This document shows positions 1-44,460 of a stretch of DNA of 44,460 bases, one piece after another. Made by a program: the position numbers and the translations under genes. The stretch is from a virus (taxonomy: Duplodnaviria > Caudoviricetes). The stretch covers positions 1 through 44,460 of the IMG/VR virus record IMGVR_UViG_3300037462_000270. One strand, given 5' to 3'. Below the pieces are notes generated by a model. It was not told the DNA's origin and made no database searches. It saw only the letters and a program-made list of their open reading frames with translations. Every line of letters begins with the position of its first letter. The first letter of the stretch is position 1.

Positions 1-44
1 TGCCGCCATCGCTCCACCCCCCATGCGGTTTCCACGCGTGGGTC
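1..44. repeat. Terminal direct repeat (left copy), assembly circularity overlap
   Basis: 1-44 matches 44417-44460 at 43/44 positions (C vs A at position 19). Confidence 0.95.
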
Positions 45-169
45 TGTATCCACGCCGCGATCATCAACCGGCGTGGCATAGGGCCGGCGTACGTGGTGCC
101 ACGCATCTCAGACACGACCAGAACCCGCGTCCCATCCTTCGGTGCCGTCTCAATCGGTTGCCATTCCAT
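1..169 (-). CDS. DUF551-like protein, 5' part (continues across the junction into 44361-44416)
   Basis: ATG at 169 right after the upstream stop; MEWQPIETAPKDGTRVLV... joins in frame to ...YPTHWMPLPELP at the window end; both are DUF551 hallmark motifs. Confidence 0.85.
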   Translation of the reverse strand, partial: MEWQPIETAPKDGTRVLVVSEMRGTTYAGPMPRRLMIAAWIQTHAWKPHGGWSDGG

Positions 170-430
170 CTAGTCCTCCCCCATCAGCGCCCGCAGCACC
201 GGCCCGAGGCGGACGGGGCAGGCGCGGGCGATATAGGCGGCGTTCGCCTGCTCAGTGACGGCATCTCGCCGCCCGCTACTGACACCGAAGGCCATGTCTG
301 GGTCCGGTGTTGCCACCAGATACAGCGGCCCGTCGTAGTAGTCCTCCTGCACCTCCCACTCCCCCTCCGTCGTCCCCGCCATCGCGTCGAGCAGGGCGCG
401 GGCGGCGGCGTGGGCGGCTTCGCGGGTCAT
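170..430 (-). CDS. Ead/Ea22-like small phage protein
   Basis: TxGxW...ANAAYIARACP pattern resembling ATPGPW...NAxFIAAA of Ea22-like proteins. Confidence 0.6.
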   Translation of the reverse strand: MTREAAHAAARALLDAMAGTTEGEWEVQEDYYDGPLYLVATPDPDMAFGVSSGRRDAVTEQANAAYIARACPVRLGPVLRALMGED

Positions 431-503
431 AGGAACCCCATTTCACGCCACGTTCGGCGAACCACTTCCCACGCGAACAGCACATCAGACAGGAACGCTC
501 GGA

Positions 504-701
504 TCATCGCTCCACCATCCACTTCATTGGTCCCAGTTCGTCGAGCAACTTCGACAGCGGCCCTTCGCGATCGAGGAAGTTTTCGCAGGCACAGTGCTCG
601 CACTTCTGCACGTACACCTTCTGGCCGCCGCGCTGCTCGGTGCGTGAGCCGTGGCTGTCGCGGTAGTGCCCACATCGGCAGAGAGGCTCAGGGCGGGTCA
701 C
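504..701 (-). CDS. Small Cys/His-rich putative zinc-binding protein
   Basis: CRCGH...H...CEHCAC; start overlaps upstream stop. Confidence 0.6.
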   Translation of the reverse strand: MTRPEPLCRCGHYRDSHGSRTEQRGGQKVYVQKCEHCACENFLDREGPLSKLLDELGPMKWMVER

Positions 702-1258
702 AGCCCCTCCTCCGTCCGCGCCGCGGGCTGGGGCGGGGTGGGCGTGAGGGCGGCGTCAATGCGGGCAAGCACTTCGGCCGCTGGGTCATCAGCGTACTTG
801 TCGGGCCAGCAGGACTCCTGGACGTACGGGCGTGCCGCTTCCAGCGCCTCCCGCACCCGCGCCGTCTTCTCCCGCGCGGCGTCGCGGGCGGCTTCGGCGT
901 CCTTGCGCCCGGTGCGCTCCACGTCGATGGTGTCGAGCAGGTGCTTGACCCGCTCGGTCTGCGCGTAGAGCTGAGCGCCAAGGTCGGCCCGCTCCGCCAC
1001 CAACGCCCGCGTGGCGGCGATCCAGGCGAGGGTGGTGGTGGGGTTGAGGGCGGCGATGTGGGCGGCGTTCTTCCCGGCCTGCACCTCGATTGATCGCACG
1101 CACTGATGCGGGCACAGCGCCACCCAGAAGTCGGCCTCCACCGCAAGGACCATCTGCTGGTCGTTGGCGTCTGTGTCCAGCGACCACGGCCCCGGCGTGG
1201 CCGCCTCCGCCAGCCGCTGGAGGGCGTCGAGGTCGGGGAGCGCGGGCGTCTCACTCAC
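698..1258 (-). CDS. Ead/Ea22-like protein
   Basis: DLDALQRLAEAATPGPW...AAHIAALNPTTTLAWI followed by coiled coil; GTG start at 1258 inferred. Confidence 0.8.
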   Translation of the reverse strand: MSETPALPDLDALQRLAEAATPGPWSLDTDANDQQMVLAVEADFWVALCPHQCVRSIEVQAGKNAAHIAALNPTTTLAWIAATRALVAERADLGAQLYAQTERVKHLLDTIDVERTGRKDAEAARDAAREKTARVREALEAARPYVQESCWPDKYADDPAAEVLARIDAALTPTPPQPAARTEEGL

Positions 1259-1430
1259 CGCCGCGGCCCTCGTCGCCCGCATCCTCGATCAACCGCGCCA
1301 GCTTCTCCCGCTCCCGCACCGCTCGATCCCGACGACGCGCCTGGCGCCAGTTCCACACCGTGTACCCGACCAGGGCGAGCACGGCTGCGACCCAACATCC
1401 CACCAACATCCCGACCATGACAGGGGTCAT
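1251..1430 (-). CDS. Small single-pass membrane protein (59 aa, not in ORF track)
   Basis: MTPVMVGMLVGCWVAAVLALVGYTVWNWRQARRR...; ATGA overlap with upstream gene. Confidence 0.65.
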   Translation of the reverse strand: MTPVMVGMLVGCWVAAVLALVGYTVWNWRQARRRDRAVREREKLARLIEDAGDEGRGGE

Positions 1431-1711
1431 GACGCTCTCCGAATCCGAGAATCCTGCTGTGACTCTGATGACTGCAGACCGAGGGACGCTCGGCCGGTAA
1501 CGGTCAGGCGATAGATGCGAATGGCCTGGCCGGTGGAACGGAAGCCGGCGCCTTCGACGGACACGAGCCCGCGATCGACGGCCCGGCTGAGGACCTTGCT
1601 GGCGGCGTTGGGCGTGTGGCCCTGCGTGCGCGCCCAGGCAGAGACGGCCGAGCCGGAGACGCCGGCGCTGCCTGCTGTGGCGATCCAGATGAGGAGGCGG
1701 TGGCCCGTCAT
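1427..1711 (-). CDS. Winged-helix DNA-binding protein
   Basis: AASKVLSRAVDRGLV...RIYRLTVTGR wHTH-like pattern; ATGA-coupled to the methyltransferase. Confidence 0.6.
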   Translation of the reverse strand: MTGHRLLIWIATAGSAGVSGSAVSAWARTQGHTPNAASKVLSRAVDRGLVSVEGAGFRSTGQAIRIYRLTVTGRASLGLQSSESQQDSRIRRAS

Positions 1712-3093
1712 GCGACCCTCCGCGCTTCAGCCGCGACCTGCGCCAGCCGCGCCGCGATCCAGCGGATGACGGGCACAGTCACGGCGTTCCCGCACTGCTT
1801 GTAGCGAGGCGAGTCAGGGCAGACGCACGTCGCCGTGTCACCCTGCGCCGGGCAGAGGCAGGTCCAGCCGTCAGGGAATCCCTGCAGGCGTTCGCATTCC
1901 AGCGGCGTCAGACGGCGCACGCCCTGCGCCTGTACCGGGATGGAGACGAAGCCGTCGGCGCGGCTGTAGTCGCCTGCGGTCGTCTCAAGACATGGCGCAA
2001 GGTCAGGGACCAGGTTGTCGCTGCCGTCGCCTCTCGGGCTGCTGTGCCCGTGGTGCCCCATGCTGGCCGACAGCGACGACGCGACCTGCAGGTTGTCCAT
2101 GCAGGAGTTGTCCTGCCCGCCCTTGCCCATCGTCGTGGGCAGCGTGGCCGCGATGAACGGCACGCCGCCCGCCTCGTTGCCGTTGCCCGCGCGCAGCGTG
2201 CCCATTGGCCCGACGTTGGACCCGTGACGCTGGAAGACCGCCGGAGTCTGACTCGTGCTCAGGCCGGTCGTCGTGTCGCCGAAGCCGAACATCGTTTTGC
2301 CGCCGCTCTGCCAGTTGAACGCGACGGGAGCCTGCATGACGCCGTGACCCGTCCGGCTGCCCATGTTGGCGGCCAGGGTCGCGGCCGTGTCGTGCATGCG
2401 CAGGCCCGACTGCGACGACTGCCACGCCGTTACGATGTTCTCGTCGTCTTCGCCCCCGCGTCCGGGGACGTTGACGCCAGGCCGCGCAGAGCGTCCTCTA
2501 AGGGTTGCGGCAACACGCGCCCCCGCTTCGCCGCGCGCCGCAGAATCCCGGCCGCCGCGCGACTGCTCAAGTAGAACCGCGGCGGCACGGCCGAACTCGG
2601 CTCCAGCACGGCCGACAATGAACACGCGGCGGCGTCGCTGGGCGACTCCGAAGTACCGGCTGTCCAGAATCCTGTAGGCCCGGTCGTGAAACCCGCACTC
2701 GGCCAGCGTCGCAAGGACGGCGTGAAAGTCTCGTCCTCCGTGAGAGGTAAGGAGCCCTGGGACATTCTCAAGGACCACCCATTCCGGCCGCAGCTCCACT
2801 GCGATCCGCATCAGTTCGTAGAAGAGGCCAGAGCGCCCGCCGTCGAGCCCGGCGCGCTTGCCGGCCACAGAGAGATCCTGGCAAGGGAAGCCGCCGACCA
2901 GCACGTCGACCGGCGTCAGGTTGTGCGCGCCGACCGTTCGCACGTCGTCGAAGATCGGCACGGTCGGCCAGCGATGGCGCAGCACCTTGCGCGCCGCGGC
3001 GTCGGCCTCGACCTGCCACGCGACCGTAAAGCCGGCCTGCTCAAAGCCGAGGTCGAATCCGCCAATCCCGGAGAACAGCGATCCGACCGTCAT
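1708..3093 (-). CDS. C5 DNA cytosine methyltransferase
   Basis: Motifs LFSGIGG (I), GFPCQD (IV), ENV (VI), QRRRRVF (VIII), RRLTPLECERLQGFPD (IX), GNAV (X). Confidence 0.95.
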   Translation of the reverse strand: MTVGSLFSGIGGFDLGFEQAGFTVAWQVEADAAARKVLRHRWPTVPIFDDVRTVGAHNLTPVDVLVGGFPCQDLSVAGKRAGLDGGRSGLFYELMRIAVELRPEWVVLENVPGLLTSHGGRDFHAVLATLAECGFHDRAYRILDSRYFGVAQRRRRVFIVGRAGAEFGRAAAVLLEQSRGGRDSAARGEAGARVAATLRGRSARPGVNVPGRGGEDDENIVTAWQSSQSGLRMHDTAATLAANMGSRTGHGVMQAPVAFNWQSGGKTMFGFGDTTTGLSTSQTPAVFQRHGSNVGPMGTLRAGNGNEAGGVPFIAATLPTTMGKGGQDNSCMDNLQVASSLSASMGHHGHSSPRGDGSDNLVPDLAPCLETTAGDYSRADGFVSIPVQAQGVRRLTPLECERLQGFPDGWTCLCPAQGDTATCVCPDSPRYKQCGNAVTVPVIRWIAARLAQVAAEARRVA

Positions 3094-4022
3094 GCGTTCC
3101 TCACGGTCTCCGCGTCACGGTCGCGGTGCTCGGGCCAGCGGGCGCAGGTGGGCGTGTGGCTGCAGACGAACCGGTGCGGCTTGCCGCGGTAGTCCGGGTC
3201 GGTGACGGCGACCGGCTCCGGCGTCGTGCGTGGCGCCACGCCCCCACCGGTGAGGCCGACGACCTTGACCGGCTTGAGCGTCGTGACGCCCTGCCACTCC
3301 GCGAACCGGGCCCGCCAGAACTGGAGGTTCGTCTCGCCGATGGCGCGGCCGTTGAAGGCCCGTTCGGTCTCGGCGTACCACGCCCGCAGGGCCGCATCGT
3401 CGGGCGTGGCCATCCGCGAAACGAGCTCGTCGTGGAGGAACTGCGGCACGCTGAGGCCCTTGCGAGTGCCCTGCCAGGCGTTGGCCGGGGAGTGCGACCG
3501 CGCAGGCGTCGGGCCCCACGCCGTGACGTCAGGCCCGGTCGGTGGTGTGTGTGTCTCGGGCGCCGGAGGGGCCGATCCCCGTACGACGTCAGACACACTC
3601 TGGGTATCCGATCGGTGATCTGTATCTGCTACTGCTACTGACAGCTTCGCGTTTGCTTGACCGTTTGCTTCCGGTTTGCTTGACGCTTGCTTCGCGCGCG
3701 CAGCAACGCCCGCCTTCCCCGACTCGCTCCGTTTGCTGCTCACGAGTCGAGCCTTTGCTCGTTCCTCTTCTTCCCGCGGGTTGCGTCGCTTGTCGTCGGC
3801 GGAGACGGGCCACTTCGGCTCGAGCTGCGGCCAGATGCCGCGCCAGTCCTTCGGCTCCGCGCCGACCATGCGACGGAGGATCTCCGGATCGGCCGGGACG
3901 CCCTCGTCGAACCACGCCAGGATGAGCAGGTCGACGTAGGCGCCCCGTGCCGCGCAGGTGAGATGCCGCGTGGACGCGAGGTAGTCGCGCCCGTACAGCT
4001 TCATGTAGGGGTTTTCGGCCAT
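3090..4022 (-). CDS. DUF1376/YdaU-like replication initiator
   Basis: N-terminal PYMKLYGRDYLASTRHLTCAARGAYVDLLILAW...NPREEEE; internal iteron-like repeats. Confidence 0.8.
   Translation of the reverse strand: MAENPYMKLYGRDYLASTRHLTCAARGAYVDLLILAWFDEGVPADPEILRRMVGAEPKDWRGIWPQLEPKWPVSADDKRRNPREEEERAKARLVSSKRSESGKAGVAARAKQASSKPEANGQANAKLSVAVADTDHRSDTQSVSDVVRGSAPPAPETHTPPTGPDVTAWGPTPARSHSPANAWQGTRKGLSVPQFLHDELVSRMATPDDAALRAWYAETERAFNGRAIGETNLQFWRARFAEWQGVTTLKPVKVVGLTGGGVAPRTTPEPVAVTDPDYRGKPHRFVCSHTPTCARWPEHRDRDAETVRNA
3651..3737. repeat. Iteron-like direct repeats, putative replication origin
   Basis: GTTTGCTT at 3651, 3663, 3674; GCTTGCTT at 3685; GTTTGCT at 3731; 11-12 bp spacing inside the initiator gene. 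Confidence 0.7.
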
Positions 4023-4024
4023 GG

Positions 4025-4774
4025 CTACGCCACCTCACCAGACAGCAGCGAGCCCTGGCGGAGTCTCTGGACGATGACATCGCAGTAGGCCGGACTGAGT
4101 TCGATCCCGATGGCTTTCCGGCCGAGCCGCTTGGCCGCCACGAGCGTCGTGCCGCTGCCGGCGAACGGGTCAAGGATGATGTCGCCCTGGTCGGTGAAGT
4201 CGGACACAAGGTCGCGCATCAACGACTCAGGCTTCTGCGTCGTGTGGACACGCGGGTCGTTGCCGCCCCGATTGGTGACGATAGGGTGCGACCACACGGC
4301 GTGACGTCCGCCGCCGTTCCACCTCTTTCGCCCCTTTGGATGGCAGATCGTGATGGCTTCGAAGCCGACAGCGGGACGGTCGCCCGTGAACTGCGGCGTG
4401 GCTCCAATCTTGATCCACGCACCAGTTCGGCAGTAGTCCATGCGCTCAGCGACGAGAGCGCCCCGCCAATCCCCCGTGCTTTCGACGTCTGAGAACACAA
4501 GCACCCACCGCCTCACGATGCCGCCGAAGTGGCTGGCGCACACGGCGCGCAGTTCAGGCGAGAGCGACTCGAAGCCGAAGTCAACGGCACGAGAGAAGTC
4601 GGCCGCGCGCCCATCGCCAGCCAGTACACGCGCACCAGCCCTGCTCTTGCCGTGGACGTGCTCGCTGTAGGGCGGGTCGGTGATGATGTGATCGACCTGC
4701 GCCAGCGTCGGCAACACGTCCCGGCAATCGCCGCAGTAGAGCGTCACTGCTTCGTCCTGGTAGAACGGCTGCAT
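4025..4774 (-). CDS. N6-adenine/N4-cytosine DNA methyltransferase (beta class)
   Basis: LYCGDC, ITDPPY, HTTQKP, ILDPFAGSGTT, GIE; ATG at 4774. Confidence 0.92.
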   Translation of the reverse strand: MQPFYQDEAVTLYCGDCRDVLPTLAQVDHIITDPPYSEHVHGKSRAGARVLAGDGRAADFSRAVDFGFESLSPELRAVCASHFGGIVRRWVLVFSDVESTGDWRGALVAERMDYCRTGAWIKIGATPQFTGDRPAVGFEAITICHPKGRKRWNGGGRHAVWSHPIVTNRGGNDPRVHTTQKPESLMRDLVSDFTDQGDIILDPFAGSGTTLVAAKRLGRKAIGIELSPAYCDVIVQRLRQGSLLSGEVA

Positions 4775-4776
4775 GG

Positions 4777-5157
4777 CTACGCCGGCAGCGGCATCTGCCG
4801 CTCCGCCTCCGTCATGCGCTGCGTGCTGATGGTCTCGCCGGTGTCCGTGCGGACCTCGGTGACCGTGGTGGACACGAAGTCGTAGATCGTCTCCACGTCC
4901 GTCGGCCGGTACTCGGCCCCCGAGGAGACCACCAGGGCGAGTTCGGACCGCTTGGCGTTCAGGCTCTCGAGCTTCGCCTTGAGCTGCGCCTTGATCTCCT
5001 TCTGCGTGTCCTCCTCGGCCTCGAAATCCTGCTGCGCCTTCGCCATCGCGTCGGCGCGCTCGAGGCGCTCGTCCCGCGTCAGCAGGCAGCGCATCTGTCG
5101 GGTGTCGATGACGCGCCGCTCCGTGTGCGCGTGGTTCCACTGCTCGTTCTTGCCCAT
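4777..5157 (-). CDS. Hypothetical coiled-coil phage protein
   Basis: ATG at 5157 with GAGG SD; coiled coil then RTDTGE...RMTEAERQ. Confidence 0.7.
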   Translation of the reverse strand: MGKNEQWNHAHTERRVIDTRQMRCLLTRDERLERADAMAKAQQDFEAEEDTQKEIKAQLKAKLESLNAKRSELALVVSSGAEYRPTDVETIYDFVSTTVTEVRTDTGETISTQRMTEAERQMPLPA

Positions 5158-5167
5158 GGCTCGTTCC

Positions 5168-5641
5168 TCAGAAAGGGATGTCGTCGTCGGTGCCAGTGGT
5201 GCCAGGCAAGAAACTGCCGCCGTAGCTTTCGATCGGCGGCCCGCTGGCGTCGAAGGACGGCGGCTGCCACCCACTCCGCAGACGCGCTGCCCATCCACGG
5301 GCCCGCGCGGCGCCCTTGCGGTCATAGACGGCCTTGGGCTTGCCTGCCGCGGTCAGGGCGTTGCTCGCCTCGTTCTTGCGCGCGAAGTAGTCGAGCGTGT
5401 CGGCGAGCATGTCGAGGAACGCGGGCGAGCACTCCGACATGCGCCGCCCCTTCATGGGCTCGCCCGTCCAGTCTCGCGGGCTGACTCGCACCTCTTCGTC
5501 GCCCCACTGGCTGTCGAGGTCGCGATCATCAGCGATGGTCACCGACGCCAACGGCTGCGACGGCGATGTGATCGCGCCGGCCTGCAGCGCGGCGAGGATC
5601 TGTCGCAGCAGCGACAGCGATTCCGACTCGTACGGGGTCAT
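5168..5641 (-). CDS. Hypothetical protein with SSB-like acidic C-terminal tail (DDDIPF)
   Basis: ATGA-coupled to the exonuclease/SSAP gene; ends GTDDDIPF; KGRRMSECSPAFLDML resembles DUF3820-type motif. Confidence 0.75.
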   Translation of the reverse strand: MTPYESESLSLLRQILAALQAGAITSPSQPLASVTIADDRDLDSQWGDEEVRVSPRDWTGEPMKGRRMSECSPAFLDMLADTLDYFARKNEASNALTAAGKPKAVYDRKGAARARGWAARLRSGWQPPSFDASGPPIESYGGSFLPGTTGTDDDIPF

Positions 5642-7170
5642 GCGGCCCTCCCGTCGGTCAGTTCGTCCGGCGTGTAGAGGCCGAAGCAGACTTCGGGGTA
5701 CACCAGGCGCGCGAGCTTGGCCGACGCGCGGGCCACGAGCATGTCGGCCGGGAACGTGCCCCAGCCGCTCTTCTTCCACGCGGCGTCGTCCTTCTTCCAC
5801 GCGGCGCGGCCTTCCTCAATGGTGAACGACAGCGCGATCGGCGGGTCGCCGCGGCGCTTCGTTTCGAAGGTGGCGCGCGTCTCGGTACGCTCGGTGCAGC
5901 GGAAGTACTCGCACGTCGGCGACTGCATGACGAGCGCGCGGATCAGGTCGGCCGAGAGCGTCGGCTTGCCTTCAATGATGTGAATGCTGCGCAGCGACGC
6001 CATCGCCTGCAGGCCGAGCTCACGGCCCGCCAGGACCGTCGCCAGCACCGCCTGGGGCGTGCCGTAGGCCGAGAACTGCCGCGACTCGTGGACCCACTTC
6101 GCGAGCTGCCCCGCCTCGTTCAGCGTGCGCGGCTCGAGCTGCTTGGAGAACTCCACCGGCGCAACCACCGACAGCGCAGACGACTGCGCCGGCGCCGGCA
6201 TCGGCGTCACGTCGGCCATCGGCTTCGGCGCGGGCGCTGGCGGGGCCGGCGCTGGTGAGGGGGCGGGCGACTCGTCGACGACGGTCGCGGTGACGACTTC
6301 GGCAGGCTCGGACATGGCAGGGGCGGAGGTTTCTGGTTCAGCGAACATGGGCGAGGACTCAGCGGGCGCGACCACGCGCGGGCGCCACGCGTCCTCGAAC
6401 GGGAGCGGCACGTCGGTGCGCAGCGTGATGAGCTGTCGCGTCTCGTCGAGGAAGGGCGCGAACTCGAGCAGGGCGTCTGCCACCGCAGGCGTCAGGCCCA
6501 GGGCCCGCGCCGTCAGCGCATCGGCACCCGGACGAAGGTCGGCGTAGAGGGCGTCGAGGGTGCCGAACTTGGCGAGGATGGCCGCGGCCGTCTTCGGTCC
6601 GACGCCCTTCGCGCCCTTGATGTTGTCGGAGGCGTCACCGACCAGCGTGAGGTAATCGCGCATCTGTTCGGGCTTCACGCCGAACTTGGCGAAGACTGCC
6701 GCGTCGTCGATGACCGACCCGTCGCGCAGTGACTTCGCCGTGACGTGCCACCCCACCAACTGCAGGAGATCCTTGTCGGCGCTGGCGATGCTGACGAAGG
6801 TGTCTTCAGCGTCGTCGGCATCCTCGAGCGCGCGATGCACCGCCGTCGAGATGATGTCGTCAGCCTCGAAGCCCTTGACCGACCACACCGGGAAGCCTTC
6901 GGCCTTGAGCGTCTCGCACGCCAGGCCGATCTGGTGGTGCAGCGGCGCCTCCGACGGCGGGCGGTTCGCCTTGTAGGACTCCGACACCTCGTGACGGAAC
7001 GAACGCCCCGAGTCGCAGCACACGACCGTCGCGTCAGCGCCCTGCGCCAGTGACCGCACGCGGGCCACGGTCTGCGTGGCGGTGTAGTTCGGATCAGCCT
7101 CGTTGCCGCTCATCTTGTAGATGGGCACGGCGATGCTGCTGAGATCGATGAGCAAGAGCGTGCGCGACAT
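5638..7170 (-). CDS. 5'-3' exonuclease (PolI-N/FEN-like) fused to RecT-like single-strand annealing domain
   Basis: N-half LLLID, YKANR, EADD, SADKD, GDASDNIKGAKGVGPKTA; Pro/Ala linker; C-half GRELGLQAMASLRSIHIIEGKP...FTIEE...W..FPADMLVARA...YPEVCFGLYTPDEL. Confidence 0.85.
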   Translation of the reverse strand: MSRTLLLIDLSSIAVPIYKMSGNEADPNYTATQTVARVRSLAQGADATVVCCDSGRSFRHEVSESYKANRPPSEAPLHHQIGLACETLKAEGFPVWSVKGFEADDIISTAVHRALEDADDAEDTFVSIASADKDLLQLVGWHVTAKSLRDGSVIDDAAVFAKFGVKPEQMRDYLTLVGDASDNIKGAKGVGPKTAAAILAKFGTLDALYADLRPGADALTARALGLTPAVADALLEFAPFLDETRQLITLRTDVPLPFEDAWRPRVVAPAESSPMFAEPETSAPAMSEPAEVVTATVVDESPAPSPAPAPPAPAPKPMADVTPMPAPAQSSALSVVAPVEFSKQLEPRTLNEAGQLAKWVHESRQFSAYGTPQAVLATVLAGRELGLQAMASLRSIHIIEGKPTLSADLIRALVMQSPTCEYFRCTERTETRATFETKRRGDPPIALSFTIEEGRAAWKKDDAAWKKSGWGTFPADMLVARASAKLARLVYPEVCFGLYTPDELTDGRAA

Positions 7171-7766
7171 TAGCCCACCACCCGATCAGCGGGGCCGTCA
7201 GGGATGGCCGAAAGGATGCGGCGCACTTCGCCAACCGTCGTGCTGTCGTCGGCCCACTGCAGCGTTCGGAGCGTGACCAGCGCGGCAACGTCGATGTGCC
7301 CGACGGGCCGTCCAAAGCTGGCGAGCAGGAGATCGGCCATCCGCAGGCCATCGAGGATCTGTGTCTCGCGTTCCGCCATGGTCTCCGGTCTGGTACCCTT
7401 AAATGGTCTGTGCATCTGGCCCTCCTTGCAGGGCTGTTGTGAGCCGGAACGGTTGCCGCCGTTTCGGCTCGATTCGTCTGTGGGGTCTCTCCCCGCGTCA
7501 CGTCTGGTGCCTGGTGCGTCCTGGGGGACCTGCGCCAGTGGGCGACGTTCCCCGTTGCCCACTGGCGGGATGTCCTCCGGCCAGTCGCGGACGGGATGCG
7601 GCGCGGTGATCGCTTCAGCCACGCAGCGCGTGCAGTAGATCGCGTCGTTGTCGTGCCAGTCCTCCGCCGCCAGCGTCACGTCCCGCCCGCAGCCATCGCA
7701 GGCCAGCGTCAGCGGCGCATCACTGAACTCGCGCGGGTCCTCCGAGGTGTGCCAGGCCGACGCCAT
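7170..7766 (-). CDS. Hypothetical protein with N-terminal CxxC...CxxC
   Basis: CDGC...CTRC; ATG at 7766 overlaps upstream stop; an internal start near 7415 is also possible. Confidence 0.55.
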   Translation of the reverse strand: MASAWHTSEDPREFSDAPLTLACDGCGRDVTLAAEDWHDNDAIYCTRCVAEAITAPHPVRDWPEDIPPVGNGERRPLAQVPQDAPGTRRDAGRDPTDESSRNGGNRSGSQQPCKEGQMHRPFKGTRPETMAERETQILDGLRMADLLLASFGRPVGHIDVAALVTLRTLQWADDSTTVGEVRRILSAIPDGPADRVVG

Positions 7767-7915
7767 CAGATCACCCGCCTTTCGTTGAGGACCGGCGACA
7801 CGCGGAACCGCTGGCAGTCCGGGCACTGGAAACCAACGCCCGCCGACCGCACCGCCCACAACGGCTCGCCGTGATTCCACAGGCGGCACCAGAACGTCAG
7901 CCATCGGCCGCTCAT
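7766..7915 (-). CDS. Small Cys/His zinc-finger-like protein (49 aa, not in ORF track)
   Basis: MSGRWLTFWCRLWNH...CPDC; coupled by overlaps on both sides. Confidence 0.55.
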   Translation of the reverse strand: MSGRWLTFWCRLWNHGEPLWAVRSAGVGFQCPDCQRFRVSPVLNERRVI

Positions 7916-8211
7916 GCCGCCTCCGCATCGACCAGATCGGTCAGGCGACGGACGATCTCCGCGTGGCCCGCAAGGGCATCCGTCCGGTGCGCGTAGGTGA
8001 CCGTGTCGTAGCCCTCGAGCGCGAGCGCGCGTACCAGGTGCTCGGGCGCGTCCACGAGCGTCTCGGCGTGGCCGTACGTCGGCAGCCAGGACGTCATCAC
8101 GCGGACATCAGGACGGATCGTCGATCGACCGATGTCGAGAAGTGAGGCGTCGAAGCGGGACCAGTCGACGGCCGTGACTGCGTCGGCTGTAGGGGTGTGG
8201 AGGTTGTGCAT
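7912..8211 (-). CDS. Hypothetical protein
   Basis: 99-aa ORF, AAGG SD, fits operon packing. Confidence 0.6.
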   Translation of the reverse strand: MHNLHTPTADAVTAVDWSRFDASLLDIGRSTIRPDVRVMTSWLPTYGHAETLVDAPEHLVRALALEGYDTVTYAHRTDALAGHAEIVRRLTDLVDAEAA

Positions 8212-8229
8212 GTCTGTGCCTTTCAGGGG

Positions 8230-8637
8230 TCAGAACAACAGGCCGGTTGCCGCCGGCGTGCTGTCAGGAATGGGCCGCACTGCGCGTCCCGTGATGCTCG
8301 CAACGGCAGGCAGACTCGCGAGGTAGCCAGGCGTGCCCGGTGCCACCTTCGGAGCAAGCGCCCACACAATGCACTTGCGCCCGTTGCCGTTGGCGCGGCG
8401 CTCCCCGCTGTCGACCAGTAGGCCCGCTTCGACCATGTGTCGAATTTGCGCGGACACCGTCTGATGCTTCATGCCGGTGCGCTGCTCGATCTCGTCGCTG
8501 GTGGCGCCGCCCGCCGTCTCGATGGCGCGAAGGATGTCGGCATCGACGGCCGGCAGCGAGGCCCACACGCTCTCGAGCGCGTCGCGGGACGTCTCGCGGT
8601 ACGTGGCCAACACGCGCGTGTAGCGGTTCTCCGCCAT
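8230..8637 (-). CDS. Winged-helix DNA-binding protein
   Basis: GATSDEIEQRTGMKHQTVSAQIRHMVEAGLLVDSGERR...GRKCIVW; ATG at 8637. Confidence 0.8.
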   Translation of the reverse strand: MAENRYTRVLATYRETSRDALESVWASLPAVDADILRAIETAGGATSDEIEQRTGMKHQTVSAQIRHMVEAGLLVDSGERRANGNGRKCIVWALAPKVAPGTPGYLASLPAVASITGRAVRPIPDSTPAATGLLF

Positions 8638-8987
8638 CACTCCCCTGCCATTTCGTCGAGGAGCGACACCACCCGCGAGAGGGCGTCGCGCAGTTCGCGC
8701 GTCTGTCGCTGCTTGTTGTTGGCGCGGCGCACCTCGTGCCCGCAGTACTCGGTCAGCAGGACCGCGAACTCCGCCAGCACGTCGGGCGACTTCGCGATCT
8801 GGCCGATCCACAGCCGCTCCGTGCCCGCGAGCTGCCGCGACAGGAGCGAGTTGTCCACGCCCATCTCGATCGCCGCGGCCTTCTGCGACCCCACCGACCG
8901 CATCACGGCCTCACGCAGCAGGTCGAGCACCTCACGCTGCCGCGTTTCGTGGTCTTCATTCATCCCGGAGGCGAAGGGGACGCCCAT
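8637..8987 (-). CDS. CII-like HTH transcriptional regulator
   Basis: GSQKAAAIEMGVDNSLLSRQL resembles the lambda CII HTH; position downstream of cro; GAGGT SD. Confidence 0.6.
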   Translation of the reverse strand: MGVPFASGMNEDHETRQREVLDLLREAVMRSVGSQKAAAIEMGVDNSLLSRQLAGTERLWIGQIAKSPDVLAEFAVLLTEYCGHEVRRANNKQRQTRELRDALSRVVSLLDEMAGE

Positions 8988-8995
8988 GGATGACC

Positions 8996-9358
8996 TCACT
9001 TCCCCGAATGCAGATTGAGGACTTTTGCGCTGGCGCGCGCCGTACCCTGCGAGGCATGCGAGTCCTGGCCGATTCCGCCGTGCGTCGTCTCCACCCATCG
9101 TTCGAGGTCTGCTCTCAGATAGAGGTTGGTCCGCCCAGCCTTGCAGGGCCGGAGGTCTTGCCGCTTGGCCCACATCCAGAAGGCGTTGGGCGAGGGGAAG
9201 CGCAGGTAGTCCGCCGCTTCGTCGAGCGAGAGATACCGCTGCGTCGCGAGCACGCGGTGATCGAAGCCCGCGCGCGACAGGTGGCCCGCCTGCGTCGGCG
9301 CCTGCGCTGCGCCCTGGCCGCGCTCACCGCTGAACTGGACCGCCTGTGCGCGCCTCAC
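8996..9358 (-). CDS. Excisionase-like HTH_17 DNA-binding protein
   Basis: YLSLDEAADYLRF...KAGRTNLYLRADLERWV. Confidence 0.75.
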   Translation of the reverse strand: MRRAQAVQFSGERGQGAAQAPTQAGHLSRAGFDHRVLATQRYLSLDEAADYLRFPSPNAFWMWAKRQDLRPCKAGRTNLYLRADLERWVETTHGGIGQDSHASQGTARASAKVLNLHSGK

Positions 9359-9585
9359 GATGCCTGCTCCAGCGCCACCGGAGTCGGGAACAGCGTGTCG
9401 ACCGCGACGCCAAAGTAGGCCGCGAGTGCCTCGCGCTCTTCATCGGTGGGGACGGCGTAGCCCTTTTCGATGCGCCAGTAGCGATCACGGGACATGCCGA
9501 TGGCCACCGAGACGTCGTACTGAGCGACCTCTTTTTCGGCCCGTCGCACCCGCAGGGTGTTCCGTGGGACGGTGTGCAGAGTCAT
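9355..9585 (-). CDS. Cro-like XRE-family HTH regulator
   Basis: LRVRRAEKEVAQYDVSVAIGMSRDRYWRIEKG...LAAYFGVAVDTLF; divergent from CI-like gene. Confidence 0.85.
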   Translation of the reverse strand: MTLHTVPRNTLRVRRAEKEVAQYDVSVAIGMSRDRYWRIEKGYAVPTDEEREALAAYFGVAVDTLFPTPVALEQAS

Positions 9586-9587
9586 GA

Positions 9588-9606
9588 TGTCCGTACTGTA
9601 CGGACA
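9588..9606. promoter_or_regulatory. Operator-like perfect palindrome
   Basis: TGTCCGTAC-T-GTACGGACA overlapping the -10 box of the lytic promoter. Confidence 0.75.
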
Positions 9607-9623
9607 GTCTGCACAGTTGTCAA
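9595..9623 (-). promoter_or_regulatory. Strong sigma70-type early lytic promoter (PR-like)
   Basis: Minus strand TTGACA (9623-9618), 17-nt spacer, TACAGT (9600-9595), just upstream of cro ATG 9585. Confidence 0.85.
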
Positions 9624-9652
9624 CAGAAATCGGAATCGGCAACGATCCCGGC

Positions 9653-9952
9653 GTGACGTGCTTCGGAGACCGCCTGTTCGCGCTCACGCGATCACTCGGT
9701 CATGACAACAATTCGGAGCTCGCGCGCCTGCTCGGCCTGAGCCGGCCACGCATCCAGGCGTTGTTGAACGCCATCTTCCCGCCCGACCTGCCCACCCTGC
9801 AGTTGTTGTCTCAGACCTTGGGCGTGCCCATCGAGGCGTTCCTCGAGGGCGTCCGCACGGCGAAGATGCCGCGGCCGGTCGATGCGCTGGCGGAAACGTT
9901 CCTGGTGTCGCGCCCCCCGCAGAAGCACGCGCAGAAGCGGAAGGTCGGATAG
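9653..9952 (+). CDS. CI-like XRE-family repressor (HTH only, no S24 peptidase domain)
   Basis: FGDRLFALTR...NSELARLLGLSRPRIQALL...PDLPTLQLLSQTLGVPIEAFL; GTG 9653 inferred as start. Confidence 0.75.
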   Translation: MTCFGDRLFALTRSLGHDNNSELARLLGLSRPRIQALLNAIFPPDLPTLQLLSQTLGVPIEAFLEGVRTAKMPRPVDALAETFLVSRPPQKHAQKRKVG

Positions 9953-10350
9953 TGGGGGCCGCGCACCTATTCGCGGCTACTCGAAAGAAACGCACGCCAG
10001 CTCAACCACGAACAGCCACCGACATTGGTCAACCTGATGTTGCCCTTTTGTCCGCCCCATGCGTTGTCCTTGGGGCCGACTGGCGCTATCTGGCCGCGAA
10101 CCCGGCCGCCCTAGACATGCTCGGCCTCGAGCCCAGCGCCATCATCGGCCGCAACGTGTGGGACCTCTACCCGCAGGTCTACGACAACACCATCGGGCAG
10201 ACCATGCGCCGCGCCATGCAGGAGCGCCGGCTCGTCTCGGCCGTGTACTTCTCGGAGGAGGGCACCTGCCACATCGCGCACGCCTTCCCGCACCCCGACG
10301 GCATTCGCGTAGAGTTCTGGATCCGCGTGAAACGGGAGATCCCCGGATGA
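9952..10350 (+). CDS. Stand-alone PAS-domain protein
   Basis: VVLGADWRYLAANPAALDMLGLEPSAIIGRNVWDLYP...MRRAMQERR...AFPHPDGIRVEF is a PAS_4-type pattern; true start may be TTG 10048. Confidence 0.8.
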   Translation: MGAAHLFAATRKKRTPAQPRTATDIGQPDVALLSAPCVVLGADWRYLAANPAALDMLGLEPSAIIGRNVWDLYPQVYDNTIGQTMRRAMQERRLVSAVYFSEEGTCHIAHAFPHPDGIRVEFWIRVKREIPG

Positions 10351-10511
10351 CCGACCGCGACCGCGCATGGACCGGCGTGTGGCTGCTGGTGCTCGGCCTC
10401 GCCATGCTCGTGTACTACGAGCGCCGCCAGCTCGAGACGCTCACCCGCATCCACGAGGAACTGCGCGTGCACACCGCCCGCCTCGAGCGCCTCACCCGCG
10501 CCGTGCAGTAG
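10347..10511 (+). CDS. Small membrane-anchored coiled-coil protein (54 aa)
   Basis: ATGA overlap with PAS gene; WTGVWLLVLGLAMLVYY then heptad region. Confidence 0.7.
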   Translation: MTDRDRAWTGVWLLVLGLAMLVYYERRQLETLTRIHEELRVHTARLERLTRAVQ

Positions 10512-10514
10512 TCG

Positions 10515-11594
10515 GTGGGCGTCTACACCCGGAAGGATTCCCCGTGGTGGTGGCTGTGGCTCGAGCGCCCCGGACAGCCCGGGCTGCGCGAGCGCACCGC
10601 CATCCGCCACGAGGCGCCCACCGCGGCGCAGCGCAAGGCCCTCCGCGACCTGGCCGAAGCCGCGTACCGGGTCCGCATGGCCGAACTGGCGCGCGGCACG
10701 TACGCGCTCCCCGGCGCCCGCCCGGCCATCACGTTCGCGCGGTTCGCCGACTGGTACGAGGCGCACGTCAGCGCCCACCAGGCCGGCGCCGTCCGGGAGC
10801 GAGAAATCCTCACCACCCTGCGCGCCACCTTCGGGCCGCTGGCGCTGGCCGACGTCACCCGCGACCGCGTCCGCGAATGGATGACCCGCCGCAGTCAGAC
10901 CGTGCGGCCCGCCACCGTCAACCGAGAGCTCGACCTGCTCAAGTCCCTCCTGCGCGAGGCCGTCCCTGCCTACCTCGAGACGTCCCCCGTGGCCGGCATG
11001 CGCCGGCTGCCCGCGAAGCGCCCCGCCGGCACCGACGCCGCCGACGACGAGGTCCGGGTCCTCACCCACGAGGAGGAGACCCGCCTGCTCGAGGCCCTGA
11101 GCGACCCCAGAGACCGCGCGCTCGTCCTGGCCGCGATCGACACCATGGCCCGCCTCAGTTCCCTGCTCGGCCTCACCTGGCGGGACGACCGTGGCGCGCA
11201 TCTCGTGTTCCGACGCACCAAGAACGGGACGACGTACAAGGTGCCGATCAGCACCCGCCTGCGCACCGCGCTGGACGGCATGCCCGACCGAGACCCCGTC
11301 TACGTGTTCGCCCACCGCCGCACGGCCACGCTGGCGCGCGACTGGCGCGGGGTTGTCGGCAACGTCCTCGAGCGGGCCTGTGCCCGGGCTGGCGTGACGT
11401 TCGGCCGTGAGCACGGCGGCATCACGTTCCACAGCTTCCGGCACACCGGGGCGTCGCGCATGATCGCCGCCGGCGTCGACCTGCGCACCGTGCAGGAGCT
11501 CGGCGGCTGGTCGGACATCCGGCTCCTGATGCGGTACGTGCATCCCACCAGCGAGGCGAAGCGCCGGGCCGTCGAGACCGTCAGCGAACGATGA
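10515..11594 (+). CDS. int: Tyrosine recombinase / phage integrase
   Basis: ATVNRELDLLK; catalytic R (TMARLSSL), K (TKNG), HSFRH, LGGW, Y (LMRYVH); adjacent tRNA-derived attP. Confidence 0.95.
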   Translation: MGVYTRKDSPWWWLWLERPGQPGLRERTAIRHEAPTAAQRKALRDLAEAAYRVRMAELARGTYALPGARPAITFARFADWYEAHVSAHQAGAVREREILTTLRATFGPLALADVTRDRVREWMTRRSQTVRPATVNRELDLLKSLLREAVPAYLETSPVAGMRRLPAKRPAGTDAADDEVRVLTHEEETRLLEALSDPRDRALVLAAIDTMARLSSLLGLTWRDDRGAHLVFRRTKNGTTYKVPISTRLRTALDGMPDRDPVYVFAHRRTATLARDWRGVVGNVLERACARAGVTFGREHGGITFHSFRHTGASRMIAAGVDLRTVQELGGWSDIRLLMRYVHPTSEAKRRAVETVSER

Positions 11595-11811
11595 CGGACA
11601 CCCGAGGCAGACCCATCGCTGCCGCGTCGGCGGCGTTCTGGCGCACGGCCTCATCGAGCACAGGGTGTCCGTGCTCGGCCCGCCATCGCAGGAGTCCGGC
11701 CGTTGCCTCTTCGGCTGTCGCGCCCGCCTGCATCCGCTCGCGCATGTAGGTCGCATCCGCCGCGGCTTCGGCCAGTTCCGCCCCGGCGACCCGATTGAAG
11801 AAGTTCCCCAT
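11581..11811 (-). CDS. Hypothetical protein next to attP (moron-like)
   Basis: 76-aa ORF; TACACT -10-like box 6 nt upstream of ATG. Confidence 0.55.
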   Translation of the reverse strand: MGNFFNRVAGAELAEAAADATYMRERMQAGATAEEATAGLLRWRAEHGHPVLDEAVRQNAADAAAMGLPRVSVIVR

Positions 11812-11920
11812 CGGCACAGTGTACGCCCGGGAGTGTAGCGGGAGCAGGATCCGACGGCGTGTGTGGATTCCCGTGGAGTCGCGTGGGTGAGCGGGAGCGG
11901 AGCGGGAGTGGCAGACACGC

Positions 11921-11958
11921 GAAAGGGCGCCCGATTGCAGGCGCCCTTGTGCGTTTTT
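11921..11958. terminator. Hairpin terminator downstream of the tRNA fragment (possibly bidirectional)
   Basis: AAGGGCGCC / GGCGCCCTT stem (11923-11948), short T runs following on both strands. Confidence 0.65.
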
Positions 11959-11972
11959 CCCAAGGATTTCAG

Positions 11973-12020
11973 TGGTGGACGGCAGGAGGCTCGAACTCCC
12001 GACCTCCGCGTTGCGAACGC
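11973..12020 (-). other. attP core: 3' half of tRNA-Ala(CGC)
   Basis: Minus strand GCGTTCGCAACGCGGAGGTCGGGAGTTCGAGCCTCCTGCCGTCCACCA: CGC anticodon loop, T-arm, U70, A73, CCA; no D-arm or 5' acceptor strand. Confidence 0.9.
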
Positions 12021-12110
12021 CGTGACGTGCCGCCGCAACTGCCGACAGGGGAACGTTTTACAACGACGCTCCCGGCCAGCGTGAGCGTAGCGGGAGCAGA
12101 CCCGCCGATC

Positions 12111-12380
12111 TCACCGTTCCCGCGTCCACTGGATGTACCCGCCGTAGCTGGTCGGCTTGCCCCGGAACGTCACCTTGACGCCCGCATCCAGCCGCCCGCC
12201 GGCCACCTTCGTCACGGTGGCCACGGCCCGCACTTCGGCGCCCGCCGCCTCCGTGATGTCGAAGGCCAGCCGCACGCCCGTGCGCGACAACCCGCCGATC
12301 TCGACCTCCGCGAGCTGCAGCAGGTCCCGGTAGGCGTCCACCGGGATCGCCGCCACGATCGGCACGGCCGGCTCGGTCAC
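12111..12380 (-). CDS. Hypothetical protein, last gene of lysis block
   Basis: GTGA overlap with holin stop. Confidence 0.6.
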   Translation of the reverse strand: MTEPAVPIVAAIPVDAYRDLLQLAEVEIGGLSRTGVRLAFDITEAAGAEVRAVATVTKVAGGRLDAGVKVTFRGKPTSYGGYIQWTRER

Positions 12381-12670
12381 GGCTGGAGCCCGTCCTTCGT
12401 GTTCTCGCGCGCCATGTCCTGCACTCTGTAGGTGGGCGTGTCCGGACTGTTCCGAAGGCCAAGGACGACCAGCCACCGCTGGTACAGCGTCGTCCGGTGC
12501 AGGAGCCAGAACTCCCACGCCCGGTCGACTACGAGGAAGGCGAGCACCGACGCGCCCTCCTGCATCAGCGAGTCGTCGACGAAGTTCCAGCGCACGAGGT
12601 ACGCGCCGAGCATCGCGACGGCCGCACGAACGATGGAGACCGCGATGGCGCGGAGTGTGGAGTTACCCAT
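12377..12670 (-). CDS. Putative holin
   Basis: Two hydrophobic segments, charged C-terminus, downstream of endolysin; ATG 12670 with GGAGG SD. Confidence 0.6.
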   Translation of the reverse strand: MGNSTLRAIAVSIVRAAVAMLGAYLVRWNFVDDSLMQEGASVLAFLVVDRAWEFWLLHRTTLYQRWLVVLGLRNSPDTPTYRVQDMARENTKDGLQP

Positions 12671-13037
12671 GGACGGCCTCCATATGCCAGTTCCACTCAA
12701 CCTCCGCGATGCCCGCACGACTCGGATGCGGGTCATGCACTAGCGCGCCGCCGCTGTAGATGACAGAGTGCCGAACGCCACGGGGCGACACGCCAGAAGC
12801 GATGTAGAACTCCGGCAGCACCGGGTTGTCGTCTGGCCACGTGCGTACAAGTTGCACGCCGAAGCACCGGCGGAGCCAGTCCTGCGTGCGCGCCTCCCAC
12901 TCTGATTCGCGCATCTCCTCGAATGGCGGCACCATCCACAGCGGCACGTCCAGCAGCGACGCCAGCGCAGCCGCGAAGCAGTTGCCCCGGTGTGAGGCGT
13001 CAGGCCGATAGAGCTTGCTCTGGTCCACTGGCGTCAT
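12663..13037 (-). CDS. Papain/C39-like cysteine peptidase-fold protein
   Basis: Q...GNCFAAALASLL, HSVI, HDPHP (Cys-His-Asp order). Confidence 0.65.
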   Translation of the reverse strand: MTPVDQSKLYRPDASHRGNCFAAALASLLDVPLWMVPPFEEMRESEWEARTQDWLRRCFGVQLVRTWPDDNPVLPEFYIASGVSPRGVRHSVIYSGGALVHDPHPSRAGIAEVEWNWHMEAVHG

Positions 13038-13039
13038 CG

Positions 13040-13885
13040 TCAGAACCTCAGCGCGCCGCGCGAGCGCAGCCAGGCGAACACGCGCTCGATGGCCGCGAGC
13101 ACTTCGGCGCGATTGGCGTCCAGCCGCTGCAGGATGTCCGTGATGTGGTTCGGCGCGTCATCGCCAGGGCCATTGCCGATCATGTCGTCCACGAACTCGT
13201 TCACGAGACCCAAGTCGGGAGGGGCCGGTTCTGGTTGCGGGCGGTTCTTCAGTTCGTCCACGTCGGCCTGCAGCTTCGCCAGCGCCACCAGCACCGGCGC
13301 CAGGTCGACCGTCGCCGGCGGAGGCGTCACGACGGGCGGAGGCGGTCTCACCGGATCGACGCCCCCATCACCATCTGACAGACATGCCGGGAAACGGCCG
13401 GACGGAGCCACCCACACCCCCGTGGTACCAGCCGCGATCGTTGGGTCGGTCTGGTCGATCCACGCCGGCGAGGCATTCGGCGCACCCGCGCTGCCGATGA
13501 TGTCGATTACCGCGCCGCCAAAGGGACTCTGCGAGGTAGGGAAGAAAATGGCGTCGTGAGACGGGTCGTTGCGGTTGCCCCGCTTGCCGTTGCGCCCCCA
13601 GTTCTCAGCCGGGAACAGCCGGCGCAACTCCATGACCACGGCGTCGGTGAACGCGTGATCCTGCAGGACGAGACCGGGGCACTGAGCCGCGACGCTCTTG
13701 ACGACGTCGAGGCGATTGGGCGCGTAGGCGCCGCCGCGCGCCGTGACCCTGAACTCACTGGCCTGCGCCAGCGTGGGCGCCGTGATAGACACGGCGGACA
13801 CGGACTGCCCGGTCGCTGCCGAGGGCGCCAGCATCGCCGCCAGGACGATCAGCACTGCTCGAAGTACACGCACTGCCACGCTCAA
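13040..13885 (-). CDS. Secreted or membrane-anchored protein with Pro-rich linker and C-terminal coiled coil
   Basis: N-terminal hydrophobic signal; WGRNGKRG...SHD...IDII core; follows endolysin. Confidence 0.7.
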   Translation of the reverse strand: MSVAVRVLRAVLIVLAAMLAPSAATGQSVSAVSITAPTLAQASEFRVTARGGAYAPNRLDVVKSVAAQCPGLVLQDHAFTDAVVMELRRLFPAENWGRNGKRGNRNDPSHDAIFFPTSQSPFGGAVIDIIGSAGAPNASPAWIDQTDPTIAAGTTGVWVAPSGRFPACLSDGDGGVDPVRPPPPVVTPPPATVDLAPVLVALAKLQADVDELKNRPQPEPAPPDLGLVNEFVDDMIGNGPGDDAPNHITDILQRLDANRAEVLAAIERVFAWLRSRGALRF

Positions 13886-13903
13886 TCCGGCCAGGACCGA
13901 GAG

Positions 13904-14395
13904 TTACCGAGGGGAAGCCAACCGATAGAACCGATGCCCGCCGACCACCGCGATCGGCTCCTTACCCACCGCCCACACCGGCACCCGCCCCGGCGGAATC
14001 ATCGCCGCCGGCGCGTAGTAGTGGTCCGCGCCGTTGGTGGGGTCCACACCGAGGCCCGCCATCACATCGTCGGCGACCTGCAGCGCCCGCGCCAGCGCCG
14101 ACCCGGGCCGCGGCACGGGTCCGTCGATCAACTGCCGCGCCGCCGCCAGCACCGCCTGCTGATTGCCGACGCCGCCGAACGACCACCAGCACGAGAACTG
14201 CGCCGGCCGCAGGCACACGCCTTTCCAGCCGTCCCCGAACCGTCGCGGCTGCGCCAGGCGATTCCGCACCACCCACGCCACCGCGTGCTGCCCGATGAGT
14301 GGTTCCCGCCGCGCCTCACCGAACACCGTGCACGCCAGCGTGAGCCGGTCGTCGAGTTCGGCACGTACCTGCTGCCCCGTCATGTCAGTCGGCAT
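13904..14395 (-). CDS. Cell wall hydrolase, SleB/Hydrolase_2 family (endolysin)
   Basis: LACTVFGEARRE...AVAWVVRNR...QFSCW...DPTNGADHYY...PVWA...GGHRFY. Confidence 0.9.
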   Translation of the reverse strand: MPTDMTGQQVRAELDDRLTLACTVFGEARREPLIGQHAVAWVVRNRLAQPRRFGDGWKGVCLRPAQFSCWWSFGGVGNQQAVLAAARQLIDGPVPRPGSALARALQVADDVMAGLGVDPTNGADHYYAPAAMIPPGRVPVWAVGKEPIAVVGGHRFYRLASPR

Positions 14396-14400
14396 ACGAA

Positions 14401-14511
14401 GACCCCGAGCGGGCGCCCGTCGTGGAGGCGTCGGGCCCATTCCAGCGACCTACGCCGCTGGTCCGACGCCATGACGGCGCAAGGGAGGACCCGCCCGGGG
14501 TCAACCGGGCG
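14401..14511. promoter_or_regulatory. Long nested inverted-repeat structure upstream of endolysin
   Basis: Nested pairs GACCCCG/CGGGGTC, GCGGG/CCCGC, CCGTCGTGG/CCATGACGG, GGCGTCGG/CCGACGCC, CCAGCG/CGCTGG; competing hairpin 14492-14511. Confidence 0.6.
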
Positions 14512-14565
14512 AAACTCAGATGAGCGCCGCACGCCGCGGCACTCGCGCTAGACTGCCGGCCGTCC

Positions 14566-14724
14566 ATGTGGAACGCCCTGCGGTACGGCCTGGCCGCCTT
14601 CGGCGCGTACCTCCTCATCGGCCACTTCGTGCTGACGTGGGGCCCACTCGGAGCCGCGTGGTTTCTCGGCGCGCCGCTCATATACGGCCTCGGGCGGGGG
14701 CTGCTGGGCCATCGGGACCTGTAG
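14566..14724 (+). CDS. Small two-helix membrane protein on the opposite strand (52 aa, not in ORF track)
   Basis: MWNALRYGLAAFGAYLLIGHFVLTWGPLGAAWFLGAPLIYGLGRGLLGHRDL; TAGACT -10-like box at 14549-14554. Confidence 0.6.
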   Translation: MWNALRYGLAAFGAYLLIGHFVLTWGPLGAAWFLGAPLIYGLGRGLLGHRDL

Positions 14725-17566
14725 GCGCCGGCCGCATCCGCAGCCCGAGCGCCTGCGACGCCGACCGCGCCTTCGGCGCCGGCGCGAACCGTCCCGCCTC
14801 GTCCCGCGCCGCCTGCTGCGCCTGCTGCTGCCGCACCGGTGAGGGCGCCCGCGACTCCTGCGACGTCCCACCCCGCACCGGCTCCACCGGCACGCCACTG
14901 CTGGCCGCGAAGGACCGGATCTGCGCCGCCAGCGCGCCGGCCGCCGCCTCGTTGCGCGTGTTCACCCGCATGCCGCTCGTCAGCAGGTCGACACCCTTCC
15001 GGGAGTGCAGGAACTTCGAGAGGCCCCAGGCTGGGATCTGCATCAGCACCCCGCCCACCGGGTCCATGACCATGTAGGCGCCCTGTGCCGACAGCCCGCC
15101 GACGAACGCCGTGCCGGACGGGTTGGGATTCTCGGCGCTCTTGCGCGCGAACAGGAAGAAGCTGTCGAGGTTCTCCCGGAGCTGCTTGTCGGGGAACATC
15201 AGCGCCTTGGTGCGCGGGCCGAGCGACTGCCACCGCTGGTGTAGGCCAGCGCCGCCCGTGAAGCGCCCCTGCGCCGTCGCCGTGTTCATCAGGTCGTCCA
15301 CGTAGGCGCGCCCCAATTGCCGCATCTGCTTGGGGGCCACCTTCGCGAGGGACTCGAGCTGCTTGATGCCGGTGTCGTTGCGCCAGATCGCCTGGTTGAA
15401 GACCTGCACCGGCTCCTCTCGGAGCTTCTTGAGCACCGCCGCGGCGCGATACTTCTCCTTGGTGGCCGCCCGCCCCGCGTTGCGGGCCGCCGTCGCCGCC
15501 GGCCCACCCTGCGCCACCGCCGCCTGCACCGCCGTCTCGAGGTCGCTCACCGCCTTCGCTGCGAGACCCTGGCCACGGTTGCGCAGTTCCGGCATGGCCG
15601 CCGACCGAGACAGCCGCTTGAGCTCGCTGAGCCCGGCGTCCGCCGCCGACGCCGACACGAAGTCCTCACCCTCGAGGATCGACCGGATCGCGTGCAACGG
15701 CCGAGACATGCCCTGCTGCGCCGGCGGGAGTTCGCGCTCGAGGCGTTCGATCACGGGCCGCAGGGACTCCTTGACCGGCCGCATATCGACCGGCAGCGGT
15801 ACCGACCGCGTCGTCTCGTCGCCACCCTGGCCGAGCCCGCGCGCGAGCTGCTGCAGCGCCGACCCCTCCGACCCATCACCGGCCAGCGCGCTCGCCTCCG
15901 TCCACCAGGCCCGCCCGGGCCGCACGCCGACCTGCGCCAACGCGCCGGCCGGTGTGACCTTGATGCCACTGGACAGTTCCGCCGCTTCCTCGATGATGTT
16001 GAAGAGTTCGGAGTCAGGCAGATCCGCGAACGACGGGCCGAACTCGGGATGCGCCCTGAAGCGCTCCATCATCTGGTCGACCGTGAGCCCCGCCTTCGGC
16101 CGCACCACGCCGCGCACGCCGCCGATGGCGCCCTGGACGCGCGTGTTCGCCTTCGCCTGCGTGACCATTTCCCGCAGCCGCGCCGCTTCGCCCGACAGGT
16201 CCTTCTCCGCGACCCCCACGCCGCCGTTGTCGGAGATGAACTGCAGCACGCGCCGGCCCCAGTTCCCGTTGCTCACCTCGTCGACGAGCCCCTGCGCCTC
16301 GGAGACCTTCTCCCGCAGCCGCGCCCGCAGTTCGCTGGTCGGCCCGTCGTAGCCGTTGCGCTTCGCGTCCTCGAGCACGTCCGCGAACAGGTCGGCGTCC
16401 GACATGCTCTTCGGCTGGAAGATGGCGCCGCCCTCGTCGGCGCCCGCGCGCACGGTGGCCGGCACCTCCTCCACCATCTGCTCCTCGATGCCGCGCAGGC
16501 GCCCGTACGCCTGCGATGCCTTGGAGTTCGCCGACCGGATGCGCTTCCCAACCGCATCGCGAATCCCCTGGCCGACCTGCTCCGGCACCACCGCGCCCTC
16601 CGGATAGGCCTCGGTCGCCAGTTCCCGCCCGACGCGCGCCAGCCCCTCCTCCTGCGCCGTGCGCGCCGCTTCGCCGACCATCGACCCGCCGAGCGTGCGA
16701 TCCGCCGCCCACTGCGCCCCGCGCACCACCTTGCTGTCGGTCGCCGATGCCGCATCCACGGGCACGCCGCGGCTGCGCATGAACTCCGCCGCCCGCTTGA
16801 CCGGCGCCGGCGCATTCCCGAGCACGCGCCCCGTGGCCCGCACCGCCGCGCCCGCCACCGGCAGCGCCCCGGCCACGCCCGCAGCCGTCATCGGATCGGC
16901 GCCCTGCGCCGTGGCGATCCCCGCCGCGCCCGCCGCTTCGACGCCGGCCCGCGCCGCCAGCCCGAGGCCCTGCGGGGCCTTGCTGGCGAGCTTCAGCCCG
17001 AGCCGGGAGATGGCATTGCTCGGCACGATGGCCTCCGCCACCTGCTCGCCGATCTTGCCGACCGTCTGCGTGGTGTTGCTCGGCGTGACGACCTGGTCCG
17101 CCACGTCCATCGCGCGCGCCGACCCGCCCGGCTGCAGCCCGTAGAGCCAGTCCGTGAACCGCGTGACGCCTGGCACCTTCTGCGTCAGGCGCCCGAGGTT
17201 CGCCACCGTCTGTCCGACGCCCTTCGCGGCGCCGATGTTCAGGTCGAGATAGCCGCGCGCCAGCGTGCTCGGCAGGCCGCCGATGGCGCCCGCAGACTCC
17301 GCCTCGATCGCGTCGAGCATCGACGGATCCGCCGTCGTGCGCGTGCGGAAGGCGGGCACCATCGGTGCCTCACCCATCCCCGACGCCGGCACCATCGACG
17401 GCCCCGCCGCCGTCGGGCCGTCATCCTCGAGCAGGCCGGGATCGACCGCGCCGCCCACGGGAGGCAGCGACGGCGCGGTGCGCCGGACAGGCGTGCGGTA
17501 CTGCGGCTCGTCGTCCTCGAGCAGGTCCAGGTCGACCGGTTCGCCGATGGCAGGCTGGCGCGGCAT
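14678..17566 (-). CDS. Large internal virion / DNA ejection protein
   Basis: 962 aa, Ala/Gly-rich helical, last of four large genes between tail and lysis genes. Confidence 0.7.
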   Translation of the reverse strand: MPRQPAIGEPVDLDLLEDDEPQYRTPVRRTAPSLPPVGGAVDPGLLEDDGPTAAGPSMVPASGMGEAPMVPAFRTRTTADPSMLDAIEAESAGAIGGLPSTLARGYLDLNIGAAKGVGQTVANLGRLTQKVPGVTRFTDWLYGLQPGGSARAMDVADQVVTPSNTTQTVGKIGEQVAEAIVPSNAISRLGLKLASKAPQGLGLAARAGVEAAGAAGIATAQGADPMTAAGVAGALPVAGAAVRATGRVLGNAPAPVKRAAEFMRSRGVPVDAASATDSKVVRGAQWAADRTLGGSMVGEAARTAQEEGLARVGRELATEAYPEGAVVPEQVGQGIRDAVGKRIRSANSKASQAYGRLRGIEEQMVEEVPATVRAGADEGGAIFQPKSMSDADLFADVLEDAKRNGYDGPTSELRARLREKVSEAQGLVDEVSNGNWGRRVLQFISDNGGVGVAEKDLSGEAARLREMVTQAKANTRVQGAIGGVRGVVRPKAGLTVDQMMERFRAHPEFGPSFADLPDSELFNIIEEAAELSSGIKVTPAGALAQVGVRPGRAWWTEASALAGDGSEGSALQQLARGLGQGGDETTRSVPLPVDMRPVKESLRPVIERLERELPPAQQGMSRPLHAIRSILEGEDFVSASAADAGLSELKRLSRSAAMPELRNRGQGLAAKAVSDLETAVQAAVAQGGPAATAARNAGRAATKEKYRAAAVLKKLREEPVQVFNQAIWRNDTGIKQLESLAKVAPKQMRQLGRAYVDDLMNTATAQGRFTGGAGLHQRWQSLGPRTKALMFPDKQLRENLDSFFLFARKSAENPNPSGTAFVGGLSAQGAYMVMDPVGGVLMQIPAWGLSKFLHSRKGVDLLTSGMRVNTRNEAAAGALAAQIRSFAASSGVPVEPVRGGTSQESRAPSPVRQQQAQQAARDEAGRFAPAPKARSASQALGLRMRPAPTGPDGPAAPARGRI

Positions 17567-18846
17567 TACTCGACCCTCACCCAGGTACCGTTCCGGAGTT
17601 CGGCCACGCCGCCACCCTTGATTCGCTTGCGCGGGCCCGCCGGCGCCCGCGAGGACGCGCCCGGGGCCTGCGCCGCCGGTGCCGCCCCGCCCTGCCGCCG
17701 CACGAAGCCGGACACGTCGTACCCGGCATCCGACAACGACTCGACCTGCTGGCCGCGGCGCCGCTCAATCGCTTGCCGCAAGCCGTTCAGTTTGGCCGAT
17801 GCGACCTGCGGCGAGTCGCCGATGGTCGGCAGGATCTTGGTGTACTTGATCTCGTCCTCCTTGCGGAGGACGCCCCCCTCGAGCGCCTTGCCGATGACCT
17901 GCTTGACGCGGTCAATGACGGCCTGGCGAGACTTCGCCGCCCCACCGATGCCGGTGAGCTCGGTGACGACGTTCGGCACCTGCGATCCGAGATAGGCACT
18001 CGTGCCCGTGGCCGCCGCCGTTTCGGTGAGCGCCGCCTCGAGCGCGTCGAGGTCCGTGAGCGCCGTGCCCAGGTCGGCCATGGTGTTCGCGTCACCCGAC
18101 GTGATCGGACGCCCACCGCCACCCGCCGCACCGCCGCCGGTGTCCGGCCGCGAGCGCACGAGCCCCTCACGGAGGTTGATCTCCGCGACGTTCTGCCCGT
18201 GGCTGTAATCCTGCTGCCGCTTCCAGGCATCGAACGTCTGCGCCGCCTTGTCCTGCGGACTGGTGTAGTCCTCCGGCTGCGTCGCCGGCAGCTTCCGAGT
18301 GGCCGCGTAGTTCGTCGACATCCAGTCCCGCAGATGCACCGGCGCCTTGTTGATCGCCCCGCGTGCCGCCATGTCCTGCGCGCCCGCCTGCTGGCGTTCG
18401 CCCTGCGCCGTCATGCGCGCCGCCTGCTCAGTGGCCGTCTCTCGCCTCGAAGGCGCCCCCGTCATCGGCGCAATCGGCGCCGGCAGCCCGAGGTCCTGCT
18501 GGCCGAGCACGTCGGGCGTGTTCACCTGCGTGCCCGCCTCGTCGATCATCTCCCCCATGCCGAGGGCCCGCAGGTCCGTGACCGTGTTCGGCTGGAACGC
18601 CGTGCCGGCCGGCATCTTCCCGACCACCTGTTCGTAGTCGGTGCGCAGTTCGCGATCCGCCGCCCGCCCCGCCGCCGCCTCACGCAACGCCAGATCGCGC
18701 AACCGGAGTTGCTCATCCACCCCGCGCCGCCGCCGCTCCTCCTCGTCGTCGACCTGCTGGCGTCGACGCTGCTGCACCTGGCCGTATCCGCGCAGGCCCC
18801 CGTCGAGGGCGCCCATGATCGCGGCTGCGATATCCGAACCCGCCAT
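17566..18846 (-). CDS. Putative internal virion / ejection protein
   Basis: 426 aa helical protein, GGAGG SD, synteny. Confidence 0.65.
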   Translation of the reverse strand: MAGSDIAAAIMGALDGGLRGYGQVQQRRRQQVDDEEERRRRGVDEQLRLRDLALREAAAGRAADRELRTDYEQVVGKMPAGTAFQPNTVTDLRALGMGEMIDEAGTQVNTPDVLGQQDLGLPAPIAPMTGAPSRRETATEQAARMTAQGERQQAGAQDMAARGAINKAPVHLRDWMSTNYAATRKLPATQPEDYTSPQDKAAQTFDAWKRQQDYSHGQNVAEINLREGLVRSRPDTGGGAAGGGGRPITSGDANTMADLGTALTDLDALEAALTETAAATGTSAYLGSQVPNVVTELTGIGGAAKSRQAVIDRVKQVIGKALEGGVLRKEDEIKYTKILPTIGDSPQVASAKLNGLRQAIERRRGQQVESLSDAGYDVSGFVRRQGGAAPAAQAPGASSRAPAGPRKRIKGGGVAELRNGTWVRVE

Positions 18847-18855
18847 GCGCGCCTC

Positions 18856-20964
18856 CTAGAACCCGAGTGCCCGGTAGTAGCTGTTGACGCCGAACTCGTC
18901 GGCCCGCTGCTGCAGGTTCGCGAGGTCGATGCCGGCCCCCACGTTGAACTGCCGCCCGCTCTCGCCAAGCTGCGCGTACTCCAGTTCCATCTGCTGCTGC
19001 AGGGCCATCAGGCGGAACGCAAGGTCGTCCTTGAACTCGCTGTTCGCCGTCTGGAGCTTCGTCAGGTCGACGAACTTGGAGACGTCGATGCCGTACCGCT
19101 GCGTGAGCTCGTTGGCCTTCGCAATCGCGAAATCGGCCATCAGCTTGTCGCGGCTGATGCCGAGTTCCGCCGCGGCCTGCTTCGTGCTCTCGATCAGCCC
19201 GACGCGGTCGTTGAGTGCCGCCGCCTGCTCGAGCTGAATCCGCGCCGCGTTGACCGCGTTGTTGCCCTTGAGCTGCGCCGCGTTGAAGACGTTGGACTCA
19301 CGCGCCTGCGCTTCCGACAGGTTGCGGCCCCGCTTCGCGTCGCTGTAGGAGGCCCCGAGCGTCGCTGCCGCCCGTCGGTCGCCCTGATTGACCTTCGCGG
19401 CCTCGATCTCGATGCCGCGGTTGGACCGCTGGATCGCCTCGTCGCGCGACCGCTTCGCGCCCAGGCGCTCGCTGGCGAGGAAGTTGGACGAGTCGATCCC
19501 CATGTCGAAGCCCATGCCAACCAGGTCCTCGTCGAGGCTCTCGCCCATGGCCGCCGCTTCTTCACGGCTGGCCGCCTTCATCATGTCGACCGTGCGCGCG
19601 TCGAGACTCTCGGGATTCTCGAGCAGGCGGTTGATGAGGGACTCGGTGCCGGCCTCGGTGCCAGCGGAGAGGTCGCCGAACCCGTTGAACTCGTACGAGC
19701 CCATGCCGCCCAGGATGTCCTCGTAACTGCGCGAGGGCAGGCCCTCGGTCGTCAGGTCGGTCGGCGCCTGATAGCCCGGGCCCGTCATCGACAGATCGCC
19801 TATACCCTCCACCGTCGGCGCCGGACCGATCGCCGTGTTCTGCGTCTGGACGCCCGTGGCGCCCTGCGTGCCCGGCGTCGTGGCCATCGTGGCACCCGGC
19901 GCCTGGCCACCGCCGCCCTGCGTCGGCGCCCCGCCCCAGCCGCCCGCGAGGTCCCCCCAGACGAACCGCGGATCGTTGCCCGTGGCGTCGCCGATGATGT
20001 CGATCTCTTCCCACCCGCGCTCGTTGGAGAACACCATGACGGTGTCCATGCCGTTCCCTTCGGCCACCGGGTAGCCTTCGGCGAGCAGAGCCGGGATGAT
20101 CTGGTCACGGATGATGCCGCCGTAGACTTCACGGGACTGGTTCGGCGGAAGGCTGATGCCGAGGCTGCCGACGATGCGCCGGAACCCGTCCTTCGCAGAG
20201 TTCGGATCGCCGCCGGCCAGCGCGCGGTCGTCGTTGAAGCCCTCGAACCGCGTGCCGCCGGCCTGCGCGAGCCCAGTGCCGCCGTACGTCATGGCGCCCT
20301 GCTGCAGGTTCGTCGGCATGCCGCCGGCCGGCGGCGCCATCTCCGGGGCCGCCGGCGCGCCAGCCCCTTCGGTGCGCGGCATGACGTCGGGCTGTCCCAT
20401 CGACCCGTCGCCGATGACGTACCGGCGCCCGTCGACGACCATCTGGTCCCCGTCCCACGAGACGTCGTGGCCGGCCGACTTGAACTCGCTGTAGAGGGAG
20501 CGCCCGATCTGGTCCTGCAGCACGGCCTTCTGCCGCGGGTCCGTCGTGCTCTTGAGCTGCTGGAGTTGCGTGGTGTACTTCGCGCTGATGCCGTCCGCGC
20601 TGCCCTGCGACTTCGCGCCGACGCCGCTGGCCGCGTCGCCCATCGCACCGAACCCGCTGACGCCGGTCTGCGCCCCCTGGCCCGTCTGCGGGCCGGACGC
20701 GCCACCGAACCCGCTGGCGTCCTGCGTGAAGCTGTCGAAGCCGCTGACGCCCTGGCCAGCACCGCCCGTGTCCGCCGAGCCGCTCGAGGCCGAGCCCATC
20801 GGCGTGCCGAGCGCCGCGAATGGATTCCCCTGCGCGGCGGGGCCGGCCGTCTGCGGGGCAGGCGTCGCCGTGCCGGGGCCGGCGCCCATCTGGGCGATGT
20901 CGTCGTAATTCCTGCGGAGATCGTCGTCCTGCTGCTGCTCGTCCCAGGTGCCCCACTGCGCCAT
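18856..20964 (-). CDS. Putative internal virion / ejection protein
   Basis: 702 aa, Gly-rich N-half, Gln/Ala coiled-coil C-half, synteny. Confidence 0.65.
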   Translation of the reverse strand: MAQWGTWDEQQQDDDLRRNYDDIAQMGAGPGTATPAPQTAGPAAQGNPFAALGTPMGSASSGSADTGGAGQGVSGFDSFTQDASGFGGASGPQTGQGAQTGVSGFGAMGDAASGVGAKSQGSADGISAKYTTQLQQLKSTTDPRQKAVLQDQIGRSLYSEFKSAGHDVSWDGDQMVVDGRRYVIGDGSMGQPDVMPRTEGAGAPAAPEMAPPAGGMPTNLQQGAMTYGGTGLAQAGGTRFEGFNDDRALAGGDPNSAKDGFRRIVGSLGISLPPNQSREVYGGIIRDQIIPALLAEGYPVAEGNGMDTVMVFSNERGWEEIDIIGDATGNDPRFVWGDLAGGWGGAPTQGGGGQAPGATMATTPGTQGATGVQTQNTAIGPAPTVEGIGDLSMTGPGYQAPTDLTTEGLPSRSYEDILGGMGSYEFNGFGDLSAGTEAGTESLINRLLENPESLDARTVDMMKAASREEAAAMGESLDEDLVGMGFDMGIDSSNFLASERLGAKRSRDEAIQRSNRGIEIEAAKVNQGDRRAAATLGASYSDAKRGRNLSEAQARESNVFNAAQLKGNNAVNAARIQLEQAAALNDRVGLIESTKQAAAELGISRDKLMADFAIAKANELTQRYGIDVSKFVDLTKLQTANSEFKDDLAFRLMALQQQMELEYAQLGESGRQFNVGAGIDLANLQQRADEFGVNSYYRALGF

Positions 20965-21012
20965 GTGGCGCCGTCCGTCTTCTCCGGCCAGGAAGAAACG
21001 GTCTCCCGCGTG

Positions 21013-21981
21013 CTACGCGAACAACTCAGCGTAGTCGCGCCCCATCATGCCACCTTCGACGTTCCGTCCGCCCGCCTGCTGCAGGCTGCGCAGGATCGCC
21101 GTGAGACCCTGCTCCCCGACCCACTGATGCCGGCCCTTGTCGAAGCCGATGGCCGCAAGCTGCGACTCCACCTCCTCCGCCGACGGTTCGCGCCCGAGGA
21201 AGGTGGCGTAGGCGTCGCGAATCACCGTGCGCGCGTCGGTGACGCTCACATCGGTCGCGGCCGTCTTCGCGTTCTTCGTGAACGCGCCGGCCACCGCCCC
21301 GCCGATACCACCGACGATCGCGCCGGCCGCCGTGCCGAGACCCGGCACGACACTGCCCGCCGTCGCCACCATGGCCGCACCCTTCCCAGCGCCACTCATC
21401 ACGCCCCCGGCGCCTTCGTTGCGGCGCTGCACGCCGGACAACAGGCTGCTCACGTCGAGCGCGCCACCCGCGCCGCCCGGCGCCATCGGCGCCCGCGCCC
21501 CGGCAGCCCCGCCCGTGCGCGGCTGCGCGCCCGTCGACGCCCCGCCCGCGGCATTCAGGTTCAGCGCCCCCGTCTGCCCGTAGTTGGCCGGATCCGTCAT
21601 CGTCGGCGCCGTGCGCCCACTGGCCACATCCCGCTGCAGCCGCTTCGCGCTCGTACGCAGATCGGCCGACGGCTGATACGAGAAGCCGCCCGACAGTTGC
21701 GGCACCGTGATCCCCGGCATCGAGTACCGCGCCGGCGCCAGTTGGGCGTTCGCCATCACGTCGAGCGTGCCGAGCGTGCGCCCCTGGTCGAGCTGATGCC
21801 GGAACGGATTGAGCCCCGTCTCCTCCACCGCCGCCCGATAGCGCCGATCGAGGTCGCTCTCCGCGCTGGCCTGTTCGCGGTCCTGGCGATTGTTCCGGTT
21901 GGCCGTGTACGCCCCGTAGGCGCCCACCGCCGCCGTCGCCGCCGGGATCACCCAGTCGTACTTGCTACCGCTTCCGGCCAT
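21013..21981 (-). CDS. Putative pilot/ejection protein with glycine zipper
   Basis: ATG 21981 with AAGGAG SD; PGLGTAAGAIVGGIGGAVAG glycine zipper. Confidence 0.65.
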   Translation of the reverse strand: MAGSGSKYDWVIPAATAAVGAYGAYTANRNNRQDREQASAESDLDRRYRAAVEETGLNPFRHQLDQGRTLGTLDVMANAQLAPARYSMPGITVPQLSGGFSYQPSADLRTSAKRLQRDVASGRTAPTMTDPANYGQTGALNLNAAGGASTGAQPRTGGAAGARAPMAPGGAGGALDVSSLLSGVQRRNEGAGGVMSGAGKGAAMVATAGSVVPGLGTAAGAIVGGIGGAVAGAFTKNAKTAATDVSVTDARTVIRDAYATFLGREPSAEEVESQLAAIGFDKGRHQWVGEQGLTAILRSLQQAGGRNVEGGMMGRDYAELFA

Positions 21982-22276
21982 GGTCAGGCTCCTTGTCCCG
22001 CGCGAGGGCTTCGACGGCCCGCGCCAGTTGCGCATTGGTGGCCTCGTGCATCGCCACCATCCGCGTGTTGTTCTGGACGGTCTCCTTGAGTTCGTCGGCC
22101 ACGCGCCGGTACTCCTCCGCGCGCTGGTCGGCCGCCGCGCGCCGCTCCACTTCGACCTTTGCCGCCGACTCGCGCGCCTCTTTCATGTCCCGCCGGTAGA
22201 GCAGGAACATGAAGATCGCGATCACCCCACCGATGCCGTAGCTGGCAACGACCTTGAACGCTTCAGTTTCTGACAC
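21965..22276 (-). CDS. Membrane-anchored coiled-coil protein (BhlA/holin-like)
   Basis: YGIGGVIAIFMFLLY then coiled coil; GTG 22276 with GGAGG SD. Confidence 0.65.
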   Translation of the reverse strand: MSETEAFKVVASYGIGGVIAIFMFLLYRRDMKEARESAAKVEVERRAAADQRAEEYRRVADELKETVQNNTRMVAMHEATNAQLARAVEALARDKEPDHGRKR

Positions 22277-22607
22277 CGGGCGGCGCCTCCTGTGGCACCG
22301 CCACCAGCCGGCCAGTCCGTCGATCGAACGTGAACCCAGGATGCGCGGCCTCGATCGCGGAAATCGCCGCGTCCTCGGACCGCTTGATCTGCTCCTGGTT
22401 CGCGCGGGCCCGAAGGGGGCCGAGCACCGCACGACACACATCACCCTCCGCCTGCGCATCCGCCAGTTGCCGCTGCAGGGCCACGACCGTCAGCCGCAGG
22501 CCATCGGCCTCGGTGAGCATGCCCGGCTGCTGCAGCGCCGCGACCGCGCTCACGCCCATGTAGGACATCTGCAGGGCGAACAGGGCCAGCATCGTCCGGC
22601 GCCTCAC
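22263..22607 (-). CDS. Small protein with signal-peptide-like N-terminus and coiled coil
   Basis: GTGA-coupled to fibre gene; MRRRTMLALFALQMSYMGVSAVAA. Confidence 0.65.
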   Translation of the reverse strand: MRRRTMLALFALQMSYMGVSAVAALQQPGMLTEADGLRLTVVALQRQLADAQAEGDVCRAVLGPLRARANQEQIKRSEDAAISAIEAAHPGFTFDRRTGRLVAVPQEAPPGVRN

Positions 22608-23875
22608 GACTGCGCTCCGACGACTGTGCCACTCGTGTTCGAAGGCGTCCCGTCCTCCTGCGGACAGCCGCCCGTGCTCACCCGCAGGTCCCCGGTGTCG
22701 TCCACCCACAGACTCGCCGTGCCACCGCTCGCTTGCGTCAGTTGCATGCAGGCCGGCGCGCCGCTCCCGGAGGCGTTCCGTGGCAGCCGCAGCACGCCGC
22801 CCGTGATGGCGCCGGCGCCCGCAAGCACGCCCGTGCCGAAGTCGGCATAGACCGGCGCATCCGCCGGCCGCGAGAAGCTGACGACGTTCGCCCCGTTGAT
22901 GCCGAGCGAGATGACGTCGAGCGCGTGGTAGAACCCAGAGTCGGGATTGCTCACGAAGGCGATGCCAGGCGCCCCCACCGTGCCGTTGCCGAACTGCGTG
23001 GAGCCGGCACTGTACGTGCCCGTGACCGTGAGATTGCCGCCGATGGTGGCATCCGTTGAGGTCGTCAGCGTGCCGGTGACCGTCGTCGCACCTGTGAGCC
23101 CGATCGACGTGGCCGCCAGCGTTGCCGCCGACACCGTCGTGCCGCTCCGCGAGAACAACAGCGCCGACGTCGCCACCGACCCGGCATCGTTGAGCGCCTG
23201 AATGGCCCACTGCGTCCCGTCGCCGACCGCCCGCCAGCGTCCGTTGTCGGCCGCCACGCCCGTCTCGGTGAAGTTGAGGATCGGCGAGGTGTTCGTGATT
23301 GTCGGCGTGCCCTGAAACGACGTGGCGCCCGTGTAGGTGTTGGCGCCGGTATACGTCTCGCTGGCCGCGACGCGCGCGAGCAGGCTGCCATCCGTGATGG
23401 CCGTCTCCGCAATCTGGATCGCCGTCGAGCCCGCCGCCGTCAGCCGCCCGTCCGCGTCCACCGTGAAGGTGCCGACCTCCGCCGCCCCGCCGTAGCTCCC
23501 CGGGCTGACCGCCGACGCCGCAAGCTGCGCGGCATCCACGCACCCCGTGCACACCAGCGTCGAGACGTTGATCGCGCTCACCGTCGTCACGCCAGCCACG
23601 TCGAGCGTGCCGCCGATCGTCGCGTTGCGCGCCAGCGCCAGGTCCCGCGGATTCAGGATGTCGAAGGTGCCCGACGGGGAGAACGTCAGGTGCCCGCCCA
23701 TCGTCCCCCCGAGCCGGTTGAGGGCGTTGGAGTAGATAGTGTCGAAGTTGGTGTTGACCTCGTCGGGCTGCGCCACCGTGCCCGCCGTGAAGGTGTACGG
23801 CACGGACCCGAGCTGCGCCCACGCCGGCGCGGCGCTCAGCAGGAGGAAGACGAAGAATGTGAGCAGGCGTCGCAT
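22604..23875 (-). CDS. Tail fibre-like protein with N-terminal signal peptide
   Basis: MRRLLTFFVFLLLSAAPAWAQ then PYTFTAGT...EVNTNF, GGTMGGHL, PGSYG...FTVDADGRLTAAG; Thr/Gly-rich. Confidence 0.75.
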   Translation of the reverse strand: MRRLLTFFVFLLLSAAPAWAQLGSVPYTFTAGTVAQPDEVNTNFDTIYSNALNRLGGTMGGHLTFSPSGTFDILNPRDLALARNATIGGTLDVAGVTTVSAINVSTLVCTGCVDAAQLAASAVSPGSYGGAAEVGTFTVDADGRLTAAGSTAIQIAETAITDGSLLARVAASETYTGANTYTGATSFQGTPTITNTSPILNFTETGVAADNGRWRAVGDGTQWAIQALNDAGSVATSALLFSRSGTTVSAATLAATSIGLTGATTVTGTLTTSTDATIGGNLTVTGTYSAGSTQFGNGTVGAPGIAFVSNPDSGFYHALDVISLGINGANVVSFSRPADAPVYADFGTGVLAGAGAITGGVLRLPRNASGSGAPACMQLTQASGGTASLWVDDTGDLRVSTGGCPQEDGTPSNTSGTVVGAQS

Positions 23876-24192
23876 CAGATGCGCTCCGGTCGATCGGCCA
23901 GGAGGTAGAACTGGACCCGGGCGAACGTGTTCGCCACCGGGGCCGTGAGAAAGGCCAGGTCCTCCGTCCACCGTTCAGGGGTAACGGCATAGAGGGCGCC
24001 GGTGGCCAGATGGACCAGGTAGCCATCCGGTACGGCGCCGAGGCCGTGGAGCACTTGCCGACTCGCGCCGGCCGCCGCACACGTCACCTCGAGGACTGGT
24101 CCCAGTGTCGCCCAGAACGGCCGCAGCCGCGACTCCAGATCGACGAGCGCATCGTTGACCGACGCATCCTCGACGAATCGCTGCCGGCTCAC
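23875..24192 (-). CDS. Small tail-associated protein
   Basis: Coupled between tail tube and fibre genes; HGLGAVPDGY motif. Confidence 0.65.
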   Translation of the reverse strand: MSRQRFVEDASVNDALVDLESRLRPFWATLGPVLEVTCAAAGASRQVLHGLGAVPDGYLVHLATGALYAVTPERWTEDLAFLTAPVANTFARVQFYLLADRPERI

Positions 24193-26303
24193 CCCTCACC
24201 GCCCGGGGAGCGCCGACGCACGAGCGGGTCGGCATCGACCTGGTACCGCGTGAGTTCGACCGGCTCGTCAGGGTACGGATTGCGGAACTGGATCGACAGG
24301 GAGAAGCAGGTCCGCATCAGGCGCAACTTGCGCATGCGGCGCACCGTGGCGCCCCACACATCCTCACCCCAGACCATCGCCCCCCACACGCCTCCCGGCG
24401 CGCCCGCCGAGAACGCCGCGCGCCGCGTCACCGTGGCGCCATCGTTCTCATTGAACTGGACGCGCACGTCGACCTCATGGGTGCCGCTGGTCGGCTTGAG
24501 CTGAATCGACAGCCACCGCAGCGCCTTGACGACGCCCGGCAGCCCGAAGTCCAGCCAGCCGGTTTTCCAATACCAGTCGATCCCGCCGATCGCGTACGTC
24601 CACCCCGCCTGCGGTGTGACGCTCCACGCGTTGGCCGTCGTGGTGTCCAACGTGAGCGTCGTCGCCGTGTTCGAGGCGATGCGCCGCCAGTAGCACGACC
24701 CGCTCGGACTGCAGGCCATCACCGGCACGCCCGCGAGCCCGCTGCCCGCCGTGTAGAACGTTGCGTTCTCGTCCGTCAGTGTCGAGTTCGTCGCCGCCGT
24801 CACCGTGCCGCGCACGGTCCCCGTGGCCGGGCCGTCGCGGTCCCCGTCGAACAACTGATAGACCCGGCCCCAGTAGTCGCCCAGGTACACGCCGAGGGCG
24901 CCCGCGTTCGTCGTGTACTGCGTCAGGCTGGCGTACTCGAGGCCCGTGATCGGCGGAAGCCAGGTGCCGATCAGGTAGTGGTAGGCGAGCAGCATGCGCC
25001 GGCGGGCCGATCCCGTCGTGGGAATCGCCCAGATGACGAGGCTGTTGGCTTCGTCGTGCACCGCCACGATGCCCGCGAGCTGCGCCCGGTTCAGGTCCGC
25101 CAGGATGCCCTCGATCGCAAAGTCCCCGATCGGCTGCCACGTCGACAGGTCCGTCCAGTAGGGCCCCTTGACCGCATCCCACGCGAAGAACCGGCCGAGC
25201 ACCTCGAGGCCCGCGTCCTGCGACACGCACCCGAACGCCGAGTGGACCGGTTCGATGTCGAACGGGAGCTTCGACCCGAGGAGCTGGAACGACGCGTGCG
25301 GCTTCATGACGAGACACTCGCTGCCGAACGTCTTCGCCAGGCGCACCGGCTCCCCGTCACCCGGCGACACCTTGAAGGCGTTGCGCGGATTCCAGGCCTC
25401 GATGTCGCCCTGCGTCGCCACATGCATCGTCGACGAGTCGGACGGGAACGCGATGCCGTAGCCCTTCCAGACGACCGCGAGCGCCGGCACGAAGGACGGC
25501 GGATCGTTCGCCGACTCCCCCGGCAGCGGATCGCGCCGCGCCGCGTCGATCACCGCTTCACTGTGCGTCGTGGTGCCGATCGCCACCGTGGCCACGCGCA
25601 TCCAGTAGACCTCCGACGTGTCCTCACGGCGGACGTAGACGCGCCAGTGGGTGACATGCGCCGGCGGGCTGCCGGAGGGCTTCGTGTGGACGCGCTGGTC
25701 ATCGGTGCAGACCAGGCTGGCCGTGGCCGCTTCGGTCGGGCTGCTCTCGTGATCGTGCGTCTGGTCGTACCAGGTGTAGCGGGCCGTGAACGTCCCCGTG
25801 ACCCCCGGCGACGACCCCGCGGACATGTTGGTGACGCCCGTCGGCTTCGCGAAGCCCACCGGCCGCACCGTCGTCCCGTCATAGAGCTGGTGCGCCGTGC
25901 CGTCGTGTAACCACGCCTGATTCTTGAAGAAGACCGCGCGCGCCGGCCGCCCCGCCGTGTAGCCCGTGGCGCCCGCGATGGCCGAGAAGGTCGAGACGTC
26001 GTCGTAGACCGACCAGGCACCGTTGCACGCCGCCAGCAGTTTCGGGGCCGCGGCTTCCCGCCGGAACTCCACGAGCCCGTCGACGGCCTTGGTGGCGGCC
26101 AGCGCCGTCGCGTTGATCAGCCGCGAGCCGGCCCGCTTCGCCATCGTCGCGCGGCGCTGCTCCCCCGCCTCGATGCGGCGCAGGATCGCGTTGCGGGCGT
26201 CGGGCGTCGCGCCAGCCGGCAGCGTGTCCGTCTCGGGCGTGTCCCGGAACCCACGCGAGAAGTCCTCACCGATGACCCGCGCGCCAGGGCGGACGTAACT
26301 CAC
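24189..26303 (-). CDS. Tail tubular protein B / stabilisation (nozzle)-like protein
   Basis: ~704 aa; GCVSQD, WKTGWLDFG...K motifs; follows adaptor; GTG 26303. Confidence 0.75.
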   Translation of the reverse strand: MSYVRPGARVIGEDFSRGFRDTPETDTLPAGATPDARNAILRRIEAGEQRRATMAKRAGSRLINATALAATKAVDGLVEFRREAAAPKLLAACNGAWSVYDDVSTFSAIAGATGYTAGRPARAVFFKNQAWLHDGTAHQLYDGTTVRPVGFAKPTGVTNMSAGSSPGVTGTFTARYTWYDQTHDHESSPTEAATASLVCTDDQRVHTKPSGSPPAHVTHWRVYVRREDTSEVYWMRVATVAIGTTTHSEAVIDAARRDPLPGESANDPPSFVPALAVVWKGYGIAFPSDSSTMHVATQGDIEAWNPRNAFKVSPGDGEPVRLAKTFGSECLVMKPHASFQLLGSKLPFDIEPVHSAFGCVSQDAGLEVLGRFFAWDAVKGPYWTDLSTWQPIGDFAIEGILADLNRAQLAGIVAVHDEANSLVIWAIPTTGSARRRMLLAYHYLIGTWLPPITGLEYASLTQYTTNAGALGVYLGDYWGRVYQLFDGDRDGPATGTVRGTVTAATNSTLTDENATFYTAGSGLAGVPVMACSPSGSCYWRRIASNTATTLTLDTTTANAWSVTPQAGWTYAIGGIDWYWKTGWLDFGLPGVVKALRWLSIQLKPTSGTHEVDVRVQFNENDGATVTRRAAFSAGAPGGVWGAMVWGEDVWGATVRRMRKLRLMRTCFSLSIQFRNPYPDEPVELTRYQVDADPLVRRRSPGGEG

Positions 26304-27256
26304 CGGCCGAACCCTCCAGCAAACGGCATGCGCTGCGGCCGGGGCCGCCGCAGGTTGTCCTCCTCGATCATCGCCCGCAGGATGGGCCGCGGCTCGTTCG
26401 CGCTCGAGGCGAGTTCGCCCGTGTTGACGCGCCAGCCGAGGAGCCACTCCTCCTCGATCGCCCGCCACCAGTCGCCCGGCAGGGAGTCACTGTCGCCCAC
26501 CAGCAACCGCTGGCGCCGCATGAACGGCACCGCGATCACGTCGGCCGCGTCGGGCGTCGGGAAGAACTGCAGGATCTGATGCTCCCGCGCGCCCTCGTCC
26601 GCGTCGAGCGCCTGCAGGACCACGCCGTCCGTCGTGCGCAGCGTCACCGTGCCGGCACTGCTGCGCCCCGCCGCCGGCACCACGGCCGCGTCGTACGCCT
26701 TCGCGAACTCGTCGACGAAGGAGAACGTCCCGAGCGTCACCGGCGACGTGCCCGTCAGCGTGACCCGCTTGACCCGCTGGATGCCGTTGGCGTCGTCGCC
26801 CGTGACCGTCACCTCCACCGTGGTGTCGGTGGCGCTGTCGCTCACGACCTCGAGCACCTCACCGGACACGAGCGGCTGCCGGAACGCCTGCGTGATGCCG
26901 ATCACGCGGTAGTGCGTCGGCGCGCCCGTCGGCGCCGTCGACGTGCCCATGCCGGGGAACCGATCGGCCGTCTCGTCCTTCGACGCCTCCTCGAGCCGCT
27001 GCCCCTTCCGGCTCCGGTTCACGACCGGCCGCAGGATGCGCCCCGCCTGCGACGGCAGGGCGTACCGCGAGCGCCCCGCCGTGAGCGTGACCTCGAACGG
27101 CGACGGGCTCTCGAAGTCCTGCCACGCGTGCGCCAGCCAGATTTTGTGGACCGCCGAGTTGAGCACGTCGAGTGCCACCTGGCGCGCCTGGCTGTCGCCC
27201 ACTTCGCCGACGCCCCGCAGGAGCACGTCGAGGGCTTCCCTCACCGTGGTGTACAT
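26300..27256 (-). CDS. Head-tail adaptor (tubular protein A-like)
   Basis: LNSAVHKIW...LTAGRSRYALP...GAPTHY...FFPTPDA pattern. Confidence 0.75.
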   Translation of the reverse strand: MYTTVREALDVLLRGVGEVGDSQARQVALDVLNSAVHKIWLAHAWQDFESPSPFEVTLTAGRSRYALPSQAGRILRPVVNRSRKGQRLEEASKDETADRFPGMGTSTAPTGAPTHYRVIGITQAFRQPLVSGEVLEVVSDSATDTTVEVTVTGDDANGIQRVKRVTLTGTSPVTLGTFSFVDEFAKAYDAAVVPAAGRSSAGTVTLRTTDGVVLQALDADEGAREHQILQFFPTPDAADVIAVPFMRRQRLLVGDSDSLPGDWWRAIEEEWLLGWRVNTGELASSANEPRPILRAMIEEDNLRRPRPQRMPFAGGFGR

Positions 27257-27259
27257 GCG

Positions 27260-27403
27260 TCAGCCTCTCCGGACCCAGGGCCCGGACGTGATCGGGTCAA
27301 TCGGCGCCGGCGTCTCTTCGACCTCCGGCTCCGGCGTCACATCCTCGTCCTCGTCGCCGTCGCCGAAGTAGCCTTCGCCGAATCCGTCTTCACCGTAGGA
27401 CAT
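27260..27403 (-). CDS. Small acidic protein (47 aa, not in ORF track)
   Basis: GAGGAG SD; MSYGEDGFGEGYFGDGDEDEDV...; fills the gap between genes. Confidence 0.6.
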   Translation of the reverse strand: MSYGEDGFGEGYFGDGDEDEDVTPEPEVEETPAPIDPITSGPWVRRG

Positions 27404-27412
27404 GGCCGCTCC

Positions 27413-28114
27413 TCACAGTCCGAACCACCACGCCTGCGCGGCACGGCCGATGGCCCCGCCGCCGCCCTCCGGCGCCTCGGTGCCGAGCAGCACCATGCCC
27501 GACCGCGCGATGCGGTCCGTGCCCGTGCTGTCCCACTCGCCGAGTTGCGCCGTGGTGCCGCTCGGGAACTCCTGATAGGCGAAAAAGTAGTTCGCGTCGG
27601 TGCCGCCGATCTTCGTCCACCCGCTCCCAGACTTCGGCACGCCGTTCGTGAAGTTCGTGCTGGCCGCGCCGGCCGCGATCAGACCCAGGACAGACAGTGC
27701 CGTGGTCAGGCCACTCGTCGACGACCGATGGAAGTCTGTGACGGCCGCATCCACGAACTCGTCGTCATCCACCAGGTTCAGCGACGTGCCCGCTTCGAAC
27801 TCCACCGCGCAACACGCGAAGTCGGCCGTATTCTGGCCGTGCCCGACCGCGATCGTGGCCGAGCCCCCCGGATGGTTCGCTCGGCCCCAGAATCGAGAGA
27901 TTCCGATCGACCCGCCCGCCGTGTTGTGCAGGTTGGACCAGCCCGCCCCAGACCCGCCCTCGGTCACGCCGAACGTACGCCCAACCACCCCGGACTGATG
28001 AATCAGGACCGCAATGGTGCTACCCGCCGTGATCGCGGACCCAAACGTGAGCGACGCCGCCAACGGCGTCCCAGTGCCGCGCACGACAGCGGAGGAAACC
28101 TGAAGAACGCCCAT
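27413..28114 (-). CDS. Putative virion surface protein
   Basis: 233 aa Gly/Ser/Thr-rich beta-type protein in structural block. Confidence 0.65.
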   Translation of the reverse strand: MGVLQVSSAVVRGTGTPLAASLTFGSAITAGSTIAVLIHQSGVVGRTFGVTEGGSGAGWSNLHNTAGGSIGISRFWGRANHPGGSATIAVGHGQNTADFACCAVEFEAGTSLNLVDDDEFVDAAVTDFHRSSTSGLTTALSVLGLIAAGAASTNFTNGVPKSGSGWTKIGGTDANYFFAYQEFPSGTTAQLGEWDSTGTDRIARSGMVLLGTEAPEGGGGAIGRAAQAWWFGL

Positions 28115-28117
28115 CGA

Positions 28118-30109
28118 TTACCGCTCCGGTCTCTCGAGAATGGCCGGCACATCGCCGATCGCCATGTTGTTGACGACAAAGTTGCGGACGTAGCACACGA
28201 AGTCGCGATCATCGAGACGGAACCGCTCGGAGTCGCTCGTGTCCATCTCCAGCCACCACTCATAGATCGGCGCGTTGACCACCATCGGCGCGTTGGCCGT
28301 GGCCGCACTCCACGATTTGCAGGGGCGATTGGCAAACAACTGCACCGGGTCCGTTTCCTCGTCCGATACCCACACGCTCAGCAAGTCGCGGTCGTCGATT
28401 CGCTGCTGGATATGAATGTGCCAGCGCGTCCACCGGTTCGGATGGATGATGAACGTGGTGAGCATGGGCCGCGTCGGGTAGACGCGGGTGATGCTTGCCG
28501 GCAGATTGTTTGGCGCGGCCGGGTTGAACGCTTCGCCGTCACTAGACAGCGACATGTACGACCGCCAATCGGCCTCGGCGACATGGATCGTGTTGTCGAA
28601 GCCCGGGGCAGGGGACGGCGCATTGCCCGACGACGAAAACCGCGTCGCCACTTCTTCCCACAGCGTCCCGCCCACCTTCTTGGACGTGAACTGCGTCGCC
28701 TTGTGGTTCTTCAGCCAGTTCGCCGCGGTCTCCCCGATCCCAGGCTTGCGGAGCCACGAGTCGGTGTAGAACTTGTCGTACTCGATGTAGTACGACTGCC
28801 CCGGCGTCGTGTTGAGCGCCATCCGCACCTGATTGGGCAGGCTGCTCGTGCTGCGCTGGACGGGCGTGCCGGCCGAGTGCGCCTGTGCCGTGGTGCCAAA
28901 CTGAGCACGCACGCAGGCCACAGTCGGGCTCGCCTTGGGCTTGCCCGACACGATGATGATCTCGGTGCCGATTCGGACGGCCGTCCCGTTGTCGTAGGGG
29001 CGAGCGGTGCCAAGATTGACCGTCGTCCCATCGACCGCCAGGTCTGCCCCCAGCGCGTCCACCGGCGCCTCGAATGACGGAATGACCGCCCGACCCGCGT
29101 CCTGCGCATTCGGGTCGGTATCCGTGCCGGGGCTGTACGTGACCGACAGCGGCACCACATTCGACTCGTGATAGCCACCATCGGCGGGCCGCGCGAGTTG
29201 ATTGGCGAAGTAGGGGTTGACCTTGCCCGCATGGAGCCCAGACGCGTACAGCTTCGGCTGGCCAGGCACCGGGCGGAAGCTGAGACCCGTCACGTAGTCG
29301 GCCCGGGCGATCATCGTGTCGAAGTGCCCATTCGCGCCCGACAGCGCCTCGGTCTCCGCGATCGTGCCCGTGGCCGCCGCCGTGGTGATCGTCACCGGCG
29401 CGCCGCCCATCAGGGCTGCGCTGATCGTCAGCACGACCGTGCGCGCGCCCTGGAAACCAGACCGCAGCGTCGTCGGGACCGTGATGTCGACAAACGTGGC
29501 CGCAGCCCCGATCGTCGCCCCCGTACCGGACGTGGCCGTGTAGTCGGTGCCGGCCGTCGCCGTCCCGTTACTGGTCGCATACGCAAAGGTGACCGTCGCA
29601 CCAGGTGCCACCGTCGCCGACACGCGGAAGGTGAGCGGCGTGCCCTCATTCGCCGGCGCCAGGGCCGCCACGCTCAGCGCGAGCGCCACCGCGCTGGGGT
29701 CCGTGACCGTCACCGATGCCGTCGCCCGCGCCAGCACCAGCGACTCCCCGCCCTGTAGGCCGTTGGTGATCGTCACGGTGAAGGCGCGCGCGCCCTGCGT
29801 CCCGCTGCGCGCCAGCAGCGTCACCGGCAGGTCAACGAACGCCGCGCCGGCCGGGATGGTGCCCGTGCCAGAGACGCCGGTGTAGTCGGTGCCAGAGACC
29901 GCCGTCCCGTTCGCCATGCTGTACGAGAAGGTGGCCGCCGACGCCGTCGCGAACGACCGCGAGACGCGCACCTGAACCGTCGTGCCCTCCTCACCTGACG
30001 CGTCGGCCACCGACAGCGTCGGCAGCGGCACGGCCCCATCCGCGATCGTCGCGAGCTTGCCGCCCACGACGTACAGCCGCGACCGCTCCGGGTTGGACAG
30101 GAGCGCCAC
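28118..30109 (-). CDS. Calx-beta repeat protein with C-terminal lectin/jelly-roll-like domain
   Basis: Two repeats LSVAD..EG...NGTAxxGTDYTxxSGTxTI; C-terminal Trp-rich NRWTRWHIHI...SVWV. Confidence 0.8.
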   Translation of the reverse strand: MALLSNPERSRLYVVGGKLATIADGAVPLPTLSVADASGEEGTTVQVRVSRSFATASAATFSYSMANGTAVSGTDYTGVSGTGTIPAGAAFVDLPVTLLARSGTQGARAFTVTITNGLQGGESLVLARATASVTVTDPSAVALALSVAALAPANEGTPLTFRVSATVAPGATVTFAYATSNGTATAGTDYTATSGTGATIGAAATFVDITVPTTLRSGFQGARTVVLTISAALMGGAPVTITTAAATGTIAETEALSGANGHFDTMIARADYVTGLSFRPVPGQPKLYASGLHAGKVNPYFANQLARPADGGYHESNVVPLSVTYSPGTDTDPNAQDAGRAVIPSFEAPVDALGADLAVDGTTVNLGTARPYDNGTAVRIGTEIIIVSGKPKASPTVACVRAQFGTTAQAHSAGTPVQRSTSSLPNQVRMALNTTPGQSYYIEYDKFYTDSWLRKPGIGETAANWLKNHKATQFTSKKVGGTLWEEVATRFSSSGNAPSPAPGFDNTIHVAEADWRSYMSLSSDGEAFNPAAPNNLPASITRVYPTRPMLTTFIIHPNRWTRWHIHIQQRIDDRDLLSVWVSDEETDPVQLFANRPCKSWSAATANAPMVVNAPIYEWWLEMDTSDSERFRLDDRDFVCYVRNFVVNNMAIGDVPAILERPER

Positions 30110-30110
30110 G

Positions 30111-31358
30111 TCAGGCCGCCGGCGCCAGGCGATCGACGAGCAGCACGCCCGTGATCCCCGTGAGAGACACCGCGCTGGTCACGGTGACGTTGATCTCGTC
30201 GAGCCGCGCCAGCGTGTTCGCGCCCGAGGCGTTGCTGGTCGCCTTGGTGGTCGTCGCCGCCACCGCCGACAGGCCCGTGATGCTCGTGCTGCCGATCTTG
30301 AAGTTGAAGGTGGCCGAGCCCCCGAGCGTCTTCATCACGACCGCGGTGATCGTGCCCGCGATCGGCGAGGCGAGGCAGACGGGATACGTGCCGTCGGCCG
30401 TGATGTCGCCCGGCAGCGGACAGGCCGTGTACTTGCCGAGCAGGGCCAGCACCTCATCCGCCGTTGCCGGCACCCACGAACCGTCGTCGCCGACAGCCGG
30501 ATCGAAGATCGCGAACCGGTCCGTCTCGCTGCCCGTGATGCCGTCGGACGCGAAGGACGCCAGGCTAGGAGTCGTCGGCACCAGCGTGCCGAGGGCGTTC
30601 ACCGCGAGAATCTGATCCTCGGTGGCCCCCGCCATGTCGATGCCCGCGATGTCGCTGAGCTCGTGCGTGTGGCCGTCGAACGCCACCTCCGCCTCGTCGA
30701 GCAGGGCCGCCGTGCCGAGCTCCAGCGCCGTGACCCGCTCGGCTGGCGTGTCGCCCAGGAGCGTGTCCACGAACACCGAGAACCCGCTGGCAGCCATCAG
30801 GCTCCGGACGTCGGTGGCCACGGCCATCATCGCCGGCGTGACGACGTTGTTGTCGACCGTCCACACCCCCGCGGTCACGGAGATGTGTCCCTTGTCGCCG
30901 TCGGCCACGCCGGTCGACTCGAGGGTGTCGATCTGCGTCTGCAGGTCGTCGAGCTCGGCCTGCAGGCCCGTCACCCGTGAGATGGGCTGCGAGTGCGAGT
31001 TGATCAGCGCCGTGTTGGCCGCGATGTTCGTCTCGAGGTCGTCGATGTCCTCCGCGTACGGGCCCGACGTGATGATGGTGCCCACCGGCAGGTTCAGCGC
31101 CGACGTGCTCGTCCCGACGCCGAGCCGCCACGAGCGCCGCACCGTGCGCCCCCCGGCGCCGAGCGTCAGCGCCGTGCCGTCGAACGCCGCCGTTCCGACT
31201 TCGCGGAACCCGGTCGTCTTGGCCTGATAGTGGATCGTCGTGACGCCGCTCCCGGCGCGCTCGGTGAAGGAGGGGTAGCCGGTGACGGCCGCGAGCGTCA
31301 GCGTGCCCGTGCCGCCCTCGGTCACCACCATGCGGGCGAAATTGATACGTGTGGGCAT
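30111..31358 (-). CDS. Fibre/spike-like structural protein
   Basis: HSQPISRVTGLQAELD and HTHELSDIAG fibre-type motifs, DGDKGHISV; follows spike base gene. Confidence 0.7.
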   Translation of the reverse strand: MPTRINFARMVVTEGGTGTLTLAAVTGYPSFTERAGSGVTTIHYQAKTTGFREVGTAAFDGTALTLGAGGRTVRRSWRLGVGTSTSALNLPVGTIITSGPYAEDIDDLETNIAANTALINSHSQPISRVTGLQAELDDLQTQIDTLESTGVADGDKGHISVTAGVWTVDNNVVTPAMMAVATDVRSLMAASGFSVFVDTLLGDTPAERVTALELGTAALLDEAEVAFDGHTHELSDIAGIDMAGATEDQILAVNALGTLVPTTPSLASFASDGITGSETDRFAIFDPAVGDDGSWVPATADEVLALLGKYTACPLPGDITADGTYPVCLASPIAGTITAVVMKTLGGSATFNFKIGSTSITGLSAVAATTTKATSNASGANTLARLDEINVTVTSAVSLTGITGVLLVDRLAPAA

Positions 31359-31362
31359 GCCG

Positions 31363-31623
31363 CTATCCTCGGAACAGCGCGGTGACGACGAGGCTGGCCG
31401 TGGTGCCCGTGGCCATCACACGCTCAACGGTGATCGGCAGGATGATGCCCGCCGGAATCTTGTGGAAGGTGAAACTCGTGCCCGCCTTGAACTGGACGAC
31501 CAGGTCCACCACGGTCGTCGCATCGCCCGTCGCCAGTCCGACGAACAGACCGTGATGCGGAACGGTGATCTTCGCCGTGTCGGACGGCGTGATGGCGGTG
31601 GCAGTCGTGAACGGTCGGTCCAT
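31363..31623 (-). CDS. Head spike base protein (RcGTA Rcc01079-like)
   Basis: AITPSD...GLFVG...TFHKIPAGIILPITVERVMATGTTA. Confidence 0.8.
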   Translation of the reverse strand: MDRPFTTATAITPSDTAKITVPHHGLFVGLATGDATTVVDLVVQFKAGTSFTFHKIPAGIILPITVERVMATGTTASLVVTALFRG

Positions 31624-31731
31624 GGTCCATATCCTCCGAAGCGGCCCCCGGCGCCTACCACCGGGGCCCGCCTCGTCCAGGTCAACACCTGCGTAGGCTG
31701 CGGCATGCCGCAGCGAAACCCGCCCCGCGTG

Positions 31732-32184
31732 CTAGGCGGTGACCACCGTGCCCGTGACGCCGTTCTGGACGTTCTCGAGCAACCACTGGTAGGTCGACGC
31801 GCCGGTCTGCACACAGACCGCGTTGATGACCGCCCCGATCTGCTGGTTGCTGGTCTGCGCCGCCAGCGAATCCGCCGCGAGGTCGTTGATCACGCCGAGC
31901 GTGTCGGCCGTGGCCGACGCCACGAGCATGTTCTGGGCGACCAGGTTGACGAACTTGTAGGTGACGCCGAGCTGGTCGACCGTCGGCGTCGGCAGCGTGA
32001 ACGTCACTGCGCCGGCCGCGCCGTACGTGGTGAAGATGGTGCCGGGCCGGTCGGCCTGCAGTTGGACCGTGTAGTCCGTGGCCTTCGCCTTAACCGGCGC
32101 CACGCCGGGCAGCAGGAATCCGAGGGCATTGGCGAGGCCGATGTCCTTGAGCAGACGGACGACGTCGAAGAGTTCGCGAGACAT
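31732..32184 (-). CDS. Capsid decoration-like protein, paralog 2
   Basis: PGTIFTTYGAAGAVTFTLPTP...GVTYKF. Confidence 0.7.
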   Translation of the reverse strand: MSRELFDVVRLLKDIGLANALGFLLPGVAPVKAKATDYTVQLQADRPGTIFTTYGAAGAVTFTLPTPTVDQLGVTYKFVNLVAQNMLVASATADTLGVINDLAADSLAAQTSNQQIGAVINAVCVQTGASTYQWLLENVQNGVTGTVVTA

Positions 32185-32220
32185 GAGGCAGTGCTCCTTT
32201 GCGCGTGAGAGTGAGGGACG

Positions 32221-32592
32221 TTACGTGTTGACGGTGTAGGTGTGGCCCACGGCCACGCCATCGGCCGCCCAGCGGTAGACGCCCGCAGACGTCTCGACGC
32301 ACTTGGCTTCGATCTCGCCACCGATGGTCGAGACCTGGACGCTGTCGGCCGCGGCATCGCTCAGCGCGATCAGCGTGTCCGCCGTCGGCGCCGCCACGAC
32401 CACGGCCTGCGCCACCAGCGCCTTGAACCGATACCAGGTCCCGAGCAGGCTGGCGTTGGGCGTGGGCAGGGTGAACGTCACCGAGCCCGAGGCGCCGCCA
32501 TTGGTGAAGACCGTGCCCGGGCTATCGAACGGCGGATTGACCTGATACGCCGCCGTCTTGCGCAGCGTGCGGCGGGAAAGGCGAGTGCTCAT
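32221..32592 (-). CDS. Capsid decoration-like protein, paralog 1
   Basis: PGTVFTNGGASGSVTFTLPTP...GTWYRF. Confidence 0.7.
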   Translation of the reverse strand: MSTRLSRRTLRKTAAYQVNPPFDSPGTVFTNGGASGSVTFTLPTPNASLLGTWYRFKALVAQAVVVAAPTADTLIALSDAAADSVQVSTIGGEIEAKCVETSAGVYRWAADGVAVGHTYTVNT

Positions 32593-33124
32593 CTGTCATT
32601 TCTCCTACCGGGCTCTCCCCGGTCGATGAGTGCGGACTGGTGCCCGCGTTGTTGATGCGCGTGCGGAACCCGTCGAGCGTCCCGAGCCGCGCCTGTGCGT
32701 CGTGCGAGTCGGCGGCGATGTCCTCGAACATCTGCCGCCGCTTCATGCGGCGCTCCGTGCGCGCGTCCTCGTCGGCCTGGCGCAGGTCACGATCGAGCTT
32801 CCGGTAGCCGCCCGGCTTGTGCAGGTCGGCCCCCTGCTCGTGCAGGCTCTCGATGATCCGCGCCGGACGATCGAGGAAGTACCGATGGACCGTGGCCACA
32901 TGCATGTAGCCGTCACGCGCCGAGACCTGCCCATCGTTCAGGTCTCGCCGCGACGTGTGCACCGGCTTGCTACGCTGGCAGCGCCGCTCGAGGATGAAGA
33001 ACCCCGGCGAGCTCGCGCTCTTGCGCAGCCGCAGCAGCGGATCCGCCACGCGGAGATAGTCCTCCACGTAGGCAAACCCGGGGTCGAGCCGCAGCGACGG
33101 TTCGACCGGCACGTGGACGCTCAC
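32522..33124 (-). CDS. Hypothetical protein
   Basis: 200 aa, GTGA-coupled to upstream gene. Confidence 0.6.
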   Translation of the reverse strand: MSVHVPVEPSLRLDPGFAYVEDYLRVADPLLRLRKSASSPGFFILERRCQRSKPVHTSRRDLNDGQVSARDGYMHVATVHRYFLDRPARIIESLHEQGADLHKPGGYRKLDRDLRQADEDARTERRMKRRQMFEDIAADSHDAQARLGTLDGFRTRINNAGTSPHSSTGESPVGEMTDEHSPFPPHAAQDGGVSGQSAVR

Positions 33125-33735
33125 CGACGGCCCCGCCCGCGAGGCGCCGGATCGTCACCCTGTTCGGCCGCGAGCGCGCGCGCCTCCTGAATACCGCTGT
33201 GCTGGGACGCCGGAATCGGCGCGAGCACGGCCGGATCGACCGGGGCGTTGACGGCGTCCTCGAGGTCGGTGCCCTGCGCCAGCAGCGTCGCCTGGACCTC
33301 GGAGACGTCCACCATCCGCACCGGGCTGTCGGCCGAGCGGGCAATGGCTTCCCCGGCCACGCCGTAGCGCGCCAGTTCGGCCGCCGTGAACGGCCGGCAG
33401 TCCTCCATCCGATCGCCCTCCGGCACCTTCCGTCCGTCCTGCGTGAACGGGCGGATGTAGAGGTACGACTTCTGCTTCAGCGGCGCCCCCGCGCGCCCGC
33501 TGTTCGGGTCACGCGACCCCGGCACCACCGCCCGACGCCGCAGCAGCAGGGCCACGCCGTACGGCATGAGGAACTCCTCGTCACGCTCGGAGCGCGACGG
33601 GATGTCCCACTTGATGCCGTCGAACATCTCGAGCAGCGACGGCCCGCCGCGATGCCCCACGACCACGAGCGAGTCGGGCGTGATGGCGGTCGGCAGGACA
33701 CTGGGACCAAGGACGGTGAGTGTGGACTCGGACAT
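33121..33735 (-). CDS. Hypothetical protein downstream of capsid
   Basis: 204 aa, GGAGG SD. Confidence 0.7.
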   Translation of the reverse strand: MSESTLTVLGPSVLPTAITPDSLVVVGHRGGPSLLEMFDGIKWDIPSRSERDEEFLMPYGVALLLRRRAVVPGSRDPNSGRAGAPLKQKSYLYIRPFTQDGRKVPEGDRMEDCRPFTAAELARYGVAGEAIARSADSPVRMVDVSEVQATLLAQGTDLEDAVNAPVDPAVLAPIPASQHSGIQEARALAAEQGDDPAPRGRGRR

Positions 33736-33768
33736 GCAATGCCTCCAGAGACAGGGGACTCAGGGAAC

Positions 33769-33803
33769 GCCGAGGCGAGGCACGCCAGGTGCCTCGCCTC
33801 GGC
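33769..33803 (-). terminator. Perfect 15-bp hairpin after major capsid gene
   Basis: GCCGAGGCGAGGCAC-gccag-GTGCCTCGCCTCGGC; only a weak U tract. Confidence 0.65.
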
Positions 33804-33814
33804 CAGGTGCGCCG

Positions 33815-35173
33815 TTACAGCGCGTGCGCCGCGACCCGGTTCGCGGTGATGCCTTCCCACCGGATGTTCTTCGGCGGGTTGAAGCAGTGGAAGTTCTCGA
33901 AGATGTAGTAGAAGGCGGTGTACTCGTCGTACCCGTCCACCCACTTCAGGACGTCGCCGCCCTCGTCGGCCCAGCCGCCGTTCTCTTCGAAGTACCGGAC
34001 CCAGGTGTCCTTGGTGAAGTTGAAGAGCATCCCGTAGGGGGCATCGCGCTCCGCGAGCCACGGGATGTCGCCGAACGTCACCTTCTTGTTCTTCTTGCCG
34101 CCCTGCTTGGCCGCGACCGTGCCGCCGTCGGGGCTGCGGAGGTCGGCTCCGCTGTAGCGGCGGTCGGCCTCGAGCAGCGCCAGGTAGGCGCGGCGCTCGT
34201 CGAAGAAGGAGGCGAACAGATCGCCCCCGTCGCCGCCGATGCGGACCGCGCGCATGTCGAGGCCCTGCTGGATGGCATCGAGGGACAGCGCGCCGACGCC
34301 CGTGATGACATGCGACCGCTCCACGGCGTACGTGGTCCGGTTGATGTCGTGGTAGTCGTTGACGTAGGTGCCGTCGTCGCAGCCGCTCAGGATGCCTTCC
34401 GGCTCCTGGTCGTAGGAGTTCTGCGTGGCCGACTGCGCCAGCACGAGCAGGTCGTTGTTGGCGACCGCGAACGTGCCGATCGTCTCGGCGGTGACGTCGG
34501 TGCCGTCGCTGCCGACCGAGGTCACGCGGAACGTGCCCTTGACGGTCGTCGGCGAGGAGCCGTCGAGCACCGCGATGAACTGGCCGTCGGTGGCGTCACC
34601 GTAGAGGAACCGGTTGCCGTTGTGCGTGCCGACGATGCCGCCCGGGTCCATCACCTCGAGCGTGCCGCCGTTGCTCACCGTCTGGGCGCCGTTGACGCGG
34701 GCCAGGATGCCCTTGCCCCAGCCCCAGGCGATGCGGTTGCGGAAGTGGGCGAGGTCGTCGACCAGCAGCTCCATCTCCGTCGCCGCGACGCGCTTGTAGG
34801 CGCCCTTGTTGTTGCGGCTCGAGAGCATGATCGTGCGGTCGAACCCGACGCGTCCGTAGACGTTGCGGATGCCGATCTTGCTCTCTTCCCACTTCTGCCG
34901 CCCGGTGCGCGGGATGAGACCACGCGACGGGATCGAGCCCATCGAGTAGTTCCGGCCGATGCGCTTCGGGACGACCTTGTACTTGCCCTGCCACGACTCG
35001 TCGACCACCTCGGTGGTCATCATGTCGAGCATAGGCGTTTCGTCCTGCAGCGAATTCATGATGACTTCGCTGTTGTAGTCCTCCTTGAGGAGGCTGGACA
35101 TGCTGGTTTCGGTCGCCGGGGCATGGAGCACGGTGGCGAACGCGCCGGCGGTGAACAGACGATGCGTGAACAT
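33815..35173 (-). CDS. Major capsid protein
   Basis: 452 aa after portal and scaffold; LLKEDY...GKYKVVP..GRN; GGAG SD; followed by strong hairpin. Confidence 0.85.
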   Translation of the reverse strand: MFTHRLFTAGAFATVLHAPATETSMSSLLKEDYNSEVIMNSLQDETPMLDMMTTEVVDESWQGKYKVVPKRIGRNYSMGSIPSRGLIPRTGRQKWEESKIGIRNVYGRVGFDRTIMLSSRNNKGAYKRVAATEMELLVDDLAHFRNRIAWGWGKGILARVNGAQTVSNGGTLEVMDPGGIVGTHNGNRFLYGDATDGQFIAVLDGSSPTTVKGTFRVTSVGSDGTDVTAETIGTFAVANNDLLVLAQSATQNSYDQEPEGILSGCDDGTYVNDYHDINRTTYAVERSHVITGVGALSLDAIQQGLDMRAVRIGGDGGDLFASFFDERRAYLALLEADRRYSGADLRSPDGGTVAAKQGGKKNKKVTFGDIPWLAERDAPYGMLFNFTKDTWVRYFEENGGWADEGGDVLKWVDGYDEYTAFYYIFENFHCFNPPKNIRWEGITANRVAAHAL

Positions 35174-35191
35174 GGAACGCTCCGGTGTGAC

Positions 35192-36199
35192 CTACGCGCC
35201 GCGCAGAAGGCGGCGGGTCACGTCCTTAACGGTTTCTCGTTTCGGCGACCGCGCGCCCGCCGGAATCCCGCCCGTGAAGGCGGCCGGTCGAGCCCCACGC
35301 GTCGCCGCGGCGGCTGAGGCCTGCTGCACGAGTGCCGCCGCAGCCTGCTGCTGCTGCTTGCGGAACCGCTGCAAGGGCTTCCCGTACTTCTCCAGCAATT
35401 TCGGGATGAACGTCTTGGGCGCCGCCAGCACGTCCTGGCGGTTGTTCTTCTGTGCCCACTCGAACAGGCCGACCACTTCGCGCTCGAGGAGCGCCTGGCC
35501 GTCCTCGTCGTAGTCCTTCCCGAACTCCGAGATCGCCGACTTCCACGTCTGCACTCGCTGCTGCGACTGCTGGCGCTGTCGGTCCGTCTCGATCCCCTTG
35601 CGCCACTGCAGGACGTCGTGCAGACCGTGCCCGTAGTTCTGCTTCAGCTCGTGAAGCTCGCGATGCAGGGCCAACACCATCTGGTGCGAGTCATGCATCC
35701 ACTTCCCGGCCTCGTCGTCCGAGGCGAACGGTGGCGGAGGAATCGCTGGCGGGGTGTACTGGGGCCGCTGCACGGGCGCCTGTCGCGCCTGTTCAGCAGG
35801 GCGACCCGGAGCCGTGACGATGCGCTGCAGCAGTTCCGGCTCCGCCTCGAGGCGAGCCATGAGCGACTGATGATTGCGCTGCGTCACGATCAGGTCGTCG
35901 AGGTCGAGGCCCGCGTCCCGGATACGCCGCACCAATGTGCGGTTCTCCTTCGCGAACTTCCCGTCACGCCGACGATTGCGGATCAGATTCCGCAGGGCCG
36001 CCCGGTCCTGTACCAGGCGCTCCTCGTCGTAGACGTCCTCGTCCTCGTCATCGAGATCACCGCCCGCCGGCGCGTCAACACGCGCCGCAGGTGACGCCTC
36101 GGATGCCGATGCAACCGGAGTCACATCGGCAGGGGCCGGGCTTGCGGTCTCAGCGCCGGTATCACCACCGGACGCCCCACCGATCAGCTCGTCAGCCAT
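35192..36199 (-). CDS. Scaffolding protein
   Basis: Acidic disordered N-terminus, helical coiled coil, between portal and capsid. Confidence 0.7.
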   Translation of the reverse strand: MADELIGGASGGDTGAETASPAPADVTPVASASEASPAARVDAPAGGDLDDEDEDVYDEERLVQDRAALRNLIRNRRRDGKFAKENRTLVRRIRDAGLDLDDLIVTQRNHQSLMARLEAEPELLQRIVTAPGRPAEQARQAPVQRPQYTPPAIPPPPFASDDEAGKWMHDSHQMVLALHRELHELKQNYGHGLHDVLQWRKGIETDRQRQQSQQRVQTWKSAISEFGKDYDEDGQALLEREVVGLFEWAQKNNRQDVLAAPKTFIPKLLEKYGKPLQRFRKQQQQAAAALVQQASAAAATRGARPAAFTGGIPAGARSPKRETVKDVTRRLLRGA

Positions 36200-36262
36200 T
36201 GGACCCTCGAAGGGGGAGGGGGAAAGAGGCGCACGCCCGAACTGCGATGTCCTGGCCGGAAA

Positions 36263-38659
36263 TCATCGAAGCCCCCCTGTGGACGTGCGCCCCATTGAGG
36301 CCGGCGGCGGCGTCGCGCCCCCACCAGCCGGGACCGGCACCAACGGCGTCATCACGCCGTTGGCGGTCAGTTCGTCGATCGACGGCCCCGTGGGGCCCTG
36401 CGGCGGCGCGGCACCAGCCGGCAGCAGGGCGCCGCTCTGGACGGCCGCCTCGAGAGGATTGGCCTGCGGCTGCGCGCCGGCCGGGACAAGGGCGCCGCTC
36501 TGCACGGCCTGCTCCACCGCGGCCCCATCGGGGCCCGTCGGTTCGGCGGGCGGGGCCGGCGGCTGCATGCGCTGCTGGAGTTGCTGGACGTGCGCCAGCA
36601 TGGCCTCGAAGACCGGCGGATTCTGCGCCGCGATAGCTTCGGCCTGCTCGCCCTTGAGGAACGTCGTCTTGAGCAGCAGGTGCAGCGGCAGGTTGATCAG
36701 CGGGTCCGGCAGCGGCGGCGGGATGTCCGCAGGGCCCTGCGCGGCCTTCCACCGATCGAGTTCGCGCGCGACCTGCCGCTTGTCCTCGTTGGTGGACTTC
36801 TTGAACTCGCCGAGCGCCATCTCCGTCAGCAGGCGGAGCGCCACCTCCGGATCGGCCGCGGGCTGCAGGATGCCGAACTCCACGGCCTTCTGGATCCGCA
36901 CCAACTGCATCGCCGGCGACTTCGGCCACGCCGACATCGGCTCGATCGCGATGTCCACCTGGCCGAGCAGGTCGGCATTGGTGAACTGCGAGATCTCCCA
37001 CTGCCCGTTCTCGCCCTTGACGCGGCGGAACCGCGGCGCCCAAGCGGACTGGCGGGCGTACTGCAGCAGCAGGCGGGCCTGGCGCTTCTCGAACTCGATC
37101 GCGTGATCCAGCGGCGTCCGGAACGCCGCCATGCCGCGCTCCTGCATGATCTCGACTTCGCCGAGCGTCGGATCGCCGGACGGACGGTCGCCCATCAGCA
37201 CGGCATTCAGCCGGCTGACCTTCTCCATGGACGCGTCGATCTGCTCGAGGCGCTTGTAGAGCCCCTCCGGCGGATTCTGGCCGCGCTCCGTGATCGGATG
37301 GTCGCCTGGCGTCAGCGACCGGAACCGGTTGAACGCGCCCGGGGCGCCCGAGGGCGTGTCCTCGAGCGTGACACTCGCCGGCAGCCAGGTCGTCGGCGCC
37401 GCGCAGTGCATCAGGATGAGTTCGATCAGCGACTCGACCCGGTTGCGGGACTTCTGCATCGGGACCAGGTCGTCAGCCGGCGGCTTGCCGTGCGGACTGT
37501 GCGGGGCCGTGGCGAACGTGCGGATGATGATCGACTTCTGCGGCCGGCCGTTCTCGTCGACCAGGGGCAGCGGGCCCTCTTCGACGAGCACCTCTCCCAC
37601 CATGACGCCGTGCAGGCCCTCCGGCAGCGACAGGTCCGGCTCGTCGACCGGATCGTGCTGCAGCCGGTAGACCGTGACCATGTTGTCGGTGCCGCGGCTC
37701 GAGGTGCCGTTGCCGTGCGGGCCCGACATGCCGCGGAGCGTCGTGGCGTACTGCGCCGCGAGGCTGCCCGTGCGAGACCGCCCGGTCTGCTGCCGGATGG
37801 CCTCCGCGTAGTCGGGCCACAGCCGGCACGCCTGCTCGATCGGCATATCCTGATGCCCGAGCACCCACGCGCTCTGCTGCTCGTCGGCCACCGTCGCCGT
37901 CGACGGGAGCGAGAACTCGAAGGACGACCACAGGTCCGCGCAGAACTTGCCGCGGGGCATGTTGACGTGCTCCGGGATGAACGTTGTGGGGTCCACATCG
38001 ACCGCGAGGTTCGTGCTGCCGCAGTGCGGGCAGACCGTCTCGGGTTCGACCTCCGGATTGCCCCGCATCGCCTCGAGGTCCACGCCGCCCGTCTCGGTCA
38101 GGTCCACGACCTTCCCGCAGCCCTCCTCCTGGCAGCGCAGCAGCGGCACCGGCTCCGTGCCGTGCTTCTCGTCGGCGTCGAAGTAGTAGACGACCGCGAC
38201 CTTGTCGATCAGCGTGATGAGCTGATTGATGCGCGGCTTGAGCGACGCATACCCGATCTCGTCCTCGAGAACCGGGACCGCGTCCTCCGCCACTTCGGCC
38301 GTCGCGCGGTCCTCCTCGTCGTCCGTCATCGGGACGTACGTCTTGCCCGGAACCGACTGGTTCAGGAGGGAGGCGATGCCGTCGACGTGCACCGCGAACA
38401 TGTTGGTGACACAGCGCGGGACATACGCCGGCAGGCCCGCCTCACCGTCGAAGGGGCGCGGGACGAACTGCTTGCGGTCCTCGTGAAAGACCGACCACTG
38501 CCCCTCCTCACCGCCCCGCCAGAACATCGTGTTTTCGAGGTTCGTGCGGTCGCGGCCGGCGCGGGCGTGCTGGCCTTTGGCGTCGTCAATGCACCGCTGG
38601 ATCAGGCGCTGGGCCTGTTCGCGGCGCTGCTCGGGCGTGGCGTCCTTCGACCGGCTCAC
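36263..38659 (-). CDS. Portal protein with zinc-ribbon insertion
   Basis: 798 aa between terminase and scaffold; HGKPPADDLVPMQKSRN; CQEEGC...CPHCG insert; Pro/Gln-rich tail. Confidence 0.85.
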   Translation of the reverse strand: MSRSKDATPEQRREQAQRLIQRCIDDAKGQHARAGRDRTNLENTMFWRGGEEGQWSVFHEDRKQFVPRPFDGEAGLPAYVPRCVTNMFAVHVDGIASLLNQSVPGKTYVPMTDDEEDRATAEVAEDAVPVLEDEIGYASLKPRINQLITLIDKVAVVYYFDADEKHGTEPVPLLRCQEEGCGKVVDLTETGGVDLEAMRGNPEVEPETVCPHCGSTNLAVDVDPTTFIPEHVNMPRGKFCADLWSSFEFSLPSTATVADEQQSAWVLGHQDMPIEQACRLWPDYAEAIRQQTGRSRTGSLAAQYATTLRGMSGPHGNGTSSRGTDNMVTVYRLQHDPVDEPDLSLPEGLHGVMVGEVLVEEGPLPLVDENGRPQKSIIIRTFATAPHSPHGKPPADDLVPMQKSRNRVESLIELILMHCAAPTTWLPASVTLEDTPSGAPGAFNRFRSLTPGDHPITERGQNPPEGLYKRLEQIDASMEKVSRLNAVLMGDRPSGDPTLGEVEIMQERGMAAFRTPLDHAIEFEKRQARLLLQYARQSAWAPRFRRVKGENGQWEISQFTNADLLGQVDIAIEPMSAWPKSPAMQLVRIQKAVEFGILQPAADPEVALRLLTEMALGEFKKSTNEDKRQVARELDRWKAAQGPADIPPPLPDPLINLPLHLLLKTTFLKGEQAEAIAAQNPPVFEAMLAHVQQLQQRMQPPAPPAEPTGPDGAAVEQAVQSGALVPAGAQPQANPLEAAVQSGALLPAGAAPPQGPTGPSIDELTANGVMTPLVPVPAGGGATPPPASMGRTSTGGLR

Positions 38660-38973
38660 GTCTCGGACATGGCCGGCTCAGGAAAGCCCTCACGGTTGTC
38701 ACGGATGGACGTGACTGCCAGGGCACGGAAGACGCTCGCAAGAGGGGGAGCCTGCGAGGGGGCCGAGGACTCGGCCACCGGGGAGACGATGGCACCGGAC
38801 CGCGCGAAGACCTGGTCACGGAACCGCGCATACTCGCGCGTCGTCGTGGCCAGGCGCTCACGGAGGTCGCTGCACTCCCGTTCCGTCAGTTCCAGACGCG
38901 CCTCGGCCACCGCCAGCTCGCGCAGGAGAGTGGACCGCAACGGACGGCGGAACAGCGTGAAGGGGAACGGCAT
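38656..38973 (-). CDS. Hypothetical coiled-coil protein
   Basis: Coupled to portal start; GAGG SD. Confidence 0.6.
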   Translation of the reverse strand: MPFPFTLFRRPLRSTLLRELAVAEARLELTERECSDLRERLATTTREYARFRDQVFARSGAIVSPVAESSAPSQAPPLASVFRALAVTSIRDNREGFPEPAMSET

Positions 38974-39000
38974 AGCGCCGATCCTCACGCTGGTCGCGTG

Positions 39001-39348
39001 TCAGGCTGGAGTCAATGTTGAGGTGACGAGTTCCGGGATCGCCAGCCAGTGTGTCGGAGGCTGCGCGCGCTGCGCGGCCGGACTCTTCTGGCCATACGCC
39101 CAGTACGGCCCGAGCCACGAGTCATCCACCCACCAGCCGACCTCCGGCTGCGGCCACGCGGGCGAGTGCAGCAGGACGAACTCGTGAGGGTCCTGTTTCG
39201 CCGTGGCGATCGGCTGCCACTGCAGCGTCGCCGCAGCCAGCCGGATCGCCATGTGGTACGCGCACTCATGGAGCAGATGGTCGCCCTCGAACAGGCACAG
39301 GCACCCGCATCGCTTGGCCGCGACCTGCTCGTCAGTCAGTGGGTCCAT
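39001..39348 (-). CDS. DUF551-like protein
   Basis: WQPIATAK...PTHWLAIP. Confidence 0.75.
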   Translation of the reverse strand: MDPLTDEQVAAKRCGCLCLFEGDHLLHECAYHMAIRLAAATLQWQPIATAKQDPHEFVLLHSPAWPQPEVGWWVDDSWLGPYWAYGQKSPAAQRAQPPTHWLAIPELVTSTLTPA

Positions 39349-39535
39349 CGGCGTCTCCGTCAAAAGTGATCGTCGCCACCGTCCGCCGCACGAGCACGTC
39401 CACCACGAGCTCGCCGTCCTCGTACCGGAACCCACCCACCCCGATCACTTCGCCCGACACGGGGACCACGACAGCGCCCCCGTTGGCGCGCACCGGCAGG
39501 CCCAGGATCGCGGCGTCCCACTCGGCTTTCGTCAC
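39332..39535 (-). CDS. Hypothetical protein
   Basis: GTGA-coupled 67-aa ORF. Confidence 0.5.
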   Translation of the reverse strand: MTKAEWDAAILGLPVRANGGAVVVPVSGEVIGVGGFRYEDGELVVDVLVRRTVATITFDGDADGPTD

Positions 39536-39780
39536 TCTGGCACCACGCTCGTGATCATCCAGGCCACCCGGTCCGCCCGCTGCGCTTCGACCTTCGCCAT
39601 GCCTCGCGCGATGCTCTCCAGCGTGAGCACCTGCCCCGGCGCGACGGCCATGTTGCGGCCCACGGACTGCGACCAGCAGAACGTGCTCCGGTTGATGTCC
39701 GGCACCGGCGCCGGCAGCGGGACCTGCGTGGCCACCGCCGCGCCGGCCATCCGCGCGAAGAACTGTCGTCGGTTCATCAT
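39532..39780 (-). CDS. Small protein with twin-arginine-like N-terminus
   Basis: MMNRRQFFARMAGAAVA. Confidence 0.6.
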   Translation of the reverse strand: MMNRRQFFARMAGAAVATQVPLPAPVPDINRSTFCWSQSVGRNMAVAPGQVLTLESIARGMAKVEAQRADRVAWMITSVVPE

Positions 39781-40145
39781 GGCCGCACCCGCGCCTGGTC
39801 AATCCGCGCATCGACGTCGTAGTCCCGCAGACCCGTGATGCCCGCCGCAGAACGTTCGACGTACGGCGGAAGATGCGCCAGCATCGCCACAATCGAAGGC
39901 CCGCCCCGAATGTCCGTGATGACTTCCCAGAAGTGCGCGTCCGTCGACGCCTTGCCCACGGCCTCGCACGCGGCATCCCGGCAGGTCACACGGCCCATCG
40001 CCAATCCCGGCCGATAGACGGCGAACTCTCCCGCCTCGTGCCCACCGAAGAAGCGACCGCACACCGGGCACGGCATCCAGAAGTAGCCGAACACCGCCGC
40101 ATACAGACGACTGAGCCACCGCCATCGGTTCATCGTTTGCCTCAC
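39777..40145 (-). CDS. Hypothetical protein with CPVC motif
   Basis: FGYFWMPCPVCGRFFGGHE...C...C; coupled to terL stop. Confidence 0.6.
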   Translation of the reverse strand: MRQTMNRWRWLSRLYAAVFGYFWMPCPVCGRFFGGHEAGEFAVYRPGLAMGRVTCRDAACEAVGKASTDAHFWEVITDIRGGPSIVAMLAHLPPYVERSAAGITGLRDYDVDARIDQARVRP

Positions 40146-41638
40146 CACCGCCCGAACGTGCCGTTGCGCGGCGCCTTCGGGCTGAAGACCTTTTCCACCC
40201 GCTCCGCTTCCTTCCGGCTCAGCGGGTCCAGCCGCGCCAGTTCCTTCTGGAGCAGCACATCCTCCGGCTTCACCGGGCGCCCGACCGGCCGCGCCTCAAA
40301 CAGCCGGCCGACACTCTCGAACGCGTGATCGTCACTCTCGCCATCGGCCACGTTCGGATTCTTCTTGTCCCACGGTACGCGTGGCACCGTGCGAATCAGG
40401 TTGGGGCAGGCCGTCGTGCACGACCAGTGCGGCGTCCCATGCGGCCCCACCGCCAGCGCCGCCATCCATCGCTGTGGACGTGACAGCCGCACCGCCGGAC
40501 CACCCGCGCCCTGCATCAGCGGCACATGCAACGACTGCCCGAGGATGTCATCGTAGACCTCCGCAATCGTCTTCGCTATCCCCATCTCGCGCCGGCTGCC
40601 GTACATGTACGGTTCGAGCACGACGAACTCAGGACGGGCCATGCCGCGGCCCATCAGGGACGCGATCGCGTCGCGCATTCGCTCGGCCTGGTCGACGTCG
40701 CGGACCTCCTGCGCGTACCACTCGTAGAACGTGCGAACGTGCCCGTTCGGCAGCGCCGCGTGTAGGTAGGCCGCCCACGGCGCCCCATAGCCGTAGTCCA
40801 CCGACCCGTAGATGACCGAGCCCTTCGGCGGGAACCACTGCGGGTCGTCCATGACGTGCCACGGGATGATCTGCCCGAGTCGACACCCCGCCGCCAGGAG
40901 TTGCTCGTCGTCAGGCCCGACCGTGTGTGTCGGCTTCCACATCGCACCGAGAATGTAGCCCGCGTTGGACTCGAAGGAGGCTTCGTACTCCTGCAGGTAC
41001 ATGCGGAGCTGGCCGCGCTGCTCGTACTGCCGACGAATTGAGAGCAACTCCTCCTGCTTGTCCCGGTACAGCGGGCAGTCGGCCGTCGTAAACGACCACG
41101 AGGCCCAATCGGGATAGGCGGCGTCCTGCCCCTGCTGGTACAGCGAGTGGAAGTGGTCGAAGCCCTTCGGCGTCCCGAGGATGAGCGCCCACCCGCCCGT
41201 GTCGAGCAGTGACGGCAGGATGATCTCGTCCCAGAGGTTCTCTTTCGTGTCGGCGTACTCGTCGATGACGATGCCGGCGATGCCGCGCCCGCGCAGGCTG
41301 TCTGGATGGTCAGCGCCGTGGAGCGCGATGACCGACCCGTTGCGCAGTTCGATCTCGAGCCGGCTCTCGTTCGGCGGACGCGCCAGCCACGACCGCGGCA
41401 CCAGCGTGACGAGTGTCTTCCACGCGATGTCGCGGGCCTGCTTCAGTTCCGGGGCGAGGTACCAGTAGCGCCCCGGCTTGGCCGCCGCCGACAGCAGAAG
41501 GCAGATGACGCCGAGCACCGTCTTGCCCCAGCGTCGACCAGCCGCGACGACCCGAAATCGCTTCGGCGACTCGAACACCTGGCCCTGCTGTGCGTGCAGC
41601 CGGATCAGCCGCTCGCCGGAGACTGTCGGCGCGCTCAC
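40142..41638 (-). CDS. terL: Terminase large subunit
   Basis: AAGRRWGKT Walker A, LRG, IVIDE Walker B, GTPKG, nuclease VDYG and DDHAFES. Confidence 0.95.
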   Translation of the reverse strand: MSAPTVSGERLIRLHAQQGQVFESPKRFRVVAAGRRWGKTVLGVICLLLSAAAKPGRYWYLAPELKQARDIAWKTLVTLVPRSWLARPPNESRLEIELRNGSVIALHGADHPDSLRGRGIAGIVIDEYADTKENLWDEIILPSLLDTGGWALILGTPKGFDHFHSLYQQGQDAAYPDWASWSFTTADCPLYRDKQEELLSIRRQYEQRGQLRMYLQEYEASFESNAGYILGAMWKPTHTVGPDDEQLLAAGCRLGQIIPWHVMDDPQWFPPKGSVIYGSVDYGYGAPWAAYLHAALPNGHVRTFYEWYAQEVRDVDQAERMRDAIASLMGRGMARPEFVVLEPYMYGSRREMGIAKTIAEVYDDILGQSLHVPLMQGAGGPAVRLSRPQRWMAALAVGPHGTPHWSCTTACPNLIRTVPRVPWDKKNPNVADGESDDHAFESVGRLFEARPVGRPVKPEDVLLQKELARLDPLSRKEAERVEKVFSPKAPRNGTFGRW

Positions 41639-41922
41639 TTCTCGATCACGACCCGCAGCACTTCGAGCCCGCCCTCAACCTTGACGGTCTCCTTCGGCTT
41701 GCCATAGGCGTAGTGCCACAGCATCGTCTCGACCGACGGGTGACACTTCCCCTCGTCCAGACTCTTCTGCAGCCGTGCCCGATACGTCGTGCTGCCGATC
41801 AGGTCTTGGGCAATCTCACGAATCTCCTTCGTGACCTTGTTCGGGATGCCCGCCTTCCGTCCGGCCGGATTCCCGCTCTGTCCCGGCTTGAACGCCGTCG
41901 GTGGTGCCTTGCGTGGTGCCAT
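41635..41922 (-). CDS. terS: Terminase small subunit (DUF5681-like)
   Basis: FKPGQSGNPAGR...YAYGKP immediately upstream of terL. Confidence 0.8.
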   Translation of the reverse strand: MAPRKAPPTAFKPGQSGNPAGRKAGIPNKVTKEIREIAQDLIGSTTYRARLQKSLDEGKCHPSVETMLWHYAYGKPKETVKVEGGLEVLRVVIEK

Positions 41923-42088
41923 GGTTCGTCCTCATCTGGCGCACCGCGACGGCCTTGCGTGCCGCCGCCTGCGCTTCTTCGCGTGTCCATCGGCGCGTGA
42001 CGCCGAGGGCGTGTCCCTTCCGGCCGGCGGCCGACGCGGCGCCGGGCCGTTGAAAGCCGCGAAGGGGGCGCGGCTGCTCGGCCATCAC
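41816..42088 (-). CDS. KGG-motif (general stress protein-like) small protein
   Basis: RGF...ASAAGRKGH...WTREEAQAAARK. Confidence 0.55.
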   Translation of the reverse strand: MMAEQPRPLRGFQRPGAASAAGRKGHALGVTRRWTREEAQAAARKAVAVRQMRTNHGTTQGTTDGVQAGTERESGRTEGGHPEQGHEGDS

Positions 42089-42334
42089 TTCGCAGCGCCG
42101 CCCAGTGCGGCCTTGAGTCGGTGATAGGCCGCGCTCGCTGCCTCGTTATGGGGCAAGCAGATTTCACGATCGCCGTTGCGGACCAGATACACCGCCAACA
42201 GCACGGCGTCGCCGATGTCGACGTAGGCGTAGCCTTTGGCGCGCGGCACCTTTACCGGGACCGTGGGGTTACGCGTCTCGGGATGCGCTGTCGCGCCTTC
42301 AACCAGCGTGTCGGGAGCACCCGCAGAACCAGAC

Positions 42335-42655
42335 TCACCGTCGTGCCCTCCACGCGGCGGCCCCGAGCGCCACAAGCAGCAGCACGCTCGGCTCCGGCAC
42401 GTCGTGCGCGACCTGATGCGTGCCCAGGTCCACCGACGGATCGAACCGCACCGTCGGCACGAGCTGCTCGTCATCGACCAGCAGCGCCGGCGGCGCCTGG
42501 TGCACGGGCCGCTCGAGGCAGGACGCCGACCAGTACGGGTTGCGCGGGTCGCACGGGACCGGCGGCGCCGTGTCCTGCAGGGGCGTCGGGGCGTCGTCAC
42601 GGGTCGGCGGCGCCCAGTTCAGGGACGGCGCGTAGATGTCTCGGGGGTCAGACAT
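42335..42655 (-). CDS. PEP-CTERM sorting-domain protein
   Basis: C-terminus VPEPSVLLLVALGAAAWRARR; ATG 42655 with GGAG SD. Confidence 0.75.
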   Translation of the reverse strand: MSDPRDIYAPSLNWAPPTRDDAPTPLQDTAPPVPCDPRNPYWSASCLERPVHQAPPALLVDDEQLVPTVRFDPSVDLGTHQVAHDVPEPSVLLLVALGAAAWRARR

Positions 42656-43133
42656 GAGTGGGCTCCTCCACAACGACCGACCGCTCCAGCAGCGCGGCCG
42701 TGTTCTTAAACGCGCGCATGAGCACGTCCGGGGCGATGTCGAGCGGGCGCACCGACCCACTCCGCGCCATGCCGGCCATCACACAGTCGGCGATGAAGTC
42801 GAGCACGTCGATCAGGTTCACGTCGTCAGGCACGCCATCGGCCTCGGTGAGATGGTGCCGATTGAGCTTCCGGTGCCGCTCCCACCAGTCGGTGTGCCCC
42901 TCGGAGAACTTGTGCTGGAAGTTACTGTAGAACCCATCGATGTCCGAGAGCTTGTCGGCATCGTGGCGCTCGGCCGCATGCGCCATCCCGTTGATGAAGA
43001 ACAACAGCGCACGCCGCACGTCGTCAATGTGCTGCTCACTACTGGCGAGCAGCGTGGCACGAGACACCTGCGTCACGTCGCATGTACGACTGTCGGCGGT
43101 GTGGCTCTTTTGAATGCGAATCAGGTCAGACAC
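42648..43133 (-). CDS. DUF5662-like HD-superfamily protein
   Basis: HIDDV...HDADK...H...NRHH...NLIDVLDFIAD. Confidence 0.7.
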   Translation of the reverse strand: MSDLIRIQKSHTADSRTCDVTQVSRATLLASSEQHIDDVRRALLFFINGMAHAAERHDADKLSDIDGFYSNFQHKFSEGHTDWWERHRKLNRHHLTEADGVPDDVNLIDVLDFIADCVMAGMARSGSVRPLDIAPDVLMRAFKNTAALLERSVVVEEPTHV

Positions 43134-43287
43134 GGGTCCATCGTCCTTTCATGTCACGGGGAATGCGTTCCACGTCCCGACGCGGCCTATGACGCTTGTC
43201 CGTCAGGTGTTCGGCCTGCTTCGCGCCGGCCGTGCGCGCCTGCTGGCGCAGCCACAGGGCCGCGCGCCGGATGTCGGTGGCGGTCAT
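43126..43287 (-). CDS. Small basic hypothetical protein (53 aa, not in ORF track)
   Basis: ATGA overlap with RusA stop; fills gap. Confidence 0.4.
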   Translation of the reverse strand: MTATDIRRAALWLRQQARTAGAKQAEHLTDKRHRPRRDVERIPRDMKGRWTRV

Positions 43288-43793
43288 GACTGCGCGAGCC
43301 TCGAAATCGCCACACTGGTCAGTTCATGGAATCGCGGCGAGGGGTAGATCACGAGTACGCCGTCAGACACCCACGGCCGCACCGCGATGCCGATACCCGG
43401 CTGGTCGCCACGCCACTTCCGGACCCGCCCGTCGACGATGCGGCTGTCCTGCGCGATGAACCGCAGCGCCGCCAGTCGGTCGGTCAGCGTCTTGGCCGCG
43501 TTGTCCCAGTCCGGCTTGGTGTCGTGCGGAATGCGCCCACACGCCCGGGCCTTCTTGCTGTCGGACTTCAGCCAGGGCCACGTCAGTTCGATGTCGAGCA
43601 CCAGCGGCCCGTCCCCGCCGATCGGGCTGGCCGGCTGGTGCCGCAGGAGCAGCGCGTCGATCGTGTCCTTCGCCTCCACCAGTTCCGGCCTGTCGGCCAG
43701 GCGGGAGAAGCGTCCGATCTTGACGATGCGCTTGGCGTGATGTGACGTCTTGGGCGGCACACACGGCAGGAACAGCACGAGCCCGTCGCTCAT
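43284..43793 (-). CDS. rusA: RusA-family Holliday junction resolvase
   Basis: HDTKPDWDNAAKTLTDRL...QDSRIV; ATG 43793. Confidence 0.85.
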   Translation of the reverse strand: MSDGLVLFLPCVPPKTSHHAKRIVKIGRFSRLADRPELVEAKDTIDALLLRHQPASPIGGDGPLVLDIELTWPWLKSDSKKARACGRIPHDTKPDWDNAAKTLTDRLAALRFIAQDSRIVDGRVRKWRGDQPGIGIAVRPWVSDGVLVIYPSPRFHELTSVAISRLAQS

Positions 43794-44107
43794 CGCCGTC
43801 CCCCCTGACACGCGGTACAGACCAGGGGCGCGCCGTCTGCGGCCCGTTCGCCGGACGTCTTCGTGCCGTGGCAGTCGGGGCATACCTTCCTTGCCCGCCT
43901 TGCCCGCTCGGCCTTCTTGGCCCGTTCCTGCCACGGCCACCACATCACGAGCACATGGAACCAGCCGAACCCGAACGAGAGCATGTCGCCGTCGTACCAC
44001 TCGCGCTCGTAGCCCCAGCGCGGCGACAGCGACCACCCGCTCAGCACTTGGACACACCAGTTCCCGGCCGCCACGTACCACCGGCCCACTTCTGGATGCA
44101 GGCTCAT
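43790..44107 (-). CDS. Trp-rich protein with C-terminal DnaJ-type zinc finger
   Basis: CPDCHG...CTACQG. Confidence 0.6.
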   Translation of the reverse strand: MSLHPEVGRWYVAAGNWCVQVLSGWSLSPRWGYEREWYDGDMLSFGFGWFHVLVMWWPWQERAKKAERARRARKVCPDCHGTKTSGERAADGAPLVCTACQGGRR

Positions 44108-44364
44108 GCCTTCCCCCGTTCCCGCCACTCCTGCCACGCCGCGAGGTCTCCGGACACGCTCACGAGTTCCGCCACCCCCTGCAGCCGCCGCGCGTGGTGG
44201 GCGGCCTCGGTGGCGTAGGTGCCGGCAGCGGCGGCAGCGGCGCTAGCGGGGTCAGACAGGTTGAGCCGCCATACGTGCGCGAATTGGCTCGCCCGTTCCA
44301 TCGCCTCCACCGTCCGCACAATCCCCTCCATTGTCCCCAAGTCGTAGTCGGATGGGCGGGTCAT
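44104..44364 (-). CDS. Hypothetical protein
   Basis: ATGA-coupled on both sides. Confidence 0.55.
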   Translation of the reverse strand: MTRPSDYDLGTMEGIVRTVEAMERASQFAHVWRLNLSDPASAAAAAAGTYATEAAHHARRLQGVAELVSVSGDLAAWQEWRERGKA

Positions 44365-44460
44365 CGGGGGGCCTCGGGCAGCTCTGGCAGGGGCATCCAG
44401 TGCGTCGGGTAGACATTGCCGCCATCGCTCCACCACCCATGCGGTTTCCACGCGTGGGTC
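44361..44460 (-). CDS. DUF551-like protein, 3' part (begins at 169)
   Basis: ...HAWKPHGWWSDGGNVYPTHWMPLPELPEAPR stop. Confidence 0.85.
   Translation of the reverse strand, partial: THAWKPHGWWSDGGNVYPTHWMPLPELPEAPR
44417..44460. repeat. Terminal direct repeat (right copy)
   Basis: Matches 1-44 with one mismatch. Confidence 0.95.

Follow-up and report, generated by a model that had tools for sequence, protein, structure and literature searches.

The window analysed here, i.e. the whole stretch of 44,460 bases, is a phage record with a CheckV completeness of 96% and a GC content of about 69%, which encodes an integrase, a terminase, a portal, a major head protein and a RusA-like resolvase. The genes under study lie on its minus strand (Table 1), where a FEN-type 5' nuclease, a linker and a predicted annealase domain are joined in one ORF, and where the start of a small partner gene overlaps the stop of this fusion gene (ATGA at 5641-5638). 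Replication genes, coding for a DUF1376 initiator and DnaB, are found downstream of the fusion gene, and no DNA polymerase was detected among the window ORFs scanned.

Table 1. Features of the fusion locus, in positions of the window
Feature	Position	Strand	Basis
FEN-linker-annealase fusion gene (P0001)	5638..7170	-	uninterrupted ORF, 510 aa; relatives; gap-free independent contig
Pol I/T5-type FEN 5' nuclease domain, aa 1-262	6385..7170	-	Pfam; alignment to Taq Pol I and ExoIX; conservation
Pro/Ala/Glu-rich disordered linker, aa about 263-337	6160..6384	-	AlphaFold pLDDT; alignment
In-frame ATG (M275), possible internal start, weak	6346..6348	-	3-nt Shine-Dalgarno match only
SSAP domain, predicted Red-beta/RecT fold, aa 338-506	5653..6159	-	PHROG; AlphaFold model; fold searches
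GGAGG Shine-Dalgarno-like site, 5 nt ahead of the partner ATG	5647..5651	-	sequence
Partner protein gene, 157 aa, acidic-aromatic tail DDDIPF, outside known families	5168..5641	-	profile searches; relatives; loci

A single reading frame of 510 codons runs from 7170 to 5638 on the minus strand, as the original prediction of one uninterrupted 510-aa ORF had it. A contig from another study spans positions 5100-7300 in one piece and without gaps. Over this interval the contig differs from the window by 49 substitutions and 0 gaps, and 31 of the 40 differences shown (47 listed) lie inside the fusion ORF, where they lead to 4 amino-acid changes and no stop.

The first 260 residues of the protein align with Taq Pol I, ExoIX and T5 exonuclease, and are recognized by Pfam as 5_3_exonuc_N (PF02739; aa 5-164, E 2e-26, 93.1 bits against a gathering cut-off of 34.3) and 5_3_exonuc (PF01367; aa 165-259, E 4e-21, 75.7 bits against a cut-off of 40). 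The acidic motifs and H3TH that had been claimed for aa 1-260 were found, with both metal sites kept: nine acidic residues (D9, D53, E102, D104, D105, D132, D134, D179 and D182) are accompanied by an arch motif (Y66-K67-x-x-R70) and the H3TH. The nine positions are D or E in 84 of the 85 full-length fusions among the 50%-cluster representatives, and K67 and R70 are present in all 85. ExoIX has metal site A only and is listed with flap activity only in a passage of PMC5499597, and it aligns G, I and S with D134, D179 and D182 of the fusion; because the site B carboxylates absent from flap-only ExoIX are kept, the nuclease looks, by its residues, like the exonuclease-competent FENs. Identity as an ExoIX/Xni flap endonuclease was rejected on score (108.9 bits against a cut-off of 261) and on the presence of these carboxylates, and identity as DNA polymerase I on a score of 165.8 bits against an equivalog cut-off of 720, with a match confined to aa 24-276. 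Descent of the FEN from Pol I is a possibility only, the tree support being 62.

The Pro/Ala linker of the original prediction appears as predicted disorder: the AlphaFold full model contains two confident domains with a low-confidence linker between them, where pLDDT falls below 50 at residues 283-306 and 318-334. Across an alignment of relatives (A1; 114 of 120 rows, with 6 short or near-duplicate rows excluded), the FEN is 54% identical to that of the query, the annealase domain 68% and the linker 15%, and linker length in relatives ranges from 51 to 198 aa. ATG codons in the linkers of 55 distinct fusions cluster 8-27 codons past the FEN (58, compared to 24.6 in codon-order shuffles), and 22 of 100 linker ATGs have a Shine-Dalgarno match of at least 5 nt, compared to 8.3 in codon-order shuffles and, by the same criterion inside the two domains, 1 of 163 and 1 of 317. 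This linker signal is no higher than that of a synonymous-codon shuffle (22 vs 19.3 +/- 2.8), and the match at M275 is 3 nt long, so that an internal start producing a shorter annealase product is a lead only. Family members whose linker has a strong Shine-Dalgarno site are L179, L189, L048, L055 and L064. According to a passage of PMC11611040, recombination requires annealase in excess of exonuclease, which a 1:1 fusion could not supply unless such a shorter product were also made.

For the C-terminal half, a RecT-like SSAP had been predicted at aa 340-505, and the claim stood, on PHROG and a predicted fold. The Pfam RecT (PF03837) scores, 19.4 bits for the whole protein and 22.9 bits for the domain alone, are below the cut-off of 24. 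PHROG 561 and 4171 (RecT-like ssDNA annealing protein) match aa 370-506 with E-values of 1e-17 and 3e-12. The AlphaFold model of aa 335-510 (pLDDT 91) has a predicted Red-beta/RecT fold: Foldseek returned Red-beta (7UJL, E 9.7e-6) as the sole PDB match under E 0.001, followed by LiRecT (7UB2, E 3.3e-3), and an exhaustive VIA search ranked the same two structures at the top (7UJL with Z 8.9, rmsd 3.7 and 137 aligned residues; 7UB2 with Z 7.3, rmsd 6.8 and 150 aligned), the best Z of 8.9 only slightly exceeding the 7-8 that unrelated models reach. The structural neighbours in BFVD that bear functional names are RecT/Bet proteins, and the profile of the annealase domain matches the phiV10 RecT domain too (E 9e-7). 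When the C-terminal alignment was compared by HH with 7 canonical RecT proteins from neighbouring loci, no match resulted (probability 0.1%); the query profile still contained full-length columns and the template was shallow, yet the outcome speaks against straightforward membership by sequence. Since Pfam RecT is under its cut-off and this comparison was negative, the identity of the annealase rests on PHROG and the predicted fold, by which the domain is a divergent Red-beta/RecT-fold subfamily that, at the level of sequence, appears not to belong to PF03837. Within this subfamily W470 is W or Y in 85 of 85 full-length fusions, and R488 is present in 84 of 85.

The query protein ends 4 aa past the annealase domain, and all 85 full-length fusions end within 0-17 aa of it, compared to 75-178 aa beyond the domain in the unfused relatives (n = 19). 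A C-terminal Exo/SSB-binding domain (CTD) as in Red-beta is thus absent from the fusion. In Red-beta, annealing needs no more than residues 1-177, and binding to Exo and SSB is the task of the CTD (passages of PMC9512822 and PMC11611040); most simply, docking through this domain would have given way to the covalent linker.

A search with aa 335-510 of the query alone returned 761 proteins of 280-893 aa, and in the domain-architecture search that had been suggested alongside the original prediction the pairing of FEN and annealase recurred, with both FEN Pfam domains, in 116 of the 120 best listed of these relatives (the query counted). The best 150 50%-cluster representatives comprise 85 full fusions, 19 proteins with a partial FEN, 27 without FEN or tail and 19 unfused annealases with a C-terminal extension. 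Natural split pairs of FEN and annealase genes belonging to the fusion clade were looked for and none was established, and further FEN-seeded scans added nothing. A quick tree built from the annealase domains of 69 fused and 27 unfused proteins requires 2 changes, which is compatible with one origin, and about one event probably gave rise to all 60 fusion loci. The same fusion is very likely represented by UniProt A0A6J5MUB0 (uncultured Caudovirales, 462 aa), whose predicted structure includes this annealase domain (57% identity), and whose annotation reads only 'PIN_53EXO domain containing protein', leaving the annealase half unrecognised. Cultured phages with the fusion numbered 0 of 50,697 records when a match covering 80% of the protein was required, and the annealase domain alone has a distant relative in 238 of these records; a genome scan (29 of 64 parts) yielded one short MAG contig (L057).

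The gene neighbourhood of the fusion was compared with that of PD-(D/E)xK exonucleases. Local YqaJ/PD-(D/E)xK profiles, which were built from the non-fusion loci, i.e. from the positive set, matched none of the 60 distinct fusion loci, whole window included, 31 of which have at least 3 kb on both sides. Similarly, none of 106 neighbouring ORFs from 30 fusion loci (106 of 121 were scanned, the 15 that were or overlapped the partner being omitted) matched such an exonuclease Pfam family or a DNA polymerase. Among non-fusion loci of the partner gene, 21 of the 25 scanned upstream (out of 35, those cut short and some others being left out) carry a YqaJ, PDDEXK_1 or DUF2800 nuclease, as judged from 90 of 120 candidate ORFs, the more distal ones having been dropped; these nucleases adjoin RecT, ERF, unfused annealases of the same subfamily, or an unassigned gene. 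Two further non-fusion loci with an exonuclease were found by the local profiles. Judged by gene content, the fusion and a PD-(D/E)xK exonuclease exclude each other at the loci examined; in view of the kinship of these loci and the origin of the profiles, this pattern is to be read as one displacement event, not sixty. The exclusion supports the recombination reading of the original prediction.

Recombination as the purpose of this chain is also favoured by related FENs fused to other types of annealase. At one locus (L064) a related FEN is joined to a Sak4-like annealase (E 2e-19), with SSB encoded next, and at two others (L066 and L067) related FENs are fused to another SSAP family (E 3e-49). 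The FENs of all three group with those of the RecT-like fusions (FastTree support 91), in a group that also contains two short FEN proteins. Because one FEN lineage is joined to three annealase types, the combinations are hard to explain unless the job of this lineage is annealing-linked recombination.

The partner protein has 585 relatives, and neither a Pfam match nor a PDB sequence match; the SSB family (PF00436) matched 0 of 120 members of the partner family, and an Atlas model (pTM 0.59) matched only unnamed clusters above TM 0.5. Tails ending in F or W with at least 2 acidic residues among the last 10 were present in 85 of 120 family members, and 35 of 120 end in PF. Of the 27 fusion-seeded loci whose downstream sequence reaches 1.5 kb or more, 20 contain the gene and 7 do not, and at one locus without it (L050) a canonical SSB is encoded immediately downstream of the fusion. 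It also adjoins ordinary YqaJ+RecT and ERF+PD-(D/E)xK pairs, and among 68 partner-seeded loci 33 have the fusion, 11 have an annealase only (3 of them cut by the contig start) and 24 have neither. Of the compact two-gene system that had been proposed, the partner ORF and its overlap with the fusion are real, but the partner is not a dedicated component, as it is absent from 7 of 27 loci and also found where there is no fusion; by its distribution, the partner gene marks phage recombination modules. The idea that it is a split-off CTD was dropped, as the partner profile matches 0 of 150 annealase relatives, and is also contradicted by co-occurrence of the partner with unfused annealases already equipped with a CTD.

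We consider it probable, at roughly two chances in three, that one chain forms the phage's whole exonuclease-annealase recombinase, composed of an intact-looking FEN and a predicted Red-beta-fold annealase, and in phage single-strand annealing the part of the exonuclease has likely passed to a FEN. Known FENs act mostly in primer removal and flap cutting (passages of PMC5499597), and recombineering exonucleases are described as ring-shaped and processive in a passage of PMC11611040. The domain make-up, the key residues and their conservation, the predicted fold and the gene context have been shown, and the steps that follow are inferred from there. The annealase domains would oligomerise on ssDNA like Red-beta, bearing the FEN domains on flexible tethers of 50-200 residues, and the FEN would chew back 5' strands at DNA ends or nicks. 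Its hold on the annealase oligomer would substitute for the ring-based processivity of lambda Exo/RecE, and the exposed 3' strand would load straight onto the annealase. The loaded strand would then pair with a homologous single strand, either another resected end or a lagging-strand gap, and the 5' flap displaced at the junction would be cut by the same FEN, leaving a nick for host ligase. The acidic-tailed partner, which occupies the gene position usual for SSB, probably helps access to ssDNA or host factors. Against this model, a monomeric FEN is neither ring-shaped nor processive, and the CTD, whose SSB contact is required in vivo for Red-beta (passages of PMC11611040), is absent here.

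Other explanations concern either the protein itself or its function. That the fusion is two genes joined by an assembly or gene-calling artefact is scarcely credible, as comparison with relatives refutes it: some databases contain fragments of the clade with the FEN or the annealase alone, but hundreds of independent full-length fusions exist besides the gap-free contig of the independent study, 9 of 10 annealase-only pieces checked (out of 27) sit on contigs shorter than 1.9 kb, the tenth clusters with a 512-aa protein, and several of 10 FEN-only pieces viewed have out-of-frame-looking tails at their end. It is very improbable, too, that the C-terminal domain is a dsRBD-like nucleic-acid-binding domain that targets the nuclease, and not an annealase. 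Many dsRBD domains rank after Red-beta and LiRecT in the VIA search with Z 5-6.8, and the Pfam score and the comparison with canonical RecT fit this possibility; yet the dsRBD matches cover about 60-75 of 176 residues, compared to the 137-150 of Red-beta and LiRecT, and the PHROG match, the names of the BFVD neighbours, the match to phiV10 RecT and the pairing of PD-(D/E)xK exonucleases with unfused relatives of the domain all speak for an annealase.

With respect to function, the chain could be a recombinase whose FEN acts on flaps only, where ssDNA would come from host nucleases (RecBCD/AddAB/AdnAB/RecJ type) or replication gaps, the annealase would pair strands and the FEN would clip 5' flaps. 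FENs are structure-specific flap cutters (passages of PMC5499597), one RecT sustains dsDNA editing without a phage exonuclease (a passage of PMC12054835), and a monomeric FEN does not have the ring of lambda Exo and RecE (PMC11611040, in part); nevertheless, we regard this reading as unlikely, given that the site B carboxylates missing from flap-only ExoIX are retained and that the fusion occupies the place of a resecting PD-(D/E)xK exonuclease, standing beside one at none of the fusion loci scanned. A replication accessory, with T4 RNase H, T5 D15 and T7 gp6 as models, is a distinctly weaker candidate: its FEN would remove RNA primers or mature Okazaki fragments, its annealase would act at the fork in restart or concatemer formation, and the fusion would only co-localise the two. 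The best NCBIfam and PDB sequence matches of the FEN are N-terminal domains of Pol I, and DUF1376 initiator and DnaB genes lie downstream in the window and in some other fusion loci; against this, no DNA polymerase occurs among the 106 neighbouring ORFs or the scanned window ORFs, such phages would rely on the host replisome and its Pol I, and both the exclusion of the recombination exonuclease and the fusion to three annealase types point to recombination.

The single-chain exonuclease-annealase recombinase favoured here works, in our reading, like lambda Red (Exo + Beta) and Rac RecE + RecT (EATR/SynExo), which likewise combine a 5'-3' exonuclease with a Red-beta/RecT-fold annealase. Here as there, the early operon of a phage with an integrase houses them, and SSB or a protein with an acidic tail is encoded next. 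The fusion does not belong to that group, because its nuclease is not PD-(D/E)xK, both parts share one chain and there is no CTD: lambda Red/RecET are two proteins from adjacent genes with a ring-forming PD-(D/E)xK nuclease, whereas the fusion is a single ORF whose nuclease is a FEN (PIN-like fold), and the C-terminal Exo/SSB-binding domain of lambda Red-beta has no counterpart in the fusion annealase. The change of nuclease superfamily relative to Red alpha/beta and RecE/RecT, which had been claimed at the outset, therefore holds (5_3_exonuc FEN).

Whether such an architecture had already been described has a divided answer. The phage protein phiV10 p37 (YP_512292.1) naturally combines an exonuclease at its N terminus and a RecT domain in one chain; its record is annotated as a RecE-RecT fusion, and a passage of PMC8766483 mentions it as left out of a seed set. 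In our scan it consists of DUF3799 (aa 21-254) and RecT (aa 310-490), and it differs from the present protein in its PD-(D/E)xK nuclease, its canonical RecT and the about 96 aa after the RecT domain. The sequence counterparts of the FEN, Pol I 5' nuclease, T5 D15, T4 RNase H and T7 gp6, have the same domain as the fusion with both metal sites, but are stand-alone or polymerase-joined and serve mainly in primer removal. T7 gp6 acts with gp2.5 in recombination, T5 exonuclease resects ends in Gibson assembly, and in eukaryotic single-strand annealing the FEN-superfamily Exo1 works with a Rad52-superfamily annealase. EXO1 appears in the superfamily listing of PMC5499597 (in the part covered); the eukaryotic pair differs from the fusion in being separate proteins with an XPG-type nuclease. 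A FEN-annealase fusion was not found in the full-text literature searched, largely outside which lie subscription papers and supplementary tables, nor in the passages covered of PMC12926913, PMC8093625, PMC12054835, PMC5499597, PMC9512822, PMC11611040, PMC8766483 and PMC2896510. Known already is thus the single-chain exonuclease-annealase (phiV10), and the FEN version without CTD appears to be new.

It is possible, albeit doubtful at present, that the fusion belongs to a third class of phage exonuclease-annealase systems, defined by a FEN cassette with three swappable annealases, oligomer-borne processivity, an internal start, a non-OB stand-in for SSB and independence of the host SSB tail. 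In such a class, the internal start in the linker would yield extra nuclease-free annealase from the same gene, and as there is no CTD, the system would not depend on recognition of the host SSB tail, which is a known limit on porting recombineering between species. The fusion is also a candidate for dsDNA recombineering with a single gene, and it could serve as a compact tool for genome editing. In the passages reviewed, phage recombineering exonucleases are ring-shaped PD-(D/E)xK enzymes handed to the annealase via the CTD; the fusion makes testable whether ring processivity and recognition of the SSB tail are necessary, and what sets the stoichiometry of exonuclease and annealase. Among uncultured phages the fusion is widespread, and because databases label it there as a 5'-3' exonuclease only, surveys of recombinases would miss it.

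Joining of a Pol I/T5-type 5' nuclease domain (FEN) to a second domain was not confined to the 510-aa FEN-linker-annealase protein of the window (the fusion), as related FENs in loci from other contigs carried other annealase families, and a more distant phage FEN carried a domain of the uracil-DNA glycosylase superfamily (see table). In L064, where the second domain is Sak4-like, the fused gene is followed by a canonical SSB gene, and a GGAGGAG was also seen to precede an in-frame ATG located just ahead of the Sak4 domain.

Possible internal starts were examined in the linkers of 55 distinct fusions and at M275 in the window. ATG codons were concentrated 8-27 codons past the FEN domain (58, compared with 24.6 +/- 4 in codon-order shuffles), and Shine-Dalgarno matches of at least 5 nt preceded 22 of 100 linker ATGs, compared with 1/163 in the FEN and 1/317 in the annealase parts. 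However, an acidic protein motif explains this linker signal equally well, since a synonymous shuffle of the linkers already yielded 19.3 such matched ATGs.

Of 40 listed differences between the window and an independent contig, 19 cluster at 5661-6046 in the annealase-coding part, and all 19 are silent. This pattern points to mosaicism at that patch between phages that are nearly identical. As a phage record, the window is close to complete (96%), and no terminal repeat was found in it.

Coordinates of features in the window and in loci from other contigs (own numbering)
Feature	Locus	Coordinates	Strand	Remark
C5 methyltransferase	window	1708-3093
DUF1376 initiator	window	3090-4022
N6/N4 methyltransferase	window	near 4025-4780		by eye
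Linker ATG of fusion (M275)	window	6346-6348	-
cro/repressor-like pair	window	near 9355-9952		by eye
Sigma-70-like site, with this pair	window	9623-9595		by eye
Tyrosine integrase	window	10515-11594
Head/portal/terminase genes	window	33815-41638
RusA-like resolvase	window	43284-44081
FEN, long linker, Sak4-like AAA_24 annealase	L064	7941-10142	+	FEN groups with fusion clade
FEN + different annealase family	L066	7683-9734	+	PHROG 3290, single strand annealing protein, E 3e-49
FEN + different annealase family	L067	8001-9728	+	PHROG 3290, single strand annealing protein, E 3e-49
Distant phage FEN + uracil-DNA glycosylase superfamily domain	L070	7848-9428	+
DEDDh 3'-5' exonuclease, between fusion and partner	L003	7762-8349		Pfam RNase_T
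Annealase position, ahead of PD-(D/E)xK nuclease	L223	6279-7121		PHROG 7838/2489, 'exonuclease'
Annealase position, ahead of PD-(D/E)xK nuclease	L229	6500-7204		PHROG 7838/2489, 'exonuclease'

The DEDDh exonuclease of L003 could trim 3' tails, which are beyond the reach of the FEN; by eye, genes that begin in a similar way were noted in L143, L148 and L162. Directly 3' of the fusion in L137, L140, L146, L150, L157 and L166, a gene of ~300 aa, related among these loci, was noted by eye, and a Pfam scan of two of these genes gave no match. Despite their label, the L223 and L229 genes may be unrecognised annealases.

The family of the partner, the acidic-tailed gene at window 5168-5641, gave no match to Pfam or PDB. 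Its members adjoin YqaJ+RecT, PD-(D/E)xK + RecT-like and ERF + PD-(D/E)xK pairs (L193, L207, L218, L221, L224, L235 and L236, among others), and, judged from this association with several types of exonuclease/annealase pair, the family, which has no name so far, is a general accessory of recombination modules in phages.
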